Part shown: piece by piece, positions 1 through 64,000 of the stretch
Layout of the letters: every line of letters starts with the position of its first letter
Numbering within the stretch: position 1 is the first letter of the stretch
NCBI GenBank assembly: GCA_046758965.1
Contig: JBHIBG010000003.1
Coordinates: 13,829 to 77,828, forward strand
Direction of reading: 5' to 3'
Length of the DNA stretch: 64,000 nt
Source: Candidatus Methylomirabilia bacterium
Lineage (GTDB): Bacteria; Methylomirabilota; Methylomirabilia; Rokubacteriales; CSP1-6
The notes under the pieces: generated by a model
The model's database searches: none
What the model was told of the DNA's origin: nothing
Seen by the model: the letters and a program-made list of their open reading frames with translations, nothing else
Position numbers and translations under genes: made by a program

Positions 1-132
1 GCTCAGGTGGATCTATGTACTGAATCAAGAGCGTGACGGATAGCTGAGCCATCACGGAGGACAGGATCGCGCTGGCAGACGGTAAGCCTCTGGGTGTCGA
101 CGATTCTTCGAAGGTGGTCCAGGTGCGGAGAC

Positions 133-768
133 TTATACGCCGGCGGCCTCGCGCCTTCTACCTTTTCTGGCCGCTTGTTCTTCCGGCCAGTCCAGCGTCA
201 TCAGGTGGAACCTCAGCTCCTTCGGCCCGAAGAGCACGAGGACCGTCTGGAGCCAGACCGCAATGCCGGAAAGAAACGCGAAGATGAGGCCCATCGTGAA
301 CACCGACTTGATGATCCAACGGCGCGGCAAGCCCACCTGCGAGGCGGAGATTTCCCCGATCTGAAAGGATTCATAGGCGAAATCGAAGGCGAAGTATATG
401 ACCACCGCCAAATAGGGGATCAGGAACAGGCTGCAGCCCAGGAACTCGATCCAGGCCTGCTTGCGGAAGCTCAGCCTCTCCCGGATCAAGTCGACCCGTA
501 TGTGCCTGTTGTTCACATAGGCGTACCCCAGAACCAGGACAAACAGCACCGTGTGGAAGTGCCACTCCAGCTCCTGAATGATGGTTGATCCGAACGCGGA
601 ACCGACATTCTGGATCAGCCAGTACTGCAACCCGCCGATTTTTCGGACCAGAATGTCCCACATCGTCACCAGAACCAGGGGCAGGATGAATACCGAGCCC
701 GCTTTTCCCGCGGCCTCAATGAACTTCTTGAGCCCCATGCTGAAACGGATCAGGAGGTCCACAGGCAT
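133..768 (-). CDS. TRAP transporter small permease (DctQ-like)
   Basis: 211-aa hydrophobic protein with an HIRVDL motif typical of DctQ-family small permeases. It lies directly downstream of a DctM-family gene on the same strand. Confidence 0.6.
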   Translation of the reverse strand: MPVDLLIRFSMGLKKFIEAAGKAGSVFILPLVLVTMWDILVRKIGGLQYWLIQNVGSAFGSTIIQELEWHFHTVLFVLVLGYAYVNNRHIRVDLIRERLSFRKQAWIEFLGCSLFLIPYLAVVIYFAFDFAYESFQIGEISASQVGLPRRWIIKSVFTMGLIFAFLSGIAVWLQTVLVLFGPKELRFHLMTLDWPEEQAARKGRRREAAGV

Positions 769-826
769 CGCTCTCTCCTCCTACCGACACGGCCCCCGCT
801 GATCAGCAGTCTCTTCGGGTCCACCG

Positions 827-2356
827 TCATCCCGCCGCCGGCCCGTAGACCACATACGGCAGATACAGGGCGAGTTTCGGGAACGCCAGTACCGCGATCA
901 CAGCCAGGAGCTGCAGCACCACAAAGGGAATGATCCCGCGATAGATGCTTTCGATCTTGACCTCCTCCGGCGCGATGCCCTTCAGGTAGAAAATCGCGTA
1001 TCCGAAGGGCGGCGTGAGGAACGAGGTCTGGAGGTTCAGCGCCATGAGCACAATGAACCAGAACATCATCTCGTTCGGACCCAACCATCCCGGCAGATGA
1101 TCGCCGAAGTCCAGGCCTACCACCAATGGCCCAAACACCGGAAGGACGATCAGCGTGATCTCGATCCAGTCGAGGAAGAAACCCAGAACAAAGATGACCG
1201 CCATGATCAGCAACAGCAATCCCCAGGGGCCGAGGCCGGCGGCCAGGATCAGACCCTCGACGATGTCGTCACCGCCGAGTGAGCGAAACACATAGGCGAA
1301 GCAGGTGGCGGACATGACGATGAAAAAGATCATCCCGATCGTGAGCGCGGACGCGTAGTTCACGCTCTTTACGAGGTTCCATTTGAGTTTCCGGTTTGCC
1401 GCGGCGAGGACGACCGCCCCAAAAGCTCCCACGGCTCCCGCCTCGCTGGGGGTCGCGAACCCGAAAAGAATAGAGCCTTTGATGAGGAGGATCAGGAACG
1501 TCGGGGGAAGGAAGCCTTTCAAGATCAAGCCCGGGAGCTCCCGACGTGGGACGTACAGCTGATCGCGCGGCAAGGGCGGCGCCATCTTCGGGTTGATCCT
1601 CGCTGCCGTCGCGATGTAAATCAGATAGAACGTGGCCAGAATCAGACCCGGTCCGAGTGCGGTCATAAACACGGTTCCGACCGAGACCGCCAACAGGTCC
1701 GCCATAATGATCAGCATGATGCTCGGCGGAATCAGGATGCCGAGCGTGCCGGACGCCGCGATACACCCGGTCGCGAGCTCCTGGCTGTACTTTTGCCTGA
1801 GCATCGTCGGCAGGGCGAGCGCCGTCATCATCGTAACCGAGGCACCGATGATCCCGGTGATGGCTGCCAGGATGGTCCCCATGACGGTCACGGCAAGGGC
1901 GAGGGCGCCCGGCACGCGACGGAGGAGCACCTGGCAGCAGTAGAGCATTCCATGAGCGACGCCGCTTCGCTCCATCATCACGCCCATGAAGACGAAGGTC
2001 GGAACCGCGACGAGAACCAGGTTCTCCGCGGCCTGGCCCCATATTCGCGGTAGGAAATTGAAAAATTCGATCAGCGAGAAGACACCCAGGAAATACCCGA
2101 TCATGCCGTACGAGAACGCGAGACCGCCCAGAATGAAGGCCACGGGATAGCCCGAGAAGAGAAGGATCCCGAGGTTAGCGAACATCAGAACCGGCAAGTA
2201 GTCCGCGATGGTGTCTATGAACTCGACATCCGAGATGCTGATCCAGATGGCGAGCGCGACAAGCGGAACGATAAGAACGAGGAGGATTATGAGGGCTTTC
2301 GCCCTGGCGTTTACCCTGGCGCCGACAACAATGTCCTGAGCCGACTCGTCTGCCAC
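827..2356 (-). CDS. dctM: TRAP transporter large permease (DctM family)
   Basis: 509-aa polytopic membrane protein. Sequence is characteristic of the DctM/SiaT large-permease family, with an N-terminal extension. Confidence 0.85.
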   Translation of the reverse strand: MADESAQDIVVGARVNARAKALIILLVLIVPLVALAIWISISDVEFIDTIADYLPVLMFANLGILLFSGYPVAFILGGLAFSYGMIGYFLGVFSLIEFFNFLPRIWGQAAENLVLVAVPTFVFMGVMMERSGVAHGMLYCCQVLLRRVPGALALAVTVMGTILAAITGIIGASVTMMTALALPTMLRQKYSQELATGCIAASGTLGILIPPSIMLIIMADLLAVSVGTVFMTALGPGLILATFYLIYIATAARINPKMAPPLPRDQLYVPRRELPGLILKGFLPPTFLILLIKGSILFGFATPSEAGAVGAFGAVVLAAANRKLKWNLVKSVNYASALTIGMIFFIVMSATCFAYVFRSLGGDDIVEGLILAAGLGPWGLLLLIMAVIFVLGFFLDWIEITLIVLPVFGPLVVGLDFGDHLPGWLGPNEMMFWFIVLMALNLQTSFLTPPFGYAIFYLKGIAPEEVKIESIYRGIIPFVVLQLLAVIAVLAFPKLALYLPYVVYGPAAG

Positions 2357-2607
2357 GATCTTTTCCTAGTTCTCCTTCATCACGGCCACGATCTCGGCCG
2401 AGCAGGGATGTGAGCCATGCCGATCAGGCTTGGCACCCTCACAAAAAATCTCGATTTTCAGGTAGTTGTTGTTCGGTCAGGCTATCCGCCCTCATATACC
2501 CTGTCAAGCGGAATCTTTGCCCTTCTCCCATGTCTCTCGACCCCAGGTGCAGGGCATCTTTCAGCGGCCAGCAAGCCGTCGGGTTGTGAAGTCGTGCCCA
2601 CTCTCGC

Positions 2608-2871
2608 TCACGAGTGGTCGTCCCGACCCGCCCCCCAGCGGCGCGCGTGGCGGCACCAGATCTCGTCCAACTTTGTCACAGTGAACGAAGCAACGATCGC
2701 AGTCAATCCGACAACAATCGAAGTTGTGCCAAACCAGAATGCCCTGCCCCTGTTCAGTTCATCTCCGAGGTCGCCACTCCCGAATAGACTGAAGATACCG
2801 AATAGAAGGAACCCTATGCCGACAAGCGCACCAGACGTTCTCTTGAGCAACTGGTCAGTGCGCAGACGCAT
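2608..2871 (-). CDS. small putative membrane protein (two predicted TM helices)
   Basis: ORF 2608..2874 lies in a locally lower-GC stretch. An AAGGAG Shine-Dalgarno sits just upstream of the GTG-ATG start. Composition is hydrophobic (GIGFLLFGIFSLFGSG ... IVVGLTAIVASF). It sits between the iorAB-like gene and dctM on the same strand. Confidence 0.35.
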   Translation of the reverse strand: MRLRTDQLLKRTSGALVGIGFLLFGIFSLFGSGDLGDELNRGRAFWFGTTSIVVGLTAIVASFTVTKLDEIWCRHARRWGAGRDDHS

Positions 2872-2913
2872 CACGCTCCTTCGTGAGGAGCAGGGAATCC
2901 AACGCCCCGGCGG

Positions 2914-5900
2914 CTAGAACCCGAGGGCCCGTACCTCAGCCCAGAACCGCTCGACGCTCCGGAGCTTGATCTCCTCGTAGCCGCGGATGAGATCGGGGAG
3001 GGTGGCCAGCTTCACCGCGCGCTCGTAGCTCTCGGGGGAGAGGCTCGCCAGGGCCTTCTCGACGAGCACCTGGTAGTCGCCGATGAGGGCTCGCTCGACG
3101 CGCCGCAGCTTGGCGTAGCCGAAGGGGTCGGCCGCCGTGCCGCGCAGGGCGCGCAGGGCGACCAGGAGGCGGAAGACCCGGTCGAACCATTTCCCGAGCT
3201 TGACCTTCCTCTTCCAGCCCAGGGCCCGGAGGATCGGGGGGTGCAGGTGGTACTGGATCCGGACGCCTCCCGGGAACTCGGCTGCCAGCGCCTCGGCCAG
3301 CTCCGGCTTGAGATGCAGGCGGGCGACCTCGTACTCGTCCTTGTAGGCCATCAGCTTGAAGAGATGCCGGGCGACGCCCTCGCTGAGCCGGCTCTCGCCA
3401 GGCGCCGCCGCCCGCTCAGCCGCCACCACCTGCTTCACGAACTCGACATACCGGCGGGCGTACGCGGCGCTCTGGTAGGCGATCAGCTCCGGCACGCGGA
3501 GCTCCAGCAGCCGCCGGAGCTCGCCCGTGGCTCCGACAGAGTCCACCAGGGCGCGGGCCTCGTCCGTGAGCGCCGGCCTCACCTCCACGGCTCCCAAACG
3601 CGGTCGCTCGACGGTCTTCACCCACTCGGGATCGGCGACGAGCAACCGGCCGACGCCGAACGCCTGCGTGTTCATCTGGACGGCCACGCCGTTCAGCGCG
3701 ATCGCCTCCTCGATGGCCGCGGCGCTCACCGGGATGGCGCCCGCCTGATAGGCGGCGCCGAGCAGGATCATGTTGGCGGCCATGTGGTCATTGAAGAGCG
3801 CCTCGGCCAGGCCCAGGGCGTCCACGAGGACGTTCTCGTCCTTCCGCGTGAGCCGGTTGATCGCGGTGATGAGCCCGCTCTCGTCGGGGAACTGGACACC
3901 CGTGGACGACACCATCGCGCCCGTCGGCACCTGGCTCGTGGATACGACCGCGATGGTCTTGTCCGGCCGCGCGCGATCGAGGTGCTGCGGATTCGTCGCG
4001 ACCAGGATGTCGAAGGCGAGATAGCAGTCCGCCTCTCCCGCCGCGATCCTATTCGAGACCTCCGACGGCCTATCGGACATCTTCAGGTGGGAGACCACCG
4101 GCCCGGCCTTCTGGCTGAGGCCTGTCTGATCCAGCCCGCGGACGTGCCTGCCATCGAGGAGCGCCGCCGTGCCCAGAATCTGGTTCACGGTCACGACCCC
4201 GGTGCCGCCGATGCCCATCAGGAAGAGGTTGGGGTTGCGGGACACTTTGAGCGCCGGCTCGGGGAGCTCCCGGTCGACCGCGTAGCCCTTTCGCTCCTGC
4301 TTCCTTGGCTCGCCGAGCGGGATGACCGTCAGGAACGACGGGCAATCCCCCAGCAGGCAGGAGTAGTCCTTGTTGCAGGATGACTGGTGGATCTGGGTCT
4401 TCCGGCCGAACTCCGTCTCGACCGGGTGGACGCTGAGGCAGTTGGACTTCGCCCCGCAGTCGCCGCATCCCTCGCAGATCGCCTCGTTGATGAAGATCCG
4501 CATGGCGGGGTCGGGGAGCTTCCCCCGCTTGCGCAGCCGCCGCTTCTCGGCGGCGCAGCGCTGGTCGTAGATCAGGGCCGTCACGCCCGGGGTCTCCCGA
4601 AGCATGCGCTGGCCCTCGTCGAGACGGTCCCGGTGCCAGATCTCAACGCCGGCCGCCCACCGGGCGCCCCTGGGGTATGCCCGGGGCTCATCGGTCATCA
4701 CGATGATGCGCTTCACCCCTTCAGCCTCGAGCTGTCGCGTGAGCCCCGGCACCCCCACGGCGCCCGCGGCGTCCTGGCCGCCCGTCATCGCGACCGAGGA
4801 GTTGTAGAGGATCTTGTAGGTGATGTTCGTGCCGGCCGCGACGGCCTGACGGATTGCCAAGGAGCCCGAATGGAAGAGCGTGCCGTCGCCGAGGTTTTGG
4901 AACATGTGCGGCATCTCGGTGAACGGCGCGATGCCGACCCACTGCGCGCCTTCGCCGCCCATGTGGGTGATGCCGACGGTGCCGCGGTTCATGGCGAGCG
5001 CCATGCCGTGGCAGCCGATGCCGCCACCCGCGAGGGACCCTTCCGGCACCACGGTCGAGCGGTTGTGGGGGCACCCGGAGCAGAAGTACGGCTGGCGGGC
5101 CAGCGTCAGCGGCGTCGGCCGCTCGCGAAGCGCCTCGAGAAGCGCCACCCGAGCCGTGATCGACTCGAGATGCAGCCGCCGCTCGAGCCTCACAGCGACG
5201 ATCCGGGCGATCGCGTCGGCATCCAGCTCGCCGTCCGCGCGCACCAGGACGCCCCCCTGCTCATCGCGCTTGCCGACGACCCGCGGCCGCTCCGCCTGGT
5301 CGTACAGGATGTCGCGGATAAACAGCTCGGTGAAGGCGCGCTTCTCCTCGATGACCAGCAGCTCTTCCAGGCCGCGGCCGAACTCCCGGACAATGCCGGG
5401 CTCCATCGGGAAGAGCATGCCGATCTTGAGCAGCCGGATCCCGTAGCGCCGCAGAGCGTGGTCGTCGAGGCCCAGCTCCTGGAGCGCCTGCCGGAGATCG
5501 TAGTAGGTCTTGCCCGGCGCGGCGATGCCGAGCCAGGCGTCGGGCGTCGGCACGCTGATCCGGTTCAGGCCGTTCGCCGCCGCGAACGCCTTGGCGGCCT
5601 CGAGACGCCCGTAGTGGATCTCGCGCTCCGTCTCCAGGGCGAACGGCGGCAGGAGCATCGGGTTCTGCCTGGCCCGCCAGGGCTGCCCGTCGTAGATGAA
5701 GCCGGGATCGGCGACCCCCACGCGGTTCGGCGACACCTCGGCCGTGCCGACCTCGTCGGCAACGTCCGTCACGATCTTGAAGCCCACCCAGAGGCCGGAG
5801 TAGCGCGACAGCTCGAAGCCGAGCCGGCCGAGATCGAGGACCTCCTGCACGCTCCCCGGAAACAGCACCGGGAAGAGGAGATCGTAGAAGGCAACCTCCG

Positions 5901-6378
5901 AGTGAGTCGGGAGCGTCGAGGACTTCGAGAACGGGTCATCCCCGGCGAGAGCGAGGACTCCGCCGTACCGGCCGACCCCGGCGAAGTTGGCGTGCCTGAA
6001 GATGTCGCCGCTGCGGTCGACCCCCGGCGCCTTGCCGTACCAGATCCCGAGCACGCCGTCGTACTTCGGCTTCGGATACAGGTTGGCGAGCTGGCTCCCG
6101 AAGATGGCGGTCGCGCCGAGGTCCTCGTTGACGCCCGAGATGAAGACGACGTGGTGCTGCCGGAGGAGCTCCCGGTTACGCTCGAGAGTGATGTCGAGTC
6201 CGCCGAGAGGGGAGCCGCGGTACCCGGAGATGAGGGTGGCGGTGCGAAGCCCCCGGCGCCTGTCGGCCCGGTGCTGGTCCAGAGGCAGCCGGACGAGCGC
6301 CTGGATCCCCGAGAGAAAGATCAGCCCCTCTTCCCGGTCGTACTTGGAGTCCAGCGACAAGCGCGTGGTGCTCAGCAT
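2914..6378 (-). CDS. indolepyruvate/2-oxoacid:ferredoxin oxidoreductase, fused alpha-beta (IorA/IorB family)
   Basis: 1154-aa protein with a TPP-enzyme-like N-terminal region, the 4Fe-4S ferredoxin motif CEGCGDCGAKSNC, and a C-terminal IorB-like region. This is the typical fused ~1150-aa IOR family protein. Confidence 0.85.
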   Translation of the reverse strand: MLSTTRLSLDSKYDREEGLIFLSGIQALVRLPLDQHRADRRRGLRTATLISGYRGSPLGGLDITLERNRELLRQHHVVFISGVNEDLGATAIFGSQLANLYPKPKYDGVLGIWYGKAPGVDRSGDIFRHANFAGVGRYGGVLALAGDDPFSKSSTLPTHSEVAFYDLLFPVLFPGSVQEVLDLGRLGFELSRYSGLWVGFKIVTDVADEVGTAEVSPNRVGVADPGFIYDGQPWRARQNPMLLPPFALETEREIHYGRLEAAKAFAAANGLNRISVPTPDAWLGIAAPGKTYYDLRQALQELGLDDHALRRYGIRLLKIGMLFPMEPGIVREFGRGLEELLVIEEKRAFTELFIRDILYDQAERPRVVGKRDEQGGVLVRADGELDADAIARIVAVRLERRLHLESITARVALLEALRERPTPLTLARQPYFCSGCPHNRSTVVPEGSLAGGGIGCHGMALAMNRGTVGITHMGGEGAQWVGIAPFTEMPHMFQNLGDGTLFHSGSLAIRQAVAAGTNITYKILYNSSVAMTGGQDAAGAVGVPGLTRQLEAEGVKRIIVMTDEPRAYPRGARWAAGVEIWHRDRLDEGQRMLRETPGVTALIYDQRCAAEKRRLRKRGKLPDPAMRIFINEAICEGCGDCGAKSNCLSVHPVETEFGRKTQIHQSSCNKDYSCLLGDCPSFLTVIPLGEPRKQERKGYAVDRELPEPALKVSRNPNLFLMGIGGTGVVTVNQILGTAALLDGRHVRGLDQTGLSQKAGPVVSHLKMSDRPSEVSNRIAAGEADCYLAFDILVATNPQHLDRARPDKTIAVVSTSQVPTGAMVSSTGVQFPDESGLITAINRLTRKDENVLVDALGLAEALFNDHMAANMILLGAAYQAGAIPVSAAAIEEAIALNGVAVQMNTQAFGVGRLLVADPEWVKTVERPRLGAVEVRPALTDEARALVDSVGATGELRRLLELRVPELIAYQSAAYARRYVEFVKQVVAAERAAAPGESRLSEGVARHLFKLMAYKDEYEVARLHLKPELAEALAAEFPGGVRIQYHLHPPILRALGWKRKVKLGKWFDRVFRLLVALRALRGTAADPFGYAKLRRVERALIGDYQVLVEKALASLSPESYERAVKLATLPDLIRGYEEIKLRSVERFWAEVRALGF

Positions 6379-6544
6379 AGTCGATCTCCCGCCGGCCTGC
6401 CGTGTCTCATCGCGCCCTGGTGCGAATCACGGCGCCGGGCTCAGGTGAGAACTCTCCCGACCACCCGCTCGGTCAACGCGCCCCATGCAGCTGGAAGTTC
6501 GGATCTGTCCACCGAACTACAGGTCCTCGGCTAGTGAGGCCTGG

Positions 6545-6913
6545 CTAACCTGTGGCAACAATCACCACAGGCATACGAACAAGGCGGCGATGGCGCGAAT
6601 CCACGGTAAAGCCTAAGCCCTCAAGGCTGTAAGCGCCAAGGAGCGGCTGGGTTGCCCGTTTGCCGAAGAGCACAAGGGTCGTTACGGATCGGCCGTTTAT
6701 ATGCAAGCGTGCCTCGCCTACTTTCCACCGAGCCTTCCGCCCGTCGGCGAACTGCACTGTTTCCTCGCCGGTCGGCGAAACTCTCAATGCCGAGAGAACG
6801 TCTCGAGGGACCACGGTGAAGAAGGCACCCGTATCAACCAGAAAACGGAGCTTCCGCTGCCGCTTTGAATCAGCAGGAGGCGCTAACGTTCCCTCGACAT
6901 AAAAGATTGCCAT
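6545..6913 (-). CDS. retropepsin-like (clan AA) aspartic protease domain protein
   Basis: 122-aa ORF with LVDTGA (the D-T/S-G-A aspartyl-protease signature) followed by hydrophobic residues. The ORF and its flanks are lower in GC than the neighbours. Confidence 0.55.
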   Translation of the reverse strand: MAIFYVEGTLAPPADSKRQRKLRFLVDTGAFFTVVPRDVLSALRVSPTGEETVQFADGRKARWKVGEARLHINGRSVTTLVLFGKRATQPLLGAYSLEGLGFTVDSRHRRLVRMPVVIVATG

Positions 6914-6928
6914 GGCGTTTTGATTTGA

Positions 6929-8242
6929 TTAACCGAGCCCCGGGAACCAGCGCAGCAGCGGCGAGCCCTCGAGCAGGATCCGATCCTCCCGCGTCGCGCC
7001 CGTCGAGACGAGACTGACCTCAACGCCGCTCAGCTCGGCCAGCCGTTCCAGATACTGCCGGGCCTTGGTGGGCAGCTCATCGTAGAATCGGAGGCCCCGG
7101 GTCGAGGAGAGCCACCCGGACATCTCCTCGTACACCGGCTCGGCTTCTCTCCAGATCCGCTCCTCCTCGGGAAACTCGGTGATCAGCTCGCCCCGGTAGC
7201 GGTAGCCCACGCAGATCTTGACGCTCTCGCACTCATCCAGCACGTCCAGCTTCGTCACCGCGACCGCATCCAGGCCGTTGACCCGAGAGGCGTAGCGGAG
7301 CACGACCGCATCGAACCAGCCGCAGCGGCGCGGCCGCCCCGTGGTGGCACCGTACTCGTTGCCCCGGGCGCGGAGGAGGTCCGCCAGCTCCCCGGTGAGC
7401 TCGGTGGGGAAGGGGCCGCGGCCGACGCGGGTCGTGTAGGCCTTGGCCACCCCGAGCACCCCGTGGATTCTGGTCGGCGGCACGCCCGTGCCCGTGGTGG
7501 CACCCCCCGCGGTGGTGCTCGAGGAGGTGATAAAGGGGTAGGTCCCGTGATCGATGTCGAGCATGGTCCCCTGCGCCCCCTCGAAGAGTACCGACTGGCC
7601 TTCCTCGATCCAGCGAGCGAGGAGGAGAGCGGTATCGGTGATGTAGGGAGCCAGCCACCCGGCGTAGCGGAGGTAGGGCCCCAGGATCTCCTCCACGGAG
7701 AAGGTCGGGGCATCGTAGATCTCCCGGAGCAGCCGGTTCTTCTCCCGGACGTTGGCTTCGAGCTTCTCACGGAACAGGGGCTCGTCCAGGAGGTCGGCCA
7801 TCCGGATCCCCATCCGCGCCGCCTTGTCCATGTAGGCGGGCCCGACCCCGCGCCCGGTGGTGCCGATCCGGCGGCGCCCCAGCTTCGCCTCCGAGGCCAG
7901 ATCGAGCGCCCGATGATACGGCAGGATCAGGTTGGCGTTCTTGGAGATGAAGAGGTTGCCGTCGAGGATCACGCCCCGACGGACCAGCGCCTCCATCTCC
8001 TCGATCAGCGAGCCGGGGTCCACCACCACGCCACAGCCGATCACGCACCGGCACTGGCGGTGGAGGATCCCGGAGGGGATGGAGTGGAGCACGAACTTCT
8101 CCTTCCCCACCACCACGGTGTGACCGGCGTTGTTGCCGCCCTGGTAGCGGACCACCACCTCCGCGTGGGGAGCCAGAACATCCACGACCTTTCCCTTCCC
8201 CTCGTCGCCCCACTGGGTCCCGACCACCACGATGTTAGGCAC
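6929..8242 (-). CDS. purA: adenylosuccinate synthetase
   Basis: Protein begins VPNIVVVGTQWGDEGKGK (GTG start) and carries the GDEGKGK P-loop and full-length PurA similarity. The start overlaps the hisZ stop (GTGCCTAA). The longer ORF 6929..9223 in the track is an upstream read-through artefact of high GC. Confidence 0.9.
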   Translation of the reverse strand: MPNIVVVGTQWGDEGKGKVVDVLAPHAEVVVRYQGGNNAGHTVVVGKEKFVLHSIPSGILHRQCRCVIGCGVVVDPGSLIEEMEALVRRGVILDGNLFISKNANLILPYHRALDLASEAKLGRRRIGTTGRGVGPAYMDKAARMGIRMADLLDEPLFREKLEANVREKNRLLREIYDAPTFSVEEILGPYLRYAGWLAPYITDTALLLARWIEEGQSVLFEGAQGTMLDIDHGTYPFITSSSTTAGGATTGTGVPPTRIHGVLGVAKAYTTRVGRGPFPTELTGELADLLRARGNEYGATTGRPRRCGWFDAVVLRYASRVNGLDAVAVTKLDVLDECESVKICVGYRYRGELITEFPEEERIWREAEPVYEEMSGWLSSTRGLRFYDELPTKARQYLERLAELSGVEVSLVSTGATREDRILLEGSPLLRWFPGLG

Positions 8243-9554
8243 GGCCCGCTCCGCCGAGTCCGGGGAAGTGTGCCTGTGGCTCGTCGAGGAGGGCCGCCGC
8301 CACCACCACCCGCTCCACGCCGATCTCCAGCTCCCGGACCCACACCTGATCCGCCCCCGTCCTGGGGCCTCCCACCACCAGCACCCACCGCGCCCGCTGC
8401 CGGGCGGCGTAGGCCAACGACTCCTCGAGCCCCCGGGTGATGATGTCGCGCGCGACGGTGGCTCCCAGGCTGCGGAGCCGCCGCGACAGGGAGAGCGCGA
8501 CGGTTTTCTCCTGGGTGAAGTCGATGATGAAGAAGTCGGGGCCGGGGAGCGGCACCACCACGCCCTGCGCCTCCATGGCGAGCAGGATCCGGTCCACGTC
8601 GAAGGCGAACCCCGTGGCCGGGCAGTCGAAGCCGAAGCGGCCCAGCATCTGGTCGTAGCGGCCGCCGCCGCAGAGATCCGTGCCGAGACCCGCGACGTAC
8701 CCTTCGAAATGGACCCCGGAGTAGTAGTCGAACCCCCGGACCTCTCCCAGGTCCAGAATGATCGAGTCGGACAGGCCGTAGACGCAGAGGAGGCGATAGA
8801 CCTCCGCCAGGTTGGCCAGGGCGCGTTCGGACCGGGGATTCTTGACCAGGCCGCCGGCCCGCTCGAGCACCTCCTCCCGGCCGAAGAGCCCCGGAAGCGC
8901 CAGCAGCAGCTCGGCGGTGGCCGCCGGCGGAGAGAGCGCCGCGACGAGCTGCTCGAGGGCCGAGCCGTCCTTGCGCGAGAGCGCCTGCTGAAGCTCCCGT
9001 CCCCGCAGCCGGTCCGTCCGGAGCTCCTCGAGGATGCCGCGGAAGAAGTCGGCCTGGCCAACGTTGATCTGGAACTGCCCGAGGCCGAGCGCGCGGAGCC
9101 CCTCCACCGCCATCGCCACCATCTCCGCATCGGCCTCCGGCTGTTCGAGCCCCACGAGTTCCACGCCGGCCTGATAGAACTCCCGGTGGCGACCCAGCTG
9201 AGGATCGTCGTAGCGGAAGACATTTCCCACGTAGGCCAGCCGAAGGGGCTTCGGCTGATCCCTCAACCGTGTCGCGACGACGCGGGCGATCTGCGGCGTG
9301 ATGTCGGCGCGAAGCGCCAGCATCCGGCCCGTCTCCCGGTCCACGAGCTTGAACATCCGCTCCTGAAGGTCCGCATCGGTTCCCAGGGAGAGGACGTCAA
9401 AGTACTCGTAGGTGGGAGTCACCACCTCCCGGAACCCCCATTGGCGAAAGACGGAGAGGACGCGCTCTTCCACGTAGCGCTTGCGCGCCGCCTCGTCGGG
9501 CAGGTAGGTCTTGGCTCCCTTGGGGAGCTGGCTCGGGAGGACACGCCGGTCCAT
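8235..9554 (-). CDS. hisZ: ATP phosphoribosyltransferase regulatory subunit (HisS paralog)
   Basis: 439-aa class-II aaRS-like catalytic core (histidyl-tRNA synthetase-like) without an anticodon-binding domain. The conserved hisZ-purA gene pair is present. Confidence 0.8.
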   Translation of the reverse strand: MDRRVLPSQLPKGAKTYLPDEAARKRYVEERVLSVFRQWGFREVVTPTYEYFDVLSLGTDADLQERMFKLVDRETGRMLALRADITPQIARVVATRLRDQPKPLRLAYVGNVFRYDDPQLGRHREFYQAGVELVGLEQPEADAEMVAMAVEGLRALGLGQFQINVGQADFFRGILEELRTDRLRGRELQQALSRKDGSALEQLVAALSPPAATAELLLALPGLFGREEVLERAGGLVKNPRSERALANLAEVYRLLCVYGLSDSIILDLGEVRGFDYYSGVHFEGYVAGLGTDLCGGGRYDQMLGRFGFDCPATGFAFDVDRILLAMEAQGVVVPLPGPDFFIIDFTQEKTVALSLSRRLRSLGATVARDIITRGLEESLAYAARQRARWVLVVGGPRTGADQVWVRELEIGVERVVVAAALLDEPQAHFPGLGGAGRA

Positions 9555-9556
9555 GG

Positions 9557-10225
9557 CTAAGCCTGCCGGGGGACGAGTGGCTCCGCGGCGCCCGTGGCCT
9601 CCCCCCGGGAGCCGTCCAAGTGAGCGAGCGTGTTGATCCGGTGCACGGTCACCCCGCCCCTCCGATACTCGAGCTCCGAGATACCCGTGGATGCCGCGTG
9701 AATGGACCAGAGCTCGGCAGGCGGCAGGCCGAGGGCCTCGAGGACGAGAAGCCGGATCGCGACCCCATGGGTGACCAGGCAGACGGTCTCCCCCGCGTGC
9801 GCCGCTCTGAGGCGCATGAGCCCCTCCAGCACGCGCCCCCGCACCTGAGCCAGGCTCTCTCCGTCCGGCATCGTGACGACCTGGGGACGCTCCTCCCAGG
9901 CCGCATACAGGTCGGGGAACTGAGCCTGCACTTCGGCCGCGGTAAGCCCCTCCCAGAGGCCGTGGCAGATCTCCCGGAAGGCAGGGTCGACGATGACAGG
10001 GAGAGCGTGAGGCCGGGCGATAGCCGCCGCCGTCTCCTGAGCCCGGCTGAGCGGGCTGGCGTAGATCGCCTTCAGCGGGAAGTCAGCCAGCGCACAACAG
10101 GCGGCCTCGGCCTGAGCCCGCCCCTCGGCGGACAGAGGGATATCCAGGCAGCCCTGGTAGCGCAACTCCCGGTTCCACTCAGTGAGGCCATGTCTCAGCG
10201 CGATCAGGCGAAAGCCCATCGTCAC
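9557..10225 (-). CDS. histidine phosphatase family protein (phosphoglycerate mutase-like)
   Basis: N-terminal LRHGLTEWN (the RHG catalytic motif). Protein is 222 aa. Confidence 0.75.
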   Translation of the reverse strand: MTMGFRLIALRHGLTEWNRELRYQGCLDIPLSAEGRAQAEAACCALADFPLKAIYASPLSRAQETAAAIARPHALPVIVDPAFREICHGLWEGLTAAEVQAQFPDLYAAWEERPQVVTMPDGESLAQVRGRVLEGLMRLRAAHAGETVCLVTHGVAIRLLVLEALGLPPAELWSIHAASTGISELEYRRGGVTVHRINTLAHLDGSRGEATGAAEPLVPRQA

Positions 10226-10346
10226 ACCCCGGCATTATACCAGCCATTGAGGCCGGGAACGATCGCCCGGAGCGGCTTGACAGGAGCCTTGCATGAGGCA
10301 ATCCTTGGGGGCACCGGGCAGCTCCCCTCAAGGAGGTCACTGACGG

Positions 10347-11231
10347 ATGAACGTTCTTCGAACTCCGGATGATCGCTTTGAAACCCTCTCCGGCTACCCC
10401 TTCGAGGCCCGCTACGCCGAGGTCGAGGGGTTCAGGATCCACTATGTGGACGAGGGCGCGGGGGCGCCGGTGCTGATGCTCCACGGCGAGCCGACATGGT
10501 CGTACCTCTACCGCAAGATGATTCCCTTGATCGCCTCCCGCCACCGGGCGATCGCGCCCGACCTGATCGGCTTCGGGCGTTCGGACAAGCTTCCCGAGCC
10601 CTCAGAGTACAGCTACGCCCGGCACGTGGCGTGGATGACCGGCTTCATCGAGGCACTCGGTCTCGAGAGGATCACCCTGGTCGGGCAGGACTGGGGAGGG
10701 CTGATCGGGCTCAGGGTGGTAGCCGAGCACCCCGACCGCTTCCGAGCCCTGGTCCTCATGAACACCGGCCTCCCCACGGGCGACGAGCCGCCCGGGGAGG
10801 CGTTCCTCCGGTGGCGCGGCTACTCGCAGCGCGTCCCGGACCTGCCGATCGGACGAGTCATCAGCGGGGGGTGCAAGTCCGAGCTCCCTCCCGAGGTGAT
10901 CGCCGCGTACGAGGCCCCGTTTCCAGACGCCAGCTTCAAGGCCGGCGCGCGCGTCTTCCCCGCGCTCGTTCCCATCACGCCCGACGATCCGGCCGCGCCG
11001 GCGAACCGGGCCGCGTGGAAAGTCCTCGAAGGCTGGAGTCGGCCGGTGCAGCTCCTCTTCTCAGACGGCGATCCGATCACCCGAGGCTGGGAGCCGGTGT
11101 TGAGGACGCGTATCCCCGGAGTGAAGGGGCAACCGGAGATCACCATCCGGGGTGCGGGGCACTTCCTTCAGGAGGACAAGGGCGAGGAGATCGCCCGAGA
11201 GATTCTGGCGTTCCTGGACCGCGCCGCGTAG
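10347..11231 (+). CDS. haloalkane dehalogenase (alpha/beta hydrolase, HLD family)
   Basis: 294-aa protein. Key stretches: RTPDDRFETLSGYPF...HYVDEG...LHGEPTWSYLYRKMIP...APDLIGFGRSDK...GQDWGG. These are hallmark HLD-I sequence blocks including the nucleophile elbow. Confidence 0.85.
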   Translation: MNVLRTPDDRFETLSGYPFEARYAEVEGFRIHYVDEGAGAPVLMLHGEPTWSYLYRKMIPLIASRHRAIAPDLIGFGRSDKLPEPSEYSYARHVAWMTGFIEALGLERITLVGQDWGGLIGLRVVAEHPDRFRALVLMNTGLPTGDEPPGEAFLRWRGYSQRVPDLPIGRVISGGCKSELPPEVIAAYEAPFPDASFKAGARVFPALVPITPDDPAAPANRAAWKVLEGWSRPVQLLFSDGDPITRGWEPVLRTRIPGVKGQPEITIRGAGHFLQEDKGEEIAREILAFLDRAA

Positions 11232-11298
11232 CGCGGCCCTGTTCGGCTCATCCGTCAACCCGAAACCCCACTATCCGGAACGAATCCGACAACCATCC

Positions 11299-12054
11299 TC
11301 ACCCTTTGATCATCCCCAAACTCCGGGCGTACTCGCGGAGGGCCGATTTCACCGTCCCCTCAGCGATGATCTCTGCTGTGAGGCCGAACTCGTACTCGAG
11401 GCCGCTTCTGGCGTCCATGAAGGGCACCGTGCGAGCGGCACGCTTCACAGCCATGAGGGCCGGGAGCGGGTTCTGGGAGAGTCGCCGCGCTTCCTCCTTC
11501 GCCGTCTCCAGCAGTCGCTCCGCCGGGACCACCCGGTCGGCGAGGCCAATGGTCAAGGCCTCGGGCGCGCTCAGGGACTCTCCGGTCAGGGAGAGGTGAA
11601 GCGCCCGAGCCATGCCGATCCTGAGCCAGAGCTTAGCCATCAGCGGGTTGATCCCGAAGCGGACCTCCGGCCGTCCGAGCGAAGCGCTCTCTGCCGTCAC
11701 AATGACATCCCCGGAGAGGGCGAGGTCGAAGCCGCCAGCGTACGCCACGCCCCCCACCGCCGTCACTAACGGCTTCTTGAAAAAATACGTTTTCTCCGTG
11801 AACTCGACGGCCCGGTGGGCAAAGGCCCGGAAGTCAGTGGCGAGCAGCTCCTTCAAGTCGAAGCCGGCGCTGAAGCACTCGATCCCGCCGGTGAGGACTC
11901 CGGCCTTGATCTGCTCGTTGCCCTCGAGGGCTTCCAGGCAGACCTCGAGCTCGTCTCGAAGCGCCATGCTGAGCGCGTTCTTCCGGGATTTCCGGTTCAG
12001 CTCCACGACCGCGATCGGAGGCTCTTCGGTCACCAGCAGGTATCGGTAGTTCAC
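11299..12054 (-). CDS. enoyl-CoA hydratase/isomerase (crotonase fold)
   Basis: Crotonase-fold sequence (CFSAGFDLKE ... AYAGGFDLALSGD). The best start is the GTG at 12054 (VNYRYLLVTEEPP). The longer track ORF reaching 12546 is upstream read-through. Confidence 0.75.
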   Translation of the reverse strand: MNYRYLLVTEEPPIAVVELNRKSRKNALSMALRDELEVCLEALEGNEQIKAGVLTGGIECFSAGFDLKELLATDFRAFAHRAVEFTEKTYFFKKPLVTAVGGVAYAGGFDLALSGDVIVTAESASLGRPEVRFGINPLMAKLWLRIGMARALHLSLTGESLSAPEALTIGLADRVVPAERLLETAKEEARRLSQNPLPALMAVKRAARTVPFMDARSGLEYEFGLTAEIIAEGTVKSALREYARSLGMIKG

Positions 12055-12179
12055 TGGGTCACCTGCCCCCCTCCTGCCAGTCCAGGAGAAGCCGCCGACT
12101 TCCTCAGCCTCCTCCTGCCCGGTCCCTGGCGAACTCTCCAAGGCCGGGAGAGGACCGGCTGACACCACCCGGGGAACGG

Positions 12180-13763
12180 CTACAGCTTGACGAGCTTGGC
12201 CGAAACGATGTCGGGCATCGCCCGGATTTCGGCCAGCACCGGGTCGGGGATGGGATCGTCCAGGTTGAGGATCGACACCGCCCGACCTCCCCGGCGCTCG
12301 CGGCCGAGCCGCATGCCGGCGATGTTGATCTGGTGGAGACCGCAGAGCGTGCCGATCCGGCCGATGACGCCGGGCACGTCCAAGTTGGAGAAGATCAGCA
12401 TCCACCCCGAAGGGACCGCCTCCAGGGGATAGCCGTCGATCCGGAGAATCCGGGGCTCTCGCCGGTGGAAGAGCGTGCCGGCCACCCCCCAGGCGCCCCT
12501 GTCGGTCGAAAGCTCGGTCGAGATCAAGCTCGCGTAGTCCTCGCACTCGGTGGCGGAGGCTTCCACCACGCGGATTCCCCGGGCCTTGGCCAGGGTTGGC
12601 GCGTTCACGTCGGTGACGTTCTCCTCCAGGATCACGGAGAGGAGCCCTTTGAGGAAGGTGACGGTGAGAAGCTCGGTTTTCAGCCCCGCCACCTCCCCGG
12701 CGTACTCGATTCGCGCCTCCCGCATCCGACCTTCGGCGATCTGAGCGAGAAAGCTCCCCAGCTTTTCCGCCAGCATCAGGTAGGGCGCCAACTCCTTGTA
12801 GGTCTCGGCGTCTACCGACGGGACGTTCACGGCGTTCCGCGTGATCCCCCGCACCAGGACATCGGCGACCTGCTGGGCGATGGCGAGGGCCACCTGGGTC
12901 TGGGCCTCCTCGGTGGAGGCGCCCAGATGGGGGGTGATGACCATCTGATCCAGGGCGAGCAGCGGGTGGTCCGGTGGGAGCGGCTCCAGCTCGAAGACGT
13001 CGAGCGCGGCGCCGGCCACGCGTCCGCTCTCGATCGCTTCGATCAGGGCCATCTCGTTGATGACCCCGCCGCGGGCGCAGTTGATCAGGCGGACGCCCTG
13101 CTTCATCCGGGCGAACTGGGCCGGGCCGAGGAAGTTCCGCGTCTCCTTGGTGAGCGGCGTATGGACGGAGATGAAGTCGGAGCGCTCGAGGAGCTCATCC
13201 AGCTCGACCACCTCCACCCCGATCTTCTGCGCGGTCTCAGCAGTCAGGTAAGGGTCGTAGGTGATGACCTGCATGCGAAGCCCGAGGGCGCGCCGGGCCA
13301 CCTCCGAGCCGATCCGGCCGAGCCCGATGATCCCGAGGATCTTGTTGTAGAGCTCGACGCCGGCGAAGCGCGCCTTCTCCCACCTGCCGCCCTTGAGCGC
13401 CCCGTGGGCCTGGGGGAGCTTCCGGGCCAGGGCCAGGAGAAGGCCGATCGCGTGCTCGGCCACCGCGATGGTGTTGGCCCCGGGAGCGTTCATCACGATG
13501 ATCCCGCGCTGGCTGGCCGCCTCGACATCAATGTTGTCCACGCCGGCTCCGGCTCGCCCCACGACGACCAGATCGCGGGCCGCCTCCAGGACCTTGGCGG
13601 TCACCTTGGTGGCGCTGCGCACGATCAGCCCCTCGACATCCGCGATCCGGCCGCAGAGCTCGGCTTCGGGGAGCGCGCCGGCCACCTCGACCAGAAGACC
13701 CTCCTTGCGGAGGGCCTCACCGCCGACCTCGTGGAGCCCGTCGGTGATAAGCACTTTCTTCAT
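12180..13763 (-). CDS. serA: D-3-phosphoglycerate dehydrogenase
   Basis: 527-aa 2-hydroxyacid dehydrogenase with the GxGxxG NAD motif (GLGRIGSEVA) and a C-terminal ACT-like region. Confidence 0.9.
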   Translation of the reverse strand: MKKVLITDGLHEVGGEALRKEGLLVEVAGALPEAELCGRIADVEGLIVRSATKVTAKVLEAARDLVVVGRAGAGVDNIDVEAASQRGIIVMNAPGANTIAVAEHAIGLLLALARKLPQAHGALKGGRWEKARFAGVELYNKILGIIGLGRIGSEVARRALGLRMQVITYDPYLTAETAQKIGVEVVELDELLERSDFISVHTPLTKETRNFLGPAQFARMKQGVRLINCARGGVINEMALIEAIESGRVAGAALDVFELEPLPPDHPLLALDQMVITPHLGASTEEAQTQVALAIAQQVADVLVRGITRNAVNVPSVDAETYKELAPYLMLAEKLGSFLAQIAEGRMREARIEYAGEVAGLKTELLTVTFLKGLLSVILEENVTDVNAPTLAKARGIRVVEASATECEDYASLISTELSTDRGAWGVAGTLFHRREPRILRIDGYPLEAVPSGWMLIFSNLDVPGVIGRIGTLCGLHQINIAGMRLGRERRGGRAVSILNLDDPIPDPVLAEIRAMPDIVSAKLVKL

Positions 13764-14901
13764 GACTTGTCTGTCAGGACCTTCTGGGCCGCGCGGATCG
13801 AGGTGCCCAGATCAACGGGGTGCCCGAGCTCCGCCAGCACCTGCTCGAGCGCTGACAGCGCCACGATCACGTCGAAGTCGCCCACGTACCCCATGTGGCC
13901 GAGACGGACGAGCGTGCCCTTCATCTCCCCCTGCCCGCCCGCGATGGTGATGTTGTGGGTCTTCGCGAACCCCTTCACCACCACCTCGCCGTCGATCCCC
14001 CGCGGTGCGACCAGGGCGGTGATCGCCGGGCTCGGGGTGGCCTTCGCGAAGAGCTCGAGCCCCAGCGCCTCGACCCCCGCGCGCGTGGCGCGGGCCAGCC
14101 GGTCGTGACGCCGGAAGAGACTCGCGAGCCCCTCGGCCTCCAGCATGGTGAGGGCCTGACGAAGCCCGACGATGATGGAGACCGCAGGGGTGAAGTGGGC
14201 CTGGTTCTTCTGCTGCGCCTCGAGCTCTTGAGCCAGGTCGAAGTAGTACCTGGGGAGCGTGGAGTCCTTGGCCAGCCGCCAGGCCTTCGCGGAGAGCGCG
14301 CAGAACGCGAGCCCGGGCGGGAGCATGAGCCCCTTCTGGGAGCCGGCCACCACGAAATCCACGCCCCAGGCGTCCATGGGGAGGTCGGCCACGCCCAGAC
14401 TGGAGACGGCGTCCACCACCAGGATCGCGGGGGTGGTCCGGGTCACCCGAGCATAGCCTTCCACATCATGCAGGACGCCGGTGGACGTCTCGCTGTGCTG
14501 GCAGAAGACCGCCTTGACCCCGGGACTCTTCCTGAGCTCCTCGGCCAGCCGATCCGGAGGCACGGTGTGGCCATAGGGAGCCTCCAGCGGGATCACCTCG
14601 ACCCCGTAAGCCTGGCAGATCTCAGCCCACCGCTCGCCGAACTTCCCCGCCCGAACCACGATCGCGCGGTCGCCGCGACAGAGCATGTTGACGACAGCGG
14701 CCTCCATGGCGCCTGTGCCGGAGGCGGCGAAGAGGACGGGCTCCTCGCGGGTCTGAACGAGCCTCTTGAGCCCGGCGCGAACCTCGCTGAAGAGCGCCTC
14801 GTAGGCCGGCGTGCGGTGGTGGATGATGGGCTGGGCCATCGCGAGGAGCACTTCCTGGGGGACCGGCGTGGGCCCCGGCGCCATCAGGTAATACTTCTTC
14901 A
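13760..14901 (-). CDS. class V aminotransferase (serine-pyruvate / phosphoserine aminotransferase type)
   Basis: Starts MKKYYLMAPGPTPVP, preceded by an AAAGGAGA Shine-Dalgarno. PLP-lysine region GSQKGLMLPPG. Its 4-nt overlap with serA suggests an operon. Confidence 0.8.
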
Positions 14902-14964
14902 TCGTTTCTCCTTTCGGGATCGCTTTGTGAACGCTATCACACAGTCTCGGGCCGCGCAATCCTG

Positions 14965-14982
14965 TTCACTCCGGAGCTGACA
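14965..14982. promoter_or_regulatory. CRP/FNR-type palindrome TGTGA-N6-TCACA upstream of the serC-like/serA operon
   Basis: ttGTGAacgctaTCACAca sits about 65 bp upstream of the aminotransferase start. Half-sites are perfect with 6-nt spacing. Confidence 0.35.
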
Positions 14983-15477
14983 GCTGAAGCTCACTTGTTG
15001 TTTTTCAAAGGGCACGTTCCAAAGCATACCATCGAGCACCTTCGCTCAACATTTGAAGGAGTTTCCCCACCGATTCCCGAGCCAGATATGGTCTCCGGGC
15101 CCAGCCCGTGAGAACTCTCGCTCACCCCCAGCAGACGGTCCTCTTCGTGTCTCACCTATCGGCGCTCTCCCTGTTTCCACGGCCCTCCAGCATCGCCTCC
15201 ACCGGCCCAGGATTCGAATCTCAGGCTTACCCCTGTCTCCTCTTCTCCCAAATCTGAGACAATTACGAATCGGGTGGACGCCCACGCAGCGGCCGGAAGG
15301 GACCCTAGCTCTCCCTGGCCGAAGCCGCTACCACGGCCGTTCGTGACTACGATAAGCCGCCAGGAGGCGTGGCCCCGTCAACCCCTAAAACTCCAGGAGG
15401 GCGAGGATTGGTCTTCATGATGTGGTCGTGGTCATGCACCCACAGGCTCGAACCGGCTTGACAGGAGTATAACAATT

Positions 15478-15873
15478 TTGTTATCTTCTGGAGGCGGGTG
15501 GGAGATCGACGATGTGCGCACAGACCAGGGTCGACGGCCGGTCAAGGAGTTCTTCGACGGGCTATCGAAAGGAGCCAAGGCGAAGGTCTATGCGGCGCTC
15601 ACGATGCTCGAACGAGAGGGCAACCGTCTCGGGTTCCCGAAATCCAAAAGCTTGGGGCAGGGACTTCACGAGTTGCGAATCCCGCACCCGCAGGGGCCGT
15701 TCAGGATTATTTACTGCTTTCAGCCCGACCGACGTGTCGTTTTGCTCCATGCCTTTGTAAAGCGAACGGAGCAGATACCGGGGCGTGAGCTTGAATTAGC
15801 ACGGAAGAGAAAACCTCGTCAAATCAGAGTGAGAAGAAGTGGGGGGAAACCATGGCTAGGCGAAGGACCCTGA
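15478..15873 (+). CDS. type II toxin, HigB/RelE-like (phage Gp49 family)
   Basis: Motifs WEIDD...KEFFDGL...LGQGLHELRIPHPQGPFRIIYCF...RRVVLLHAFVKRTEQIP. A TTGACA -35-like box and an AGGAG sit upstream. The start is probably the TTG at 15478, but that is uncertain. Confidence 0.7.
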   Translation: MLSSGGGWEIDDVRTDQGRRPVKEFFDGLSKGAKAKVYAALTMLEREGNRLGFPKSKSLGQGLHELRIPHPQGPFRIIYCFQPDRRVVLLHAFVKRTEQIPGRELELARKRKPRQIRVRRSGGKPWLGEGP

Positions 15874-16175
15874 TGGACGAAATTCACAAGGAACTCAGGA
15901 GCGATCGTGAGCTCAACGCGCTCTACCAGAGGGAGCTGGCACGCCTTCAATTGGCAAACCAGATCGTGAAGGTGCGAGAGCGAGCCCGACTAAGCCAAGC
16001 GGCCCTTGCGCGACTTGTCGGGACTCGGCAATCAGGTATCGCCCGGATGGAGCGAAGCGCCTACACGGGCTACACCGTGGCGACGCTCGCAAAGATCGCA
16101 GCCGCTACCGGCTGCACGCTCGATGTGAGGCTGGTCGTTCCCAAGAGCAGGGCCGCCACACTCGCCGGTCGCTGA
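15852..16175 (+). CDS. HTH XRE-family antitoxin (HigA-like)
   Basis: 107-aa protein with a helix-turn-helix (LSQAALARLVGTRQSGIARME). It overlaps the toxin gene by 22 nt. Confidence 0.75.
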   Translation: MARRRTLMDEIHKELRSDRELNALYQRELARLQLANQIVKVRERARLSQAALARLVGTRQSGIARMERSAYTGYTVATLAKIAAATGCTLDVRLVVPKSRAATLAGR

Positions 16176-16349
16176 AATTGGCCGGCCCAATTAGCGCGGG
16201 CGTCGTAGGCTCACGTCAACCCGTTTTTACCCCGTGACCCCTCGCGACGTTACCTCCGGGACCGCATGCCAGTCGATCTTGCCTTCTGATCCCCTCCAGC
16301 ATCATCGGGCACCACCAAGTCCTCACCCGGTTCCACGACGATCCCGGAA

Positions 16350-17897
16350 TCACTTCGTGTGGGGCCGGAGCGAGACCGTGGTGCGAGGGGCGCTCTTGAC
16401 CGAGCGGCCCAGGGCGGTCACGAAGAGGGCGTCCTTCCCTTCGGCGTGGGGGGCGAAGAAGCCCACCACCTCGCCGTCGTAGTACGTGAGCCCGGAGGCG
16501 CCAAATCCGCAGGCGTAGGCTGCCAGGTAGCAGCGGCCCCCGATCAGCCCCGCCTCCAGGTTGGCCAGGCGGTAGCCCCGGTTGCCGTAGTGTCGGAGGA
16601 TCGGGGTCAGCCCGGCGAGGAAGAAGACCACGACACTGGCGTCGGCGGCGAGCTCCTGTTCCAGGCAGAGATAGCCGGCCCGAGCCCGGAACTCTCCCGC
16701 CCTGACAAGCTCCAGTCCGTGCGCCCCCCACGAGTAGCAGTACGCGCCGGGCCGAAGCCCCTCCACGGCGTTCACGATGAGGTAGAGATCGACGAGCCCG
16801 GAGGGAAAGTCAGCCGGGAACCCGCGCGTGGCGTGGAAGAGGACCGTGGAGAGCTCCTCAGAGGTGATCGGCTCTCGCGCGAACTCGCGCGTCGAGGCGC
16901 GCCGAAGGATGGTCTCTCCCAGGCTCTGCCCCGACCGGCTCTTCGAAGCAGGGAGCGGCAGAAGATCTCCCGGCGGGGCGGGCCGCCGGGCTCCCGCCCC
17001 CATCCGCCACTGGCTCACTTCGCCGGAATCCGCGAGCGTCGAGGCCGTGTGCATCTGCCTGAGGAGCGGGTAGTCCACCTCGCGCTTCGAGAGCGGGAGG
17101 TAGGAGGGAGCGATCTCCTCCACGCGCGGGGGCCGAGGCGCCTCCGTGCCCTCGCCTCCCACGGCCACCAGCTCGAGGCTCCCTTCTTTCTCGACCTCGA
17201 GGCCCAGGAGCCTGTTCACCCGGTCGTCCACGAAGCCGGCGACGATCCGGGCGGGGAACCCGGCCCCGGCCGCCACGCTCATCAGATTTGCCAGCATGGT
17301 CCCCGAGTCCCAGAAGAGGTGGCGGTACGCGCGCGCTTCGTACTTCCAAGCGTTCCGCCAGTAGATGGCCGTGAGCGCCAGGATGGCGGGAGCGCGGGCG
17401 ATGGCGGGATCAGAAGCCGCCTCGGCCAGCTCCTGACGGAAGTCCCCCTCTCTGAGCCGACGGAGCGAGAAGTCGCCGGGGCAGAAGTGATAGACACCCG
17501 CCGCAAGGTCCGGGACCGCCCCGGCTACGACATAGACTTCGGTTTGATAGAGCGCCCCGGTGGAAGGAGCCGCGCGGAAATGGATCGACTCCCCGCCGGG
17601 GTAGCTCTTCTTCTTGGTGATCGCCGCCGAGAAGAAGAGCAGGGTGGCGAGCCCATCGAGCGTCAGAGCGTTCGCTCCGGGGCGCCCGCCCGAGAGCGCC
17701 TCGAGCGTGTCGGCGGCCGGCGGGCCGACCTCCCGCGCCAGCTGGATCACGGGGAGGTCGGGGTACACCTTGTAGAGGAACGGCTTCGTCTCCCAATCCA
17801 GATAGTGGCCGCTCTGGCGGACCGACCACTCGCTGTGGGCGGTCTCGTCGTGATAGTGCCGAGCGACCTGGATGTCGCGATTCGCGCCTGCGCTCAC
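16350..17897 (-). CDS. SagB/ThcOx-type dehydrogenase (tandem nitroreductase-like domains)
   Basis: N-terminus is VSAGANRDIQVARHYHDETAHS... and the protein has two nitroreductase-fold halves, as in TIGR03605 proteins. The GTG start at 17897 overlaps the mtnA stop (GTGA). The upstream extension in the track ORF, to 18311, is an artefact. Confidence 0.7.
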   Translation of the reverse strand: MSAGANRDIQVARHYHDETAHSEWSVRQSGHYLDWETKPFLYKVYPDLPVIQLAREVGPPAADTLEALSGGRPGANALTLDGLATLLFFSAAITKKKSYPGGESIHFRAAPSTGALYQTEVYVVAGAVPDLAAGVYHFCPGDFSLRRLREGDFRQELAEAASDPAIARAPAILALTAIYWRNAWKYEARAYRHLFWDSGTMLANLMSVAAGAGFPARIVAGFVDDRVNRLLGLEVEKEGSLELVAVGGEGTEAPRPPRVEEIAPSYLPLSKREVDYPLLRQMHTASTLADSGEVSQWRMGAGARRPAPPGDLLPLPASKSRSGQSLGETILRRASTREFAREPITSEELSTVLFHATRGFPADFPSGLVDLYLIVNAVEGLRPGAYCYSWGAHGLELVRAGEFRARAGYLCLEQELAADASVVVFFLAGLTPILRHYGNRGYRLANLEAGLIGGRCYLAAYACGFGASGLTYYDGEVVGFFAPHAEGKDALFVTALGRSVKSAPRTTVSLRPHTK

Positions 17898-18913
17898 TTC
17901 GAAAAGTCGTACGGGGGCCGGAAGACACCTCGCTCGGTCACGATGGCGGTGACCAGGGCGGCCGGGGTCACGTCGAAGGCGGGGTTGAAGACCGGAGAGG
18001 CGCCGGGCGCGATGAGGTCGCCACCGATCCCCCGGATCTCGCGCGGATCCCGCTCCTCGATCGGGATGAGCGCTCCGGAGGCGAGGCTCGGGTCGACCGT
18101 CGAGACCGGCGCGGCCACGTAGAAGGGCAGGCCGTGGTGCCGGGCCAGCACCGCCAGGCCGTAGGTGCCGATCTTGTTGGCCGTGTCGCCGTTGGCGGCA
18201 ATGCGGTCGGCCCCCGTGATGATCAAGTCCACCTGCCCCTGAGCCATGAGGCTCGCAGCTGCCGCATCCGCGATGACCCGGTGAGGGATCCCCTCTTTGA
18301 GGCATTCCCACGCGGTGAGGCGGGATCCCTGAAGCACCGGCCGGGTCTCGTCCACCCAGAGGAGGGCGACCTTGCCCTGAATGTGGGCGGCCCGAACAAC
18401 GCCGAGCGCCGTGCCGTAGCCGGCGGTGGCCAGGGCGCCGGTATTACAGTGGGTGAGGATCCGCGCGCGAGCCGGAATCAGCGCTGCCCCGTGCTGCCCC
18501 AGCGCGCGGTTGGCCGCCACGTCCTCTTCCAGCACCGTCTGGGCCTCGGCCAGGAGCCTGGCCCTGAGCTCACCCAGGGGCAAGCTCCGGTGGTCAAGGG
18601 CGACGCGGCGCAGTCGCTCCAGCGCCCAGAAGAGGTTGACCGCGGTGGGTCGCGTGGCGGCGAGCTCCTTGATGGCCACTTCCAGGTCGCCGAGCAAGCC
18701 GTCGAACGTAGCGGCGGGACTCTCACGGGCAGCCAGGGCCACCCCGAAGGCCGCGGCCACACCGATGGCGGGAGCGCCCCTGACCCGGAGCGTCCGGATG
18801 GCCTCGGCGACCGCGCGCCACTCCCCGCAACCCCACTCGACCTCCTCTGCGGGGAGCCGGGTCTGGTCGAGGAGCACTAAGCGGTCCCCTCTCCAGCGGA
18901 CCGGGGCGATCAC
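17894..18913 (-). CDS. mtnA: S-methyl-5-thioribose-1-phosphate isomerase (eIF-2B alpha/beta/delta family)
   Basis: 339-aa protein with full-length MtnA/e2B2 similarity (GAPAIGVAAAFG ... CNTGALAT ... GADRIAANGD). Confidence 0.85.
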   Translation of the reverse strand: MIAPVRWRGDRLVLLDQTRLPAEEVEWGCGEWRAVAEAIRTLRVRGAPAIGVAAAFGVALAARESPAATFDGLLGDLEVAIKELAATRPTAVNLFWALERLRRVALDHRSLPLGELRARLLAEAQTVLEEDVAANRALGQHGAALIPARARILTHCNTGALATAGYGTALGVVRAAHIQGKVALLWVDETRPVLQGSRLTAWECLKEGIPHRVIADAAAASLMAQGQVDLIITGADRIAANGDTANKIGTYGLAVLARHHGLPFYVAAPVSTVDPSLASGALIPIEERDPREIRGIGGDLIAPGASPVFNPAFDVTPAALVTAIVTERGVFRPPYDFSK

Positions 18914-18951
18914 CCGGGCTTCCTCAAACCCTCCAGCTTGGCTTCAAGGAC

Positions 18952-19488
18952 TCAGCTCGCCCCGGGCCCTTCATCGGCCAGCTCCTGGGCGATGAGCGTC
19001 TGGTACATGTCGACAGTCGACCGAAGGCCTTCGGCGAGCTGGCGGCGGGTGCGCTTCAGCATCAGGATGTCGTTCTGGATCTTGGCTGCCTCCGCTCGCG
19101 CCTCCTCCATGAGCTTCTCTCCCTGGAGCTCGGCATCCCGGAGCAGGAACTGGGCCTCTTTCCGGGCGGAGTCCCTCAGCTCCTCAGCTGCACGCCCGGA
19201 CGACTCCCTCAGCTCCTCAGCCTCCCGCCGGGCGGTCTCCTTCAGCTCCTCAGCCAGCCGCTGGCTGGTGAGCAGCGTCTCCTTGATCGTCCGCTCGAGG
19301 TCCTTGTAGCCGCGCGCCCGCTCCTCGGAGGCCGCCAGCTGCTCCTTGAGCAAGCTGTTCTCCCTCAGGAGGTGCTCGTAGTCCTCGGCCACCTCATTGA
19401 GGAAGGTGTCCACCTCGTCCATGTCGAAGCCGCGGAACAGCTTGACCGAAAATTGCTGTTGACGAATGTCCGGGGGACTGATGCGCAT
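18952..19488 (-). CDS. divIVA: DivIVA domain cell-division protein
   Basis: N-terminal DivIVA motif (ISPPDIRQQQFSVKLFRGFDMDEVDTFL) followed by coiled-coil. Confidence 0.85.
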   Translation of the reverse strand: MRISPPDIRQQQFSVKLFRGFDMDEVDTFLNEVAEDYEHLLRENSLLKEQLAASEERARGYKDLERTIKETLLTSQRLAEELKETARREAEELRESSGRAAEELRDSARKEAQFLLRDAELQGEKLMEEARAEAAKIQNDILMLKRTRRQLAEGLRSTVDMYQTLIAQELADEGPGAS

Positions 19489-19509
19489 GGCGTAAACCTC
19501 CCTAACCCA

Positions 19510-19749
19510 TCATCGGGCCAGAAGCCCCTGAAGGATAAAAATGATGAGAATAGCAATCATCGGGGAGAGATCCAGCCCGATCTGCCGGGTGGGAAGGAGA
19601 TCCCGGATAGGGCGGAGCACCGGCTCAGTCGCTTGGTAGAGAAACCGCACGATCGGATTGGACGGGTCGGGGTTTATCCAGGAAAGGAGCGCCCGGGCAA
19701 TGATGATCCACATGTAGACCATCAGCAGCGTGTTCAGGAGGTTGGCCAC
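19510..19749 (-). CDS. yggT: YggT family membrane protein (YlmG/Ycf19)
   Basis: 79-aa two-TM protein with the YggT-family signature. Confidence 0.8.
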   Translation of the reverse strand: MANLLNTLLMVYMWIIIARALLSWINPDPSNPIVRFLYQATEPVLRPIRDLLPTRQIGLDLSPMIAILIIFILQGLLAR

Positions 19750-19757
19750 GGCGACAC

Positions 19758-20579
19758 CTACTTCCCTTGCCCCAGCTCTCGCGAGCGGAGGGTGGCACGC
19801 TCCACCGCATCGATGAAAGCGTGACGGACACGCCCCTCTTCCAGGGCAGCGATCCCCTTGATGGTGGTCCCGCCCGGCGAGGCGACCATATCCTTGAGCT
19901 GGCCCGGGTGAGCGCCGGTCTCGAGCAGGAGCCGGGCCGACCCGAGGACGGTCTGGGTCGCGAGCGTCATGGCTGTCGCCCGGTCGAGCCCCATCTTCAC
20001 TCCGCCGTCGGCCAACGCCTCGATCACAATGGCGACATAGGCCGGCCCCGAGCCCGAAAGGCCGGTGACCGCATCGATCTGGCCTTCCTCGAGCAGCACC
20101 ACCTTGCCCACGGCTTCGAAGATCTCCCGGGCAGTCTCCAGATCTCCCGGCCTGAGCCTTTCGGCTCGCGCGATGGCCGTGGTGCCCTCCAGCACCAGCG
20201 CCGGGGTGTTCGGCATGACGCGGATCAGGCGCACGCCTTCGGGGAGGAGGGCTCTGAGCGTAGAGGTCGAGACGCCGGCGGCAATGGAGATGACGAGCTT
20301 CTCCGGGCTGACAGTGGGGGCCACCTCGGTCAGGGCAGCGGCGATCACCTGGGGCTTCAGGGCGAGGACGATGACGTCGGCGCGTTTCACCAGGAGCGCG
20401 TTGTCCTCCACCGTCTGGATCCCGTAGAGCTCTCGCAGCTGGTCCAGGCGATCGAGCCTGACGTCGGCGGCGAAGATGGACTCGGCAGCGACCGTGCCGG
20501 CCCTGAGCAGGCCCTTGATCAGCGCCTCCCCCATGTTGCCGGCGCCGAGCAGGCCGATCGTCTTGCCCTTGATGCTCAT
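19758..20579 (-). CDS. proC: pyrroline-5-carboxylate reductase
   Basis: 273-aa ProC. It has the N-terminal Rossmann motif GLLGAGNMGEAL and the dimerisation domain. Confidence 0.9.
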   Translation of the reverse strand: MSIKGKTIGLLGAGNMGEALIKGLLRAGTVAAESIFAADVRLDRLDQLRELYGIQTVEDNALLVKRADVIVLALKPQVIAAALTEVAPTVSPEKLVISIAAGVSTSTLRALLPEGVRLIRVMPNTPALVLEGTTAIARAERLRPGDLETAREIFEAVGKVVLLEEGQIDAVTGLSGSGPAYVAIVIEALADGGVKMGLDRATAMTLATQTVLGSARLLLETGAHPGQLKDMVASPGGTTIKGIAALEEGRVRHAFIDAVERATLRSRELGQGK

Positions 20580-20583
20580 CTCG

Positions 20584-21288
20584 TCAGTCGGAGAGGGGTT
20601 CGCCCCCCTGCCGAGACCGTGGCGGCCTCGGGCCGAAGATGGCCGTGCCCACGCGGACCATGGTGGCGCCCTCTTCCACGGCCACCTCGAACTCTCCGGT
20701 CATGCCCATGGAGAGGTGCGTGAGACCGGCCTGGTCGCGAAGCTCACGGAGCTGGCGGAACCAGGGCCGGGCCGCCTCGGGATCCTCGACGGGCGGGGGC
20801 ATCGTCATCAGCCCGAGCACCCGGAGACCCGGAAGGGCTCCGACCGCCTCCAGGGCCGGCTTCAGCTCATCGGGGGCGAAACCGGCCTTCGTCTCCTCCC
20901 CCGCGACGTTGACCTGGACGAGCGCATCGATGACCTTCCCTTCGGCCTGAGCCCGGCGATCGAGCTCTCGCGCCAGCTCCAGGCGGTCCACAGAGTGAAT
21001 CAGGTCAAACAGCCGCACGGCCTCCCTCACTTTGTTGGTCTGGAGTGTCCCGACCAGATGCCAGGGAACCGGACGGCCGAGGTGGGCGATCTTCGCCTTC
21101 GCCTCCTGCACCCGGTTTTCCCCCACGGCCCGTACCCCCGCGGCCAGGGCCTGGCGGATGCGCTCGACATCCACGGCCTTGGAGACCGCCACCAGCAGGA
21201 CCTCCTCCGGCTCCCGGCCCACCCGTCGGGCGGCCCGGTCAATCCGCGCCTCCACCGCCCGCAGATTCGCCGCTACGTCAACCGTCAT
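20584..21288 (-). CDS. yggS: YggS family pyridoxal phosphate homeostasis protein (YlmE)
   Basis: The likely start is the internal M (MTVDVAANL...). Contains the PLP-lysine region VAVSKAV and HLVGTLQTNK. Confidence 0.85.
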   Translation of the reverse strand: MTVDVAANLRAVEARIDRAARRVGREPEEVLLVAVSKAVDVERIRQALAAGVRAVGENRVQEAKAKIAHLGRPVPWHLVGTLQTNKVREAVRLFDLIHSVDRLELARELDRRAQAEGKVIDALVQVNVAGEETKAGFAPDELKPALEAVGALPGLRVLGLMTMPPPVEDPEAARPWFRQLRELRDQAGLTHLSMGMTGEFEVAVEEGATMVRVGTAIFGPRPPRSRQGGEPLSD

Positions 21289-21401
21289 CCCCCGCTCGCG
21301 GGGCTCATTGTAGCAACCCTCGCCCCTGTAGAACAAGACGCGGTGGCACAACGAAAGAAGATCCTTGACTTCGACACGGCCGCGCAGGAAGTTCTCCTCA
21401 C

Positions 21402-22181
21402 ATGCTCTTTTCTGGGAGGCGTTGGAGGAGTCGCCGGCTCTGGGCTCTCGCGCTGCTACTGGCCCCCTCGGTCGCAGCTGCCGAGACCGCGGCCGTGCGG
21501 CGGGTGCTCGATGGGGACAGCATCGTGCTGACCGACGGGCGCGCGGTCAGGTACCTCGGCATCAACGCGCCCGAGCGGGGGCAACCGTTTCATGCCCAGG
21601 CTCGACAGCTCAACCGGATCCTGACGAAAGCCGGGAGAGTCCGCCTGGAGTTCGATCGGGTGCGTCTGGACCGCTACGGGCGGCTCCTGGCGTATGTCTA
21701 TGTCGGAGCCGAGATGGTGAATGCCAGACTCCTCCACGAGGGGCTGGCTCATCTCTTCATCATTCCCCCGAACCTCAAGCACTACGAGCGGTTCCTGAGG
21801 CTCCAGGAGGCCGCACAGAGAGCCCGCCGGGGCATGTGGCGGCAGACCTCGGGCCCGGCGAAGATCACGAAGGTGGAGCTCGGGCTCCGGGGCCCCGAAC
21901 ACGTCAGGATTGCGAATGTGTCAGCCCGCCCGCTGGATCTGGCCGGCTTCAGGCTCTCCGATCGCGCCCGGCACAGCTATCGCTTCCCGTCCGTGGTGCT
22001 GAACCCCGGCTACGTCCTCACGCTCAGGAGTGGCGCAGGCGCCGACCTCAGAGCCCGCTCCGGACCGATCCTGCTCCACTGGCACTCCCCGGGACCGATC
22101 TGGAATAACAGCGGCGACACCGCATTCCTCTTCGGTCCCGACGGCAGGCTGATCGACCGTTTCGAGGCCCGCCCGCGCTGA
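21402..22181 (+). CDS. secreted thermonuclease (SNase-like) with C-terminal lamin-tail (LTD) domain
   Basis: Signal peptide (LWALALLLAPSVAAA). SNase core (RVLDGDSIVLTDG...VRYLGINAPE...RLDRYGRLLAYVYV). The C-terminal beta-rich LTD-like segment reads NVSARPLDLAGFRLSD. Confidence 0.7.
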   Translation: MLFSGRRWRSRRLWALALLLAPSVAAAETAAVRRVLDGDSIVLTDGRAVRYLGINAPERGQPFHAQARQLNRILTKAGRVRLEFDRVRLDRYGRLLAYVYVGAEMVNARLLHEGLAHLFIIPPNLKHYERFLRLQEAAQRARRGMWRQTSGPAKITKVELGLRGPEHVRIANVSARPLDLAGFRLSDRARHSYRFPSVVLNPGYVLTLRSGAGADLRARSGPILLHWHSPGPIWNNSGDTAFLFGPDGRLIDRFEARPR

Positions 22182-22362
22182 GGGGCACCTCGCCCTTGAC
22201 GGATTCGCGAGCTCACTCTTCATCCTCGCCGCCAAGATCGACCGCGACGCCGTTCAGGGCTAAGCGGCTTGAAAGCATCCACACGTTCGCGGCGGCACCC
22301 GAGCCTCGCAGGCTGGAGACAGCGAACCAGATCGCCAGCTCGCCCCATAGGAAGGTTCCTAC

Positions 22363-22689
22363 ATGATCGAGCATCTGAGAGTTACGGTCATCGAATCGCA
22401 GACCATATACGACTTTTGCACGAGCTGCAATCGCGAATCAGGAATCATCATGGATAAGTGGAGGCTTGATCCTGATTTCAGGGTGCCGCTGAATCTTGTG
22501 AGTTCAAGAGTCGAGTGTAGGGATGGTTCGAAACAGGATCTGTCATGGGATGCTAGATGCGCGGCCTGCGGGAAACAGGCGGGAAAATTTCGGACACTAT
22601 CTCTGGCGGCTTCGGTGACCAATCAGCAGTGGCAGGAGCGGCCAACGACCGAGGACGAAGTCAGGCGAAGTGAGTTGGAAGGGCGCTAG
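22363..22689 (+). CDS. hypothetical protein, predicted zinc ribbon (CxxC...CxxC), low-GC ORFan
   Basis: The ORF has a good Shine-Dalgarno (AGGAAGG, 8 nt from ATG). Cysteine pairs are CTSC and CAAC. Local GC is clearly below that of the surrounding genome. Confidence 0.45.
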   Translation: MIEHLRVTVIESQTIYDFCTSCNRESGIIMDKWRLDPDFRVPLNLVSSRVECRDGSKQDLSWDARCAACGKQAGKFRTLSLAASVTNQQWQERPTTEDEVRRSELEGR

Positions 22690-23468
22690 CTCGCGGATCG
22701 GCGGCCGACGGGGATCGAGGCCAGCGTGAGGAGGCGGCCACTCGATCCCTCCTTGCGGTAGGAGCAGAAGAGGTCCCGGCGGCATGAGGTGCAGAGCCTC
22801 GGGTTGAGGATCCGCTCCGGGCTCACCCCCGCAGCCGCCAGCTGGAACTCGTTCGCCTGCCAGAGGTCCAGCATCCACTTCCCCGGACTCACGGCGCGCG
22901 CCCACCCTTCCCACGCGTGAGGGAATGCCTCCCCGAGTGGCTCGATCACCGGACGGTCCACCTCGTAGCAGCAGGGACCGATGGAGGGGGCGATCGCCGC
23001 GAGAAGGTCAGGCAGGCTCGACCCCGCCGCTGCCAGGGCATCGACCGCGGCCCGGGCGGCACCCGCAATGGTCCCGCGCCAGCCGGCGTGGACCACGGCC
23101 AGGAGCGCTCTGACCGGATCGTAGAGGATCAGCGCCAGACAGTCAGCGGCGAAGACGGCGAGCGGGATTCCCGGGGTCGAGGTGAGCAGTACGTCTCCCC
23201 GGCCGGCAGCGCCCCGTTTGGAGCCGTCCGCGCGGATGACGGCGGCCCCGTGCACCTGATCGAGAAAGGCCAGGCGCCTGACCTCAAGACCGTGGCGCCT
23301 CAAGAGATCCCCTGCCTCTAGGCCGATCGGAGCCGCCCGCCTCCCCGCGTGAACGATTCCCGGACAGTGCCGGGTTGTCGAGAGGTGAGGGACGCCAAGC
23401 GCCTCCAGGGCCACGAACGTGAGATGGGTGGGCGGGTCTCCGTGGAGGCGGACGAGCGAGGAGCTCAC
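22686..23468 (-). CDS. pgeF: peptidoglycan editing factor PgeF / YfiH (YlmD; laccase-domain protein)
   Basis: 260-aa protein with conserved His/Cys residues of the DUF152/YfiH family (QVHGAAV ... DCLALIL ... HAGWRG). It sits in the ylmD position after ftsZ. Confidence 0.85.
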   Translation of the reverse strand: MSSSLVRLHGDPPTHLTFVALEALGVPHLSTTRHCPGIVHAGRRAAPIGLEAGDLLRRHGLEVRRLAFLDQVHGAAVIRADGSKRGAAGRGDVLLTSTPGIPLAVFAADCLALILYDPVRALLAVVHAGWRGTIAGAARAAVDALAAAGSSLPDLLAAIAPSIGPCCYEVDRPVIEPLGEAFPHAWEGWARAVSPGKWMLDLWQANEFQLAAAGVSPERILNPRLCTSCRRDLFCSYRKEGSSGRLLTLASIPVGRRSAS

Positions 23469-24589
23469 GGCTCGACTCCGACCGCGGCCAGCGCCGACTC
23501 GTAGCGGGCTCTGAGCCGAGCCCTATCCTGCCCCCAATCGACATGGTCCCAGGGCAGGATCTCTTCCGCCCGCTTTCGCCGGTTCAGGAAGAAGGCTGGA
23601 TTCAGCGGATGCTCCACACAGGCCCGGTCCCAACCGAGGCGACGGGTGGCAAGAAGGAAATCGCCGGCCCGGCGATCGCCGAGCGCCAGGACACCCTCCA
23701 GCATCGCCCATTTGGGGAGGTCGTGCGTCACGGTCACCCCGGGCACCGCCCGGAGGGCCCGGAGTGTGCTGCTGAGCTGGTCCTTGAGCGCCCTTCCGCC
23801 AGGCATCGGCCACCACTGAAGTGGCGTCCAGGGCCGAGGCACGAAGCAGGTGAGGCCCACGCTGAGCGGCGGGAGGCGGCGCTCGTCTCTGAGCCGCACC
23901 ACCAAACAGTGGCGGAGCTTCTTGACCCACTGAGCGATCGACGCCGCCGAGGCAGCCGGCAGGCCCACGGCGAAGCTGAGGAAGATCCGTTCGCCCTCCT
24001 GCACCTGCCCGGCAACCTCTTCGGGACTCGAGATCCTCCCCAAGAGATGCTGGATCTCAGGAGCTGGATGACCCGGGGGCGGAGCCTCATCCCCCTCATC
24101 AAACGGAGTGGCTCCCTCGAGGCCCCGGGGCCATGGCACCCCCGGCCGCGGGATCACGGACGCCACGCTCCCGTCCGCCGCGTAGCGAAGCGCGTAGAGC
24201 GAGGGGACATACACGCCCGAGAGGCGAGCCAACCGCTCGAGCCGCTCAGCTCGCGGTGACCCGCGTGAGGCCTCCAGCTCGGCGAGGACCGCGCGCAGCA
24301 GCGGCCAGCCACCTCCGAGGAGGAGCAGATCCGCCACCACAGCGAGCGGCTCCGGGTTCTCCTGAGGGGTGGCAAGCCAGACGGCAACCAGGGGATCGCG
24401 AGCCTCCCGCTCCTCCTGACTCAAGGCAATCCGTTTGTCAGCGAGGGTGTCCAGGATCGGTAGCCACGTCTTGACGGAGGCGGTGCGCGCTACCAGCACC
24501 TCGGGGCGTCGATCCGGGGGAAGGCGGGTCAGCTCGGGGAATGCCTCTGCCGGCGGAACTGACGGCGCGGTCAGGAACGCAACAGACAT
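23465..24589 (-). CDS. conserved hypothetical protein
   Basis: About 375-aa ORF between ftsZ and pgeF on the same strand, overlapping pgeF by 4 nt. No motif was recognised. The start is uncertain between 24589 and 24670. Confidence 0.45.
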   Translation of the reverse strand: MSVAFLTAPSVPPAEAFPELTRLPPDRRPEVLVARTASVKTWLPILDTLADKRIALSQEEREARDPLVAVWLATPQENPEPLAVVADLLLLGGGWPLLRAVLAELEASRGSPRAERLERLARLSGVYVPSLYALRYAADGSVASVIPRPGVPWPRGLEGATPFDEGDEAPPPGHPAPEIQHLLGRISSPEEVAGQVQEGERIFLSFAVGLPAASAASIAQWVKKLRHCLVVRLRDERRLPPLSVGLTCFVPRPWTPLQWWPMPGGRALKDQLSSTLRALRAVPGVTVTHDLPKWAMLEGVLALGDRRAGDFLLATRRLGWDRACVEHPLNPAFFLNRRKRAEEILPWDHVDWGQDRARLRARYESALAAVGVEP

Positions 24590-24713
24590 GACGAATCGGG
24601 TCTGTTCGAGCCCCGGCTCTTTTGGAACGCCGGCCTTGTTCCGGCGCCGGCTTCGCCGGCGCAACCTCATGGGGGAGGAATCGGAGGGGGCCGTCGAGGC
24701 CCCCTCCGAAGGT

Positions 24714-25898
24714 CTAATCCGCCTGCCGCCTCAGAAAGGCCGGGATATCCAGGTCCGCCTCCAGCGACTCCTCGCCCTCGGCGCGCATCTCGGTCGCCCT
24801 GCGACGCCAGGCTGTCCCCGGAGAGGAGCGCGGGACCTTCGGCAGGTCTACGACCTTCGCACCGGCGTCCGCGGGCTCTTTCCGCTCGGCGAAGCCGGTG
24901 GCGATCACCGTGATCCTCACCTCCTCCTGGAGGCGCTCGTCGATCACCGCTCCGAAAATAATGTTGGCCTCCTCGTGGGCCGCCTCCTGAACGATCCGCG
25001 CCGCCTCTTCCACCTCGTGGAGGGAAAGGTCCGGGCCCCCGGTGAAATTGATGAGGATGCCGCGGGCGCCTACGACTGCGGTCTCGTCCAGGAGCGGGCT
25101 CGCCAGGGCCTTGTGGGCCGCGTCCTGGGCCCGGTGCTCCCCCTTCCCGACACCGATCCCCATCAGCGCCAGCCCCATCCCGGACATGATGGTCCGCACA
25201 TCCGCGAAGTCCAGATTGACCAGCCCGGGGACGAGGACGAGGTCCGAGATCCCCTGGACCGCCTGGTGGAGGACCGAGTCAGCCACCTTGAAGGCGTCGA
25301 GGAGCGAGGCGCCCCGCTCCACCACGGCGAGGAGCCGCTGGTTGGGGATCGTGATCAGCGTATCCACAAAACCCTTGAGCTCCGCCAGCCCGGCCTCGGC
25401 CTGCATGGCCCGCTTTTTCCCCTCGAAGAGGAATGGCTTGGTCACCACCGCCACGGTCAGGACGCCAAGCTCCTTGGCCACGGCCGCCACCACCGGCGTG
25501 GCACCGGTCCCGGTGCCTCCGCCAAACCCCGCGGTCACGAACACCATATCGGCACCGTGGAGAAACCGCGAGATCCGCTCCCGGTCCTCCTCGGCGGCCC
25601 GCTTGCCGATCTCGGGGTCTGAGCCGGCCCCGAGGCCGCCGGTGAGCTGCACCCCGAGCTGAAGCTTGACAGGCGCGGGCGAGGCGCGAAGCGCCTGGAG
25701 ATCGGTGTTGGCCACGATGAACTCCACCCCGCTGAACCGGGCCGCGATCATCCGGCTGACCGCGTTCCCGCCGGCGCCCCCCAGCCCGATGACCTTGATG
25801 ATCGCCCCCTCTCGAACCGGACTGTCGCGCGGTTCCCCCCGCCCCCCCCAACCCTCTTCCAGCTCGAAGACCGGCCGTTCCACAGGCCACGACTCCAT
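24714..25898 (-). CDS. ftsZ: cell division GTPase FtsZ
   Basis: Tubulin signature GGGTGTG. Start MESWPVERP... at 25898. C-terminal linker and conserved tail are present. Confidence 0.95.
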
Positions 25899-26015
25899 CG
25901 GCGCTCTCCTCTCTGTCACGGGTTCCCGTCGGCCGTGCGGCAGGGTCAGGTGAAGCTCGATCTGACCGCTCCCCTTCGACCTCGCCCCTCGGTCAGTGCC
26001 CACGCCCCGCTCCGC

Positions 26016-27260
26016 TCAAAAGATCTCCGAAAACCAATCCCGCATGCGGCGTCTGATCCACTGGAGCAGGCGGCCGTCGCTGCCATTCGGCGAGGCGGCG
26101 CGACCCCGGACCTCCGCCCCGTGGAGCGCCAGCCCCACCCCCGTGGCGAAGATGGGGCTCCTCACCACATCGCCCAGCCCGCCAACCCCATCCGGGACCC
26201 CGCGCCGCACGGGCAGGTCGAACACCTGCTCGGCCAGCTCCAGGACCCCTTCCATGAGCGAGGTGCCCCCCGTCACGACGACCCCGGCGGTGGCGGCATC
26301 CTGGAGCCCCGTCCGCGCCAGTTCCCGCGCGACCAGGGTGAAGATCTCCTCCACCCTCGGCTGGATGATCTCGGAGAGGACCTGGCGGGAGAGGACCCGC
26401 GCCTTGCGCCCCCCAACGGAGGCGACCTCAACGGTTTCCTCGTCGCTCACCAGCGCGGTCAGGGCACAGCCATCGCGCCGCTTGAGCTCTTCGGCTTCAG
26501 CCACCGGCGTCCTGAGCCCCACCGCGATGTCGTTCGTGATGTGATCGCCGCCGAGGGCCAGGACGCTGGTGTGCCACACCGCGCCGTCGTGGAAGAGGGC
26601 CACATCCGTGGTGCCGCCCCCGATGTCGATGAGCAGCACGCCCAGCTCGTTTTCGTCAGCGGAGAGCACCGCCTGGGAGGACGCCAGCGGCTCCAGGACG
26701 ATGTCCTGGACGGCCAAGCCGGCCCGGTTTACGCTCCGGATCACGTTCTGGATCCCGGTCACCGCGCCGGTGACGATGTGCACTTCCACCTCCAGGCGAA
26801 CCCCCGACATGCCGAGCGGCTCCTTGATCCCGTCCTGGTCATCCACCACGAAGGTTTGAGGCAGCACATGGATGACCTCGCGGTCCGGGGGGAGGTTGAT
26901 CGCCCGCGCCGCCTCCAGGGCCCGCTCCACGTCGGTGGCACTGACTTCCCTCCCCTTTCCTGAGACCGCCACCACGCCCCGGCTGTTGATCCCGCGGATA
27001 TGGCCCCCCGCGACCCCGGCGACGACGGACTCGATCTCCAGGCCGGCGAGCTGCTCGGCCTCCGCCACGGCCGACCTGATCGCCTCAACGGTCGAGTCGA
27101 TGTTGACCACCACCCCCTTCCGGAGGCCCCGGGACGGGCTCTGGCCGACACCGATGATGTTCAGCCCTCCGTAGGGCATCAGCTCGGCGACTATGGCGCA
27201 GATCTTGGTAGTCCCGACATCCAGCCCCGCGACGATGACCGGCTTTGGCCGCTTGCCCAT
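26016..27260 (-). CDS. ftsA: cell division protein FtsA
   Basis: 414-aa actin-like ATPase with full-length FtsA similarity. Confidence 0.9.
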   Translation of the reverse strand: MGKRPKPVIVAGLDVGTTKICAIVAELMPYGGLNIIGVGQSPSRGLRKGVVVNIDSTVEAIRSAVAEAEQLAGLEIESVVAGVAGGHIRGINSRGVVAVSGKGREVSATDVERALEAARAINLPPDREVIHVLPQTFVVDDQDGIKEPLGMSGVRLEVEVHIVTGAVTGIQNVIRSVNRAGLAVQDIVLEPLASSQAVLSADENELGVLLIDIGGGTTDVALFHDGAVWHTSVLALGGDHITNDIAVGLRTPVAEAEELKRRDGCALTALVSDEETVEVASVGGRKARVLSRQVLSEIIQPRVEEIFTLVARELARTGLQDAATAGVVVTGGTSLMEGVLELAEQVFDLPVRRGVPDGVGGLGDVVRSPIFATGVGLALHGAEVRGRAASPNGSDGRLLQWIRRRMRDWFSEIF

Positions 27261-27296
27261 GCGCTCCCCTCAGCTTCCTTGGTTCAGCCCGAGGCC

Positions 27297-28148
27297 CTAG
27301 CTCGATTTCGGCTTGAGGACCACCTGGTCTCTGAACCGGAGGTCGAGAGAGGCCACCGGCTCGCCCGCCTCGCGGACCCTGACCAGCACCCCGCTCAGCC
27401 GCTCCAGCCGCTGCCCCCACTCCACGCTGCCGAGATACACCTCGAGGCCATCCACCGTGTAGAGGACGGGCCCCTCGGCCCGGCCCATGTCGATCTCCGA
27501 GAGCTGGGCGGCGAGGGCACGCCGGCTCCGGAGCAGATGCCGGAGCAGCGCCAGGGCCTCGTGGGTGCGCGCGGGGCTCGACATGAGACCCACCTCGGCC
27601 CCGTCCGGCAGCAGGCCGGTGATCACGGGGAGGCCGGGAGCGACGGCGCGGGGCTCGGGACCGAGCACGTGGCCGTCCTCGTCGAGCCAGAAGAGCCGCC
27701 CGGCATGGACGGCCAGGGCGAAGGGCTCGCGCTCCTCGATCAGGAGCGTGACCCGATCCGGGAAGGTCCGGATCACCGCGGCGCGCTTGACGCGTGGGTG
27801 ACGCAGGAGCCGCTCGACGACAGCTCCGGGGTCCAGCCTGAAGAGGTTGGCGCCGGCTCCGATCCCGGCTGTCGCGCGAACCTCCTCCTCGTGAAGTCTG
27901 CTCTCGCCCTGAACGTCCACCCCGGTCACGGCGAAGCGGGGCGAAGTGAGAAGCCAGTGGAGGAAGGCGGCCTGGCCGGTGAGCACGAGCGCCAGGAGCC
28001 CGCCCGCGAGGGCAAAGCGGAAAAGGAGCCGCCGCCGAGGGCGCCGCCGCACCCGTTGGCCGACGATGAGAGGGGTCCGCTCCGCCAGATCTTTCGAGGG
28101 CGCCGGCACCTGCCTCGGCGAGTGGATACCCGCCCGGCCCCGCATCAC
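27297..28148 (-). CDS. ftsQ: cell division protein FtsQ/DivIB (POTRA)
   Basis: 283-aa protein with a single N-terminal TM helix and a POTRA domain. It sits in the ftsQ position between murB and ftsA. Confidence 0.8.
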   Translation of the reverse strand: MMRGRAGIHSPRQVPAPSKDLAERTPLIVGQRVRRRPRRRLLFRFALAGGLLALVLTGQAAFLHWLLTSPRFAVTGVDVQGESRLHEEEVRATAGIGAGANLFRLDPGAVVERLLRHPRVKRAAVIRTFPDRVTLLIEEREPFALAVHAGRLFWLDEDGHVLGPEPRAVAPGLPVITGLLPDGAEVGLMSSPARTHEALALLRHLLRSRRALAAQLSEIDMGRAEGPVLYTVDGLEVYLGSVEWGQRLERLSGVLVRVREAGEPVASLDLRFRDQVVLKPKSS

Positions 28149-29023
28149 TCCCCGATGATCCGGATCTCGGGCTCCAGCACGCTGCCGAACTGGGCGCTGA
28201 CCCGGTCCCGGACCATGTCCATGAGGGTCAGGATGTCCGCGGCGCTCGCCCCGCCCCGATTGACGATGAAATTGGCGTGCTTGGCTGAGATCTCGGCGGC
28301 GTTGACCCGCTTACCTTTGAGCCCCACCTTCTCGATGAGCCGACCGGCGTAGTCCCCGGCGGGGTTCTTCCAGACACACCCGGCCGAGGCCAGTGCCAAC
28401 GGCTGCGTGGCCTTCTTCTGCTTGAGCCGCTGCTTGATCTCCTTCTGGATCTCGGCCTGGGGCCGGCGCTGGAGCTGGAGGCGCGCGCCGATCAGGACCG
28501 CCCCCGGCGGGTAAGAAAAGGCGCGGTAGCCGAACGCTCCCGCTCTCGGCTTCAGCTCGCCCAGCGTGCCGTCAGGGTGGAGGAAGTAGACGGCGGAGAC
28601 GAAGTCGCCGATGCTCCCATCGGCGGTGCCGGCGTTCATGGCCAGGGCGCCCCCGATGGTGGCCGGGATCCCCACCAGGCATTCGAGGCCCCCCAGCGAG
28701 AGCGCCGCCGCCTCGCGGATGAGGGACGAGAGGCCGACGCCGGCCCCCGAGACAGCCTCCTCGCCGTGGAACTCGACGCGACCCAGGCACCCCTCAAGCT
28801 TGAGGACGACACCCCGAACGCCCCGGTCCTTCACCAGGAGGTTGTTGCCACCTCCCACGATCTCCATCGGGAGATCTTCCTTCTCGGCGAAGCAGAGCGC
28901 CTTGCGGATATCGTCCGCATCTTGCGGAACGATCAAGATGTCCGCTGGCCCTCCGATGCGCAGGGACGTGTGGAAGGAGAGTGGCTCCTTGAAGCGGACC
29001 TCACCCCGGATCTCTCCTAGCAT
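28145..29023 (-). CDS. murB: UDP-N-acetylenolpyruvoylglucosamine reductase
   Basis: 292-aa protein with an FAD-binding domain and MurB C-terminal domain. Confidence 0.9.
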
Positions 29024-30423
29024 GTCGATCTCCTCTCACGCTCGTGACGAACGACGCTGAGGCGAGCCAAGAGCTCTCTCCCCAGCTGGCCCACATCCCC
29101 CGCCCCGAGGGTGAGGACCAGATCCCCGGGTCGAGCTCTCTCGCACAGGTAGTCGACGACCCGCTCGCGGTCACTGCCCAGATACACGACCTCGCGCTGG
29201 CCATGGGCGGCGATCGCCTCGGCCAGCTCCCCGGCGTGGACCCCGGGGATCGGAGCCTCGCCCGCCGGATAGATATCCATGACCACCAGGGCGTCGGCCT
29301 GCTCGAAGGCGGTCAGGAACTCTTGCCGGAGGTGGAGCGTGCGGGTGTAACGATGGGGCTGGAAGACGGTGACCACGCGACGGTCGAAGCCGGACTTGGC
29401 GGCAGCCAGCGTTGCCCGGATCTCGGCCGGGTGGTGGCCATAGTCGTCCACCACCAGTACACCCCCCGCCTCCCCCTTGACCTGGAAGCGGCGCTGCACC
29501 CCGGAGAAGCCCGCGAGCGCGCGCTGGATCGTCGCAAAGGGGATCTCCAGCTCCAGGCCGACGGCGATCGCGGCCAGCGCGTTCAGGACGTTATGGCTCC
29601 CGGGGACGCGGAGCGCGCACTCGCCGAGAGCCCGGTCGCGCTCGGTGACCTCGAAGGAGCAGGTGAGCCCCGAGAACGAGACCCGATGCGCCGTGAGGTC
29701 AGCGTCCGACCGGAGCCCGTAGGTGATCAGCCGCTTCGCCACCTCCGGGATCATGAGCTGGATGTTGGGCTCGTCGAGGCAGAGCACCACGGCGCCGTAG
29801 AAGGGAACCTTGTTCGCAAACTGGAGGAACGTTTGGCGGATGGCCTCGAGAGAGCGGTAGTAGTCCAGGTGCTCGGCGTCCACGGTGGTGACCACCGCGA
29901 TCGTCGGGGTCAGCTTGAGGAACGAGCCGTCAGACTCGTCGGCCTCGGCCACGAGGAACTCCCCCTGACCCATCCGGGCGTTGCCCCCGAGAGTGAGCAC
30001 TCGGCCACCCACGACGGAAGTGGGATCGAACCCCGCCTCCTCGAGCACGGCGGCCACCATGGACGTGGTAGTGGTCTTGCCGTGCGTCCCGGCCACCGCA
30101 ATCCCGTACTTCAGCCGCATGAGCTCCGCGAGCATCTCCGCCCGCGGGATGACCGGGATCTGGTGCCGGCGCGCCGCCTGCACCTCCACGTTGTCCTTGG
30201 CCACTGCGGAGGAGTACACGACCACGTGAGCCCCTTCGGTGTGCGCTCTGTCATGGCCGATCCAGACCTTGGCGCCCAGCTGCTCGAGCCGCTCCACGGC
30301 CTCCGAGCGCTTCTGGTCGGAGCCGGTGATCCGGTAGCCCATGTTCAGCAGCACCTCGGCGATCCCGCTCATCCCGGCGCCGCCGATCCCTACGAAGTGG
30401 ATCTGCTGGTACTTCTTGTACAT
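29017..30423 (-). CDS. murC: UDP-N-acetylmuramate--L-alanine ligase
   Basis: N-terminus is [25 protein letters not shown]. Mur ligase motif GTHGKTTTT. Confidence 0.9.
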
Positions 30424-30433
30424 CCGAGCCCCC

Positions 30434-31528
30434 TTAGCCCACGTGCTGGGAGATGTTCAAGAGCAGCCCCGCCGCCACCATCGTCGTCAGGAGTGCCGAG
30501 CCGCCGAAGGAGACAAACGGCAACGGCAACCCCGTCGTGGGAAGCAGGCCGGTCACCACGCCGAGGTTGATGAGCGTCTGGCAGGCGAGGAACACCGTCA
30601 GGCCGAGCGCCAGGTAGGCGGCAAAGGGATCAGGCGCGCGGAGGCCGACCCGCACCCCCCGCCAGATCAGGACCATGAACAGCCCCACCACCGCCAGGGC
30701 GCCGATGAAGCCCAGCTCCTCCCCGATGATGGCGAACATGAAGTCGGTATGAGGCTCGGGGAGGTAGAAGAGCTTCTGCTTGGAGGCCCCGAGCCCATGC
30801 CCGAACCAGCCGCCCGACCCCAGGGCCAGGTAGGACTGGATGATCTGAAATCCGCTCCCGAGCGGATCAGCCCAGGGGTCCAGGAAGGAGACGACACGCT
30901 TCAAGCGGTAGGGCGCGGAGGCGACCGCCATGACCACCAGCGGCAGCGCTGAGACGGCCAGAAGGGCCATCTGCGAGAGCCGGACACCGGCCAGGAAGAG
31001 GAGTGCCAGGACGACGGCGAGGAGCGTCAGGCTGGAGCCGAGGTCTGGCTGGAGCAGCAAAAGCCCGGCCATGGCCCCCGTCACCGCGAGCGGCGGAAGG
31101 AGCCCGGTCCAGAAGCTGTGAAGCCCCACTGGGCGGCGGCTCAAGGAGAAGGCTAGGAATGAGACAAACGCCAGCTTGGCCAGCTCGGCCGGCTGGAAGG
31201 AGACCGGTCCCCACCTGATCCAACGCCGCGTGCCGTTGATCTCCTGGCCGAATAGAGGGATGAGCACCACGATCAAGAGCGCCAAGGACAGCACGAGCAG
31301 CGGCACCACGGCCGGCTCGAGCCGCCGGTAGTCGACGATCAACGCGGCCCAGAGGCCAGCGAAGCCGACAAGCGCCCAGAGGAGCTGCTTCTTCAGGAAG
31401 AAATACGGGTCCCCGAATCGGTCGGCGGCCACGATGGCGCTCCCCGAGTAGACCATGACCACCCCGAGGGAGACCAGCGCCACGACGGAGCCGAAGAGCC
31501 ACAGATCGGGTGTGAGTTTCCTCGGCAT
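30434..31528 (-). CDS. ftsW: peptidoglycan glycosyltransferase FtsW (SEDS family)
   Basis: 364-aa polytopic membrane protein with SEDS-family conservation. Confidence 0.9.
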
Positions 31529-32937
31529 CAGTAGTCCGAAAGCGCGTGAACGAGGCTCTCGAAGACCCGCCCGCGCTCCTCGAAGTTCTCGAACATGTCA
31601 AACGAGGCGCATGCGGGCGAGAGCAGCACGACCTCCCCGGGCTCGGCCGCCGCGCGCGCCCCGCGCACCGCCTGCTCCAGGGAGTCGGCGCCCTCCGTTC
31701 GCACCCCTGCCCGCTCGAGCGCCGGCTTGATCTTCTCCCGGTCCTCGCCGATCAGGATGGCCAGGCGGACACGGCCGCGCGCCGCCTCGGCCAGCGAGGC
31801 GAACTCCTGGCCCTTGCCTCGCCCTCCGGCGATGAGAATAATGGGCTCGGAGAAGCTCTCCAGGGCCCTGACGGTGGAGACCACGTTAGTCCCCTTGGAG
31901 TCGTTGTAATACGCCACCCCCCGCACCTCCCGGACCCATGCGAGACGGTGCTCCACCCCGCGGAAGGCGGCGATGGCCCGGCGGATCGAGGCGGAGGGCA
32001 CCCCCGTCCAGAGGGCGCAGGCGGTGGCAGCCAGCACATTCTCCACGTTGTGCTGACCCCGGAGAAAGATCTCGGAGAGCGGGCAGATCCGCTCCGCCAA
32101 CCCGTTCAGTCTCGCCACGATCCAGCCGTCCTGGCAGTAGACGCCGCGCTCCAGTCGGCGCTGGCGGCTGAAGAGGACCACCTGGGCGCGGGCCCGTGAG
32201 GCCAGCACCACGCTCTGCGCGTCGTCAGCATTGAGGATCGCGTAGTCCTGGGCGGTCTGGTTCTCGAGGATCCGGGACTTGGCGGCTGCGTAAGCGGCAA
32301 AGGTCCCGTGACGGTCCAGGTGATCTGGCACCAGGTTCAGGATCACCGCGGTGCGTGGGTGGAAGGCCTCGATGGTTTCAAGCTGGAAGCTCGAGACCTC
32401 CGCCACGATGATCCCGTCAGAGGGAAACTCCAGGACGTGGGCTGCGATCGGCGTGCCGATGTTGCCCGCGATCAGCACGGGACGGACCTGATCGCGGAGG
32501 AGCGCCCCGGTGAGCGCCGTGGTGGTGGTCTTGCCATTCGTCCCCGTGATGGCGATGATGTCGGCCTCCGTCGCCCGCCAGGCCAGCTCTAGCTCTCCGA
32601 TGATCCGGATGCCCCGCTGCCGGACGGGCGCCAGGGCCTGGTGCTCACAAGCGACCCCGGGGCTCACCACAACCAGTTCAGCCGCCTCGAAGGCCTCAGG
32701 GGGGTGGCCGCCCGCGTAGAGTCGGACGCCGGCAGCGCTGAGCGCCTGCGCGTCAGCCGGGAGCGCGCTCAGAGGCTTGGCGTCGGTGGCGGCGACGCGG
32801 GCGCCGAGCGTCAGGAGAAGTCGGCAGGCCGCCACGCCGCTCCGGGCGAGCCCCACGACCGTAACCCTGCGCCCCTTGAGCCACTCCCGGTACACGGTGC
32901 CCCTCTCGCTCATCTGTTCAAGCAGCGCTGGAGCCAT
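31528..32937 (-). CDS. murD: UDP-N-acetylmuramoylalanine--D-glutamate ligase
   Basis: 469-aa Mur ligase with motif GTNGKTTTT. It has the MurD N-terminal Rossmann-like domain. Confidence 0.9.
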   Translation of the reverse strand: MAPALLEQMSERGTVYREWLKGRRVTVVGLARSGVAACRLLLTLGARVAATDAKPLSALPADAQALSAAGVRLYAGGHPPEAFEAAELVVVSPGVACEHQALAPVRQRGIRIIGELELAWRATEADIIAITGTNGKTTTTALTGALLRDQVRPVLIAGNIGTPIAAHVLEFPSDGIIVAEVSSFQLETIEAFHPRTAVILNLVPDHLDRHGTFAAYAAAKSRILENQTAQDYAILNADDAQSVVLASRARAQVVLFSRQRRLERGVYCQDGWIVARLNGLAERICPLSEIFLRGQHNVENVLAATACALWTGVPSASIRRAIAAFRGVEHRLAWVREVRGVAYYNDSKGTNVVSTVRALESFSEPIILIAGGRGKGQEFASLAEAARGRVRLAILIGEDREKIKPALERAGVRTEGADSLEQAVRGARAAAEPGEVVLLSPACASFDMFENFEERGRVFESLVHALSDY

Positions 32938-32960
32938 TCACCCCGCCTCCCCCGGCAGCC

Positions 32961-34040
32961 CTACCTGAGCTTCAGGGTGGCCAGGGCCAGGAGCGCCAGC
33001 GCAAAGGAGACGATCCAGAAGCGCACGATGATCTTCGGCTCTGACCAGCCGGCCAGTTCGTAGTGGTGATGGAGGGGTGCCATGCGCAGGAGGCGCTTGC
33101 CCGTCAGCTTGAAGCCAACCACCTGGACGATCACCGAGGCCGCCTCGACCACGTAGAGCCCGCCGATCAACGGCAGCAGGAGCTCCGACTTGGTGAGCAC
33201 CGCCATCATCCCCATGGCGCCGCCGACGGCCAGTGACCCCACATCCCCCATGAAGACCTGGGCCGGATAGCTGTTGAACCAGAGGAACCCGAGCGAGGCG
33301 CCCACCAGGGCCCCGCAGAAAATCGTGAGCTCCCCGGCGCCCTTGACGTTGGGAATCAGGAGGTAGTCGGCGGCCTTGAAGTTCCCCGTGAGGTAGGCCA
33401 GGACGGTGAACGCCCCGGCGGCCATGATGACCGGGCCGATCGCCAGGCCGTCCAGCCCATCGGTCAGGTTCACCGCATTCGAGGCGCCCACGATCACCAG
33501 GATCGCAACGGGAATCCAGAACCAGCCCAGCGTGATCAGCCACCCTTTGAGGAAAGGAACCACGAGCGTGGTGGAGAAGCCAGCAGGCGGGAAGAGGTAG
33601 AGAGCGGTGAGCAGGGCGCCGACAAGCACGATCTGGAAGCCGAACTTCCGAGCGGCCGAGATCCCCTTCCCGGTCCGGAGCTTCCGGTAGTCGTCCACAA
33701 ACCCGATGCACCCCAAGCCGGCCGTGGAGAGGAGGATCATCCAGACATAGCGGTTCTGCAGATTGACCCAGAGGAGCGTGGAAACCATGAGGGCACAGAG
33801 GATCAGAATCCCGCCCATGGTAGGGGTCCCGGCCTTGGCACGGTGGCTGGGCGGCGTGTCCTCCCGGATCGTCTCCCCGTCCGACTGAAACTGCCGGAGC
33901 TTTTCGATCAACCACGGCCCCACGAGGAAGGAGAGAAGCAGGGCTGTCAGGGTCGCCAGGGCTGTCCGGAACGTGATATAGCGGAAGACGTTGAAGACCA
34001 CGTGTTCCGAGGCGAGCGGCACGAGGAGGTAGTAGAGCAT
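32961..34040 (-). CDS. mraY: phospho-N-acetylmuramoyl-pentapeptide transferase
   Basis: 359-aa protein with full-length MraY similarity, including the DD and HHH motifs. Confidence 0.95.
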   Translation of the reverse strand: MLYYLLVPLASEHVVFNVFRYITFRTALATLTALLLSFLVGPWLIEKLRQFQSDGETIREDTPPSHRAKAGTPTMGGILILCALMVSTLLWVNLQNRYVWMILLSTAGLGCIGFVDDYRKLRTGKGISAARKFGFQIVLVGALLTALYLFPPAGFSTTLVVPFLKGWLITLGWFWIPVAILVIVGASNAVNLTDGLDGLAIGPVIMAAGAFTVLAYLTGNFKAADYLLIPNVKGAGELTIFCGALVGASLGFLWFNSYPAQVFMGDVGSLAVGGAMGMMAVLTKSELLLPLIGGLYVVEAASVIVQVVGFKLTGKRLLRMAPLHHHYELAGWSEPKIIVRFWIVSFALALLALATLKLR

Positions 34041-34043
34041 CTC

Positions 34044-35435
34044 TCATTCGCCTCCTCCCAGCCTGGCTACCAACGCATGCACCACGCGCTCCATCCGCAT
34101 CGCCCGCGACCCCTTCACCAGCAACGTATCACCGGGGGCCAGCCGTTTCATGAGCCGCCCCACGAGAGCCTCGGCGTTCTCGCTCCGGTGACTCTCCCCA
34201 AGGCCGGCCTCCAGGGCCTCCTCCACAGCGAACCGCATGAGGGGCCCCATCCCGATGAACTCGGCAACCCCCAGGGTGGCCACCTGCCGGCCGACCTCGC
34301 GGTGGGCGGCCTCAGCAAGCGGCCCCAGTTCCAGCATATCCCCGAGAGCGACGAGAAGCCGCACGCTCCCTTCCTTCTGAGCGCCGAGGGTAGCCAGCGC
34401 TGCACGCACCGATGCGGGGTTGGCATTGTAGGTGTCGTCCAGGATCCGGATCTCGCCCGCCCTCCGCCAGATCAGACGCCCCCGGGCGGGCCGGGCAGCC
34501 TCAAGCCCCCCGGCGATCTCCTCAAGGGAAAGTCCGACCGCGATCCCCGCTCCTGCGCTGGCCAGGGAGTTGACCACATTGTGGCGCCCCGAGAAGGCGA
34601 GGCGCACGGGGAGCTGCTGGCCGCGGATCTCGAGGGTGAAGGCGAGCCCTTCATGATCCTCCCGGATCTCTCCCGCCGCTCGCACTTCCGCCTCGGGACC
34701 GGTCCCGACGGTGACGACCCTGCCCCGGGCCTCGCCAGCCATCGCCCGCACCCACGGGTCATCCCAGTTCAGGACCACGCTCCCTTCCGTCGGGATCGCC
34801 CGCACCAGCGAAGCCTTCTCGCGCTGAACGCCCTCCAGGTTCTGGAAGAACTCGGTGTGCGCCGCTGACACCGAAGTCACCACCCCGACGGTGGGACGCG
34901 CCAGCTCGGTGAGGGAGGCGATCTCCCCGACTCTGCTGGCCCCGAGCTCCACCACCAGCGCCTGGTGCCCTGCGGAAAGACCGAGGAGCGTGAGTGGGAG
35001 CCCCCACTGGTTGTTGAAGCTCCCCACCGGCTTAAGCACCGTCCATCGGCGCTCGAGAACCGCCGCGATCATCTCCTTCACAGTGGTCTTCCCGTTCGAG
35101 CCGGTCACCGCCACCACCGGGATGCTGAACCGGCTTCGGTGATAGGCGGCCAGCCGGCCCAGCGCGTTCGTGGTCTCGTCCACCAGCACCACCGGCGCCC
35201 CGCCCGGGAGCGCGTCGGTCAGATGATGAACGATCAAGCAGGAGGCTCCGCGCGCCGCCGCTTCCACGACGTAGTCGTGACCGTCCAGGCGATGGCCCCG
35301 GACCGCAAAGAAGGCCTCACCCACACGCAGGGTCCGGCTGTCGATTGACACCCCCCTCACGGGCACGGCCAGGTCTCCCTGAATCAGGGCACCCTGGGTG
35401 GTGCGAACAATGTCCAGCACCGTGAACGGCGGCAT
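34044..35435 (-). CDS. murF: UDP-N-acetylmuramoyl-tripeptide--D-alanyl-D-alanine ligase
   Basis: 463-aa Mur ligase with motif GSNGKTT. Confidence 0.9.
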   Translation of the reverse strand: MPPFTVLDIVRTTQGALIQGDLAVPVRGVSIDSRTLRVGEAFFAVRGHRLDGHDYVVEAAARGASCLIVHHLTDALPGGAPVVLVDETTNALGRLAAYHRSRFSIPVVAVTGSNGKTTVKEMIAAVLERRWTVLKPVGSFNNQWGLPLTLLGLSAGHQALVVELGASRVGEIASLTELARPTVGVVTSVSAAHTEFFQNLEGVQREKASLVRAIPTEGSVVLNWDDPWVRAMAGEARGRVVTVGTGPEAEVRAAGEIREDHEGLAFTLEIRGQQLPVRLAFSGRHNVVNSLASAGAGIAVGLSLEEIAGGLEAARPARGRLIWRRAGEIRILDDTYNANPASVRAALATLGAQKEGSVRLLVALGDMLELGPLAEAAHREVGRQVATLGVAEFIGMGPLMRFAVEEALEAGLGESHRSENAEALVGRLMKRLAPGDTLLVKGSRAMRMERVVHALVARLGGGE

Positions 35436-35443
35436 AGACCTCC

Positions 35444-36943
35444 CTATGGCAAACGCTCCGCCAGGATCTGCCGGGCCACAGCCCGGTCGTCAAAGGGGAA
35501 CAGTTCGGAGTCGACGATCTGGTAGGTTTCGTGGCCCTTCCCGGCGATCAGGACTGTGTCGCCAGGCCGGGCCCACGCGAGGGCTTCTCGGATCGCGGCA
35601 CCCCTGTCCGCGATCATAGCATACCGGGTGGAGTCGGGCCAGGCGCGGCTCACCCCTACGGCGATCTCCTTGATGATGGCGTCAGGATCCTCGCTCCTCG
35701 GGTTGTCAGAGGTGATCCATGCCCGGTCCGAGCCCCTCGCGGCAATCTCCCCCATGATCGGGCGCTTCCCCCGGTCCCGGTCGCCTCCACACCCGAACAC
35801 GACGGCGAGCCGTCCCCTGGTGAGTTTCCGCGCAGAGGCCAGCACGCGCTCCAGGGCATCGGGGGTGTGGGCGTAGTCCACCACGACCAAGAAGGGCTGG
35901 CCGGCCTCCACGCGCTCGAACCGGCCGGGGACCGACGCCACGCTTCCCAGCGCCTTCGCGACGGCCCGAGGCTCAAGCCTGAGCGCCACGCCGACGCCCA
36001 TGGCCGCCAGCAGGTTCATGACGTTATGCTCCGCGACCAGGCTCGAGCGGATCGTGGCGCCCCCCTGCGGCGTTTCGATCTCCATCCTGATCCCGTCCAG
36101 CCCCGCGCTGAAGGCGCCGGGCTTGACCTGGGCGGAGGGGCCGAGACCGACGGTGACCGTAGGGAGTGAGAGGCCCGCCACCATGGGGGGGCCGGCGGGA
36201 TCGTCCACGTTGATGACCGCGCACCGCGTCGTCTTCTTCGAGGCCGCCAGCAGGGTGAAGAAGCGCGCCTTAGCCTGACGGTAGGCCTCCAAGGTCTTGT
36301 GGAAGTCCAGATGGTCTTGCGTCAGGTTGGTGAAGACCGCCACGTCGAAATCAACCCCATCCACCCGGCGGAGCGCGAGCGCGTGGGAGGAGACCTCCAT
36401 GGCCACGCCCTGGACCCTCTCCTGCACCATCCGCGCCAGGAGGGCCTGCAGGTCGAGGGCCTCGGGGGTGGTCTGGTTTGCGTGGAGCGCTTGGTTCCCC
36501 ACCCGGTGCTGGATCGTTCCCACCACGCCGGTCTTCAACCCCGCCGCCCTGAGCAGTGCCTCCACCAGATACGCGGTGGTGGTCTTCCCGTTGGTGCCGG
36601 TGATCCCCACGAGCAGGAGCGCTCCAGACGGATGACCGAAATAGGCATCAGCCAGCTGGGCGAGGGCCTCGCGAGCAGAAGGGACGAGGACGCGGGCTGT
36701 TTTGCTCCCGGGCAGCGGATCGTCCCCCTCCGTCAGCACAACGGCCGCCCCTCTGGAGACGGCCTCGGCGATGAACCGCCTGCCATCTTCACGGAACCCT
36801 GGCACGGCGACGAACATCTCCCCCGCCTTCACCTGGCGCGAGTCCGAGGTGAGACCGCTCAAGCTGGCCGGCAGCCGCCCCAACACCGTCTTTGCCTCGA
36901 GGCTGTCGAGCAGCCTTCGCGCGGGGACAACCCGGTCTCTCAT
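35444..36943 (-). CDS. murE: UDP-N-acetylmuramoyl-L-alanyl-D-glutamate--2,6-diaminopimelate ligase
   Basis: 499-aa Mur ligase with motif GTNGKTTT. The DNPR motif is consistent with meso-DAP-adding enzymes. Confidence 0.9.
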   Translation of the reverse strand: MRDRVVPARRLLDSLEAKTVLGRLPASLSGLTSDSRQVKAGEMFVAVPGFREDGRRFIAEAVSRGAAVVLTEGDDPLPGSKTARVLVPSAREALAQLADAYFGHPSGALLLVGITGTNGKTTTAYLVEALLRAAGLKTGVVGTIQHRVGNQALHANQTTPEALDLQALLARMVQERVQGVAMEVSSHALALRRVDGVDFDVAVFTNLTQDHLDFHKTLEAYRQAKARFFTLLAASKKTTRCAVINVDDPAGPPMVAGLSLPTVTVGLGPSAQVKPGAFSAGLDGIRMEIETPQGGATIRSSLVAEHNVMNLLAAMGVGVALRLEPRAVAKALGSVASVPGRFERVEAGQPFLVVVDYAHTPDALERVLASARKLTRGRLAVVFGCGGDRDRGKRPIMGEIAARGSDRAWITSDNPRSEDPDAIIKEIAVGVSRAWPDSTRYAMIADRGAAIREALAWARPGDTVLIAGKGHETYQIVDSELFPFDDRAVARQILAERLP

Positions 36944-38910
36944 TACTGACGTCCCGTCGGCGGGGCGAGATCAAGCCGGCAGCGCATTCCCCGCTCGATC
37001 CGGACTCCTGCGGCAGGCTTCTGGGCCACGACCACTCCCCCTCCATGGATCTCCACCTGCATCTCGTACGCCGCCAGCGCTGCGAGGGCCAGACGGAGCG
37101 GCTTCCCGACGAGGGAAGGCATCCGCGGCCACTCCGCGTTCCAGGTGCCCGACTCGGCGCGCGAAACAGGAATCACCAACCCGGCCGGAAGGCTGCGCAC
37201 GATCTGGACCGGCGCCGTGTCACGGGGCGGCACATTGAGGTATTCGAGCGTCGCACGCCCGATGGCCGAGAAGATCGGGGCCGCCACCTCGCTCCCCCAG
37301 CGGGCGTTGGCAGGTTCGTCCACGAGAACCAACATCGCCACTCGCGGCTCCTCGGCCGGAGCAAATCCCACGAAGGAGAGGACTCCCGGTTTTCGGGAGT
37401 AGCGCCTCGTGACGGGGTCCAGCTTCTGGGCCGTGCCGGTCTTCCCCGCCACATCGTACCCCCGGATAGCAGCGTTCTGGCCCGTGCCCTCCCTCACCAC
37501 CCGGGTCAGGATCCGGGTGAGCGCCCGACTCGTGGCCGGAGAGACGACCCGCCGGATCACGCGGGGTTCGAAGACCCCGAGAGGTAACCCGTCAGCATCC
37601 AGGAGGGTGCGTACCACCTGAGGCTGGAGCAGCTCGCCCCCGTTGGCCACAGCGGCGAACGCCATGACCATCTGGAGCGGGGTCACCGAGATTTCATGGC
37701 CGATCGACAGCGCCGCCAGCGAGAGCTTGGACCATCGCGAGAGGCTCCAGACTCTGCCCCGGCTCTCCCCGGGCAGCCCGAGGCCGGAGAGGCTCCCGAA
37801 GCCGAACTTGCCGATGTACCGGGAGAACCGTTCCCCCCCGAGCGCCACGCCCACCTTGACTGCGCCGACGTTGGAGGAGCGCTGGAGAACCTCGGAGAAG
37901 GTGAGCCAGCCATACCGTTTCCAGTCGTGGATCACGGTGTTGGCCACGGTGATGGCCCCTTGCTCCGCGTAGACCAGGTCACCGGGCCTCACCACACCTT
38001 CCTCGAGGGCGGCGGCAGCCAGCACCACCTTGAAGATAGAGCCCGGTTCGAAGGGATCGGTAATGGCGCGGTTTCGCCACTCGGCCGGTCTGGCCTTCAC
38101 GAAGCTGTTCGGGTTGAAGGTGGGACGAATCGCCACGGCGAGCAGCTCGCCGGTCCGAGGTTCCACCATCACCGCCATGGCGACCTTCGCCTTGGTCCTG
38201 CGCCAGACCAGGTCGATTTCTCTCTCCGCCAGGTACTGGATGGTCGAGTCCAAGGTGAGCTGGACGCCCCGGCCGCGGACAGAAGGCTTCAGCACCGAGA
38301 GCCTCCCGCTCACCTCGCGCCCCCGCGCGTCGCGCTCCACGAGCGCGAGGCCCGGCCGACCAGCGAGGTGATGGTCCCACGCCAGCTCGACCCCCTCGAG
38401 CCCGTGGTCGTCCACTCCCACGAAGCCAAGCACATGCGCGGCCAATCCCCGGTTCGGGTAGAGCCTGAGGGAGTCTTGAACCAGGCCGAGCCCGGGCTCC
38501 ACCAGGCCGCGCAGCGACCGCGCAACCGAGGGCGGGAGCTTCCGCTTCACCCAGATAAAAGGCCGGTCGGTCGCGAGGCGTTTGGCAATCGCCCGCGCGG
38601 ACTCCCCGAGCAGGGGTGCCAACAGCTGCGCCAGCCGGGCGGGATCCTCGATCCTGGCGGGGTGCGCGTAGAGGGACTCGGTAGTGACTGACACCCCCAG
38701 CGGGCGGCCGTTCCGATCCACGATGGGGCCGCGCTTGGGCCTGAGCGCAATGGTCTTCGAGCGCTGCGCCTCCGCCAGGCGGGAGAGCTCATCGTGCTGG
38801 AAAATCTGGAGCGCGACGAGTCGGATGAGCAGGCCGAGGAAGGCGCAAGCCAGAACGGTCGCGAGGACGAGCACCCGAGAGCGGGAGGGACCGATCGAGC
38901 TCTCAGTCAT
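36943..38910 (-). CDS. ftsI: penicillin-binding protein (FtsI/PBP3-type transpeptidase) with C-terminal PASTA domain
   Basis: N-terminal TM helix, PBP dimerisation domain, transpeptidase motifs (SxxK, SxN, KTG), and a C-terminal PASTA-like segment. Confidence 0.9.
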   Translation of the reverse strand: MTESSIGPSRSRVLVLATVLACAFLGLLIRLVALQIFQHDELSRLAEAQRSKTIALRPKRGPIVDRNGRPLGVSVTTESLYAHPARIEDPARLAQLLAPLLGESARAIAKRLATDRPFIWVKRKLPPSVARSLRGLVEPGLGLVQDSLRLYPNRGLAAHVLGFVGVDDHGLEGVELAWDHHLAGRPGLALVERDARGREVSGRLSVLKPSVRGRGVQLTLDSTIQYLAEREIDLVWRRTKAKVAMAVMVEPRTGELLAVAIRPTFNPNSFVKARPAEWRNRAITDPFEPGSIFKVVLAAAALEEGVVRPGDLVYAEQGAITVANTVIHDWKRYGWLTFSEVLQRSSNVGAVKVGVALGGERFSRYIGKFGFGSLSGLGLPGESRGRVWSLSRWSKLSLAALSIGHEISVTPLQMVMAFAAVANGGELLQPQVVRTLLDADGLPLGVFEPRVIRRVVSPATSRALTRILTRVVREGTGQNAAIRGYDVAGKTGTAQKLDPVTRRYSRKPGVLSFVGFAPAEEPRVAMLVLVDEPANARWGSEVAAPIFSAIGRATLEYLNVPPRDTAPVQIVRSLPAGLVIPVSRAESGTWNAEWPRMPSLVGKPLRLALAALAAYEMQVEIHGGGVVVAQKPAAGVRIERGMRCRLDLAPPTGRQ

Positions 38911-38937
38911 ACTCGGTCGGGCGCTCCACCCTCAATG

Positions 38938-39264
38938 TCACGGAACTCGTGGGACGCCAAGCGCGGAGACCTCCCAGGCCGTCTGGGGCGCACTGCCAGG
39001 AACGACAAACTCCCGCGCCAGCCTCAGCTGATCGGGGGCCGGCGGGCCCATCCCCAGCTCTGCGCGCGCCTTCAGCTCGATCCGCCGCAACGAGCCGAGC
39101 GTGGCGAGTTCCACCCGGAGCTGGCGATTCAGCTCCTCCAGCTCACCTCTGGCCGCCCGCAACTCCTCGAGGCGGTACGAGAGCTGGACAGAGTGAATCT
39201 CCAGCGCCACCACTCCAAGGACTCCGACCACCACGCATGCCGACAGCCCCATCGCCAGCCCCAT
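38938..39264 (-). CDS. ftsL: cell division protein FtsL
   Basis: Small bitopic protein with a TM helix followed by coiled-coil, lying between rsmH and ftsI. The start is uncertain: ATG at 39264 or GTG at 39297. The track ORF extends spuriously to 39570. Confidence 0.55.
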   Translation of the reverse strand: MGLAMGLSACVVVGVLGVVALEIHSVQLSYRLEELRAARGELEELNRQLRVELATLGSLRRIELKARAELGMGPPAPDQLRLAREFVVPGSAPQTAWEVSALGVPRVP

Positions 39265-39313
39265 GGTCCTCAGCCGGCGCCGGTCGCGCTCACGCACGGG
39301 GGAGCCGGAGCGG

Positions 39314-40237
39314 CTACGCGGCGACACGACTGCTCTCCATGCGCTCCAGAACACGGAGCTTGGCGCTTCGGGAGCGGCGATTGGCCCGCACCTCGTCTCG
39401 GCACGGAGTAACGGGGGCCGGCGTGAGCTCGGCAAACGGGCCCGCCGCGAGGCTCTTGAAGATCCGCCGCACCACCCGGTCTTCCCCGGAATGGAAGCTG
39501 ATGACCCCCAGGCGACCGCCCGGCGCCAGCAGTGTCGCAGCCTGAGGAAGCCCCTCAGCCAGCGCCGCAAGCTCGTCGTTCACCGCCATCCTGAGTGCCT
39601 GGAAGGTCCGCGTCGCCACGTGGCTCCGCCGGGGCCACGCGCGTCGCGGCACTGAGGCCTTGACCACCTCAACCAGGTCAGCGGTGGTCCTGATCGGCGC
39701 CGACCCCCGGCGGGCGATAATCCCCCGGGCGATGCGCTGGGCGTGAGGCTCCCCGCCGTACTCCGAGAGGATCCGGACCAGCTCGGCCTGGGAGAGGGTC
39801 CGGAGCAACCGGGCCGCGGTGCGCCCTCCCGACGGATCAACGGACATCTCCAGTGGCTCAACCCGGAGGAACGAGAAGCCTCTCCCGGAGGATTCGATCT
39901 GAGCGGATGAGAGGCCCAGGTCCAGCAGCACGCTCTCGGCTACATCCACCCCCGCCTCCCGCGCGAGGCGACCGAGCTGCCTGAAGTTCCCCTTTCTCAA
40001 CACCACGCGGGCCCCGAACCGGGCGAGGCGAACCTCAGCACGTGCCAGCGCTTCGGCATCCGCATCGATCCCCAAGAGCCTGGTCATTGCCGGGCCGGCC
40101 TCCAGGAGCAGTTCCGCATGTCCACCCTCTCCCACCGTGCCATCCACCACCCATCCTCCGCGCCTGGGTCGCAGGAGAAACAAGACCTCGTCCACGAGCA
40201 CCGGGAGGTGCGCGACCGCCCCCCGGACTTCACCCAT
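39314..40237 (-). CDS. rsmH: 16S rRNA (cytosine1402-N4)-methyltransferase
   Basis: 307-aa SAM-dependent methyltransferase (MraW family). Confidence 0.9.
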   Translation of the reverse strand: MGEVRGAVAHLPVLVDEVLFLLRPRRGGWVVDGTVGEGGHAELLLEAGPAMTRLLGIDADAEALARAEVRLARFGARVVLRKGNFRQLGRLAREAGVDVAESVLLDLGLSSAQIESSGRGFSFLRVEPLEMSVDPSGGRTAARLLRTLSQAELVRILSEYGGEPHAQRIARGIIARRGSAPIRTTADLVEVVKASVPRRAWPRRSHVATRTFQALRMAVNDELAALAEGLPQAATLLAPGGRLGVISFHSGEDRVVRRIFKSLAAGPFAELTPAPVTPCRDEVRANRRSRSAKLRVLERMESSRVAA

Positions 40238-40680
40238 TAGATCCCCATGCCCCCGAGCCTCTCGAGCACCGTCGGGATCTGATCTTGATGCGTCCGGTCA
40301 AACTCCTCGAAGCGGCGCCGGTCCCAGACCTCGAAGTGCAGGAGCCCGCCGCCGACGATGGTCACGTCTTTGACCAGTCCCACCTCGGCGCGACACTCCG
40401 GCGGAAGCTGGATCCGGCCCTGGCGATCCAGGCTCGCATCACGCGCTTTGGAGGTGAAGAGGCGGGCAATAGCCTTGCGCTCGGGACTGAAGGTTGGAAG
40501 CTGGCGCACCTTCTCCTCGACGCGCTGCCATTCTTCCAGCGGATAGACCTCGAGGCAGTGCTCGTTGGGCACCACGATCAGGTTCTCGCCGAAGTGCTCC
40601 AACTGAGCCTCGCGGAATTTGGCGGGAATACTGAGCCGCCCTTTCGGGTCGATCGTGTGATGGAAACGGCCCCGAAACAT
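40237..40680 (-). CDS. mraZ: division/cell wall cluster transcriptional repressor MraZ
   Basis: 147-aa protein with tandem MraZ/SpoVT-AbrB domains (MFRGRFHHTIDPKGRLSIPAKFR). Confidence 0.9.
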   Translation of the reverse strand: MFRGRFHHTIDPKGRLSIPAKFREAQLEHFGENLIVVPNEHCLEVYPLEEWQRVEEKVRQLPTFSPERKAIARLFTSKARDASLDRQGRIQLPPECRAEVGLVKDVTIVGGGLLHFEVWDRRRFEEFDRTHQDQIPTVLERLGGMGI

Positions 40681-40724
40681 GTTCTCCGCTTTATGCCAAC
40701 GATGTCCTGTTCGTGGGGTGTTGA

Positions 40725-40745
40725 TACCACTTCATGGGATTTCAT
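40725..40745. promoter_or_regulatory. candidate operator: inverted repeat TGGGAT-ttc-ATCCCA plus a GTGGGG repeat upstream of mraZ
   Basis: The perfect palindrome and the GTGGG-like repeat were read directly in the mraZ 5' region. MraZ is known to bind GTGGG-type repeats in its own promoter. Confidence 0.25.
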
Positions 40746-40931
40746 CCCACTTTAAGGGGCCATCCTACACAGGCCCGAAAATCGTGTCAAGCGGAAAATG
40801 TTGATTTTTCCACGAAATGCACGACGATCGAGCAGGGGCGATCTCTGGGGGAAGGAGAGCAGGACACCTACAGCGGGTTGAGGAGATGGCGGGAGGAGAG
40901 CCCGGGAGCGAGGGATCTCAGGTGAGGAGGC

Positions 40932-41741
40932 TCACCCCCACTGAGCCCTGCCTCGGGCACTCGAGGCCCGGTAGTACCGCAGGGCCTCGGGAATCCACCG
41001 CTGGATCTGCCTGATTCGAGCGCCGTGGGAGGGATGCGTGGAGAGGAACTCGGGGGGCCTGCCCCGCCCTCTGGTCGCCGCCTCCATGCGCTGCCAAAAC
41101 GAGATGGCCGCGCGCGGGTCATAGCCGGCCCTGGCCATGTAGATCAGCCCGAGGCGGTCGGCCTCGGACTCCTGGGCCCGGCTGAACGGCAGGATAACGC
41201 CCACGGAAGCGCCGGCGCCGAGAAGAGTGGCCACGCGCCGAACTGTGCGGGGGTCCCGATTGGCCATGCCCACCTGAACGGCGGTGAGCCCGACCTGCAC
41301 CAGGAGCCCCTGGCTCACCCGCTCCGCGCCGTGGCGGGCGATGGCGTGGGCCACCTCGTGCCCGATGACCGTGGCCAGCCCGGCATCGTCCTTGGTGACC
41401 CGCAGCATCCCCGTGTACACCGCCACCTTCCCGCCGGGCAAGGCGAAGGCGTTGATCCGCTTGTCGCCTTCAATCACGGTGAACTCCCACCGGTAGTCCG
41501 TGCGCCCGGTGGCCGAGGCAATACGGCTGCCGACCCGCCTCACCATTGCATTGAGCTCCGGGTCTCGGGAGACTTTGGATTTCCCCAGGATTTGCCGGTA
41601 CGCCTGCAGCCCCATCCGCACTTCCTGAGCCTCGGAAAGGAGTATCAGCTGCGAGCGACCCGTAATGGGGACGGTCTCGCAGGCCACCCAGAGGCCCAAG
41701 AGGAGCAGAAGGCCGGTCGCTAGCCCCAAACGCGTCCGCAT
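40932..41741 (-). CDS. M48 family metallopeptidase lipoprotein
   Basis: Lipoprotein signal with lipobox (LLGLWVAC) and the HEVAH zincin motif. The start is the internal M (MRTRLGLATG). Confidence 0.8.
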   Translation of the reverse strand: MRTRLGLATGLLLLLGLWVACETVPITGRSQLILLSEAQEVRMGLQAYRQILGKSKVSRDPELNAMVRRVGSRIASATGRTDYRWEFTVIEGDKRINAFALPGGKVAVYTGMLRVTKDDAGLATVIGHEVAHAIARHGAERVSQGLLVQVGLTAVQVGMANRDPRTVRRVATLLGAGASVGVILPFSRAQESEADRLGLIYMARAGYDPRAAISFWQRMEAATRGRGRPPEFLSTHPSHGARIRQIQRWIPEALRYYRASSARGRAQWG

Positions 41742-41852
41742 AACAACCCCTACTGTACAACCGGATCGGTCACGAGGGAATCTCGATCGCCGAGTCGAGG
41801 ATGGCACGGGGCCCAGCGGCCGGCGCCGGAGACAGGACCGGTCAGAGGCTGC

Positions 41853-42746
41853 TCAATCGGGCGTAGGAGCGGGAGGTTGCTTGCTCCAGTCGTAGAAGCC
41901 CTTGCCGCTCTTCCGGCCGAGGTCACCACGCTTGACGCGCGCCTCGAGCGCTTTCGGGGGGAGGTCCTTGGCTTCCTTGGTGATCTCGTAGGTCTCGAGC
42001 CGCGCGTTGTACCCGATATCGAGGCCGGAGAAGTCGGCGAGCTTGAACGGCCCCATCGGGTGGTTCAGGCCCAGCTCAACGGCCTTGTCGATGTCAGCGA
42101 AGGAGGCGACGCCCTCTTCGAGGAGGTAATACGCCTCCCGGGCGAGCGCGCGGAGGATGCGGTTGACGAGGAACCCCGGGAGCTCCTTGCGGAGGATGAC
42201 CGGCTCACGGCCGATCTTCCTGGTCAGGGCGGCCACGAGGTCCACCGTCTCTTCACTCGTCTCCCTCCCCTTCACCACTTCGACCAGCCGCATCACCAGC
42301 GGGGGGTAGAACCAGTGCATGTTGGCGCACTGCGCGGGCCGCTTGGTGGCCGTCGCGATCTGCGAGATCATCAGCGTGGAGCTGTTGCTGGTGACAATCG
42401 CGTGGGGTGGGCAGCTCAGGTCCAGCGTGGCGAAGCATTCCTTCTTCGGCTCCAGGCGCTCGATGATCGCCTCGATCACGAAATCGGCGGCGGAAGCGGC
42501 CTGCTCCAGATCGGGGTCGAGCTCCACCCGAGCGATGGCCGCCTCCATTTCATCTTTCGTCATCTGGCCTTTGGCCACCCGCCGCTCCAGGTGCCCGCGG
42601 TTGGTCTTCATGGCGCGATCGAGGATCTCCTCGGAGAGGTCGTTCAGCGTGACCTGAAAGCCGTGCAGAGCCGCCTGCATCGCGATCTGGGAGCCCATCT
42701 GGCCTGCTCCCACTACCAGAATGCGTTTGATGTCATCGACCGTCAT
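41853..42746 (-). CDS. 3-hydroxyacyl-CoA / 3-hydroxybutyryl-CoA dehydrogenase
   Basis: NAD-binding VVGAGQMGSQIA, with N- and C-terminal 3HCDH domains. Confidence 0.85.
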   Translation of the reverse strand: MTVDDIKRILVVGAGQMGSQIAMQAALHGFQVTLNDLSEEILDRAMKTNRGHLERRVAKGQMTKDEMEAAIARVELDPDLEQAASAADFVIEAIIERLEPKKECFATLDLSCPPHAIVTSNSSTLMISQIATATKRPAQCANMHWFYPPLVMRLVEVVKGRETSEETVDLVAALTRKIGREPVILRKELPGFLVNRILRALAREAYYLLEEGVASFADIDKAVELGLNHPMGPFKLADFSGLDIGYNARLETYEITKEAKDLPPKALEARVKRGDLGRKSGKGFYDWSKQPPAPTPD

Positions 42747-43257
42747 CGGAATCTCCTCCGCGCCCTTGCCCGCGGTCAGGCACGCACCGGGGTGCCCTCC
42801 CTCGGTCAGGACCCTGTCGCCTGCTCACTCGGACGGGGGCCTCGGCGGCCCCCTCCGAAACCTCCCCCTTCAGCTTGCGCGGGCAAAGCCCGCGCTCGAA
42901 CAGCCCCGCCTTGGTGCGCGCCTCGTGCCCGGGGCTGCGTTGGGCGGCTCGGAGCGCTCCGGCGTCCTGCGCTTCACCGCGCGCTACGGCTTGTCGGATT
43001 CGGTCGCGGAGGGCACCCCGACGCATGCACCCTAGGTCGCCTGTTCGCCCAACATCTGCACGTTTGTGCCCACTTTTGGCAGGACGCCACTGGCGCCGGG
43101 CCGAGAACCGAGCAGATCAAGGACGCAGGGAGGAGCCCACCGGAGGCGTACTCCCTGTACGTTGAGGATGGGTGACGACCGCCCGATGACCAACGGCCGA
43201 AGGCCATCCTTGGCGGGCACCCACGAAGTGGGTCGTGCGACGGTTATCGGCACGGCG

Positions 43258-44673
43258 CTAGCTGATGGGCGGCCGCTTCCCCGCCCAGGGCTGGGCCGCC
43301 TCGAAGCAGGCTGAAGCCCGGAGCACCGTCTGATCGTCGAAGCGGCGCCCCACAATCTGGAGCCCGATGGGGAGGCCGTCCCGGGTGAAGCCGCACGGCA
43401 CCGAGGCGGCAGGCTGGCCCGTCAGGTTGAACGGGTATGTGAACGGGATCCAGCCGTAGATCGGAATCGGCCGGCCCGCGATCTCTGCGGGGTTGTCGAT
43501 CCCCACTCTGAAGGGCGGGCAGGCCACCGTGGGGGTGAGCAGCAGGTCGTACCGAGCGAAGAACTTCCTGACGTGGTCGCAGAACGTCAACCGGTCGAAC
43601 CAGGCCTGGACGTACTCGGTCGGTGACCACTTGAGCGCGTCCTCGATGATCCTGACCAGCCCTCCCTCGATCTCCTGCCGGCGCTCGGGCAGGTACGGGG
43701 CGAGCCTGGTAGCGATGCCCCCGCAGAAGATCACCTCCCAGGCCTCATGAGGGCTGGGCCACCCGGGGCCAGCTGCCTCCACCCGGCATCCGAACTCCCT
43801 GAACTGCCTCGCGGCCTTCTCACACACGGTCTGGACTTCGGGATCCACCGTCGCGTAGCCGAGGTCCGGGCTCCACGCCACGCGGAGCCCTTTGAGGCTC
43901 TTTCCCCTGAGGCTCTTGAGGAAGTCGATCTGCTGGGCCGGGAGCGAAGCCAGGTCCCGCTCGTCCGGCCCGGCCAGGACGTTCAGCATCAGGGCCGCAT
44001 CAGCCACGGTCCGCGTCATGGGTCCGGCGTGCGAGAGGCTCCAGGCGGCGCTGAACGGATAGACCGGGACTCGCCCGAAGGACGGCTTGATGCCGAAAAT
44101 GCCGGAGAAGGAGGCGGGGATCCGGATCGAGCCCCCGCCGTCGGTGCCCACCGCGAGCGGAGCCATCCCAGAGGCCACGGCTGCGCCCGCCCCTCCGCTC
44201 GACCCCCCGGGAGTCTGCTCGGGATTCCACGGGCTCCGGGTAATTCCGAAGACCAGATTATGGGTCGCTCCGATCCAGCCGAAGGCCGGAGTGTTGGTCT
44301 TCCCCACCAGGATGCCGCCCGCGGCCGTGAGGCGTTCGACCGCGGGAGCGTCCTCCGAGGGGATGTGATCGTCGTAAAGCCTCGACCCCCAAGTGGTGCG
44401 AACGCCTTTGGTGATCAGGAGGTCCTTGATCGAGAACGGGACGCCGTGGAGGGGACCGAGCCTCGCCCCTTTCCGCATCAGCGCGCGCTCCGCGGCCCTG
44501 GCCGCTCGACGGGCCGCCTCCGCGGTCACGGTGCAGTAGGCATTGAGCGTCGGGTTCAGCCGCTCGATGCGGGCCAGGACCGCGCTCACCACCTCCACCG
44601 GCGAGACCCTCTTCCGCCTGATCGCCCCCGCCAGCTCAACGGCGGACATCCAGCAGAGCTCGTCGTTCGCCAT
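43258..44673 (-). CDS. amidase (amidase-signature family)
   Basis: The AS-family core GGSSGGAGAAVA and the Ser-cisSer-Lys triad region are present. Confidence 0.85.
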   Translation of the reverse strand: MANDELCWMSAVELAGAIRRKRVSPVEVVSAVLARIERLNPTLNAYCTVTAEAARRAARAAERALMRKGARLGPLHGVPFSIKDLLITKGVRTTWGSRLYDDHIPSEDAPAVERLTAAGGILVGKTNTPAFGWIGATHNLVFGITRSPWNPEQTPGGSSGGAGAAVASGMAPLAVGTDGGGSIRIPASFSGIFGIKPSFGRVPVYPFSAAWSLSHAGPMTRTVADAALMLNVLAGPDERDLASLPAQQIDFLKSLRGKSLKGLRVAWSPDLGYATVDPEVQTVCEKAARQFREFGCRVEAAGPGWPSPHEAWEVIFCGGIATRLAPYLPERRQEIEGGLVRIIEDALKWSPTEYVQAWFDRLTFCDHVRKFFARYDLLLTPTVACPPFRVGIDNPAEIAGRPIPIYGWIPFTYPFNLTGQPAASVPCGFTRDGLPIGLQIVGRRFDDQTVLRASACFEAAQPWAGKRPPIS

Positions 44674-44695
44674 CCCTCGCTCCCTCGCCCGGCTG

Positions 44696-46114
44696 TCAAC
44701 CCTTGAGGTGGAAGACGACCATCTTGAGCTCGGTCATCTCCTGCACGGCGTAGCGCGGCCCCTCCTTGCCGAAGCCCGACTCCTTGAGGCCGCCGTAGGG
44801 CATCAGGTCCGCCCGCCACTGGGGGCCCCAGTTGACGTGGAGGTTACCGGACTGGACCTCCCGCGCAAAGCGCATGGCCCACTCCAGGCTCTCGGTGAAG
44901 ATGCCGGCCGACAGCCCGTAGACCGAATCGTTCGCCAGGGCGATCGCCTCGTCGATGTTGTTGAAGGGGGTCACGGCCACCGCCGGGCCGAAGAGCTCCT
45001 CGCAGGAGATCCGCATCTCGGGCTTCACGTCCGCGACGACAGTCGGAGCGTAGATGGCGCCGCGACGCTCGCCCCCCACGACGACGCGCGCCCCCGTGGC
45101 CACTGCCTCCTTGACCCACTCTTCGACCCGGACGGCATCCCGCTCCCGCACCATGGGCCCGACCTTGGTCTCCTCCCGAAGCTGATCTCCCATGGCCAGG
45201 GCCGCCACCTTCGGCTTGAGGGCATCCAGAAAGTCGCCGTACACCTTCCCGGAAGTCAGCACTCGCTGGGTGGAGATGCAGACCTGCCCGGCATTGGCGT
45301 ACCCCGTGGCCGTCACCGCCGCCGCGACCTTGTCCAGATCGGCGTCGGACATGACGATCAGCGGGGAGTTGGAGCCCAGCTCCATGGTCACCTTCTTGAG
45401 CGCGCCGAACTTGCAGATCCGCTCTCCCACATCCCGGCTCCCCGTGAACGTGATCTTGCGAACCCGGCGGTCCGAAACCAGCGCATCCCCGATCTCCCCT
45501 CCCGAGCCGGTGAGGCACTGGATCCCTTCGGGTGGCACTCCCGCCTCCAGAAGAATCTCGGTCAGCTTCAAGGCCGAGAGCGGGGTATCGGTGGCGGGCT
45601 TTACGACCACCGCATTGCCTGCCGCCAGGGCCGGCCCCACCTTGTGGCAGACCAGGTTCAGCGGGAAGTTGAACGGGCTGATCGCCACCACGACGCCGCA
45701 CGGGACCCGGATCGTGAAGCCGAACCGCTTCCCGCCGGCCGGGTCGGCGTCCAGGGGGATGGTCTCGCCGTGGATGCGCTTGGCCTCCTCCGCCGAGCCC
45801 ATGATGGTCTCCACCGCCCGGCCGGCCTCCCCGCGGCCTTCGCCAATGACCTTGCCCTCCTCCATCGAGATGAGCCGGCCCAGCTCTTCCCGCCGGGAGT
45901 CGATCAGCTGTGCGGCCTTCGTCAGGATCTTCCACCGCTCGTGGCCGGAGAGCTGGGCCATCGCCTTGGCCCCCCGCTCCGCGGAGGCCAACGCCCGGTC
46001 CACATCGCCTAGGTCGGCGCGCGGGACGGTGTCGATCACCGAGTTGTCGTATGGGTTCACGACTCCGATCTTCTGAGGCTTGTCGATCCACTGCCCTGCC
46101 ACATACATCTTCAT
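44696..46114 (-). CDS. NAD(P)-dependent aldehyde dehydrogenase
   Basis: 472-aa protein with the ALDH catalytic Cys region (GQVCISTQR) and a Glu motif (ELGSNSP). Confidence 0.9.
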   Translation of the reverse strand: MKMYVAGQWIDKPQKIGVVNPYDNSVIDTVPRADLGDVDRALASAERGAKAMAQLSGHERWKILTKAAQLIDSRREELGRLISMEEGKVIGEGRGEAGRAVETIMGSAEEAKRIHGETIPLDADPAGGKRFGFTIRVPCGVVVAISPFNFPLNLVCHKVGPALAAGNAVVVKPATDTPLSALKLTEILLEAGVPPEGIQCLTGSGGEIGDALVSDRRVRKITFTGSRDVGERICKFGALKKVTMELGSNSPLIVMSDADLDKVAAAVTATGYANAGQVCISTQRVLTSGKVYGDFLDALKPKVAALAMGDQLREETKVGPMVRERDAVRVEEWVKEAVATGARVVVGGERRGAIYAPTVVADVKPEMRISCEELFGPAVAVTPFNNIDEAIALANDSVYGLSAGIFTESLEWAMRFAREVQSGNLHVNWGPQWRADLMPYGGLKESGFGKEGPRYAVQEMTELKMVVFHLKG

Positions 46115-46365
46115 GCGCCAATCCCCCTTCGAAACTTACGCGCCGCGCAGCCGCGATCGAACGCGTGTCGGAGCGCGTCGCTCATGAGGTCCTGGTCGAA
46201 GACTCCGCGCGTGATTACTGCGCTGTCTAGGCGTGATCCTTCTACGTCCTTTTGGGGCCACTGTCAAGCCCTTACCGAGACCGCAAAAGCCATCCGCATC
46301 CCTCGAGGCGCTCTCCCCGCTCTCGGGTCTTCCCAGGAGGGGTCGAGGGAGGACCGAGCGGAGGG

Positions 46366-47100
46366 TCAGCCGCCCAGATAGAGCTGCCTCACCTGAGGGT
46401 CTTGCAGGAGGCGGGGACCTGTGTCTTCGAAGCGGTTGCGTCCGAGCTCGAGGACATAGCCCCGATCGGAAACCTCCAGCGCCCGGCGGGCGTTCTGCTC
46501 CACCATCAGCAGAGTCATGCCGGAGGCCTTGAGCTCCACAAGCTTCTCGAAGAGGTTTTCGATGACGCGGGGCGCCAGCCCCAGGGAGGGCTCGTCCAGC
46601 ATCAGGAGCTTGGGCTCGAGCATGAGCGCCCGGCCGATCTCGAGCATCTTCTGCTGGCCTCCGCTGAGGGTCCCGGCGAGGGCGCGCTCTTTGTCGCCAA
46701 GCACCGGGAAGCGCTCGTAGACCCGGGCGATGTCCTGCTCGATCCGCCCGTCCCGCCGGATGAACGCCCCGAGCTCCAGGTTCTCCCGCACCGTCATAAG
46801 GGGCCAGATGCTCCGCCCCTGCGGCACGTAGGACAGCCCGCGGCGCAGTCGCTCTTGCGGGCGGAGCTGCCCCACCTCCTTCCCGTCGAAGCGCAGGCTG
46901 CCCGCGCGGAGCGCCAGGAGGCCGAAGATCGCCTTCATGGCGGTGGACTTCCCGGCCCCGTTAGGCCCGATGACTGAAATCATCTCCCCGTACCCCACGC
47001 TGAGGGAGACACCGTGGAGGATGACGATGCGGCCGTAGCCGCTCACCAGCCCTCGCACGTCCAGCAGCAGGTCAGCGTCCAAAGTAGGCCTCGATGACAT
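46366..47100 (-). CDS. livF: branched-chain amino acid ABC transporter ATP-binding protein (LivF-type)
   Basis: Walker A GPNGAGKST, ABC signature LSGGQQ, Walker B LLMLDEPS. The start MSSRPTL... is uncertain. Confidence 0.8.
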   Translation of the reverse strand: MSSRPTLDADLLLDVRGLVSGYGRIVILHGVSLSVGYGEMISVIGPNGAGKSTAMKAIFGLLALRAGSLRFDGKEVGQLRPQERLRRGLSYVPQGRSIWPLMTVRENLELGAFIRRDGRIEQDIARVYERFPVLGDKERALAGTLSGGQQKMLEIGRALMLEPKLLMLDEPSLGLAPRVIENLFEKLVELKASGMTLLMVEQNARRALEVSDRGYVLELGRNRFEDTGPRLLQDPQVRQLYLGG

Positions 47101-47821
47101 CCTTGTGGCGCTGGATGTACGCGGGCTCGCCGGCCGCAATGGCCCGGCCGTGGTCGAGCACCACCACCCACTCGCAGAGGTTCATTACCACTTTCATATC
47201 GTGCTCCACGATGAGGAAGGTCGTCCCCTGCTCGCAGAGCTTCCTGATCTTGTCGAGGAGGCTATTCAACAGGGTGCGGTTCACCCCGGCAGCAGGCTCG
47301 TCAAGCAAGACGAGCGCAGGGTCGGAAATGATGGCGCTGCCGAACTCGAGCAATTTCTGCTGGCCGTAGGAGAGATTGCCGGCGGGCTCATCGCGGAGCG
47401 GCAGGAGGTTCAGCATGCCGAGGATCTGCCCCGCCTTGTCCCGAATCTCCCGTTCGTGGCGGCGGATCGCGGGGGTGCGGACGAGGCTCTGCACCCACTT
47501 CTCCCCGAAATGCTGCTGGGCCGCCATCAACAGATTGTCCAGCACGCTCATCCGGGGAAACACGCGGATGATCTGGAAGGTACGGGCGATCCCCTTGAGC
47601 GCGATCTCGTGAGTCTTGAGCCCCATGAGCGAGTGCCCCCGGTAGACCATGTCCCCCCGGTCGGCTTGATAGATGCCCGTCAGGAGGTTGAAGACGGTGG
47701 TCTTGCCAGAGCCGTTGGGACCGATCAGCCCCGTGATGCTGTGCTCTCTCACGGCGAAGCTGCAGTCGTCCACCGCCGTGATCCCCCCGAACCGCTTGGT
47801 GAGCCCGCGAAGCTCTAGCAT
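47072..47821 (-). CDS. livG: branched-chain amino acid ABC transporter ATP-binding protein (LivG-type)
   Basis: Walker A GPNGSGKTT, signature LSYGQQK, Walker B LVLLDEPAAG. Confidence 0.85.
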   Translation of the reverse strand: MLELRGLTKRFGGITAVDDCSFAVREHSITGLIGPNGSGKTTVFNLLTGIYQADRGDMVYRGHSLMGLKTHEIALKGIARTFQIIRVFPRMSVLDNLLMAAQQHFGEKWVQSLVRTPAIRRHEREIRDKAGQILGMLNLLPLRDEPAGNLSYGQQKLLEFGSAIISDPALVLLDEPAAGVNRTLLNSLLDKIRKLCEQGTTFLIVEHDMKVVMNLCEWVVVLDHGRAIAAGEPAYIQRHKDVIEAYFGR

Positions 47822-47827
47822 GGCGCC

Positions 47828-48838
47828 CTAGCTCTCGCTCTCCGCCTCGAGGGTGGAGGGACGCCGGCGCCCTCGCGTGACCCAGCTCCAGAGGGCCTCG
47901 AGCCCTCCCCACATCCCCCGAGGCATGAAGAGGATCACCACCATAAGCAGCAGGCCGTAGAAGACCGCCCACGACTCCTTCGGCACGCTCAGAACGCCCG
48001 GCAGCTCGGTCAGCCTCTCGGGGAGCTGGGTGAACACAATGGCCCCCAGCACCGGCCCGTAGAGCGCGCCCGAACCCCCCGAGATGACCATGATCAGGAT
48101 ATAGATGGCCTCGATCAGGATGAAGTTGATGGGCTCGAGGAACTGGATGTAGTGAGCATAGAGGCTTCCGGCGACCCCCGCGTAGAAGCCGCTGATGGCG
48201 AAGGAAAGGATCTTGTACTTCTTGGTGTGCAGACCCATCGTCTCGGCCAGGTCCTCGTCTTCGCGGATCGCGATGAAGGCCCGTCCCAACCGCGAGTTTA
48301 CGATGACGGCCATGACCGCCGTGCCCGCGACAGCGAAGCTTGCCGTCAGGTAGTAGAAGGACCGGACGGAGACGAACTCGACGTCCACCAGCCCGAAGAG
48401 ATGGATGCCGCTGGGAGGCGGGATGCCGACCAGCCCCATCGGGCCCTGGGTGAGGGAAATCCAGTTGATCATGACCATGCGCGCGACTTCGGCGAAGCCG
48501 ATGGTGGCGATGGCAAAGTAGATCCCTCTGAGATTCAGAGCCGGGATGCCGACGCCGATCGCGACGAGGGCCACGAAGAGCCCCGCTGCCGGGAGGGCGA
48601 GCCAGAAGTTGAGGCCTACGCGCATCATGAGGAGGGCGGAGGCGTAGGCTCCGATCCCCCAGAACGCCGCCTGGGCCTTGGAGAGCTGGCCGGTGTAGCC
48701 CATGATGAGGTTCAGGCCGTGGGCCAGCAGCAGGTAGATGGCGGTCAGGATGAGGAGGTGGAGCTCGAACTCGTTCTCGGTCAAGCTCGGAATGAGGAAC
48801 ACGAAGGCGACGATGGCGAGGCCGAGCAGCGTCTTCAT
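47828..48838 (-). CDS. livM: branched-chain amino acid ABC transporter permease (LivM-type)
   Basis: 336-aa polytopic permease of the LivM family. Confidence 0.85.
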   Translation of the reverse strand: MKTLLGLAIVAFVFLIPSLTENEFELHLLILTAIYLLLAHGLNLIMGYTGQLSKAQAAFWGIGAYASALLMMRVGLNFWLALPAAGLFVALVAIGVGIPALNLRGIYFAIATIGFAEVARMVMINWISLTQGPMGLVGIPPPSGIHLFGLVDVEFVSVRSFYYLTASFAVAGTAVMAVIVNSRLGRAFIAIREDEDLAETMGLHTKKYKILSFAISGFYAGVAGSLYAHYIQFLEPINFILIEAIYILIMVISGGSGALYGPVLGAIVFTQLPERLTELPGVLSVPKESWAVFYGLLLMVVILFMPRGMWGGLEALWSWVTRGRRRPSTLEAESES

Positions 48839-49722
48839 CGGGTGATCTTTCCCAGGACGCCCTCGGGCCGCAAGAGCAGGACCCCGATCAGGACGACGAA
48901 GCCAATGGCCTCCTTGAACTCCGACCAGAAGATGCCGCCCAGTGTCTCGGCAAAGGCGAGCACGAGGCCTCCGAGGATGGCGCCGGGCACATGCCCCATC
49001 CCGCCCAGGACGATCACCACGAAGGCCTTCAGCCCGGGCGTGAACCCCATCTCCGGGTAGACAGTGAAGATGGCGCCCACCAGGCCGCCCGCGGCCGCGG
49101 CCAGGGCGGAGCCTATCATGAAGGTCACCGAGACCACCCGGTCCACGTCGATGCCCACCACCACGACCGCCTCGCGGTTCTGGGCCGTGGCGCGCATGGC
49201 TTTGCCCATCCGCGTCTTCTGGATAAACAGGTAAAGGCCGCTGATGAGCAGCACGCAGACCAGCAGGGTAATCAGCCGCTGGAGCGTGAAGGCCGCGCCC
49301 AAGCCGCTCAGAATGACGTTCGACGCCTTGCTCGGGATGATGCGCGGGATGCTGGTCCAGACCAGGCGGGCGCTGGCCTCGAGGAAGACGAGGAGGCCGA
49401 GGGAGACCAGCAGCGTGTCGATCATCGGGTGCTCACGGAGGGGCTTGAAGACGAGCTTCTCCACCACGACCCCTCCGATGGCGATGACCACCATGGCCAC
49501 GGCCACCGAGAGGACGTACGGGAGCCCCAGCAGCGCGGCGCCGAAGAAGGTCAGGTACGCCCCGTACATGTAGAAGGTGCCGTGGGCGAAGTTGATGATG
49601 CGCATGATGCCGAAGACCAGGGTCAGGCCGATGGCCACCATGGCGAAGATGCCGCCGTTGATCAGCGTGTTGGCCAGCTGCTGGGGAAGCTGGCTCCAGA
49701 GCTGCTGGGCAAAACTCTCCAT
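48835..49722 (-). CDS. livH: branched-chain amino acid ABC transporter permease (LivH-type)
   Basis: 295-aa polytopic permease of the LivH family. Overlaps livM by 4 nt. Confidence 0.85.
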   Translation of the reverse strand: MESFAQQLWSQLPQQLANTLINGGIFAMVAIGLTLVFGIMRIINFAHGTFYMYGAYLTFFGAALLGLPYVLSVAVAMVVIAIGGVVVEKLVFKPLREHPMIDTLLVSLGLLVFLEASARLVWTSIPRIIPSKASNVILSGLGAAFTLQRLITLLVCVLLISGLYLFIQKTRMGKAMRATAQNREAVVVVGIDVDRVVSVTFMIGSALAAAAGGLVGAIFTVYPEMGFTPGLKAFVVIVLGGMGHVPGAILGGLVLAFAETLGGIFWSEFKEAIGFVVLIGVLLLRPEGVLGKITR

Positions 49723-49806
49723 GAGTCGGTTCGGCGGGCGGGCTCAAGACGCACCCCGCCCGCCGATTGCGGCGGGCGGGGGCGGAAGCCGTACCAAAGG
49801 GCGCGC

Positions 49807-50964
49807 TTACTGGTAGATGATGGTGCGCTGCCCCTTCTCGAAGCGAGCCAGGCCTGGCCGGACCGGGGCCTGGCCGTTCTCGTCGAAGTAGAGCATGTGG
49901 CCGGGATAGGAGTAGACCCCCTTCATCCGCGTCTCCGCGATGGCGTCGCGGATCTTGGCGCGGTCAGTGGTCGTGTTGGCGCGCTCCATGGCCCGGGCGA
50001 TCACGTAGATGGCGTCGTAGGTGGGCGCGGAGAGGAAGTTCGGGTTGCGGCCCACCTTGGCGCGAAACTTCTTGACGAACTCCTGGACCATGGGGTCCTT
50101 CTGGTTGGCCTCGAAGGCGGTCACCACCCAGACGCCGTTCACGGCCTCGCCCCCCCTGGCCACCTCATCCTGGGCGCAGCCGGTCGAAGCAATCAGCGTC
50201 TTGTAGCCGAGCTGCCGCGCCTGCTTGATGAGCTGGATGCAGGTGGGGATAGCCCGCGAGACGAGGTAAAGGGCCTCGGGGTTCTTCGCCTTGATCGCGG
50301 TGAGCTGGGCGACAAAATCCTCAGACTCGGCCAGGTAGTACTCCTTGGCAAGGACGTCCACCCCGTTCTCTTCGAACTTGGCCGAGAATTTCTTGACCGA
50401 GCCCCTGCCGTAGTCGTCGTTCACGGCGATCATGCCGATTGTCTTGATCTTCAGGCTCTCGATCACGTGCCCGACCAGCGCGTTGGCCCGCATCGTGCTG
50501 GTTTCCTTGTTCCGGAACATCCACTTGTTACCGCTGGCCGTGATCTTGGGGTTGACCGAGATCGACGTGATCTGGGGCACCTGATTCTGCTGGGTCACCC
50601 TCATCTCGGCAAGGGTGACGGAGCTGCAGTAGGACCCCAGGATGACGGGCACCTTGTATTTCGAGATCAGCCGGCGCACGGCCGACACGCCGACCGCCGG
50701 CCGGCAGGCGTCATCTTCGAGCTGTATGCGCAGCTTGTGGCGCTCCCCCCCGACCAGGATGCCTCCTTCCGCGTTGATCTCCTCCACCGCCAGGTCGATG
50801 GCCCCCTTCACATAGACATGCGACTCTGAAGGCCGGCCTGTAACGGGGTTCGTGACGCCGATGACGACGTCATGGGCGAACGCCGGCGCCACGGCGGAGA
50901 AAGCGCCTCCCCCAACTAGACCCATGGCAACAACCAGAGCGAGAAGTGTTTTACTGCCCCTCAT
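49807..50964 (-). CDS. ABC transporter substrate-binding protein (LivK/amide-binding type I PBP)
   Basis: Start MRGSKTLLALVVAMGLV... carries a signal peptide and is preceded by AGGAGG. Periplasmic-binding-protein type I fold. The track ORF extends upstream to 51129. Confidence 0.8.
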   Translation of the reverse strand: MRGSKTLLALVVAMGLVGGGAFSAVAPAFAHDVVIGVTNPVTGRPSESHVYVKGAIDLAVEEINAEGGILVGGERHKLRIQLEDDACRPAVGVSAVRRLISKYKVPVILGSYCSSVTLAEMRVTQQNQVPQITSISVNPKITASGNKWMFRNKETSTMRANALVGHVIESLKIKTIGMIAVNDDYGRGSVKKFSAKFEENGVDVLAKEYYLAESEDFVAQLTAIKAKNPEALYLVSRAIPTCIQLIKQARQLGYKTLIASTGCAQDEVARGGEAVNGVWVVTAFEANQKDPMVQEFVKKFRAKVGRNPNFLSAPTYDAIYVIARAMERANTTTDRAKIRDAIAETRMKGVYSYPGHMLYFDENGQAPVRPGLARFEKGQRTIIYQ

Positions 50965-51432
50965 ATTGCCCCTCCTCTTTGCCGAATTCCTTCTTGGCGC
51001 TCCGGGAATCACACATATCCATCGGCCAAGGTTGGGAGGAATATAGGCGGGGTCAGGGGGGGGTGTCAAGGGGGTGCCGGGAGATTCCTCAGACCAGCCG
51101 CGGGCCTCAGCAACGGCCCGCCAGACCATGGAAAGAGGACCCCTCTGGACCGAGCATGACCGGACTGAGCCGGCGTTCAGTCACGGGCGGGTGGGAGGAG
51201 TGATCGGGCCGGCAAGGACCCGGGCCATCTCCCGAGATGTGCACGAGCTCAGGCACGATCGCCTCGACAGGGGGCCTGGCTTCACGTATCATGAGTTGGT
51301 ATCCTGCTGATCCGTCAACCGTTCGGACCTCATGGGCAAGCCCCCACCTCGGCGCCGCCTCCCTCGGTCGCGCGGGAGTGCCTCGTCGCCCAGGGGCGCT
51401 CCGCTTCTCCGCGTCCCGACCGACGACCAGAT

Positions 51433-51821
51433 ATGAGGGTTGATGGCATTGATCACGTAGTGCTCACGGTGCGCGACATCCGCGTGACCTGTGAGTTCTA
51501 CTCGCGCGTGCTGGGGATGCAAGTGGTCACGGTCGGAGATGGCCGAACCGCGCTCCGGTTCGGGAAGCAGAAGATCAACCTTCACCAAGCAGGGAGAGAG
51601 TTCCAGCCGAAGGCCCTACACCCCACGCCGGGGTCGGGAGACATCTGCTTCATCACCGAGATCCCGCTGGAGCGCGTGAGGGAGCACATGAGGTCATGCG
51701 GAGTGGAGATCGTGGAAGGCCCCGTGAGGAGAACGGGAGCCCGGGGGCCGCTCGAATCGATCTACGTGCGCGATCCAGACGACAACTTGATCGAAATTTC
51801 GAACGTTCGAGAGGCGACGGC

Positions 51822-51825
<4 letters not shown>
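51433..51825 (+). CDS. VOC family protein (glyoxalase/bleomycin resistance/dioxygenase fold)
   Basis: 130-aa protein. The N-terminal [11 protein letters not shown] is typical of the VOC beta-alpha-beta-beta-beta module. Confidence 0.75.
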
Positions 51826-53219
<1,394 letters not shown>

Positions 53220-53229
53220 GGCCCTCCGC

Positions 53230-53267
53230 CTCTTCCACCTCCCCGTCCCACTCGATGGCGATGCCGC
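53230..53267. repeat. ~38-bp direct repeat, copy 1 (duplicate of osmC 3' end)
   Basis: ctcttccacctccccgtcccactcgatggcgatgccgc at ~53230 matches ~58269-58306 (osmC codons GIAIEWDGEVEE, antisense) with 1 mismatch. Confidence 0.75.
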
Positions 53268-53510
53268 AAGGTCCTCAGGCCGGGCGCGCAGGCGCTTCCC
53301 CCCCTAGATGATTCTGCTCTTCTGCCGCCTTCCCGCCTCTGCTAGCATGCTGATGGGCGTGGGACTGACCGGGCTACATGCCAGTGGTCACGCTCGAAGA
53401 GAGAGAGGATTCCTCTGGCGCTTTACCTCGGTGATCGGTTCGAGCTCCCTGTCACGCGTGAGGCGTGGCAATCGGGACACATTCCGCTCAATGGGGGATT
53501 CTGCCTCCTC

Positions 53511-55499
53511 GTGGATGCCACGGGCGAGCCCATCCCCGTGACCCTGAGGGCAGAGTCGGGGCAATCCGCCGTGGGGGTGTGGGATGGTGGGGGCGGGGTG
53601 CTTGACGTGCCAGGGTTGCGCGAGCTGGTCTTGATCACGGGCGCCTCAGGGCGACTCACGCTCCAAGTCGAGGAGGTCAAGGCCCCTACCTTCAGGGTTG
53701 GCCGTGAGGGCCGGACCCACGAGGACGACCCCGTGGATTTCTCCCCCAGAGAAATCGGCAGGGTTCCCGTGAGGTTTGATCCGCACGACGTGGAGATCCT
53801 CTCGGAGCTCGCGGAAGGGGCGCACGCCCCTCTGGAAGTCTACCAGCTCAACCGGTGGGCCCACACGATCGCCCTCACCCCCGGATTTGAGGAGCTGATC
53901 TCCCTTGCGTCCCTCAGGGAGGTGATCCCGTACGAGCACCAGCTCGCCGCCGTGAAGACTGTCCTCAACCGCATGCGAGGGCGGGCCCTGCTGGCTGACG
54001 AGGTAGGGCTGGGAAAGACCGTGGAGGCGGGGCTGATCCTCTCGGAGCTGCTGCGCAGGCGGCTGGCCCGCCGCGTGCTGGTCCTGGTGCCGCCCGGATT
54101 GGTGACCCAGTGGCAGGAGGAACTGCGTCGGAAGTTCTACCTCGACTTCGTGACCCACGACGCCGAGCCGTTCCGGCAGGAAGGCCCCGAGGCCTGGAAA
54201 CGGTTTGAGCGCGTGGTGGCCTCGTTTCACACCGCCAAGCGGCCGGAGCACGCCCGGGTGATCCTCCAGATCCCCTACGACCTGGTGATCGTGGACGAGG
54301 CCCATCACCTGAGAAACGCCCGCACGGTCCTCTGGCAGTTCGTCAATGTGCTGAGGAAAACCTATCTCCTCCTCCTCACCGCCACGCCGGCGCAAAACGA
54401 TCTGGAGGAGCTGTTCAACCTGGTGACGCTCCTGCAGCCGGGGCAGCTCAAGACTCTCAGGGCGTTTCGCCGGGATCATGTGGCCCGGGGCGACAAGCGC
54501 CAGCCGCGAGATCCGGAGGGCTTGAGGCGCCTGCTCTCCGAGGTCATGGTGAGGAACCGGCGGGCCACCACCCCGGTGGCGCTCACGCGCCGGGTTGCCC
54601 GGACCGTCATCGTTGAGCCGACCGCCGCCGAGCAGGAGCTGTACGTCGGGCTCTCCGACTTCCTTCGGGAGCACTACCGGCGGGGATCCGGAATCACCCG
54701 GATGATGGTGCAGACCCTTCAGATGGAGTTGGGTTCCAGCCCCCGGGCCGCCGCCCTCACTCTGGAGCGGCTCCTCTCCCAGCAGTGGGAGCTGTCGGTC
54801 CGCGACGGGCTGCACCGCTTCCTGGAACACGCCCGGAACATCGTCGACGATGCCAAGAGCCGGGCTCTCCTGGGTCTTCTCCGATCGTGGAGCGACAAGC
54901 TCCTGATCTTCACTCGCTTTCGTGCTACACAGGAGCACCTGGCCCGCCTCCTGCGGGAGACGGGGGAGCCATGCGCCCTCTATCACGGGGGCTTGCCCCG
55001 GCTGGAGAAGGAGGAGGTGGTCCGGGCCTTTGAGGGCCCCTGCCGGGTCCTGATCTCCACGGAGGCCGGCGGCGAGGGGCGCAATCTCCAATTCGCGCAT
55101 GGCCTTGTGAACTACGACCTGCCCTGGAACCCCATGCGGATCGAGCAGCGGATCGGCCGCCTCTCTCGGGTCGGGCAGACCCGGGACGTCTACGTGTTCA
55201 ACCTGGTGGCCCGTGGGACCATCGAGGAGACCCTCCTGGAGATCCTCGACGCCAAGATCAACATGTTCGAGCTGGTGATCGGAGAGATCGACATGATCCT
55301 CGGGCAGCTCGCCACCGACCAGGACTTTGAGGAGTTGGTCACGGACCTGTGGCTCACCTCCGAGGACCGCGAGGCCTTCCGCGTGAAGATGGAGTCCTTC
55401 GGGGAGCAGCTCCTCAGGGCCAAGCAGGCCTACCTCGGGATCAGGGAGCTTGAGGACCGGATCTTCGGTGACGCGCTGGCGCCCGGAGGGGGCGCGTGA
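53511..55499 (+). CDS. SNF2-family (DEAD/DEAH-like) helicase/ATPase with unique ~130-aa N-terminal domain
   Basis: Walker A ADEVGLGKT. Motif II is DLVIVDEAHHLRN, motif III is LLLTATP, and the helicase-C region is YDLPWNPMRIEQRIGRLSRVGQ. Alternative start codon at 53511. Confidence 0.8.
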   Translation: MDATGEPIPVTLRAESGQSAVGVWDGGGGVLDVPGLRELVLITGASGRLTLQVEEVKAPTFRVGREGRTHEDDPVDFSPREIGRVPVRFDPHDVEILSELAEGAHAPLEVYQLNRWAHTIALTPGFEELISLASLREVIPYEHQLAAVKTVLNRMRGRALLADEVGLGKTVEAGLILSELLRRRLARRVLVLVPPGLVTQWQEELRRKFYLDFVTHDAEPFRQEGPEAWKRFERVVASFHTAKRPEHARVILQIPYDLVIVDEAHHLRNARTVLWQFVNVLRKTYLLLLTATPAQNDLEELFNLVTLLQPGQLKTLRAFRRDHVARGDKRQPRDPEGLRRLLSEVMVRNRRATTPVALTRRVARTVIVEPTAAEQELYVGLSDFLREHYRRGSGITRMMVQTLQMELGSSPRAAALTLERLLSQQWELSVRDGLHRFLEHARNIVDDAKSRALLGLLRSWSDKLLIFTRFRATQEHLARLLRETGEPCALYHGGLPRLEKEEVVRAFEGPCRVLISTEAGGEGRNLQFAHGLVNYDLPWNPMRIEQRIGRLSRVGQTRDVYVFNLVARGTIEETLLEILDAKINMFELVIGEIDMILGQLATDQDFEELVTDLWLTSEDREAFRVKMESFGEQLLRAKQAYLGIRELEDRIFGDALAPGGGA

Positions 55500-56563
55500 G
55501 GCCGCCCGGCGGGATCGAGGCGTTTACCCTCACGGCGATCGAGCGCCTGGGTGGCGCGGTCGAGAAGCAGGCCGACGGGCTCTACACCTTCCTCTGGCCG
55601 GCCGAGGCTACGGGAGAGCTAGAGACCCCTCAGCTCGCTTTCGATCCTGAGGTGATCGATGAGGAGCCGGGCGCCGAGCTGGTCACGTTCGCCAGCCCCA
55701 TACTGGAGGAGATCGTCCAGCTTGCCACGGCCTCCGGTCGGGTCGCCCGGGCTTTCCTGAACGCGATTGCGAGCGCTTCGCGCGGAACGGCCGAGCGGCT
55801 GGCGTGGTCGTATCGTTTCCTCGACGCTTCCTGGACGGCCGAAGCCGGAAGGGCGTGGTGGCTCCCGGTGGGGCTCTTCCTGTTCCGAGCCCGGTATCTG
55901 TCCGATTCCCGAGAGGAGGATCTGGTGGAGGTGGCCATGAACCTGGCCGACGGGCGCATCCTCCGGCGCCTGGCCGAGGCGATCGAGCGCTATGGGCTCT
56001 CTCCCGATCCCCCGGAGGCCTGGCCGATGATGGCGGAGCTGCCAGCCAGCCAGGCCTACACGGTGGCGCGGACCGAGCTGGAGCGGAAGATTCTCTCGCC
56101 CCTCGGCCGGCGGCGTCGGGAGCTGGAGTCAAGGCTCGCGCGCGAGAGCGGACGGGCCGGGGCGTACTACGAGGAGCTGATCCGAGAACTCGAGGAGCAA
56201 CAGAAGAGCCTTCCCGCCGATGATCCCGGGCGAGCACCGCTGCAGTCGAAGCTGAGGGCCATTCGCCTTGAGCGCGAAGGCCGGCTCGCTGAGCTCCGGG
56301 GTAAGTACAAACTGGAGGCGGAGGTGGCGCTGCTGAGCGTCCTTCGTCTCTATCTGCCCCGGGTGGTCTTCCCGGGGAGGCTCACGGGGAAGCGCCAGGC
56401 GGCCGAGCTCACGCTGGTCTGGGACCCGGTGGAACAGGCCGGAGAGCCGGCCCCCTGTCGGCGCTGCCGAGGGCTCACCTACGAGATGGGTCTCCTTCGC
56501 TCCGGGGCGGTTGGCTGTCTCCCTTGCCTCGACGCAGAGGCCAACCAGCAAGGCAGGAGGTAA
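55496..56563 (+). CDS. hypothetical protein, coiled-coil with C-terminal CxxC-x16-CxxC zinc ribbon
   Basis: The GTG start overlaps the helicase stop (GTGA), implying co-translation. A Glu/Arg-rich predicted coiled-coil occupies the middle. The C-terminus reads PCRRCRG...CLPCL. Confidence 0.6.
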   Translation: MRPPGGIEAFTLTAIERLGGAVEKQADGLYTFLWPAEATGELETPQLAFDPEVIDEEPGAELVTFASPILEEIVQLATASGRVARAFLNAIASASRGTAERLAWSYRFLDASWTAEAGRAWWLPVGLFLFRARYLSDSREEDLVEVAMNLADGRILRRLAEAIERYGLSPDPPEAWPMMAELPASQAYTVARTELERKILSPLGRRRRELESRLARESGRAGAYYEELIRELEEQQKSLPADDPGRAPLQSKLRAIRLEREGRLAELRGKYKLEAEVALLSVLRLYLPRVVFPGRLTGKRQAAELTLVWDPVEQAGEPAPCRRCRGLTYEMGLLRSGAVGCLPCLDAEANQQGRR

Positions 56564-56699
56564 CAGCGACAGTAGCGAGCCGCTCCATGGACAAGAAGAG
56601 ACGCGAGGCCGAATGGGCCGAGGCAAAGCGCCGATGTCGCCTGAATGCCGAGACCCTGCAGATGGCGAAGGAGCTGCGGCTCAACCCACGAACGGAAAG

Positions 56700-57272
56700 C
56701 TGACCGCCTGGCCGCTCACTTCATCATCGACTTTTCCCGAAATCAGATAGTGGTTCGAGGCGGTAAGGGCAACAAGGACCGCTATACGATGCTTCCCGCA
56801 GCAGTCAAAGAACTCCTGCTGCAGCACCTCCAGGCGGTCAAACGCCGGCACGACGATGACCTCAAGCGCGGCCTCGGCCGGGTCGGCTTGCCCAACGCCC
56901 TCGAACGCAAATACCCAAACGCGGGGAAAGCACGGGGATGGCAGTGGCCGCTTCCCGCCTCAAGCCATTACACCGATCGGGTGACGGGAGAACGGCGCCG
57001 CCACCACATCCACGAATCGGTTCTCCAGAGGGCGATTAAAGAGGCCAGGCTCAAAGCCGGCATTGTGAAGCCAGCCAGCTCCCACACGTTGCGGCATTCC
57101 TTCGCCACTCGCCTGCTCGAGCATGGTTACGAACCCTGACCGTCCAGGAGCTCCTGGGCCACAGCGATGTCAGCACAACGATGATCTACACCCATGTTTT
57201 GAACCGGGGCGGCAGAGGAGTTCGCAGCCCGGCGGATGCGCTGACCATGGCGGTCAATCCGTCGCAGCCATA
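56700..57272 (+). pseudogene. intI: integron integrase (IntI) remnant, 5'-truncated and frameshifted
   Basis: QIVVRGGKGNKDRY and the IntI-specific insertion LPNALERKYPNAGKARGWQWPLPA...RRHHIHE...[21 protein letters not shown] are present. A frameshift near 57137 then continues in another frame as [31 protein letters not shown]. The N-terminal ~170 aa are absent. Confidence 0.75.
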
Positions 57273-57501
57273 AGGGGATTATGCTGACCATCGTCGCGGT
57301 GTTTGTCGGCGTCCGTGCTTTTGGAGAGGTTTGACAACGCATTGGAAACACGAGAGAATCGCCGCCGCTCGGTAGAGTTGCGAATAGGGGATGCGATCAC
57401 CATACTCAATAGTTAGCCGTCGCGCATTGATCGTCTAGCACGTTCGTGGTACGGTTCGGGTATCCTGAGCGTGCTGCGTAGCGGCAGCGTGGAGGGCATC
57501 G

Positions 57502-57684
57502 ATGTCAGGGAGCACCGCCAAGCAGAGGGTCCTCGAGGCGATCGAGAAGCTGCCAGCCGACGCCACGCTGGAAGATGCCATAGAGCGCCTCGTCTTCTTG
57601 GCGAAGATCGAGCGGGGGCTGGCGGAGCTGGACGCCGGCAAAGGCGTCGAGCACACCGAGGCTAAGCGCCGACTCGTCCGGTGA
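57502..57684 (+). CDS. putative addiction-module antitoxin (TIGR02574-like small antitoxin)
   Basis: 60-aa protein (AKQRVLEAIEKLPADATLEDAIERLVFLAKIERGLAELDAGKGV), immediately followed by a RelE/ParE-like reading frame. Confidence 0.65.
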   Translation: MSGSTAKQRVLEAIEKLPADATLEDAIERLVFLAKIERGLAELDAGKGVEHTEAKRRLVR

Positions 57685-57901
57685 CCCGGGTCATCTGGGC
57701 ACCCCAGGCCATCAGCGTATCGTCGGCGCGGTGACCCGACTTGAGAGCTTCCCTCGTTCCGGGCGAGTGGTACTAGAGGTTGGTGACGAGTCCCTCCGCG
57801 AGATCGTCCACGGCAGCTACCGAATCGTGTACCGGCTCAAGTCGGGGGTCGTCGAGGTTGTCACAGTGTTTCACGGTGCCCGGTTGTTTCGGCTCGACTG
57901 A
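57681..57901 (+). pseudogene. RelE/ParE-family toxin, internally deleted and frameshifted
   Basis: The N-terminal peptide VTRVIWAPQAISV stops at 57734. A second frame encodes the C-terminal RLESFPRSGRVVLEVGDESLREIVHGSYRIVYRLKSGVVEVVTVFHGAR. The middle of the toxin is missing. Confidence 0.6.
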
Positions 57902-57917
57902 AGCAGCGGTGGTGAGC

Positions 57918-57989
57918 GTCTAACTTCCCGATGAACCCGCCGCCGGCTCCGCCTCGCTTCGCCGCCGCGGGTTATCGCGAGCGTTAGCC
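57918..57989 (+). repeat. attC-like imperfect inverted repeat (candidate integron cassette recombination site)
   Basis: GTCTAAC (R''-like) ... aacccgccgccggc / gccgccgcgggtt (internal inverted repeat) ... GTTAGCC (R'-like). The whole span is ~72 bp and sits directly 3' of the toxin remnant. A second GTTAGCC occurs at ~57412. Confidence 0.3.
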
Positions 57990-58012
57990 CGCCGAAGTAA
58001 CACGTAGACGCA

Positions 58013-58260
58013 ATGAAAGGCTTATTCCACCTGAAGAGCGCCAAGGACCTCCTCGCCAAGCTGCGCCATGACTTCGAGCGCCTTCAGCGCGACCCTGTCG
58101 ACGCTTATGCTGCCTTCGACTTCCGCGTGACCGCGAGACATCTACCGGAATGGCTCTATCCGGGCGACCCTAGAAAGCAGGACGTGCCGTTCCAGAATAA
58201 CCTTATTCTTCAGGTCTGCCGGCAGATCGCTGATGGCGCCAAGCATATCTATGCTCCAGG
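58013..58260 (+). CDS. hypothetical protein, probably 3'-truncated
   Basis: The first ~80 codons (MKGLFHLKSAKDLLAKLRHDFERLQRDPVDAYAAFDFRVTARHLPEWLYPGDPRKQDVPFQNNLILQVCRQIADGAKHIY) look protein-like. The ORF then runs antisense into osmC with Pro/Arg-rich nonsense. Confidence 0.3.
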
Positions 58261-58262
58261 CG

Positions 58263-58727
58263 CTACTCCTCCTCCACCTCCCCGTCCCACTCGATGGCGA
58301 TGCCGCGTTGGACAGACTGTGCAGCCGGGCAGCCTTTTTCGTGAACCTCGATGGCCCGGAGAGTCTCCTCGCGCTTGCCCTTGGGAACCTTGACCTTGTA
58401 GTGCACCTTGATCTTCGTGATCAGCGGCTTGCCGTCCACGTTCTCGATGACTCCCTCGACTTCGGAGGACAGGCGGTCGGGCTGGCTCGGGATCTTCCGC
58501 GCTGCTAGCGCCCCGGCTAGCGTGCCGGTCATTCACCCCGCCACCGCGGCGATGACATGGTCAAGCGTGGTAGGCAGCTCCTCCTCCGGCTCGACGCCGT
58601 AGAACTTCTTGATCCCCCCGTGGACGCCGTATCGCACCGGCTCGGGGAAGGCCTCGATGTAGGCCCGGCGAACCGGCCCCTTGTCTTTGATGATCTTCAC
58701 CCTGGAAATGTGAATCAGCTCACCCAT
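58263..58727 (-). CDS. osmC: OsmC/Ohr-family peroxiredoxin with in-frame TGA at the peroxidatic Cys position (candidate selenoprotein, or nonsense-mutated pseudogene)
   Basis: Two adjacent ORFs, 58533..58727 (...LDHVIAAVAG) and 58263..58532 (MTGTLAGALAARK...HEKGCPAAQSV...), are separated only by a TGA at 58533-58535. Aligned to OsmC (LIGAAHAAC*FSMALS ... AKAGCPVSQ), the TGA falls exactly at the Cys59-equivalent codon. The second Cys is conserved. Confidence 0.6.
58269..58306. repeat. ~38-bp direct repeat, copy 2 (native osmC 3' end)
   Basis: Same sequence as copy 1. The two copies bracket a ~5.0-kb segment (helicase operon, intI remnant, TA cassette, truncated ORF). Confidence 0.75.
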
Positions 58728-58843
58728 AGCTGCTCCTCCTTGTGCCGCCTCGTCAACGCAGGCTTACTGGATCGTGATCCGTCACGCAGCACTATACTCG
58801 CCGGAGACCCAACGCGCTATTGTACAGGAAACCTCCCGGAGGC

Positions 58844-59854
58844 ATGGCTCGCTTGAGGTTCGAAGAGCTGAAGCGGTTCCTCGAGCGGTCGGCCGTGGCG
58901 GCCCACGCCCCCGACCGCGTGACGATGAGAGAGCGCTACCGCGGGGTCCTGGTGGGCGTGGCGGCCGGCAATGCGCTGGGCCTGGGCGTCGAGGGGTGGT
59001 CACGCAGGCTGATCGAGGCGCGGTTCCCCAACGGCGTGAGGGAGGCAGACGCCGCGGAGCGCGAGCGCCCCTGGGATGACGATCTGGCCCAGACCGCGAT
59101 CCTGGGGGAGGCCCTGCTGGCCGGGGAGGAGCTGACGCCTGAGGATCTGGCCTCGCGCCTTCTCCGCTGGGCGTACGACAACGGCCGCGGCATGGGGAAC
59201 CTGAGCTGGCGCGTACTCTCGGAGCTGGCTTCGGGAACGCCGCCAGCGGTCGCCTCTCGCCGGGTCTGGGAGCGGGACGGCCGCGCCCCGGCGGGCAACG
59301 GAGCCGTCATGCGGTGCGCTCCGGTCGCGCTCCGGTGGCGGACGTCCGGTCACCGGCTGGTGGAAGAGACGGCAACGAGCGCGCTTGTGACTCACTACGA
59401 TCCCCGCTGCGTCTGGTCCGCCGTAGCCTTGAACGTCGCGCTCGCCCTGTCCCTCGGCGGAGCCACTCCGGACCTGGAGGAGCTGGCGACAGCGCTGGAC
59501 CGCGCCGGCGCACCGGTCGAGGTGGGCGCGGCGATTCGATTCGTGCGGGGGCGCGCTCTCCCCGAGCTGCTCCTCGATCACCGCGCCGATATGGGATACA
59601 CGCTCAAGGCCATGCAGGTGGGGCTCTGGTCGCTGCAGCAGGAGCTTGATTTTGAGGAGGTGCTGGTTCGCGTGGTGAACGCCGGAGGAGATACCGACAC
59701 CAACGGCGCCGTGGCGGGAGCGGTCATGGGGAGCCGGGTCGGGGTTTCCGGCATCCCATCCCGTTGGGTGGCGAACATTCGGGAGGCCGGCCACCTGCTG
59801 GATCTGGCGGACCGCCTCTTTGAGGCGTGTGAGGGCGCGGGGGCTACCGGATGA
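58844..59854 (+). CDS. ADP-ribosylglycohydrolase family protein
   Basis: ARH fold markers are present. The C-terminal GDTDTNGAVAGAVMG matches the DraG/ARH metal-site motif. The start is probably MARLRFEEL at 58844. Confidence 0.8.
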   Translation: MARLRFEELKRFLERSAVAAHAPDRVTMRERYRGVLVGVAAGNALGLGVEGWSRRLIEARFPNGVREADAAERERPWDDDLAQTAILGEALLAGEELTPEDLASRLLRWAYDNGRGMGNLSWRVLSELASGTPPAVASRRVWERDGRAPAGNGAVMRCAPVALRWRTSGHRLVEETATSALVTHYDPRCVWSAVALNVALALSLGGATPDLEELATALDRAGAPVEVGAAIRFVRGRALPELLLDHRADMGYTLKAMQVGLWSLQQELDFEEVLVRVVNAGGDTDTNGAVAGAVMGSRVGVSGIPSRWVANIREAGHLLDLADRLFEACEGAGATG

Positions 59855-59973
59855 CGAACTCGAGCCGACGATGCGCCTGGCGCGGGGCTGCGTCGACTTC
59901 CCCGGGGCTCTCGGCTCTCGCAACGATGAACCCGAGGTACTGCCAGCCCTCCGGAGGCGGCACCAGCTCCTGG
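59791..59973. repeat. ~183-bp direct repeat, copy 1 (3' end of ARH gene plus duplicated 3' fragment of ATP-grasp gene)
   Basis: ccacctgctggatctggcggaccgcctc...ggaggcggcaccagctcctg is ~95% identical to 62330..62513. It contains the antisense coding sequence for ...PPPEGWQYLGFIVARAESPGEVDAAPRQAHRRLEFVIR*. Confidence 0.8.
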
Positions 59974-59974
59974 C

Positions 59975-60490
59975 GAGCTGGGCGTGACCGCGATCCTGCA
60001 CACCTAGGATCAGAACCTCTCCCAGCACATCCATGTGCACTGCGTCGTGACGGGCGGGGCCCTCTCGTCCGACGGCGCGCGCTGGATCCGGGCCTGGGCC
60101 GGCTTTCTATTTCCGGTCGGGACCCTGTTCAAGGTGCTCCGGGGAACCTGCCTCGCCGGCCCCGCGGCCTTCACCGCCTGGCTCGACCGCCTCCGCCACC
60201 AGGCCTGGGTGGTGTACTGCAAACAGCCTTTTGGCGGTCCCGAGCAGGTGCTCGCCTACCTCGCCGCTACACCCACCGCGTGGCGATCTCCAACGAGCCC
60301 CTTGTCAAGCTCCAAGACGGGATGGTGCGCCCCCGCTGGCGCGACTACGCCGACGGCGACCGGGTGAAGGTCCTCGAGCTCGAGGCGGCGGAGTTCATCC
60401 GGCGCTTTCTGCTCCACGTCGTTCCGGACGGCTTCGTGCGCATCCGCCACTTTGGCCTCCTGGCCAACCGTACGCGCCCCGTGTTCCGCT
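59975..60490 (+). mobile_element. IS91-family (Y2 HUH rolling-circle) transposase remnant: 5'-truncated, nonsense plus frameshift
   Basis: ...GVTAILHT*DQNLSQHIHVHCVVTGGALSSDGARW...WVVYCKQPFGGPEQVLAYL[frameshift]RRYTHRVAISNEPLVKLQDGMVRPRWRDYADGDRVKVLELEAAEFIRRFLLHVVPDGFVRIRHFGLLA. The conserved ILHTW shows TGG->TAG. A 1-nt deletion lies before RYTHRVAISN. The remnant begins right at the repeat boundary. Confidence 0.7.
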
Positions 60491-60624
60491 CCCGCCCAGC
60501 TTGTAGCATACCCCCGCCGGGGATAGAATCCCCCTATGGCCCCAGGGGCCCCGGTTCAGTACAACTGGTTTTATCCGTCAAGCTGCTGCACGACGGATAA
60601 AAGCCTCAGTGTTAGAGGAGCAAC

Positions 60625-61068
60625 GTGAAGAGAAAGGTGACGCGCAGGGGCACGCAAGACATCTGCCTCGCGGCGATCGTTGGTGCAGACGTATACCGCG
60701 TTTGGACTGACATGCTGCAGTATCTCGTGCCACAGGGGCGGACGCATCGGCTTGCTCCTCTTGTTGCAGGGATGCTACGGTTTGCGGCGGAGCGCGCGTT
60801 TCGTAAACACCGTGGGCGTCCGCCGAAGGGATCGCTTGCAGAGGCGCTGGTCTTCGCGGACGAGTTCGAGGAGGACGAAGAGGACGCACCGGATCTCGGC
60901 ACGACCCCGCCGGGACCCGCGCGGACATTACTGTCGGCGGCTACGGTTCGGCTTTTCCGCGACGCGAAGGTCAAGTACATCCGGACGAGCGCGCGGGGGG
61001 GCAGATACAGCATTGTCGATTCCGCACTTGCGGAATACCACCACTGGTTCGCGATGCCATGGGAATAG
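60625..61068 (+). CDS. hypothetical protein
   Basis: 147-aa ORF inside the inserted segment with an acidic stretch (EFEEDEEDAPD). No recognisable domain. Confidence 0.3.
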   Translation: MKRKVTRRGTQDICLAAIVGADVYRVWTDMLQYLVPQGRTHRLAPLVAGMLRFAAERAFRKHRGRPPKGSLAEALVFADEFEEDEEDAPDLGTTPPGPARTLLSAATVRLFRDAKVKYIRTSARGGRYSIVDSALAEYHHWFAMPWE

Positions 61069-61287
61069 CTCACGCTCTGAACGCCCGCGCGCGGACTAAC
61101 ATGTGCATACACCTGCCGGCCGGCCGATGGGCTTCGACAGCCGCCCGCCTCGCCTCCAGGCCCGCCGCAGGTGATGCCGGCGTTAGACTGGTGGACGTGC
61201 TGCGACTCCGCCTTGGCGTCGCGCAACATTGGCACCATGCGCGCTGCGATGGTTCCGGCCCGCCGCCGATGGGTGTAAGATGTCCGG

Positions 61288-61527
61288 GTGAGTCCGACAG
61301 TCTTTCGCCAGAGGGGTTTTCGCTTCTACTTCTTCTCGCGCGAAGAGCCCCGCTTGCATGTCCACGTGCATCACGCGGACGGAGAAGCGAAGTTCTGGCT
61401 TGAGCCCGAGATCGAGCTGGCGCAGAACTACGGCCTTGGCCCTCGCAGGCTAGCCACCGCTCTCGATCTCATCCGGAGGCATGACCATGAGATCCGCACT
61501 GCGTGGAAGAAGCATTTCGGAGGTTGA
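61288..61527 (+). CDS. DUF4160 family protein
   Basis: MSPTVFRQRGFRFYFFSREEPRLHVHVHHADGEAKFWLEPEIELAQNYG is the typical DUF4160 N-terminal signature. Confidence 0.6.
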   Translation: MSPTVFRQRGFRFYFFSREEPRLHVHVHHADGEAKFWLEPEIELAQNYGLGPRRLATALDLIRRHDHEIRTAWKKHFGG

Positions 61528-61828
61528 AGTCACCAACGTGTCGCAGCATGGGTTCTGGCTTCTCGTAGGCGGCCGTGAGCTCTTCCTGCCCTTCGAGAAG
61601 TTCCCCTGGTTCAAGCGTGCGCCGGTCGGTCAGCTCCTGAGAGTCGAGCAGCCGCATCCCATGCATCTGTATTGGCCTGACCTTGACGTAGATCTGGCCG
61701 TCGAGTCGATCGAGTTCCCGGAACGTTTCCCTCTAGTGAGTCGAGCACGGCCTAGCAACGCGCTCCAGCGGCCGCGCACGAGGCGGGCTCCTGGCAAGGG
61801 GAAAAGGGGTCGCCGCGCGCGCCGCTGA
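61481..61828 (+). CDS. DUF2442 family protein (partner of DUF4160)
   Basis: EVEVTNVSQHGFWLLVGGRELFLPFEKFPWFKRAPVGQLLRVEQ...LYWPDLDVDLAVESI. It overlaps the DUF4160 gene. The start is uncertain: 61481 or 61487. Confidence 0.6.
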   Translation: MTMRSALRGRSISEVEVTNVSQHGFWLLVGGRELFLPFEKFPWFKRAPVGQLLRVEQPHPMHLYWPDLDVDLAVESIEFPERFPLVSRARPSNALQRPRTRRAPGKGKRGRRARR

Positions 61829-62329
61829 GCTTGCTCGCGGCTTCGCCACACAAGCTCGCTCAGCGGCTTAACCGCGACGCCGTTCCCATGAGCCTTGGGC
61901 TCACCTGTGCGTCATGAAAATGGCCTTGGCCATGGGGTTCCGCGGCTTTAACAGGATTTCAGGCAGTTACAGCTCTATTTTCTAAGCAGGTTCCTGACTC
62001 GCAAATTGAGAGCGCAGGCAACAGAACAGGCATTCTCAGGCCTTCTGGAGGGACGGCCAGGGCACCCCCCAAGGTACCGGACCAAGGCACGGGGCGGATG
62101 AAAAGCCTGTCAGGGCGAAAAGCTGACGACGGGTGGAGGCACCCGACGGCGAGAGGTGGGCCCGGCCCCGTCGGTGGACGCGCCACGAGCGTGGCGGCGG
62201 CATCTGCACGACGGAGCGCGGCGGAGGGCTAGGCTAGGTCCGAGCAGCTCGGTCAGGAGGCATATGGGAGAAGAGGTCACGGGGGTGGACAGCAGGCCTT
62301 GCAAGAGGGCCGGGCCTTCGCGCGGGGGA

Positions 62330-62513
62330 CCACCTGCTGGATCTGGCGGACCGCCTCCTTGAGGCGTGCGAGGGCGGGGGGGCTACCGGATGACGAACTC
62401 GAGCCGACGATGCGCCTGGCGCAGGGCTGCGTCGACTTCCCCGGGGCTCTCGGCTCTCGCAAAGATGAACCCGAGGTACTGCCAGCCCTCCGGAGGCGGC
62501 ATCAGCTCCTGCC
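62330..62513. repeat. ~183-bp direct repeat, copy 2 (native 3' end of ATP-grasp gene plus duplicated 3' fragment of ARH gene)
   Basis: Contains ...HLLDLADRLLEACEGGGATG* (an ARH C-terminal fragment, plus strand) and the authentic ATP-grasp C-terminus on the minus strand. Confidence 0.8.
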
Positions 62514-63612
62514 CGAGGTGGGCCGTGATGGCAACCTCCTCGATCCCCGGCACCCGCCGGGCCGCCTCCAGGCCCCGGACCTCCTCGAGCACCCCCCGCC
62601 GGGGAATCGGGATCATCATCACACCCGCGGAGCGGCGCTCGCGCTCCAGCGAGGCGACCTCCTTCCCCAGAGCATGGTAGAGGATCAGCTCTTCGAGCGA
62701 CAGGCCCGTGCCGAAGCGGAGAGCGCGGGAGCAGAGGCCGCCGATGGAGCGGGCGGCGATCTCGATCATCCAGGGGCCCCGGTCGTTCACGCGAAGCTCG
62801 GCGTGAACCGGCCCCTCCCAGAGCCCCAGCGCTGTGGCGGCCCGCGCGCTGCAGTCGATCACCGCCGCCTGGCGCTCAGCCGACAGACGCGAGGGCGTGA
62901 GGTAAATCGTCTCCTCAAAGAACGGGCCGTCAAGGGGATCGGGCTTGTCAAACAGCGCCAGGACGTGAAGCTCCCCCTTCATGAGGAGCCCTTCGAGGGC
63001 CACCTCCACCCCCGGCACGAACTCCTCCACGAGCACCTGGCGGGCCTCCCCGCCCACGGCGGCGACCTCCGCACTCCGGAGAATCGCCTCGAGCCGGCGG
63101 AAGGCGGCAACGAACTGATCAGGGCCGTCGGCACGGATCACCCCGCGGCTCGCCGCGAGGATCGTGGGCTTGACCACGCAGGGATAGGCGACCTGCTCCG
63201 CAACAGCCGTCGGGTCATCCTCGAGAGAGAAGAGCGTGTGGCGGGGCACCGGCACCCCAGCCTGCTGGAGGAGCCGCCGCATCGTGAACTTGTTGCGCGC
63301 GGCCTGCGCCGACTCGACGGAGTTGAACGGCAACCCCAGCGCCTCGGCCGCGGCGGCGGCGACCACCGTCGTCAGATCGTCGACCGGGACGACGCCATCA
63401 ATGGGGTGCTGCGTGGCGAACTCCGCCACCTCACGAGCGGCCTTCGCAGGGTCACGGAAGTCAAGCGTCAGGAGGCGGTCCGGATTCCGCTCTTGAAACG
63501 AGCTCGCATGCTCCGAGGCCACGACGACCTCTACGCCGAGCGCGTCGGCCGCTTTGACGAATGCCTCCGTCCGATAGGTCGTGGTCGGGATCAGCAGGAG
63601 CAGCCGGGGCAT
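62383..63612 (-). CDS. ATP-grasp domain protein (carboxylate-amine ligase-like)
   Basis: 409-aa protein with a pre-ATP-grasp domain and an ATP-grasp domain (YPCVVKP ... EEFVPGVEVALEGLL ... PVHAELRVNDRGPWMIEIAARSIGG). Confidence 0.8.
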   Translation of the reverse strand: MPRLLLLIPTTTYRTEAFVKAADALGVEVVVASEHASSFQERNPDRLLTLDFRDPAKAAREVAEFATQHPIDGVVPVDDLTTVVAAAAAEALGLPFNSVESAQAARNKFTMRRLLQQAGVPVPRHTLFSLEDDPTAVAEQVAYPCVVKPTILAASRGVIRADGPDQFVAAFRRLEAILRSAEVAAVGGEARQVLVEEFVPGVEVALEGLLMKGELHVLALFDKPDPLDGPFFEETIYLTPSRLSAERQAAVIDCSARAATALGLWEGPVHAELRVNDRGPWMIEIAARSIGGLCSRALRFGTGLSLEELILYHALGKEVASLERERRSAGVMMIPIPRRGVLEEVRGLEAARRVPGIEEVAITAHLGQELMPPPEGWQYLGFIFARAESPGEVDAALRQAHRRLEFVIR

Positions 63613-63616
63613 GCTC

Positions 63617-63916
63617 CTACATCTTGCCCGGCGTGTAGTAGGGATTGTTCCCTGAGCCGTGGTCGGTGACGTCGAGCACCTCGGTGATTTCGGGGACCTC
63701 CTCGAAGATCAACCGCTCGATCCCCTGCTTCAGGGTCACGTCAGCCATCCCGCACCCCTGGCAGCCCCCGCCCATCCTGATGAACGCGGTGTTGTCCTTG
63801 ACGTCGAGCAGCTCGACGTATCCCCCGTGCATTCCCACCGCGGGATTGATCGAGTCGTCGAAGAGCTTCTGCATCTTCTCCTTGAGCTCGAGCTCCTTGT
63901 CTCCGGCCATCGTCAT
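63617..63916 (-). CDS. NifU-like (Nfu) Fe-S cluster scaffold domain protein
   Basis: 99-aa protein with the CxxC motif GGGCQGCGMADVTL typical of the Nfu C-terminal domain. It lies 4 nt upstream of the ATP-grasp gene on the same strand. Confidence 0.8.
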   Translation of the reverse strand: MTMAGDKELELKEKMQKLFDDSINPAVGMHGGYVELLDVKDNTAFIRMGGGCQGCGMADVTLKQGIERLIFEEVPEITEVLDVTDHGSGNNPYYTPGKM

Positions 63917-64000
63917 CCTCCTTTAGACGTAAAGGTCAAGGGGGCCAAACTGGCCCTCCGTTGGCTCCGCTCAGCAGAACCAGGGTTCAGTCAGGCGGGG

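Follow-up and report, generated by a model that had tools for sequence, protein, structure and literature searches.

The SagB-like protein encoded beside mtnA in the DNA analysed here (a stretch of 64,000 nucleotides, or 64 kb, hereafter the window) belongs to a large, broad, and functionally uncharacterised family of fused SagB-type flavoproteins of around 500–520 aa, among which it is ordinary. What is known is the family, with Ava_2154 (PDB 3EO7) as its structural prototype; what is new is only this member. The best explanation of the evidence as a whole, and probably the right one, is that this ordinary family member has a composite FMN site, performs redox chemistry on a small molecule, and owes its pairing with mtnA to the history of one lineage.

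The mtnA–sagB junction

The pair and its junction are as follows:

16350–17897, minus strand: sagB-like gene, encoding a fused tandem nitroreductase-fold (SagB-clade) flavoprotein of 515 aa with a GTG start (translation and profiles)
17894–18913, minus strand: mtnA, S-methyl-5-thioribose-1-phosphate isomerase, 339 aa (TIGR00512)
17894–17897, minus strand: GTGA stop/start overlap of mtnA and the sagB-like gene, 4 bp (sequence)

The first-pass annotation had described a 516-aa ORF starting at a GTG that overlaps the mtnA stop. The ORF is real and the overlap is borne out, since mtnA ends in TTT TCG AAG TGA and the GTG consists of G17897 and the TG of the TGA stop. The length, however, had included the stop codon: translation gives 516 codons, that is, 515 aa plus the stop. 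NCBI annotates the identical protein (P0001; 515 aa, 100% identity, 100% coverage) as a 'SagB/ThcOx family dehydrogenase' of Ca. Methylomirabilia bacterium, and the 4-nt overlap is also present on a Logan contig. Homologs align from around residue 6 and share a conserved N-terminal motif, Y-H-x-x-T-[K/A]-H-S, so the GTG start is not over-extended. The idea that the true protein might be much shorter is thus countered both by the NCBI length and by N-terminal conservation.

On the minus strand, the intervals between divIVA, mtnA, and sagB show neither a sigma-70-like promoter nor a terminator-like site. The stop/start overlap, in an arrangement conserved in NC10/Rokubacteria, shows a configuration in which both genes would be translated from the same mRNA, and it supports the co-expression originally proposed.

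Another proposal had been that mtnA is really a ribose-bisphosphate-isomerase-like paralog. This is contradicted by the profile scores, which pass the TIGR00512 equivalog (432.8; cutoff 279) and fail TIGR00511 for R15P isomerase (187.4; cutoff 314.1), and by the PDB, in which the best matches are solved MtnA enzymes (1T9K, 351 bits; 6A34, 344; 2YRF, 291), ahead of R15P isomerases (132–138 bits) and eIF2B subunits (about 50 bits). On these scores, the mtnA of the window is a bona fide MtnA-clade isomerase and not a ribose-1,5-bisphosphate isomerase. A search for companion salvage genes had also been suggested; Pfam scans of the 64-kb window revealed no mtnB/C/D/K/P and no ald2/aldolase gene. 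No S-box/SAM riboswitch lies near mtnA, and the window contains neither an Rfam family nor a tRNA.

Two fused domains and a putative composite site

The domains and motifs of the SagB-like protein are the following:

17157–17663, minus strand: N-terminal SagB domain, residues ~79–247 (best TIGR03605 stretch, 79–247)
16404–16934, minus strand: C-terminal nitroreductase-fold domain, residues ~322–498 (3EO7 domain-2 alignment, 327–498)
17340–17348, minus strand: Lys-Tyr motif W184-K185-Y186, in the N half only (translates to WKY)
16887–16904, minus strand: RxSxR FMN-phosphate-type motif R332-R-A-S-T-R337, in the C half only (translates to RRASTR)

The tandem nitroreductase-fold, SagB-clade identity first assigned to the protein holds, as both PF00881 from Pfam (82.9 bits) and TIGR03605 (179.3 bits; cutoff 78.4) match it in two stretches. 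The latter, 'SagB family peptide dehydrogenase', is a 'domain'-type model and not an equivalog. The N half is the one that resembles the azoline oxidases, aligning to ThcOx 318–465 and McbC 115–251, and the C half also matches 3HJ9 and BmdC. BLASTP aligns the two halves with 27% identity (E = 2e-4); judged by this comparison, the C-terminal domain is a diverged copy of the N-terminal one. Phmmer matches PDB 3EO7 over the full length, in both halves (E = 2.8e-54). In Foldseek, the PDB entry that best matches an AF2 model (pTM 0.86) is again 3EO7 (529 aligned columns, TM 0.73/0.77, 27% identity), followed by ThcOx, BmdC, and McbC, which match at half length and are the nearest characterised structures after it. 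Rather than the single catalytic domain per chain that is a trait of the TOMM dehydrogenases, the protein has two divergent domains fused together.

The two halves differ in their motifs, as seen in the columns of an alignment of 126 diverse family representatives, the window protein included. In the N half, 104 of these have K at position 185 and another 18 have R, and Y186 is found in 122; R189 and R192 are also conserved. The WKY aligns with 'FWKY' of ThcOx and 'LFKY' of McbC, and the SagB signature R-x-x-[PAS]-[SC]-x-G-x-L-Y is likewise intact in this half. In the C half, conservation extends to R333 (125/126), S335 (124/126), and R337 (121/126), and RRASTR aligns to 'TRRSIR' of ThcOx, in a weak HMMER domain of 3.7 bits. 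No equivalent of RxSxR exists in the N half, either in the sequence or in the columns of the representatives, and the Lys-Tyr motif is absent from the C half. The window protein therefore carries the asymmetric set that defines the family, with Y-H-x-x-T-K-H at the N terminus, [K/R]-Y in the N half, and R-x-S-x-R in the C half.

The confinement of [K/R]-Y to one half and of RxSxR to the other suggests that each polypeptide forms a single, composite active site. The two halves would pack like a nitroreductase homodimer, yet form a single complete FMN site, in which the C half, with its RxSxR, would hold the FMN and the Lys-Tyr pair of the N half would act as acid/base. The substrate of the two-electron flavin redox at such a site would be a diffusible small molecule, as opposed to a peptide azoline made by YcaO. 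A candidate reaction is a C–C or C–N dehydrogenation in the style of the azoline oxidases; an alternative would be the reverse, a reduction driven by NAD(P)H or a deazaflavin.

Family breadth, gene neighbourhoods, and rival functions

More than 4,936 word-indexed matches to the protein exist, and representatives of 50%-identity clusters number 15,250 at E ≤ 1e-3 and 1,796 at E ≤ 1e-30, the top 150 being nearly all full-length at around 500 aa. Family members occupy at least 577 GTDB species loci, and a low-GC archaeal-type clade accounts for 532 metagenome loci. Its bacterial hosts include Rokubacteria/NC10, Terriglobia, and Nostocales cyanobacteria; further members lie on low-GC soil contigs of probable Thaumarchaeota origin. 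Identity to the window protein is 50% in Terriglobia, 41–47% in the archaeal-type contigs, and around 30% in cyanobacteria (27% in the structural alignment). Among the Nostocales, the proteins are about 78–80% identical, and the gene is kept in the reduced genome of Richelia.

In the window, the pair is surrounded by:

20584–21351, minus strand: yggS, PLP-homeostasis protein (TIGR00044, 189.4; cutoff 106)
19758–20579, minus strand: proC, pyrroline-5-carboxylate reductase (TIGR00112, 292.8; cutoff 196.75)
19510–19749, minus strand: yggT/ylmG-like small membrane protein (translation; the L086/L087 counterpart is PF02325 CCB3_YggT)
18952–19488, minus strand: divIVA, 38 nt upstream of mtnA (PF05103, 123 bits; syntenic in NC10 loci)
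15478–16175, plus strand: toxin–antitoxin pair, with a Gp49/HigB-like toxin at 15478–15873 (PF05973) and an HTH antitoxin at 15852–16175 (PF13744/PF01381)
13760–14959, minus strand: class-V aminotransferase, AGXT/SerC-like (PF00266; conserved downstream of sagB in Rokubacteria)
12180–13763, minus strand: serA, D-3-phosphoglycerate dehydrogenase (TIGR01327, 663.5; cutoff 454; synteny)

The block yggS-proC-divIVA-mtnA-sagB-aminotransferase-serA is conserved in around 45 NC10 loci, and the NC10 block overall comprises dcw, yggS, proC, yggT, divIVA, mtnA, sagB, the aminotransferase, and serA, with the pair at its tail. The toxin–antitoxin pair is inserted here between sagB and the aminotransferase, which directly follows sagB in most other NC10 loci. 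The mtnA–sagB junction is tight in 43 NC10 loci spanning 55–75% SagB identity, with a 4-bp overlap in 15 and a spacer of at most 50 nt in most others; this is tighter and more persistent than random neighbours would give. Two loci (L086 and L087) retain the pair even though a Zn-ADH gene replaces the aminotransferase and serA downstream. Exceptions within NC10 are L021, in which 2.7 kb of inserted DNA, with a separate HxlR regulator in front of sagB, splits the pair, and L036, L044, L025, L070, and L079, in which sagB has no adjacent mtnA.

Outside NC10, family genes are usually monocistronic with unrelated neighbours. The locus scans covered the best 80 loci per collection, and no mtnA was found near the family gene at around 30 Terriglobia loci or at the best 80 of the 532 archaeal-type loci; four cyanobacterial genomes, including that of Richelia, present four different monocistronic contexts. 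The question whether the pairing is conserved thus receives a positive answer within NC10/Rokubacteria and a negative one in the other lineages sampled: among these, it is limited to NC10/Rokubacteria-type loci. Among 34 loci without mtnA, no neighbour family is shared by more than 6. A set of 129 flanking genes carries 139 different Pfam families, and YcaO is not one of those that recur. The loci of four phylum-level lineages, more than 200 in all, show no recurrent partner, and outside NC10 the gene stands alone in the lineages sampled, as is characteristic of the family.

A few scattered neighbours have redox or detoxification functions, and these are lineage-restricted. An HxlR regulator lies directly upstream of sagB in L021 and L036. 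Four Terriglobia loci have a gene for NpdG (236 bits; cutoff 150) around 35 nt upstream of sagB, and two others have one within 2.5 kb, an association that probably reflects a single evolutionary event. A TIGR03618 PPOX gene is found upstream in L073, another TIGR03618 gene at the end of L140, and, by sequence inspection only, a VOC-like ORF upstream in L044. Together, HxlR, NpdG, the PPOX-class F420 enzyme, VOC/glyoxalase, and Zn-ADH hint at a role in redox or in the handling of electrophiles.

How, then, is the mtnA pairing to be explained? The preferred explanation is that it may represent the fixation of an operon in one lineage, at the tail of the dcw-yggS-proC-yggT-divIVA block, and not a shared pathway. 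A tie between the flavoprotein and methylthio-sugar metabolism, one of the two options first put forward, is conceivable but speculative. In its general form, the flavoprotein of NC10/Rokubacteria would share the pathway of MtnA, in a variant MTA/5'-deoxyadenosine salvage that replaces some of the mtnB/C/D steps, by oxidising or reducing MTRu-1-P, 5-deoxyribulose-1-P, or a derivative of either. The overlap in the window, its identical 4-bp counterpart in 15 of the 43 tight NC10 junctions, the survival of the pair beside the Zn-ADH gene, and a 64-kb window devoid of any other mtn gene are all in its favour. However, the six NC10 loci with a broken pair, the homologs of Terriglobia, archaeal-type contigs, and cyanobacteria that never adjoin mtnA in the sampled loci and have no common neighbour, and the equally conserved order of the 7–9-gene block of unrelated housekeeping functions in which the pair sits make this unlikely. 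Canonical methionine salvage, moreover, is not known to require flavin redox chemistry directly after the MtnA reaction. That the two genes form a true two-enzyme module, with flavin redox on MTRu-1-P, 5-deoxyribulose-1-P, or an immediate derivative, is more doubtful still.

Two other readings concern the flavoprotein itself. One is that it is a deazaflavin (F420/Fo)-linked oxidoreductase, reduced by F420H2 or using a deazaflavin-related metabolite, in which case the adjacency of mtnA would be incidental. Two groups of family hosts, the cyanobacteria and probably the ammonia-oxidising archaea, are among the known makers of F420 or Fo, and FbiB binds F420 through its nitroreductase-fold domain; in addition, NpdG, an NADPH-dependent F420 reductase that passes its equivalog cutoff, is encoded directly upstream in a Terriglobia subclade, and the F420-dependent PPOX-class genes of L073 (adjacent) and L140 (at the end) point the same way. 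Nevertheless, the adjacency events that are independent number only two or three, the 64-kb window lacks F420 biosynthesis or F420-dependent genes, and the conserved RxSxR is the usual FMN-phosphate motif, so that a deazaflavin link seems quite improbable. The other reading, a genuine TOMM/LAP azoline dehydrogenase whose YcaO and precursor are encoded elsewhere in the genome, could appeal to the TIGR03605 match, to the azoline-oxidase Lys-Tyr motif of the N half, and to ThcOx, McbC, and BmdC as nearest characterised structures after 3EO7. It is very hard to reconcile with the rest. Pfam scans of essentially all GC3-supported ORFs found neither YcaO (PF02624) nor a ThiF/E1-like protein in the 64-kb window, and its stretch from 8 to 28 kb contains no precursor-like small ORF (20–100 aa, C/S/T-rich tail), which upholds the original observation that none of these is nearby and extends it, for YcaO and ThiF, to the whole window. 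The context is one of housekeeping genes and not a biosynthetic island, the family lacks a recurrent partner, and it is kept at around 78% identity across the Nostocales, the reduced Richelia genome included. The fused two-domain protein has no ThcOx RRE/peptide-clamp domains, fails TIGR04511 (111; cutoff 240), and is matched by real azoline oxidases only at E values of about 1e-9 to 1e-6 and in one half.

The initial preference for a standalone enzyme over a TOMM/RiPP component is supported. The missing YcaO, which had been taken as an anomaly, is none, because the fused family of which 3EO7 is the prototype lacks a conserved partner in every lineage sampled. A 'SagB/ThcOx family dehydrogenase' annotation without YcaO is not evidence that a RiPP cluster lies hidden, and over-calling will result where genome-mining pipelines count such proteins as TOMM components. 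The main value of the observation lies in a very large, strongly conserved fused flavoprotein family spread over Nostocales, soil Terriglobia, NC10, and apparently ammonia-oxidising archaea. Handles on its function are provided by the composite-site model, by informative neighbours (mtnA in NC10, NpdG, and HxlR), and by tractable hosts such as Anabaena. If the mtnA–sagB module were real, it would constitute a previously unknown branch of MTA/5'-deoxyadenosine salvage, and the thousands of 'orphan' SagB-type proteins, spread over bacteria and probably ammonia-oxidising archaea, would gain their first physiological substrate.

Comparison with known systems

Like the canonical salvage operons (mtnA/K/B/W/X/D of Bacillus, or mtnP/K-mtnA-ald2 of the DHAP shunt), the locus contains a true MtnA; unlike them, it has divIVA upstream and a flavoprotein downstream as the partners of mtnA, and no companion salvage gene in the 64-kb window.

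The dehydrogenases of TOMM, LAP, and cyanobactin pathways (SagB, McbC, BcerB, and ThcOx/PatG-ox) belong to the same clade of the nitroreductase superfamily (TIGR03605), are presumably FMN enzymes too, and share with the N half of the window protein the R-x-x-PS-x-G-x-LY-x-x-E signature and the aligned Lys-Tyr. They are, however, single-domain homodimers, some with RRE/peptide-clamp domains, and are encoded alongside YcaO and a precursor, whereas in the window protein two heterologous domains are fused into a pseudo-dimer, the motifs are asymmetric, and the genomic context is one of housekeeping. BmdC, the oxidase of the bacillamide NRPS, and the 'FDO' oxidases of acyl-oxazolone biosynthesis, OxzB and TyzC (PMC10404671), are flavoenzymes of the nitroreductase superfamily as well. 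The heterocycles that they oxidise are carried by non-ribosomal or small-molecule substrates, which indicates that such chemistry is not restricted to RiPPs. They differ in working with a partner from a nearby gene, either an NRPS module or a ThiF-like cyclodehydratase, which the window protein lacks, and the FDO enzymes are by description set apart in another, Acg-like subgroup. By way of experimental precedent, nitroreductase activity has been demonstrated for SagB1, a soil-derived protein assigned to the SagB subgroup by its authors (PMC10055417).

The closest parallel is Ava_2154 of Anabaena variabilis (PDB 3EO7, a JCSG 'putative nitroreductase' of 511 aa). A search for function-oriented literature on the fused family found none, and the crystal structure itself dates from 2008. 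The two proteins are alike in length and in their fused two-domain nitroreductase fold, are collinear in both halves, and share the N-terminal Y-H-x-x-T-K, an RRSTR-type motif confined to the C half (RRSTR in Ava_2154), and a standalone context. Ava_2154 differs in having 'WRY' (Arg-Tyr) in place of Lys-Tyr and in a gene that has no mtnA next to it, and its identity of only 27–30% places it in a different subfamily.

The mtnA–sagB junction and its chromosomal setting

Genes in the window were called with the guidance of GC3, and essentially all GC3-supported ORFs of the 64 kb were scanned against Pfam and NCBIfam. The window is an ordinary housekeeping segment of the chromosome from a Methylomirabilota/Rokubacteria MAG of about 68% GC, and neither Rfam families nor tRNAs were found in its 64 kb. 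The minus-strand order past ftsZ is a gene for a Radical_SAM_N2-domain protein, pgeF, then (after a plus-strand nuclease gene) yggS, proC, yggT, divIVA, mtnA and the sagB-like gene; beyond the latter lie a plus-strand toxin–antitoxin pair and the genes for a class-V aminotransferase, serA, an enoyl-CoA hydratase, a hisZ-like gene and purA.

Features of the window (coordinates, strand, description)
2914–6378, minus: 1,154-aa protein with POR and DUF6537 domains, adjoining the TRAP-transporter DctQ/DctM genes at the window start
15478–16175, plus: Gp49/HigB-like toxin and overlapping HTH (Xre-type) antitoxin, between sagB and the class-V aminotransferase gene
16350–17897, minus: sagB-like gene, 515 aa
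17894–18913, minus: mtnA, 339 aa, C-terminal end ...FSK before the stop
21402–22181, plus: fusion of staphylococcal-nuclease and lamin-tail domains, 259 aa
23465–24670, minus: Radical_SAM_N2-only ORF, 401 aa, between ftsZ and pgeF (E=1.2e-10)
About 40.7 down to 24.7 kb, minus: dcw cluster, mraZ-rsmH-ftsI-murE-murF-mraY-murD-ftsW-murC-murB-ftsA-ftsZ
53511–61828: possible mobile or defence-type patch

The first-pass annotation had the GTG start of the SagB-type gene overlapping the stop of mtnA, and this is what the sequence contains: start and TGA stop have three bases in common, giving GTGA at 17894–17897. There is no Shine-Dalgarno-like sequence immediately 5' of this GTG, which fits the expectation for coupling by termination and reinitiation; in related loci where a 40–50-nt spacer takes the place of the overlap, a GGGGAGG-type motif precedes the sagB start. 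The position of the start is upheld by the NCBI annotation of an identical protein (P0001), which is also 515 aa long, by an independent Logan contig with the identical 4-nt overlap, and by the alignment of homologs, which begins at residue ~6 and conserves a Y-H-x-x-T-x-H-S motif. No promoter-like or terminator-like sites were detected separating divIVA, mtnA and sagB on the minus strand, and, with 0 Rfam matches besides, control of mtnA by a riboswitch or other RNA was rejected.

The sagB-like and aminotransferase genes adjoin in most related Rokubacteria loci, so that the toxin–antitoxin pair, by which a sigma-70-like promoter match lies (15458–15487), looks like a recent insertion. The nuclease/lamin-tail gene is the sole plus-strand interruption of the minus-strand dcw/yggS block. 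The Radical_SAM_N2 ORF, in which no radical-SAM core was recognised beyond this N-terminal domain, is an unusual gene for the distal dcw cluster, and the POR/DUF6537 protein is possibly, by its domain content, an indolepyruvate/2-oxoacid:ferredoxin oxidoreductase. The region 53511–61828 has the look of mobile or defence-type DNA. An SNF2/DEAD helicase and a 355-aa partner are encoded there by overlapping genes, alongside a truncated phage-integrase fragment (56645–57139), a DUF4160/DUF2442 pair (61288–61828) and an ADP-ribosylglycohydrolase; of two small ORFs at 58263–58727, the upstream is OsmC-like.

The upstream partner is a genuine mtnA. Its product scores 433 against a cutoff of 279 with the MtnA equivalog TIGR00512, and 187 against a cutoff of 314 with the model for ribose-1,5-bisphosphate (R15P) isomerase; in the PDB ranking, it matches solved MtnA enzymes at 291–351 bits and R15P isomerases at 132–138 bits. 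On these values, the earlier suggestion that the gene might be a ribose-bisphosphate-isomerase-like paralog was rejected as unsupported. No other mtn gene occurs in the 64-kb window.

A fused SagB-type protein and its family

The product of the sagB-like gene contains two nitroreductase-fold stretches (PF00881) and scores 179 bits with TIGR03605, for which the cutoff is 78, which bears out its description as a tandem nitroreductase-fold protein of the SagB type. Its full-length, two-domain match in a phmmer search of PDB sequences is 3EO7 (E=2.8e-54), the 511-aa Ava_2154 of Anabaena variabilis, deposited under the title 'putative nitroreductase'; half-length matches to the azoline oxidases ThcOx (E~1e-9) and McbC (2e-6), the NRPS oxidase BmdC and 3HJ9 come after it. 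For an AlphaFold2 model (pTM 0.86, mean pLDDT 78.7), too, 3EO7 ranks first among PDB structures (529 columns, TM 0.73/0.77), followed by the same azoline oxidases at half length. A relationship between the two halves can still be recognised (27% identity, E=2e-4). The family is very large, with more than 4,936 word-indexed matches. After clustering at 50% identity, 15,250 cluster representatives match at E<=1e-3, and 1,796 do so at E<=1e-30; nearly all of the best 150 representatives are full-length proteins of ~500 aa, and a single scan placed the family in at least 577 GTDB species.

The anatomy of the halves was examined by aligning 126 diverse members, all full-length. In the N half, R108, G114, L116-Y117 and E120, which make up the SagB signature ('RPYPSGGALYxxE' in ThcOx and McbC), are conserved, together with W180-R181, R189 and R192. 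This half also conserves W184-K185-Y186 (Lys in 104 of 126 members and Arg in 18; Tyr in 122), in which K185-Y186 falls exactly on the Lys-Tyr of ThcOx ('FWKY') and McbC ('LFKY'). In TOMM dehydrogenases, this Lys-Tyr pair is necessary for azoline oxidation. At the equivalent position of the C half, the residue pair is variable. The C half alone has R333-x-S335-x-R337 (125, 124 and 121 of 126, respectively), which aligns with 'TRRSIR' of ThcOx in a weak HMMER domain of 3.7 bits and is the usual FMN-phosphate motif, lost from the N half. Such a division of motifs suggests that the fused protein would be a pseudo-dimer with one composite active site. Residue 112 (nt 17562–17564), which follows the conserved R-A-A-[PAS] in the SagB signature, is Ser in the window protein; 65 of the 126 members have Cys here and 43 have Ser. 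The position, which could be redox-active or in contact with the substrate, could divide the family into two types.

Distribution of the pairing with mtnA

Whether the pairing is conserved depends on the lineage. Within NC10/Rokubacteria it is: among the best 80 GTDB loci, ~45 keep the order yggS-proC-divIVA-mtnA-sagB-aminotransferase(-serA), with a 4-bp overlap in 15 of the 43 measurable junctions and a distance of <=50 nt in most others. A Methylomirabilia-type contig retains yggS-proC-yggT-divIVA-yggU-mtnA-sagB despite having a Zn-ADH gene downstream. The pair is not obligatory, even inside the NC10 phylum. In locus L021, a 2.7-kb insertion with thioesterase-like, MATE-like (efflux) and HxlR-like ORFs parts mtnA from sagB, and the HxlR-like ORF lies directly 5' of sagB on the same strand both there (L021:9495-9962) and in L036 (L036:1204-1620), both Rokubacteria MAGs, the two copies being 90% identical; in L044 (Ca. 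Methylomirabilis sp.), ALDH-like and VOC-like ORFs are upstream. These ORFs were identified by sequence inspection. In L025, L070 and L079, the sagB-like gene is located elsewhere. Three loci labelled Nitrosotalea sp. or Candidatus Acidoferrum sp. (L075, L020 and L040) carry the full yggS-proC-divIVA-mtnA-sagB block at Rokubacteria-level identity; they probably reached those MAGs through mis-binning.

Outside NC10, the pairing does not hold. In about 30 Terriglobia loci (~50% identity), mtnA is absent within 10 kb and no neighbour family is common to more than six loci; the flanks are mostly gaps of >100 nt or opposite-strand genes. In cyanobacteria, the contexts in Anabaena, Richelia, Calothrix and a fourth genome are all monocistronic and unrelated to one another, and the protein is 77–98% identical within Nostocales. 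A metagenome scan with a 4-sequence alignment gave, as its best 80, low-GC soil contigs (L090–L169; GC 28–52%) whose homolog is 41–47% identical to the window protein and is without mtnA; this clade of the fused family is common on such contigs. They probably belong to ammonia-oxidising Thaumarchaeota, in which case the family would extend across both domains, Bacteria and Archaea. Inspection of their neighbouring genes revealed look-alikes of an archaeal-type Sm-like protein, Tag glycosylase and aldo-keto reductase.

All-against-all clustering of neighbours, covering 34 non-mtnA bacterial loci and 80 archaeal-type loci, gave synteny at the level of subclades only, and a universal conserved partner was therefore rejected. 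A MetH gene two genes downstream of sagB in Terriglobia is a coincidence limited to the near-identical L058 and L060; the ~1,150-aa protein that recurs beside the gene in other loci has no relation to MetH and resembles, on inspection, an outer-membrane receptor.

Readings of the coupling

SagB-type dehydrogenases normally act with YcaO cyclodehydratases in RiPP clusters. Neither YcaO nor a ThiF/E1-like protein is present among the scanned ORFs of the 64-kb window, and an ORF search between 8 and 28 kb found no small ORF with a Cys/Ser/Thr-rich tail; these absences, noted in the first-pass annotation, stand, and the RiPP reading was rejected on them. What is not supported is the view of the missing YcaO as an anomaly: its absence is the rule in this family, so a specialist would find little surprise in it, and in a Pfam census of 129 genes flanking Terriglobia loci (139 families) YcaO was not among the recurrent ones. 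A split cluster, with the YcaO partner encoded elsewhere, is very improbable.

That the flavoprotein works in the pathway of MtnA is unlikely, the overlap and the tight NC10 junctions speaking for such a module and the other lineages contradicting the coupling as a general rule. Slightly less probable is a link to deazaflavin. In a Terriglobia subclade, the gene for NpdG, an NADPH-dependent F420 reductase, ends ~35 nt before the sagB-like gene in L050, L052, L057 and L066 (~9261-9965) and is also present in L049 and L056 (~6.8-7.6 kb); the L050 protein scores 236 bits with TIGR01915 (cutoff 150), and those of the other loci are 71–94% identical to it (tblastn). The gene upstream in L073 (Blastocatellia) encodes a TIGR03618 F420-class PPOX, and in L140 the sagB-like gene is followed by a PPOX-like fragment. 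These neighbours make a deazaflavin connection possible.

The best-supported reading is that of a fused SagB-clade flavoprotein, a standard member of its family, which acts alone on a diffusible substrate, with the coupling to mtnA as a lineage-specific operon arrangement inside a frozen block of unrelated housekeeping genes. The few informative neighbours in other loci (an HxlR-type regulator, NpdG in one Terriglobia subclade, the F420-class PPOX of L073 and L140, a VOC protein and a Zn-ADH) have a flavour of redox or electrophile handling. A literature search found no paper that gives a function to this family or to Ava_2154/3EO7, the latter serving, in the papers found to cite it, for an unsuccessful molecular replacement and for structural comparison, and none that ties SagB to MtnA or Rokubacteria to methionine salvage. 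The NC10-specific coupling is apparently unreported, and it is a legitimate testable clue. The sagB-like gene is a further member of a known, uncharacterised family; outside RiPP biosynthesis, the one activity report found for a protein placed in the SagB subgroup is of nitroreductase activity (PMC10055417).

Follow-up and report, generated by a model that had tools for sequence, protein, structure and literature searches.

Downstream of a partial integrase gene in a 'Candidatus Methylomirabilia' genome, and on the same strand, lie a small toxin-antitoxin pair and an imperfect inverted repeat. Is this a working integron, what is left of one, or a recombinase gene that happens to lie beside a palindrome, and why do the cassette-like units follow intI on its own strand? 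We analysed the surrounding 64 kb of DNA (hereafter the window) and found that the locus is very probably the relic of a reverse (Treponema-type) chromosomal integron, a reading with which all the main points of the initial annotation agree. A full-text literature search found no publication tying integrons to Methylomirabilota by title or abstract.

A Truncated Integron Integrase

The intI pseudogene lies on the plus strand at 56726–57273 and corresponds to the C-terminal ~53% of an integron integrase, according to TIGR02249, PF00589, and tblastn. Its repaired translation (189 aa) matches the profile TIGR02249 (integron integrase) over positions 143–315 of 315 (E = 1.4e-69), and its 234.9 bits fall under the 265-bit full-length cut-off solely because half of the protein is missing. 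The alignment contains no net indel across the IntI-specific insertion. In the match to PF00589, 135 residues of the fragment are aligned to 97 profile positions, leaving ~38 aa extra; hence, the integron-specific additional domain that the initial annotation had recognized is present. Many metagenomic proteins that bear the name integron integrase are 75–85% identical to the fragment, and its best IntI match in the species collection is 81% identical.

Might the fragment instead derive from a XerC/D- or phage-type tyrosine recombinase, the hairpin downstream being a palindrome unconnected with integrons (a terminator or a REP-like element, for instance)? PF00589 is a generic family, and the XerC, XerD, and XerA models are also significant, though far lower: 88.5 bits for XerC, 85 for XerD, and at most 99 for the best of any Xer model, against 235 bits for TIGR02249 with its specific insertion aligned. 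The choice between IntI and XerC/D had been set beforehand as a test, and the fragment scores as IntI, far over XerC/D. A XerC/D or phage integrase identity is ruled out on profile scores.

Queries with full-length IntIs in tblastn place the fragment at residues ~154–326, in two frames (56726–57133 and 57139–57270), on the scale of intact integron integrases of 326–328 aa. A 1-nt deletion produces the frameshift at ~57133–57139, and the stop codon is at 57271–57273. Residues 1 to ~153 are absent, and with them the start codon, the N-terminal domain, and the box I arginine; when three full-length IntIs served as tblastn queries, the missing half was not found elsewhere in the 64-kb window. Both the loss of the N-terminal half and the frameshift near the 3′ end had been proposed from the sequence and are borne out, but the start given for IntI, 56587, is not: homology begins at ~56726, and 56589–56703 is an unrelated small ORF. 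This ORF (38 aa, plus strand), with a spacer, abuts the 5′ break of intI and is not IntI-derived. It has no match in Pfam, NCBIfam, or PADLOC and no homolog among the fetched loci. On its other side, the homology of locus L089 to the window ends at 56565, immediately after a 355-aa gene, and in a relative of that gene the next position is taken by a mutM-like gene instead of the small ORF. The origin of the small ORF is separate from that of the upstream helicase module.

If a shorter IntI were made from an internal start and the frameshift bypassed by recoding, the element could still work in cis. The open frame 56645–57139 does contain an ATG, and the sequence still codes for the catalytic motifs K, H-x-x-R, H, and Y, but the tyrosine and the last histidine are positioned past the frameshift, and the core-binding domain is entirely absent together with the box I arginine, both of which a tyrosine recombinase needs. 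We consider such residual activity next to impossible. No intact, potentially functional integrase exists at the locus: the integron platform is dead in cis, with an intI that is frameshifted and lacks its first ~150 codons (start, core-binding domain, and first catalytic arginine), and the element is a relic rather than a working integron.

Candidate Promoter and attI

Between intI and the first cassette, 57331–57359 on the plus strand holds a candidate Pc-like σ70 promoter (TTGACA, 17 nt, GAGAAT). It is the sole promoter-like site in 57200–58100 and matches 10 of the 12 consensus positions, and both hexamers are kept at the same position in three relatives (L001, L003, and L006). A putative attI follows at 57393–57418 (plus strand). 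When the sequences after the intI stop codon are aligned, its motif ATACTCAATAGTTAGCC is found at the same position in these three loci, identically so in L006, and in each of them the first cassette ORF begins just past it. Conservation in three relatives and consensus matches thus make both elements candidates: the promoter, lying between intI and attI, would be directed at attI and the cassettes, and the attI crossover would fall between G57412 and T57413. The second GTTAGCC (57412–57418), also conserved in L001, L003, and L006, had been suggested as the other cassette boundary, an idea that can be refined in that the boundary is probably the attI crossover and not a further attC. For most integrons the attI sites are unknown (PMC4889954); a candidate attI and Pc consensus for one clade of reverse integrons can be given here, namely TTGACAA-N17-GAGAAT, then ATACTCAATAGTTAGCC.

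A Toxin-Antitoxin Cassette with a Dead Toxin

Cassette 1 extends for 571 bp (57413–57983, plus strand) from the putative attI crossover to the crossover of the first attC site, with GTTAGCC at both boundaries, and codes for a toxin-antitoxin pair. The antitoxin gene (57502–57684, plus strand, 60 aa) is intact, and its stop codon overlaps the start codon of the toxin (GTGA). Over 55 aa, its product shares 62% identity with the antitoxin of locus L021, where a homologous intact pair lies between attC matches at 13451–13557 and 14149–14218. The exact protein is present at NCBI (MFQ5896959.1) and on two Logan contigs, and it has no family match in Pfam, NCBIfam, or PADLOC. The toxin (57681–57901, plus strand) was assigned to the ParE/RelE family by PF05016 and by nucleotide alignment to L021. 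Its ORF 57731–57898 matches the C-terminal half of ParE_toxin (PF05016, profile 37–88 of 89, E = 5.9e-9) and is 66% identical in this part to the L021 toxin. The alignment to L021 reveals a 67-nt deletion between 57712 and 57713, with the loss of ~22 codons and a shift of frame, and the N-terminal piece meets a stop at 57732–57734. With no full-length ParE_toxin domain, the gene is a pseudogene of the ParE family. The initial annotation had described just such an arrangement, a small antitoxin downstream of intI and then a RelE/ParE toxin that had lost its middle and changed frame. Its proposal that the antitoxin persists alone fits the sequence, in which a whole ORF adjoins a dead toxin.

The deletion inactivates the toxin, and therefore the stabilizing (addiction) function would be lost, cassette 1 presumably no longer working as an addiction module. 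The antitoxin may be a neutral leftover, or it may be retained to neutralize related toxins. Selection might indeed keep it, as an anti-addiction module or as a Pc-expressed regulator, rather than its just awaiting decay: the ORF is full length with its partner destroyed, identical copies occur in two samples, and it occupies what would be the best-expressed position, straight after Pc and attI. However, the identical copies probably come from one population, and, with no more than one frameshift in what is left of intI, the toxin may have suffered its deletion only recently. We regard maintenance by selection as possible but rather unlikely.

Three attC Sites

A search of the whole window against Rfam gave nothing at gathering thresholds, and E-value scans of 56400–58600 and 61700–62450 gave chance-level matches or none. 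As the integron attC family was missing among the Rfam matches, we built our own covariance models. Covariation in the seed attC set is 0.387, against 0.088 in shuffles and at most 0.083 in slid controls. The two models, R1 and R2, come from attC sites of other genomes and include no sequence of the window; they were seeded from one related locus and then expanded, and the calibration of the E-values quoted here is accordingly rough. The first site, attC1 (57915–57992), has its bottom (recombinogenic) strand on the minus strand and scores 39.7 bits with R1 (E = 2.6e-8) and, with filters off, 47.4 bits with R2 (E = 8.7e-8). Its top strand carries R″ GTCTAAC (57918–57924) and R′ GTTAGCC (57983–57989), with the crossover at G57983|T57984. 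In the bottom strand, bulged bases are confined to the 3′ arm; its folding energy is −26.5 kcal/mol (z = −3.3), versus −17.9 (z = −0.2) for the top strand. The features expected of an attC are therefore all found, that is, R″/R′ cores of the type RYYYAAC ... GTTRRRY, an imperfect stem whose unpaired bases are on the R″–L″ arm, and stronger folding of the bottom than of the top strand. The ~72-bp imperfect inverted repeat proposed as an attC is one, and the covariance search of 57918–57989, specified in advance as a test, returned the match at 57915–57992.

Exactly three matches to the attC models exist in the 64-kb window, all on the same strand and within the 4.6 kb that follow the intI remnant; the next best has E = 0.44. 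The second, attC2 (61091–61191, minus strand), scores 39.7 bits with R2 (E = 3.2e-6) and 22 bits with R1, and its top strand carries R″ GACTAAC and R′ GTTAGAC (61183–61189). In the third, attC3 (61747–61844, minus strand; R2 43.4 bits, E = 5.7e-7), the R′ box is damaged: the stem and R″ are intact, the top strand lacks the GTT core at its 3′ end, and the alignment has gaps at the CUAAC positions, where the bottom strand has its 5′ end. No group II intron or other RNA was found after attC3.

These matches also bear on the idea of a Xer-like recombinase beside an unrelated palindrome. GC-rich DNA folds readily, and the top strand of attC1 folds no better than shuffles; but the hairpin matches attC models from other integrons with E about 1e-7 to 1e-8 and is one of only three such matches in 64 kb, clustered and co-oriented. 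A terminator is ruled out, no terminator-like site being found in 57200–58100. Together with the profile scores of the integrase, this leaves the idea barely credible.

A Reverse Layout Shared with Relatives

The relic integron has the reverse (Treponema-type) orientation: the plus strand carries both intI and the cassettes, with attI 3′ of intI, and the bottom strands of all three attC sites are minus and downstream of intI. The same-strand layout with attC sites 3′ of intI is found in 28 loci of the fetched set and is common to the nearest relatives with a determinable layout (L001, L003, L006, L008, and L009). The canonical divergent layout occurs in 12 fetched loci, which together form one separate clade. 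The IntI of the window groups with loci from Acidiferrales, Nitrospira, Binatia, and Elusimicrobia MAGs. A reverse layout has been described for Treponema (PMC3607928) and also in PMC9668308. The layout at our locus is this known arrangement and not a local rearrangement. Two explanations had first been proposed for the orientation; that of an inverted-type integron is supported by the 28 same-strand loci and the nearest relatives, and rearrangement as the cause is discarded. Rearrangement did also occur; it accounts for the truncations at both ends, not for the orientation.

In the working reverse form, intI is transcribed towards attI. Pc, between the intI stop codon and attI, would drive the cassettes, and circular cassettes would be inserted at attI by IntI, which recombines this site with their attC in the form of a folded bottom strand. 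At the present locus, the noncoding parts (Pc, attI, and attC1) appear to be still intact, judging from their sequences, and the cassettes would be excisable or reusable only with another IntI acting in trans.

Interrupted Cassettes and Their Junctions

The array breaks off soon after attC1. Of cassette 2, only the 5′ part remains (57984–58257, plus strand, ~270 bp, with an ORF from 58013); it has no attC and is cut at 58257, where the 3′ end of a backbone OsmC-like gene starts. Its ORF has no family match in Pfam, NCBIfam, or PADLOC. The junction with the OsmC-like gene is covered at 100% identity by a Logan contig (L083), and the repeat D2 starts at 58258. The OsmC-like gene has an in-frame TGA; no convincing downstream hairpin that would point to selenocysteine was found (z = −1.0), and the model of OsmC-related (seleno)proteins gives 23 bits for a cut-off of 95.

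The two distal cassettes with attC sites lie 3.1 kb beyond attC1, beside a fragment of an IS91-family (Y2) transposase (60035–60600, plus strand) that is 5′-truncated and frameshifted and stands just upstream of them (PF04986 Y2_Tnp, 6.1e-12; NF033538 transpos_IS91, 6.5e-22 in a second frame). The first of the two has a 147-aa ORF (60625–61068, plus strand), followed by attC2, with no Pfam match and with an exact protein at NCBI (MFQ5896964.1). The second (61288–61828, plus strand) has two overlapping genes, coding for DUF4160 (61288–61527; PF13711, 5.6e-15) and DUF2442 (61481–61828; PF10387, 1.1e-15). Exact-protein look-ups of the ATP-grasp protein, the 355-aa protein, and P0105 gave no match.

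Imperfect direct repeats of 49 nt (92% identical) and 195 nt (94% identical), made up of the ends of backbone genes, flank the two integron blocks. Such repeats are a feature that mixtures of strains can produce, and the source is a MAG, which raises the question of whether the integron is intact in the organism, with the truncation, frameshift, toxin deletion, and blocks arising in assembly or binning, for example as a mixed-strain chimera. The left junctions of the blocks (53267/53268 and 59972/59973) come from the MAG assembly alone, the Logan contigs ending inside the flanking repeats. However, two sequencing runs yielded Logan contigs that match 56621–58040 and 56717–58302 at 100% identity, and for this reason the lesions are not the errors of one assembly. 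Such independent contigs reproduce the left intI break, the frameshift, the 67-nt toxin deletion, and attC1, as well as the junctions of cassette 2 with OsmC and of insert B with ATP-grasp, all at 100% identity. Moreover, the breakpoints are not at shared k-mers able to cause a mis-join. An artefact is therefore very unlikely.

Taken as real, the bracketing repeats point to recombination with DNA of a related strain rather than to IntI activity. One scenario, which we find speculative and on balance improbable, is that the blocks entered the chromosome as circular DNA from a related strain and became fixed when a single homologous crossover joined them to the ends of backbone genes, which would explain the 49-nt and 195-nt direct repeats. 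An IS91-family rolling-circle element may have produced the circle of block B. If true, this would be an IntI-independent route for cassette arrays between strains and an environmental chromosomal counterpart of the formation of ISCR1-type "complex integrons."

Comparison with Known Systems

The locus adds a documented decayed reverse-layout integron in Methylomirabilota and illustrates how CALIN-like attC clusters originate through integrase decay, array truncation, and association with IS elements. The biology is real but ordinary, and the current understanding of integrons is unchanged.

Complex class 1 integrons with ISCR1, in which an IS91-like element goes with a duplicated 3′-conserved segment, provide a lead for comparison. 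As in these, an IS91 remnant adjoins cassettes, and copies of part of the neighboring DNA flank the block. In contrast, class 1 components are absent here, the transposase is truncated and frameshifted, the duplicated DNA is backbone with copies 94% identical, and oriIS and terIS were not identified.

Pseudogenes of intI adjoining attC clusters have been reported (PMC4889954, PMC13108822). As in CALIN, at least two attC sites lie within 4 kb of each other with no functional intI nearby (gaps of 3.1 kb and 0.56 kb), the IntegronFinder class, CALIN or "complete," being decided by the presence or absence of a protein annotation for the fragment. The locus differs from CALIN and other arrays with a pseudogenized intI in having three attC sites only, one without the R′ core, and in the 2.8 kb of backbone genes and the IS91 fragment that split the cluster. 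Toxin-antitoxin cassettes that have promoters of their own have been reported (PMC13108822), and the ParE/RelE cassettes of sedentary chromosomal integrons, for example in Vibrio, share with cassette 1 the two-gene operon, the overlapping stop and start codons, and an attC of their own (PMC13108822). Unlike in these, the toxin of cassette 1 is inactivated, and its antitoxin falls outside the curated families of Pfam, NCBIfam, and PADLOC.

The closest parallel in layout is with the reverse integrons of Treponema (T. denticola type), where cassettes also follow the 3′ end of intI and the bottom strand of attC is the opposite strand (PMC3607928). Our locus departs from that type in its host, a Methylomirabilia MAG, in its pseudogene integrase and fragmentary array, and in an IntI just 57–58% identical to those of the Treponema/Spirochaetaceae loci (L037 and L046).

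Integrase Remnant

On the plus strand, ORFs at 56645-57139 and, in a second frame, 57139-57273 together code for the C-terminal portion of a tyrosine recombinase. The integron region around it has a slightly lower G+C content (~60-65%) than its flanks (66-70%). Against the NCBIfam profile TIGR02249 "integron integrase", the frameshift-repaired translation (189 aa) scores 234.9 bits (E=1.4e-69); it reaches only 88.5 bits with XerC and 85 bits with XerD, which identifies it as IntI rather than XerC/D. The alignment is residue for residue over profile positions 143-315 of 315 and includes ALERKYPNAGKARGWQW, the segment marking the IntI-specific additional domain. The same insertion is visible with the generic Pfam profile Phage_integrase, where 135 residues spread over 97 profile positions, in agreement with the initial annotation, which had recognized this domain from the sequence alone. 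A large protein collection contains thousands of matches, the best at 75-85% identity and many named integron integrase by their source.

The gene is damaged, and the two lesions noticed earlier, a missing N-terminal half and a frameshift near the 3' end, are both borne out. Comparison with three full-length relatives (326-328 aa) by tblastn shows that the remnant corresponds to residues ~154-326, and residues 1-153 are not found in any part of the 64 kb; the gene is thus missing its start codon, the N-terminal domain, and the first catalytic arginine. Relative to L001, an NCBI contig from a metagenome-assembled genome (MAG), a 1-nt deletion at ~57133-57139 throws the final histidine and tyrosine out of frame. 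The integrase cannot be produced from this locus. The start originally proposed, 56587, is too far upstream, as it takes in an unrelated 38-aa ORF; IntI homology sets in only near 56726. The closest NCBI relative, P0014 (220 aa, L001 10001-10663, GCA_040961615.1), also seems to be 5'-shortened compared with the 326-aa IntIs, although three well-formed cassettes come after it. Decayed IntIs may be frequent in the clade.

attC Sites

Downstream of the integrase, an imperfect inverted repeat extends from GTCTAAC (57918-57924) to GTTAGCC (57983-57989). Folded as single-stranded DNA, its minus (bottom) strand reaches -26.5 kcal/mol (z=-3.3), against -17.9 (z=-0.2) for the plus strand. The bottom-strand structure has its AAC/GTT cores paired, next to an asymmetric internal loop, with both single-base bulges confined to the 3' arm, the side expected for the extrahelical bases of attC from its established structure (PMC5027507). 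Because no integron attC family was among the matches of an Rfam search, covariance models were built with the window left out: R1 from the three sites in L001, and R2 from 69 sites found by R1 in 27 other loci. The seed set has the properties of a structured family: 86% of cells are paired, and the covariation is 0.387, against 0.088 in shuffles and at most 0.083 in slid controls. The initial annotation took the repeat for an attC and made this reading depend on a covariance-model match at 57918-57989. Both models match there, R1 with 39.7 bits (E=2.6e-8, 0.9 Mb searched) and R2 with 47.4 bits (E=8.7e-8, all 64 kb, filters off), and the reading stands. Just two further matches of R2 in the 64 kb are significant, both on the same strand, at 61747-61844 (43.4 bits) and 61091-61191 (39.7 bits); the next best has E=0.44.

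Orientation and Putative Pc and attI

The placement of the cassettes 3' of intI on the same strand had been attributed either to rearrangement or to an inverted-type integron. To compare layouts, all fetched loci were turned to have intI on the plus strand, and the layout was read from the strand and position of attC. Across the 80 IntI loci of uncultured bacteria (L001-L082), the reverse layout is commoner than the canonical one: 28 have attC bottom strands on the minus strand, 3' of the end of intI, like the window, against 12 with the canonical divergent layout (bottom strands on plus, upstream of intI). In a neighbor-joining tree of IntI fragments, all 12 canonical loci fall in a single clade, and the window clusters most closely with L001, L002, L003, and L006; L009, L004, and L005 join next, and L007 and L008 after them. 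Throughout this group the layout, wherever it can be determined, is reversed; such a layout is described for Treponema (PMC3607928) and also for reverse-orientation IntIs (PMC9668308). It follows that the orientation is native to this lineage; the inverted type holds, and the orientation does not indicate rearrangement. L018 and L029 also have attC matches whose place or strand is "wrong", and may carry extra or rearranged arrays.

Alignment of the DNA following the intI stop codon in the window and the closest of the fetched loci reveals two blocks common to the window, L001, L003 (an Acidiferrales MAG), and L006 (a Nitrospira MAG). The first (57331-57359) is TTGACAA, 17 nt, GAGAAT; it matches the consensus at 10 of 12 positions and is the sole sigma-70-like site found by a promoter scan of 57200-58100. 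The second, GGTCAGTATACTCAATAGTTAGCC, ends at 57418 in the window; within the comparison, ATACTCAATAGTTAGCC is identical in L006 and the window. The first cassette ORF of the relatives begins directly 3' of the second block. We read these blocks as a putative Pc and attI, with the probable crossover at G57412/T57413. The second GTTAGCC, at ~57412, earlier suspected of marking the other cassette boundary, then becomes the candidate attI core, on the grounds of conservation and position.

Cassettes

The first cassette (57413-57983) holds the small antitoxin and the degraded RelE/ParE toxin reported initially. The antitoxin ORF (57502-57684, 60 aa, MFQ5896959.1) is full length, overlaps the start of the second gene at GTGA, and fits none of the curated families of Pfam, NCBIfam, or PADLOC. 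The toxin remnant (57731-57898) is a C-terminal half, matching ParE_toxin at profile positions 37-88 of 89 (E=5.9e-9). An intact homologous pair occurs in L021, a Candidatus Eisenbacteria MAG (62% identity for the antitoxin, 66% for the toxin), flanked by two attC matches, and is therefore a genuine cassette type. Nucleotide alignment with L021 shows that 67 nt are missing between 57712 and 57713, removing ~22 codons and shifting the frame, as the earlier observation of a lost middle and a frame change implied. The toxin cannot be produced, and the cassette has presumably lost the stabilizing role played by toxin-antitoxin cassettes in large arrays (PMC13108822). Its antitoxin would be either on its way to decay or, which we consider rather unlikely, kept against related toxins.

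The second cassette (ORF from 58013) loses sense at 58257, where the 3' end of the minus-strand backbone OsmC-like gene starts. Ahead of the distal attC sites are a 147-aa ORF and a DUF4160/DUF2442 gene pair (61288-61828) whose members overlap; the DUF2442 ORF extends into the last attC, and this site has lost the R' GTT core. The putative Pc and attI and the two other attC sites keep the sequence features of functional sites. The 147-aa ORF is immediately preceded by a transposase fragment of the IS91 family (Y2_Tnp; 60035-60600), which is truncated at its 5' end, frameshifted, and ends shortly before this cassette ORF; a core-like heptamer, GTTAGAG (60611-60617), sits at this boundary. The ~470 bp beyond the damaged attC (61845-62316) contain no convincing ORF and no Rfam match at E<=1.

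Flanking Repeats and Neighboring Genes

Both integron-bearing segments are bracketed by imperfect direct repeats. The first pair (53219-53267 and 58258-58306; 49 nt, 92%) duplicates the OsmC-like gene at its 3' end; the second (59778-59972 and 62317-62511; 195 nt, 94%) comprises 3' ends of ADP-ribosylglycohydrolase and ATP-grasp genes. The backbone order is thus probably fumarase, OsmC-like, ADP-ribosylglycohydrolase, ATP-grasp, with two segments inserted: 53268-58257, with an SNF2 helicase, its 355-aa partner, the small 38-aa ORF, and the integron head, and 59973-62316, with the IS91 fragment and distal cassettes. Target duplications by transposition are excluded, the repeats being too long and too diverged. 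Given a difference of 6-8% between the repeat copies and the few lesions in the pseudogenes, the copies had probably diverged before they were joined, and the arrangement may point to recombination with DNA of a related strain, or to assembly from a strain mixture. The IS91 fragment begins directly after the repeat copy at 59778-59972, a noteworthy adjacency.

Exact sequence matches trace the window to a 117,163-bp contig of an NCBI MAG, "Candidatus Methylomirabilia bacterium". Logan contigs (SRR29324601, SRR29324603) are 100% identical to 56621-58040, 56717-58302, 60333-62407, and 60333-61406. They thus reproduce independently the left break of intI, its frameshift, the toxin deletion, the first attC, and the right-hand junctions of both segments; since they end within the repeats, the left-hand junctions are seen only in the MAG assembly. 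The two that cover the IS91 fragment share the exact start 60333, a hint of further copies of the IS in the genome. Another Logan contig (L090, 1,592 bp) encodes the exact ADP-ribosylglycohydrolase protein, its span of ~58277-59868 being estimated from gene coordinates only.

The SNF2-family helicase and the overlapping 355-aa protein (53511-56563) may form a two-gene defense module. The best PADLOC matches of the helicase are BrxHI/BrxHII and DrmD, all far under full-length scores, and the 355-aa protein has no family match. A related 355-aa gene precedes a mutM-like gene in a metagenome contig (L089), and the pair is therefore not usually tied to an integron. The OsmC-like gene (58263-58727, minus strand) has an in-frame TGA (58533-58535; ...AAVAG*MTGT...) where, we presume, OsmC-family proteins carry their first conserved cysteine. 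With Cys in its place the protein matches NCBIfam "OsmC-related (seleno)protein" weakly, at 23 bits against a cut-off of 95, and the RNA fold downstream is unremarkable (z=-1.0). The codon could be selenocysteine or mark a pseudogene.

Comparison with Known Integrons

All components of the locus are of known kinds. The modest novelty lies in the host lineage, Candidatus Methylomirabilia, and in a candidate attI/Pc consensus, drawn from sequence comparison, for this IntI clade. The locus would be inert in cis, with cassettes excised or captured only via IntI supplied from elsewhere; such use of CALIN cassettes is discussed in PMC4889954. In conclusion, the locus descends from a reverse-layout chromosomal integron and works like one, but its integrase is not functional. 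Since a functional integrase is a criterion of an integron, the most fitting label for the locus is integron relic, or else CALIN next to an intI pseudogene.

Follow-up and report, generated by a model that had tools for sequence, protein, structure and literature searches.

The replacement of cysteine by selenocysteine (Sec) in peroxidases, OsmC-like proteins included, is well established, so the locus described below leaves the general picture unchanged. An OsmC-like selenoprotein family of the COG1765/YhfA type was reported in 2005 from 3 Sargasso Sea sequences carrying the motif UxxT (PMC1088965), and current reviews continue to include it (PMC9312934, PMC13188914). It is probably this YhfA-type family that the NCBIfam model NF041052, named 'OsmC-related (seleno)protein', describes. 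A preliminary description of the present locus, made from its letters, had mentioned that an OsmC-like family was known among environmental selenoproteins. This is correct (PMC1088965), though the family in question is a different subfamily.

Sec-containing proteins are also on record for the organisms concerned here. In the passage that cites Deng et al. 2026, PMC13188914 gives 63 predicted selenoproteins for a Methylomirabilota MAG, the largest bacterial selenoproteome reported. Further, Sec-type group 4 hydrogenases are described in both Methylomirabilota and Acidobacteriota (PMC13582414).

The locus lies on the minus strand of a 64-kb stretch of Methylomirabilota DNA, which was analysed as a whole and is called the window. 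Its gene-level features are as follows.

58263..58727, minus strand: the complete selenoprotein coding sequence as predicted, with 154 codons (M1 to E154, U65 among them) and the terminal TAG
58733..58741, minus strand: a Shine-Dalgarno-like AAGGAGGAG, with its GGAGG core ending 7 nt before the start codon ATG (58727..58725)
58533..58535, minus strand: the in-frame TGA, predicted Sec codon U65, at the position of the OsmC peroxidatic Cys
58329..58331, minus strand: the TGC codon of the resolving Cys, C133, in the motif KGCPAAQ
58263..58265, minus strand: the true terminator, TAG

When the frame from 58727 to 58263 is translated, the TGA at 58535..58533 is its sole interruption, with no other stops or frameshifts, just as the preliminary description had stated. 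The Shine-Dalgarno sequence ahead of the first ATG is strong, as read from the sequence, and neither a sigma-70-like promoter nor an intrinsic terminator was found in 58000-59000. The best-supported reading, with a probability of roughly 0.92, is that the locus specifies a predicted thiol peroxidase of the OsmC type, 154 residues long, with Sec instead of the peroxidatic Cys. The OsmC-type gene is thus very probably intact and would code for a genuine selenoprotein, with Sec presumably inserted at position 65.

The relationship to OsmC is seen at the level of profile, alignment and fold. For the profile search, the window protein was written with Cys at the TGA; it matches Pfam OsmC (PF02566) at 45.8 bits against a gathering cut-off of 27.5 (E=8.6e-12). 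Two solved OsmC structures, 1ukk from T. thermophilus and 1qwi from E. coli, were used for alignment, and in both the TGA is matched to the peroxidatic Cys, which in the E. coli protein is Cys59 and sits in AAHAACFSMALS. The earlier placement of the TGA on the codon of catalytic Cys59 is therefore borne out by both alignments. The resolving Cys, which had been described as retained within KGCPAAQ, is indeed there as C133. Its counterparts in the alignments are the resolving Cys residues of E. coli OsmC (AGCPVSQ) and T. thermophilus OsmC, and it is kept in 80 of 81 sequences.

An AlphaFold model was made for a Cys form of the protein (P0002, 71% identical), with a pLDDT of 80 and a pTM of 0.78. 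The top 50 PDB matches of this model are all OsmC/Ohr proteins, those of T. thermophilus and E. coli OsmC coming first. Position 65 of the model is located within the long central helix 55-75, and C133 is at the kink between the C-terminal helices 119-132 and 134-139. The modelled fold and the placement of these residues support a peroxidase mechanism. A hydroperoxide reductase activity is predicted from the conserved catalytic pair.

Conservation of the TGA was followed through a tblastn scan with one genome per species, which returned 301 related stretches; the best 80 of these, matched over residues 1-154, were kept. Identity to the window protein among these best 80 of 301 loci is 51-92%. 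The preliminary description had left it to the orthologues whether Cys, Sec or a stop belongs at the catalytic position, and among the best 80 of 301 loci the codon is TGA in 78 and Cys in 2 (TGC or TGT, in L048 and L057), with no instance of TAA or TAG. The 80 loci span Methylomirabilota/Rokubacteria/NC10, Acidobacteriota (Terriglobia, Vicinamibacterales), Nitrospinota, Nitrospirota and Deltaproteobacteria. One of them (L008) belongs to a MAG labelled Ca. Methylomirabilis oxygeniifera, and three more (L044, L050 and L060) are carried by the complete genomes OZ253442.1, OZ251456.1 and OZ252241.1. An orthologue is also present on the complete chromosome OZ252008.1. Judged from these sequences, that the TGA coincides with the codon of the catalytic Cys, and that 78 of 80 species have kept it, is far beyond chance. 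The probable Sec codon is thus shared by dozens of bacterial species from soil and groundwater. The Sec form appears to be the predominant one in Methylomirabilota, Acidobacteriota (Terriglobia, Vicinamibacterales), Nitrospinota and Nitrospirota.

Within the clade of the window copy, dN/dS is 0.106 upstream of the TGA (codons 2-64) and 0.122 downstream of it (codons 66-150); thus, purifying selection is equally strong on either half of the gene. The reading as a Sec-containing OsmC, advanced in the preliminary description, is supported by these values of about 0.11 on both sides, together with the TGA count in orthologues and a conserved hairpin, which is treated below. What had been set beforehand as the observation that would count against it was a nonsense allele peculiar to this copy and lacking any conserved structure downstream, and this is clearly not what the orthologues present.

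In protein databases, the same gene takes a different appearance. The TGA is routinely annotated as a stop, which leaves an 89-residue truncated protein. Among the best 120 protein matches, 111 start just past the TGA and comprise 89-93 residues, fragments that in some cases have the name 'OsmC family protein'. The exact C-terminal fragment of the window gene, 89 residues long, is itself an entry (P0010) and has that name at NCBI. Full-length entries with Cys at position 65 also exist (P0002-P0008), and each of these Cys forms is one continuous polypeptide, 154-156 residues long. With clustering at 50% identity, a census counted 58 full-length clusters with Cys, 28 clusters that begin right after the position and 30 that end right before it. 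One full-length entry with 'Trp' at the position (P0009) was considered as counter-evidence to Sec and rejected, as the DNA has TGA there. Another, with 'Gly' (P0001), does have a real GGA and comes from one 1.3-kb contig; this form leaves the Sec conclusion unaffected. In all, hundreds of entries for the OsmC-type gene are truncated at the UGA, and reading the TGA as Sec restores a complete predicted peroxidase along with its catalytic residue.

A bacterial SECIS is expected to lie just past the UGA, and the preliminary description had pointed to a hairpin there, CGCUAGC-CGGGG-CGCUAGC. It is present, pairs as GCUAGC/CGGGGC/GCUAGC and begins 11 nt past the UGA. The structures predicted in this region, with the upper hairpin called H1, are listed here; H2 is a hairpin of other clades that is described further on.

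58504..58521, minus strand: predicted SECIS upper hairpin H1, from RNAalifold on 34 clade sequences
58521..58516, 58515..58510 and 58509..58504, minus strand: the 5' arm GCUAGC, the loop CGGGGC and the 3' arm GCUAGC of H1
58497..58528, minus strand: a possible extended SECIS stem, formed by CCGGC (58528..58524) and GC.CGG (58502..58497) around H1
58499..58511, minus strand: an alternative small hairpin, GCGCU-AGC-AGCGC, in the H2 register of other clades, which competes with H1

The published criteria for a bacterial SECIS comprise a loop of 3-9 nt, a stem of 4-16 bp and a G in the first two loop positions (PMC13188914), as well as a spacing of 16-37 nt and a free energy of -7.5 kcal/mol or better (PMC13188914). 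H1 passes them, with a 6-nt loop, a 6-bp stem, a spacing of 17 nt from UGA to loop and -9.5 kcal/mol.

The value of this hairpin as evidence depends on whether the window copy is taken singly or along with its relatives. Taken in isolation, the 39-nt segment of the window has a minimum-energy fold of -17.1 kcal/mol that consists of two smaller hairpins and not of H1, and the alternative hairpin at 58511..58499 would itself satisfy the SECIS criteria. The z-scores obtained for single-sequence folds do not stand out (0.05 over 71 nt, and -1.4 in a second run). In addition, 11.8% of all TGA triplets in this window of 67% GC precede a hairpin that agrees with the same criteria. With this background and such plain z-scores, the window hairpin alone is weak evidence. 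The Rfam search found no SECIS or other match in the window at gathering thresholds, and what appeared with E relaxed to 10 was noise.

Comparison among relatives provides far stronger evidence. RNAalifold on the 34 sequences of the window's clade returns H1, with columns 15-20 paired to columns 27-32, counted from the U of the UGA. For H1 and the lower stem taken together, 90.6% of cells in this clade are paired, as against 21-52% in controls with shifted 3' partners. Folding of the RNA past the UGA, which the preliminary description had suggested, therefore came out divided: the single sequence yields neither H1 nor a remarkable z-score, and the consensus of the clade does return H1. The pairs of the lower stem are kept in 55-100% of the clade sequences and are less conserved than H1, and many members of the clade have the extended stem in their minimum-energy fold. 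At 58503 the window copy and one other locus (L005) share a synonymous change from G to A, which breaks the outer C14-G33 pair. The only variation within H1 in this clade is U-A to U-G, with no two-sided compensatory change; part of the conservation of H1 could, for that reason, reflect the conserved peptide TLAGALA.

Two-sided changes are found in the other clades. The RNAalifold consensus of 33 other-clade sequences is a hairpin, H2, of the form GCGCGC-UGGNN-GCGCGC, in which columns 23-28 pair with columns 34-39 and which is 8 nt further downstream than H1. In 10 sequences it shows compensatory double changes from G-C to A-U: GCG becomes GUG in the 3' arm, with Val in place of Ala, and is matched in the 5' arm by a synonymous change of GCG to GCA. 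A pair flanking H2 alternates between C-G and G-C, and the covariation score of H2 was reached by 0 of 500 shuffles. The UGG of its loop is invariant, so that the six-fold degenerate codon of Leu74 is always CUG. A third type of hairpin, CUGGCCGG-GGUC-CUGGCCGG, with a four-base GGUC loop, is found in the Nitrospirota and Deltaproteobacteria loci. Both H2, at a spacing of 25 nt, and the GGUC type, at 20 nt, pass the SECIS criteria.

Constraint on the RNA is also visible at synonymous sites. In the window's clade, codons 69-75 have a synonymous diversity of 0.226 (gene median 0.425), the lowest of the gene (rank 1 of 141). In the H2 clades, it is codons 72-77 that rank lowest (1 of 148), at 0.179 against 0.438. 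The deepest trough of synonymous variation coincides with the hairpin of each clade set. H1 or H2 is found at -7.5 kcal/mol or better in 72 of 79 Sec forms. In the 4 Cys forms examined the hairpins are weakened and 3 are without the loop GG; loops of Cys forms read CUCGAA in L048 and L083 and UUUGGA in L084. Going by these sequences, the SECIS hairpin may have shifted among at least three registers (17, 20 and 25 nt) while the peptide stayed nearly constant. If true, this shift of register offers a tractable natural series for the study of SECIS turnover within a coding sequence.

The following course of events is proposed for the Sec reading. The UGA at 58535..58533 would not be read as a stop, and Sec would be inserted at U65. 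For this, the mRNA stem-loop H1, with its loop CGGGGC 17 nt past the UGA, would serve as the bacterial SECIS and would recruit SelB, loaded with GTP and Sec-tRNA(Sec), to the ribosome. By analogy with OsmC/Ohr, the selenolate of U65 would attack an organic or inorganic hydroperoxide and be converted to a selenenic acid. Condensation of the latter with the resolving Cys133 could then form a selenenylsulfide within the molecule, to be reduced in the end by a presumed cellular reductant.

The search for components of such a system in the neighbourhood was negative. A Pfam scan detected no SelA, SelB or SelD among 29 ORFs of the 64-kb window, and ARAGORN found no tRNA in the 64-kb window and no tRNA-Sec in the flanks of the best 80 loci. 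That the source genome would carry selA, selB, selC and selD has support in the literature at the level of the phylum. A GC3-based scan of the 64-kb window for a second TGA-interrupted gene gave none, only gene boundaries and antisense-frame artefacts. The synteny comparison showed that the window neighbours are not conserved beside the orthologues. All-against-all clustering of the flank ORFs found no partner, a reductant included, that is common across the phyla; the clusters that came out on top were artefacts, produced by alternate frames of the OsmC gene itself.

Other explanations of the interrupted frame have to be weighed against this reading. The one that fares best, although its chance is slim, is that the UGA is recoded to something other than Sec, that is, to Cys by a tRNA-Cys(UCA) with SelB, or by near-cognate readthrough to Trp, Cys or Arg. 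Insertion of Cys by a non-canonical tRNA-Cys(UCA) together with SelB has been described, according to the part of PMC13582414 that cites PMC6103700, and a UGA that stands in the place of a Cys codon, with a SECIS-like hairpin behind it, fits SelB-dependent insertion of Cys equally. Against this, the keeping of a costly UGA and a hairpin merely for Cys is rare, near-cognate readthrough requires no conserved hairpin, and the use of Sec has been reported for the phylum (PMC13188914, PMC13582414). Reassignment of UGA throughout the genome is ruled out, because TGA is the ordinary stop of 12 of the 20 other Pfam-confirmed genes of the window; the recoding is thus local to this codon.

It is also conceivable, at a very slim chance indeed, that the gene is a conserved split gene, in which a 64-residue N-terminal peptide and a separately translated 89-residue part associate with each other. 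An ATG stands directly after the TGA in the window's clade, and gene callers do predict the 89-residue product. However, the codon after the TGA is CUG (Leu), an unusual start, in about half of the best 80 of 301 loci, so that these are without a standard restart codon there for the C-terminal half. A split would remove exactly the catalytic nucleophile and would break the protein inside the long central helix (H55-75 in the model of P0002). The Cys forms are all of one piece, and the conserved hairpin and the synonymous-site constraint would be left unexplained. The remaining explanation, which has next to no chance, takes the TGA as a nonsense mutation in a pseudogene of a Cys-containing OsmC decaying among mobile-element fragments; it can appeal to the degraded or mobile neighbours (an integrase fragment, a Y2 transposase fragment and a ParE toxin) and to the NCBI annotation of the C-terminal fragment alone, but it runs counter to the identical TGA in 78 of the best 80 loci, whose identities exclude their being assembly copies of one sequence, to the equal dN/dS of the two halves, and to an otherwise unbroken frame with its strong Shine-Dalgarno sequence. 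The preliminary description had named this alternative and had spoken of a decaying accessory region; that picture holds for the neighbours and fails for the OsmC gene itself.

A Sec-containing OsmC-type peroxidase would be little surprise in a phylum so rich in Sec. It adds a candidate family to the selenoproteomes of Methylomirabilota and Acidobacteriota and to the curated selenoprotein sets. Methylomirabilota and Acidobacteriota are important in the cycling of methane, nitrogen and soil carbon. If a selenium-dependent peroxidase of the OsmC type is truly at work in them, their defence against oxidative stress hinges on the supply of selenium.

In comparison with known systems, the YhfA-type Sec-OsmC is the obvious counterpart. 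Both belong to the PF02566 superfamily and have Sec in place of the redox Cys in the N-terminal active-site helix; both have a bacterial SECIS just past the UGA, as well as Cys homologues (PMC1088965, PMC9312934, PMC13188914). Nevertheless, the window protein reaches only 23.3 bits with NF041052, below the 95-bit cut-off. All 21 clade representatives score about 20-25 bits (best E=4.4e-6), which is also the range of distant Cys relatives (20-25 bits). The window clade has the motif U-[ML]-[TLM]-G-[TN], in which the Gly at +3 never varies, in contrast to the UxxT of the YhfA type (PMC1088965, Table 3). Also distinctive is the conserved N-terminal region of the clade, some 50 residues in length (HGGIKKFY, TLDH), which sets it apart from the YhfA-type Sec-OsmC. 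By the tests available, namely the NF041052 score and the published motif, the window clade is separate from the YhfA type, though it would work in the manner of the known Sec-OsmC proteins.

OsmC proper, represented by the proteins of E. coli (1qwi/1nye) and T. thermophilus (1ukk), is the nearest neighbour in both sequence and structure. Cys59 corresponds to U65 and Cys125 to C133, and the fold and the placement of the helices are the same. The identity to the model of the Cys form is about 21-22%. With TIGR03562, the NCBIfam model of OsmC proper, the window protein scores 29.8 bits, below the cut-off of 85.8, and 20 of the 21 clade members match it weakly (best E 1.9e-7). The window clade differs from OsmC proper in having a predicted Sec where that has Cys, and in its N-terminal segment. 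Its location outside both NF041052 and TIGR03562 is probably the cause of the truncation by the NCBI pipeline, and its being missed by curated selenoprotein models may have led to its systematic annotation as an 89-residue fragment.

In Sec-peroxiredoxin, Prx-like, AhpD-like and glutathione peroxidase selenoproteins, Sec likewise replaces the Cys that attacks the peroxide (PMC1088965, Table 3). These other Sec-peroxidases keep a nearby Cys or Thr (PMC1088965, Table 3), as the window protein keeps C133. Their folds are those of thioredoxin or AhpD, whereas that of the window clade is the unrelated OsmC fold. As regards the RNA element, the E. coli fdhF-type SECIS is similarly a stem-loop of the coding sequence 3' of the UGA with a small apical loop whose first two positions contain G. 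It has no sequence similarity to the hairpins of the window family, in which the register differs by clade. It is tentatively suggested, at somewhat less than even odds, that the window clade represents a second clade within the OsmC superfamily that uses Sec independently, nearer to OsmC proper than to the YhfA type and outside the curated Sec models.

In the window and across its orthologous loci (the best 80 of 301 related stretches, one genome per species), the same UGA at the catalytic codon is followed by downstream hairpins that are non-homologous from one clade to another. This was observed in columns 14-40 after the UGA, where loci L034-L080 were compared with the window together with L001-L033. 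Three registers are involved:

H1, the predicted SECIS hairpin of the window's clade (58504-58521): 17-nt spacing from the UGA
GGUC-loop hairpin: 20 nt from the UGA
H2, the hairpin of other clades: 25 nt from the UGA

The peptide encoded at the hairpin, TLAGAL-A/E/D-AR, varies little among the clades, and besides H1 the window copy is able to fold a short hairpin that lies in the register of H2.

In an 86%-identical copy, known from one 1.3-kb metagenome contig (L081:601-1065, protein P0001), GGA (Gly) replaces the TGA of the catalytic codon, and H1 is still present at -7.9 kcal/mol. The Gly codon might result from an error in sequencing or from a recent change of one base, or might mark an inactive variant. 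In the database sequences of the full-length proteins P0127, P0138, P0156, P0166, P0175 and P0179, the catalytic position is occupied by Trp, Arg or Gly. For the one such protein that was compared with its DNA, P0009 (L082:181-648), the codon proved to be TGA, and the protein was thus translated by the gene caller under an alternative genetic code. The remaining Trp, Arg and Gly proteins may have arisen as artefacts in a similar way, or their codons may derive from TGA by a single base change.

The immediate surroundings of the OsmC gene in the window are mobile or accessory remnants, apart from one intact gene:

56645-57136, + strand: truncated phage-integrase fragment, covering only Pfam profile positions 49-145 of 172
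57502-57898, + strand: small ORF, then a ParE toxin, likely a toxin-antitoxin pair
58820-59854, divergent from the OsmC gene: intact ADP-ribosylglycohydrolase gene
59851-60597, + strand: Y2_Tnp transposase fragment, profile positions 111-179 of 183

When the flanks of the orthologous loci were compared, none of the integrase, ParE, Y2_Tnp and ADP-ribosylglycohydrolase neighbours was conserved beside the OsmC orthologues. In the Vicinamibacterales loci (L060-L080), the OsmC gene is followed directly on the same strand by a gene encoding about 518 residues (e.g. L071:3554-5107, +), and a transketolase-like gene comes next. The N-terminus of the 518-residue product looks like a putative thioredoxin-fold (DUF255-like) domain; its gene might be a redox partner, or the position of that gene just order-level synteny.

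Further away, two mechanical ORFs far exceed their Pfam domains in length:

6929-9223, - strand: adenylosuccinate synthetase, domain at residues 332-748 of 764 only
16350-18311, - strand: nitroreductase-domain ORF, domain at residues 246-385 of 653 only

Their true starts are probably internal, and both are probably GC-rich over-extensions rather than fusions. A long co-directional run of ORFs (22686-40237, - strand), ending with the MraW methyltransferase (39314-40237), its one Pfam-confirmed member, resembles a dcw/mur cluster for cell wall and division. Elsewhere lie purA, a serA-type dehydrogenase, fumarase and ABC-transporter genes. Together with the dcw/mur-like run, these genes show that the window is for the most part ordinary chromosome rather than an accessory island.

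Follow-up and report, generated by a model that had tools for sequence, protein, structure and literature searches.

A 2,357-bp integron-derived insert with an IS91-family remnant, flanked by a 182-bp duplication of a convergent gene junction in a Methylomirabilia bacterium

Introduction

Long direct repeats around inserted DNA are known from several systems. Integration of e14 and phage 21 into icd of E. coli duplicates about 165 bp of the 3' end of the gene; the gene itself is preserved, and an imperfect direct repeat of 100-200 bp includes a displaced pseudo-3'-end. Templated insertions of the FoSTeS/MMBIR type, which are documented mainly in eukaryotes, combine re-copied target flanks around ectopic DNA with arbitrary break points and microhomology, and one complex event may produce two insertions. 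To our knowledge, illegitimate recombination is not well documented in bacteria as a source of insertions with target duplications of 100-200 bp.

Members of the IS91 family (IS91, IS801 and IS1294) encode a Y2/HUH transposase and have distinct terIS and oriIS ends with subterminal palindromes. One subgroup also carries a recombinase gene, as in the annotation of the Bradyrhizobium plasmid NZ_CP088102.1. In one-ended transposition, the co-carried DNA lies beyond terIS, upstream of tnpA. The oriIS end adjoins a target tetranucleotide with T at position 2, and no target duplication is made by these elements (PMC13181058). In complex class 1 integrons a copy of the 3'-CS is followed by ISCR1 without terIS, oriIS, captured genes and a second partial 3'-CS (PMC3575428), and the model in which a circle integrates by homologous recombination has been summarised (PMC7707992). 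Insertion at or next to the cassette recombination site is also found in the IS1111-attC group and in group IIC-attC introns, and the IS91-like ISShvi3 adjoins attC in Shewanella integrons (PMC9229058).

Here we describe an insert in a stretch of 64,000 nucleotides from a Candidatus Methylomirabilia bacterium (hereafter the window). The insert is a real but fairly ordinary scar in the genome, and its mechanism of insertion is not decidable from sequence alone.

Results

The duplicated gene junction

The insert is flanked by a 182-bp direct repeat with copy 1 at 59791-59972 and copy 2 at 62330-62511, a spacing of 2,539 bp. Six mismatches (59819, 59830, 59838, 59884, 59924 and 59963) separate the copies, which are 96.7% identical, and a similarity of this kind is not possible by chance. 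The duplication described in the initial annotation is therefore real, but its length is 182 bp instead of 183 bp and its identity is about 97% rather than about 95%. Each copy contains the final 64 nt of an ADP-ribosylglycohydrolase (ARH) gene (stop codons 59852-59854 and 62391-62393) and the final 129 nt of an ATP-grasp gene (stop codons 59844-59846 and 62383-62385), where the 3' ends of the two reading frames overlap by about 11 nt.

Both genes are intact. The ARH gene (58844-59854, forward strand) matches the full profile of Pfam PF03747 (E=1.4e-58), the NCBI annotation of a Candidatus Methylomirabilia MAG includes an identical protein, and its C-terminus aligns with those of homologues. 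The ATP-grasp or L-amino-acid-ligase-like gene (62383-63612, reverse strand) matches the Pfam families ATP-grasp_4, LAL_C2 and ATPgrasp_N, and its protein has full-length matches to 80 homologues. The displaced pseudo-fragments are the 3' end of ARH in copy 2 (62330-62393) and the 3' end of ATP-grasp in copy 1 (59844-59972, reverse strand; the stop codon and 42 codons). The latter has the substitutions F384V and L397P, where 76 of 81 homologues have F at the first residue and 78 have L at the second. Against these two changes of near-invariant residues, the functional copy shows one conservative change, which fits copies that were identical at birth and a later decay of the displaced one.

An empty site was observed in a Logan contig of a sister sample (L086), where the ARH gene (73% amino acid identity) and the ATP-grasp gene (80%) are convergent, 2 bp apart and have no insert between them. 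The DNA alignment of this contig to the window stops at 59972 and restarts at 62333, which are the edges of the insert. The uninterrupted junction that was to be sought in relatives is thus present, in agreement with the earlier proposal that the two genes were originally convergent with abutting 3' ends.

Support for the assembly

Logan contigs (k=31) from the runs SRR29324601, SRR29324602 and SRR29324603 are 100% identical to window positions 58277-59868, 60333-62407 and 61003-62399. Two of these three contigs end exactly 30 nt past a copy-specific SNP, where the shared 31-mers begin, as is expected if both repeat copies are present in those samples. The initial annotation had named an assembly artefact as the finding that would undo it; the k=31 contigs of the sister runs fit two copies, but the left junction (59972/59973) was not recovered in a second assembly. 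That missing recovery, a metagenome-assembled genome as the source and repeat copies that differ by SNPs in the manner of strain variants would all suit a chimera, in which each genome has one 182-bp copy and the contig joins two strains. We consider such a chimera extremely improbable. With gaps of 46 nt or less between the copy-specific SNPs and a distance of 10 nt from 59963C to the IS junction, single short reads link them. In addition, three sister runs reproduce with 100% identity how ARH continues into copy 1 and the cargo into copy 2, and changes of invariant residues in the displaced fragments would be unexpected for the functional allele of another strain.

The IS91-family remnant

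The insert (59973-62329, 2,357 bp), of which the window has no second copy, begins directly inside an IS91-family tnpA. The remnant of this element occupies 641 bp (59973-60613, forward strand) and was identified from the Pfam family Y2_Tnp in two frames and from protein alignment. It corresponds to residues ~110-300 of a transposase of 320-400 amino acids, the 5' third of tnpA is gone, and positions 19-179 of the 183 in the Y2_Tnp profile are matched, split over the two frames. The lesions are a TAG stop at 60005-60007 in ILHT*, a 21-codon gap near 60155, a -1 frameshift near 60260 and a deletion of ~385 bp after 60480. The Zn_Tnp_IS91 domain and the C-terminal tail are absent according to Pfam and protein alignment. 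A dead IS91-like tnpA at the start of the insert, without its 5' part and with a tryptophan-to-stop change and a 1-nt deletion, had been recognised correctly in the initial annotation, but two further deletions and the intact tnpA-distal end had been missed.

This intact end is of the oriIS type, with palindromes at 60519-60533 and 60569-60579/60592-60602 and a terminus at 60610-60613. The terminal block 60519-60610 is conserved in eight other copies (L089 and seven metagenome loci), and the terminus is precise since the flanks of these copies diverge right after ...CCTNNNN GTT. The complete element in related copies has the order terIS, recombinase gene, tnpA and oriIS, and terIS of this subgroup begins with GTTG. 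The recombinase gene is missing from the remnant, and the terIS motif (GTTGAACTAAACCGCTGACGCGGTAG in L089, L115 and L165) was absent from the window when three mismatches were allowed. It is largely shown that the remnant belongs to an IS91 subgroup with a tyrosine-recombinase gene upstream of tnpA, and that 641 bp survive of roughly 2.5 kb. The remnant shares with the family the Y2/HUH transposase, the subterminal palindromes, a GTTN tetranucleotide beside oriIS (GTTA in the window) and the lack of a target duplication. In contrast to the described elements only this remnant is left; annotated IS91 transposases on rhizobial plasmids have 69-71% nucleotide identity to it, and the closest transposases are at most 68% identical.

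Integron cassettes in the insert

The sequence GTTAGAG (60611-60617, forward strand) directly follows the IS end and comprises the target tetranucleotide together with an integron core-like site (GTTRRRY, 6/7 positions). It is followed by a 147-aa cassette ORF (60625-61068, forward strand; NCBI MFQ5896964.1). Relatives of this protein were found in 155 cluster representatives at E<=1e-3, with no match in Pfam, NCBIfam or PHROG. No relative of at least 90% identity was observed among 15 billion proteins, where its 90% cluster has a single member. The attC of this cassette (61094-61188, forward strand; GACTAAC...GTTAGAC, 95 nt) forms a long hairpin. The ORF and this site have the make-up of an integron cassette, in which the attC downstream of the ORF shows complementary R''/R' (RYYYAAC...GTTRRRY) and L''/L' arms. 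The arms are homologous to those of the attCs that flank a 56%-identical homologue in three other loci (L212, L213 and L214). Our attC scan was a simple home-made one and not IntegronFinder, and the positive controls L210 and L212-L214 gave the expected sites.

The second cassette (61197-61830, forward strand) carries a toxin-antitoxin pair with the Pfam families DUF4160 (61288-61527) and DUF2442 (61481-61828). It is 93.2% identical over 634 ungapped nucleotides to L210, where it lies in a different cassette context and has a complete attC (1064-1157 of that locus). In the window the attC (about 61750-61830) is missing its final 13 nt, R' included. The pair has the same two Pfam families, gene order and gene overlap as DhiT/DhiA and is located on an integron cassette here, but it is not the same equivalog, as its weak match to NCBIfam toxin_DhiT reaches 16.9 bits and the cut-off is 100. 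At the break point of the attC, positions 61821-61830 form a 10-bp inverted repeat with 61858-61867. The remaining 499 bp (61831-62329) have no assignment and gave no Pfam, Rfam or tRNA match. GC content is lower only at ~61800-62100 (0.57-0.60), and 62100-62330 has a GC content of 0.70 with a strong purine skew. The 147-aa ORF and the DUF4160/DUF2442 pair had already been noted and both are confirmed, the pair by Pfam, while the reported low-GC non-coding segment (61860-62330) agrees with our searches in its lack of matches but not in its composition, as the low GC ends near 62100. These features largely establish the cargo as a dead piece of an integron cassette array, attC sites included, an identity that had gone unnoticed before.

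It is likewise largely shown that the IS91-family element had entered directly on the 5' side of the GTT core of an integron recombination site, before the 147-aa cassette. Removal of the IS from L165 reconstitutes a perfect 95-nt attC, and the subgroup is repeatedly found against the GTTRRRY cores of attC or attI sites. As judged from nine flanks and one reconstructed attC, the recombinase-carrying subgroup may target the GTT core of attC/attI. It would resemble the IS1111-attC group and group IIC-attC introns in its position at the cassette recombination site but differs from them in transposase family and in insertion point, which here is 5' of the GTT of R'.

A neighbouring insertion

A second insertion of ~5 kb (53268-58257), likewise overlooked before, is flanked by a repeat of the same kind, here 49 bp long and situated at the 3' end of an OsmC-like gene. 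It contains a dead integron integrase gene and a ParE cassette, in which an attC (57918-57989) follows the ParE gene. The intI gene is 5'-truncated and frameshifted (TIGR02249 positions 143-315) and is separated from the 2,357-bp insert by the OsmC-like and ARH genes. A complete integron, with a functional intI beside attI and a cassette array, is thus not present. intI lies upstream of IS91, an arrangement that L089 and L115 share in order and orientation, and the two insertions may share an event or a source integron.

Discussion

The IS91-family element was probably a passenger of the insertion and not its agent, because the family makes no target duplication and the cargo is located on the oriIS side, which is the wrong side for one-ended transposition. 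The length of 182 bp also excludes a transposition target-site duplication, as had been stated in the initial annotation and as the habit of IS91-family elements confirms (PMC13181058). Recombination, which the same annotation offered, is possible in general, but its alternative of one-ended IS91 transposition with repair is not supported, since there is no terIS and the cargo is found past the oriIS end. Cargo in this place fits only the circle version of one-ended mobilisation, with which its start at GTTA is compatible.

From the anatomy of the locus, an illegitimate, template-switch-like insertion with re-copying of the target appears to be the most likely origin, a choice that we make tentatively. 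A non-transpositional event would have placed the block, by copying or ligation, where the ARH and ATP-grasp 3' ends overlap. By template switching during replication or repair, synthesis would have departed from the chromosome at 59972, continued for 2,357 bp on ectopic integron DNA from within tnpA onwards and re-entered the chromosome 182 bp behind where it had left; the fill-in of a widely staggered break could give the same product. Because 182 bp would have been re-copied, both genes were left full length and the event would therefore have been tolerated, and the copies would since have drifted by 3.3%. The break points on the donor side are arbitrary (tnpA codon ~110, unassigned DNA and the truncated attC at 61830) and none is the end of an element. 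Microhomology at the left junction is patchy, where GCGAGCTGGGCGTGA of the IS aligns with CCCGAGGTGGGCCGTGA of ATP-grasp (p about 0.013 against random windows), and no significant microhomology was observed at the right junction. Re-copied target around ectopic DNA, arbitrary break points and microhomology are shared with FoSTeS/MMBIR, a process that we infer here. No source copy of the cargo was found.

The layout also counts against template switching, as it is exactly that of the ISCR1 complex class 1 integrons. In both, an IS91-family element without terIS lies within a partial direct duplication of host DNA, the oriIS end adjoins captured DNA, integron sequences are involved, and the order (repeat, terIS side of the IS, oriIS, captured DNA, repeat) and orientation of all five parts agree. 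ISCR1-like capture is a serious rival, although we regard it as somewhat unlikely. Aberrant rolling-circle (one-ended) replication from oriIS would have produced a circle that contained the cassettes, the IS91 element, still complete at that time, and a copy of the ARH/ATP-grasp junction; homologous (Campbell-type) recombination would have integrated it and duplicated the chromosomal junction. A microhomology-mediated deletion would later have taken away terIS, the recombinase gene and the 5' third of tnpA, and perhaps also a segment of a copy 1 that was once longer. The intact and precise oriIS end is in keeping with this, microhomology at the left junction only fits a secondary deletion there, and a donor allele could account for the 3.3% by which the copies differ. 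However, at least four events are needed, including an unexplained prior joint of the cargo to the 182-bp segment, and neither circle nor donor was seen. The left edge of the repeat also does not resemble a rolling-circle termination site, as it begins with CCAC whereas the family uses GTTN, in which T is the second base. The scenario does not account for the neighbouring island and the 49-bp repeat around it, and the two invariant-residue substitutions in the displaced ATP-grasp fragment must postdate integration anyway. The locus differs further from the ISCR1 integrons in that the IS is dead with only a quarter left, a chromosomal junction between convergent genes is duplicated in place of the 3'-CS, the captured DNA itself consists of integron cassettes and has no resistance genes, and the host is an uncultivated Methylomirabilia bacterium.

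Two further explanations assume a larger structure that was later reduced. An integrative element could have entered site-specifically at the gene 3' ends with a replacement copy of its target, so that the repeats would be attL and attR, and its integrase and most of its length would then have been deleted. Mobile-type cargo (an IS and a toxin-antitoxin pair) is bracketed by an imperfect direct repeat of gene 3' ends that resembles the one of e14 and phage 21 in icd, both target genes are restored, and the neighbouring island also has a repeat at a gene 3' end and a recombinase pseudogene. We find this improbable since no recombinase is encoded in 59973-62329, the insert is integron scrap and not a coherent element, its left edge is inside tnpA, and the repeat edges show neither inverted repeats nor a recognisable core; the recombinase of the neighbouring island is an integron integrase (TIGR02249) and not an island integrase. 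Alternatively, a large tandem duplication from the repeat start through ATP-grasp to a downstream IS91-cassette locus could have been followed by a deletion from the end of copy 1 to the middle of tnpA. Duplication followed by deletion is common in bacteria, it produces exactly two novel joints, and the microhomology would fit the deletion joint. This is nevertheless very improbable, because the window has no second copy of the insert, no paralogue of at least 90% identity to the 147-aa or the DUF2442 protein occurs in the protein collection, of which this MAG is part, and the Logan contigs pass from the cargo into copy 2 unbranched.

Returning to the template-switch-like insertion, a single multi-step event that copied two collinear pieces of one integron could have produced both insertions, as two insertions are possible in a complex FoSTeS/MMBIR event. 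One piece would comprise intI and the ParE cassette and the other IS91, the 147-aa ORF and the toxin-antitoxin pair, placed on either side of the OsmC-ARH genes. We consider this combination, together with an IS91 subgroup that possibly targets GTT cores, unlikely. If true, the one-event reading would be a bacterial example of complex templated insertion, and a GTT-core-targeting IS91 subgroup could serve environmental bacteria as an ISCR-like carrier of cassette-array pieces.

The duplicated gene junction

The sequence of the window was observed to contain a 182-bp direct repeat, with copy 1 at 59791-59972 and copy 2 at 62330-62511, 2,539 bp apart. The copies differ at six mapped positions (59819, 59830, 59838, 59884, 59924 and 59963), and the duplication reported around this insert in the initial annotation is real. 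Each copy consists of the final 64 nt of an ADP-ribosylglycohydrolase gene (ARH) and the final 129 nt of an ATP-grasp (L-amino-acid-ligase-like) gene, which are convergent and share about 11 nt. Both genes are intact, ARH (58844-59854, + strand) by way of copy 1 and ATP-grasp (62383-63612, - strand) by way of copy 2, while the remaining halves of both copies are displaced pseudo-fragments. The enclosed insert has a length of 2,357 bp (59973-62329). It has no second copy anywhere in the window, and a source copy to the left of ARH was accordingly rejected.

Among 80 species-representative genomes with the ATP-grasp gene, not one has ARH as its neighbour; they hence offer no empty site, and the pairing of the two genes is thus lineage-specific. 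An insert-free junction was found in L086, a Logan contig from the sister sample SRR29324608, where the two genes are convergent with 2 bp between them and encode proteins with aa identities of 73% (ARH) and 80% (ATP-grasp) to those of the window. Its DNA alignment with the window breaks off at 59972 and picks up at 62333. This junction supports the ancestral arrangement proposed earlier, in which the two convergent genes were uninterrupted.

Two substitutions in the displaced ATP-grasp fragment, F384V and L397P, fall at residues kept in 94-96% of 81 homologues, and the functional copy showed V371M only. This pattern fits copies that were identical at birth and drifted afterwards. Polarisation of the six SNPs with L086 as outgroup gave derived states mixed between the copies, and residue conservation was the more informative of the two.

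The IS91 remnant and its complete relatives

The insert is composed of 641 bp of a dead IS91-family element and 1,716 bp of DNA beside which this element had once inserted. The remnant matches Pfam Y2_Tnp in two frames. Compared with full-length relatives, to which it is at most 68% identical in amino acids, it lacks about 110 N-terminal residues, the zinc-binding domain among them, and shows a TAG stop (60005-07), a 21-codon gap, a -1 frameshift near 60260 and loss of the C-terminal tail. About 385 bp are deleted between the tnpA remnant and a terminal block at 60519-60613, a conserved non-coding stretch with two palindromes that also occurs in ENA locus L089 and seven metagenome loci. Similarity stops directly past ...CGGATAAAAGCCTNNNN GTT in all nine sequences and the flanks differ thereafter; the block is the element's oriIS-type, tnpA-distal terminus. 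Neither the terIS motif nor the recombinase gene of the element was found in the window, and a plasmid search matched the tnpA part alone.

The complete element spans about 2.5 kb (L089 1886-4409), with terIS (GTTGAACTAAACCGCTGACGCGGTAG), a tyrosine-recombinase gene, tnpA and oriIS in this order, and annotations of Bradyrhizobium plasmids show the same arrangement of the two genes. The subgroup, whose terIS and oriIS ends are defined, is represented by L089, L115, L165, L168, L110, L182, L185 and L187 and by window positions 60519-60617. The oriIS terminus was observed to be partly tandem-duplicated in L089 and L110.

Members of this subgroup are located 5' of GTTRRRY-like cores. Removal of the element from L165, where it is placed 5' of GTTAGGC, restores a perfect 95-nt attC; other copies adjoin GTTAGAC and GTTGGGC, and in L089 and L115 a truncated gene for an integron integrase (intI) is found just upstream of the element. 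These positions suggest that the recombinase-carrying subgroup targets the attC/attI cores of integrons. Earlier work on Shewanella integrons recorded IS91-like elements next to attC sites (PMC9229058).

Cassette cargo of the insert

The cargo is a fragment of an integron cassette array. Its first gene encodes a 147-aa ORF of a real, though unnamed, family with 155 cluster representatives (E<=1e-3) and no match in NCBIfam or PHROG. A 56% identical homologue, P0241, has a 99-nt attC (GCCTAAC...GTTAGGC) on either side in three contigs, and a homologous 95-nt attC (GACTAAC...GTTAGAC) was found at 61094-61188, directly 3' of the 147-aa ORF. Furthermore, GTTAGAG adjoins the IS end 7 nt ahead of the start codon of this ORF, at the place expected for the core of the recombination site before it.

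The next cassette (61197-61830) encodes a DUF4160/DUF2442 toxin-antitoxin pair and shares 93% identity with one from another array, on contig L210 (NCBI JASDBD010051856.1). Its attC is complete in L210 (1064-1157) and lacks the final 13 nt in the window. In L210, a 2-kb contig that resembles a cassette array, SnoaL-like and HigB-like ORFs come after this cassette, and attC sites lie at 446-503 and 1064-1157. A hairpin at 61821-61867 was rejected as an attC as its R''/R' order is wrong.

The final 499 bp (61831-62329) are without coding, Rfam or tRNA signal: neither Rfam (E<=1) nor a tRNA scan gave a hit anywhere in 59500-62800, and Pfam matched neither the small ORFs of 61831-62329 nor alternative frames. 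The + strand of 62000-62330 is strongly purine-rich, reaching a GC skew of +0.26 and an AT skew of +0.43 at a GC content of 0.69-0.70.

A neighbouring insertion

A further 4,990 bp (53268-58257) lie between the copies of a 49-nt direct repeat at 53219-53267 and 58258-58306, which match at 45/49 positions with a 34-nt exact core. The repeat duplicates the 3' end of an OsmC-like gene next to the stop of the ORF at 51696-53219. This gene (58263-58727, - strand) has one in-frame TGA (58530-58532), which may be a selenocysteine codon or mark a pseudogene; when it is read as Cys, the Pfam OsmC domain covers the site (residues 51-147).

The enclosed DNA holds a 662-aa SNF2-family helicase and an overlapping 355-aa ORF without a Pfam match (53511-56563), which could be a defence or mobile-element module. 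An integron integrase pseudogene follows on the + strand (56645-57136 and 57139-57270; TIGR02249 positions 143-277 and 281-315 of 315); it is 5'-truncated, carries one frameshift and shows 62-68% identity with the truncated intI that neighbours the IS91 element of L089. Downstream on the same strand, an antitoxin-like small ORF (57502-57684), a ParE toxin ORF matching the C-terminal part of the Pfam profile only (57731-57901) and a 72-nt attC 3' of it (57918-57989) form an integron toxin-antitoxin cassette (57502-57989). A truncated cassette ORF is also present in this insertion. The 49-nt and 182-bp cases are thus two adjacent insertions of integron debris, each flanked by a duplicated junction of convergent genes. 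The order in the window, with intI ahead of IS91, matches that in L089 and L115.

Origin of the insertion

An assembly chimera is an unlikely source of the two copies. A protein identical to that of ARH is annotated on a 117-kb contig of an NCBI Candidatus Methylomirabilia MAG, and the cargo encodes MFQ5896964-66; no record was returned for exact queries with the ATP-grasp, NifU-like or 344-aa ARH protein. Logan contigs (k=31) from three sister runs (SRR29324601, SRR29324602 and SRR29324603) are 100% identical to window positions 58277-59868, 60333-62407 and 61003-62399. Two of them stop exactly 30 nt past a copy-specific SNP (59838 and 62377), as a de Bruijn graph does where a sample contains both copies. 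No more than 46 nt separate neighbouring copy-specific SNPs, and 10 nt separate 59963C from the IS joint, which makes a chimeric join improbable. A protein search with the 249-aa ORF spanning the left joint returned IS91 homologues only, and this joint was not recovered in a second assembly. The contig matching 61003-62399 (L084, SRR29324602) stops 30 nt past SNP 62369 and not past 62377, which implies a third repeat haplotype in that sample, probably a variant of copy 1 that has G at 59838.

IS91-family transposition begins at oriIS adjoining a target tetranucleotide, makes no target duplication and, when termination fails, takes along DNA past terIS (PMC13181058). The repeat was therefore rejected as a target-site duplication; IS91 transposition did not produce it, as is also clear from the missing terIS, the dead transposase and the position of the cargo on the oriIS side. 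The donor-side break points are all arbitrary, falling at about codon 110 of tnpA, in unassigned DNA and in a truncated attC. At the left joint, tnpA and the ATP-grasp sequence share a patch of similarity (p ~0.013); nothing significant was found at the right joint. From these features and the ATP-grasp residue pattern, we tentatively favour an illegitimate insertion associated with replication or repair, which would have backed up over 182 bp by template switching or by fill-in of a staggered break. The neighbouring insertion was perhaps made in the same complex event.

A circle produced by aberrant rolling-circle replication and integrated by homologous recombination, as described for ISCR1 (PMC7707992, PMC3575428), agrees exactly with the architecture. 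However, this route requires more steps, the CCAC at the left edge of the repeat is not termination-like and the 49-bp case is left unexplained. Against an eroded integrative element, the insert lacks an integrase. Against a tandem duplication followed by deletion, no second cargo copy was found in the window, and the protein collection gave no paralogue of the 147-aa or DUF2442 protein at >=90% identity.

Implications

The observation in the initial annotation holds and its interpretation does so in part. What remains at the locus is a scar of decayed mobile DNA, of a generally known kind. Its locus anatomy resembles that of ISCR1 complex class 1 integrons, whereas the host here belongs to an uncultivated, non-clinical lineage. 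It is of modest interest for its long, gene-sparing duplication in an ISCR1-like layout and, to a similarly modest degree, for the apparent attC/attI-core targeting. Together with the empty site, it indicates that non-transpositional insertion can duplicate a 182-bp target and spare two overlapping convergent genes. As a by-product, both ends of the IS91 subgroup with a tyrosine recombinase and tnpA are now defined, and its suggested insertion at attC/attI cores would be of interest for the study of integron dynamics. The insert is probably neutral debris as far as host biology is concerned.
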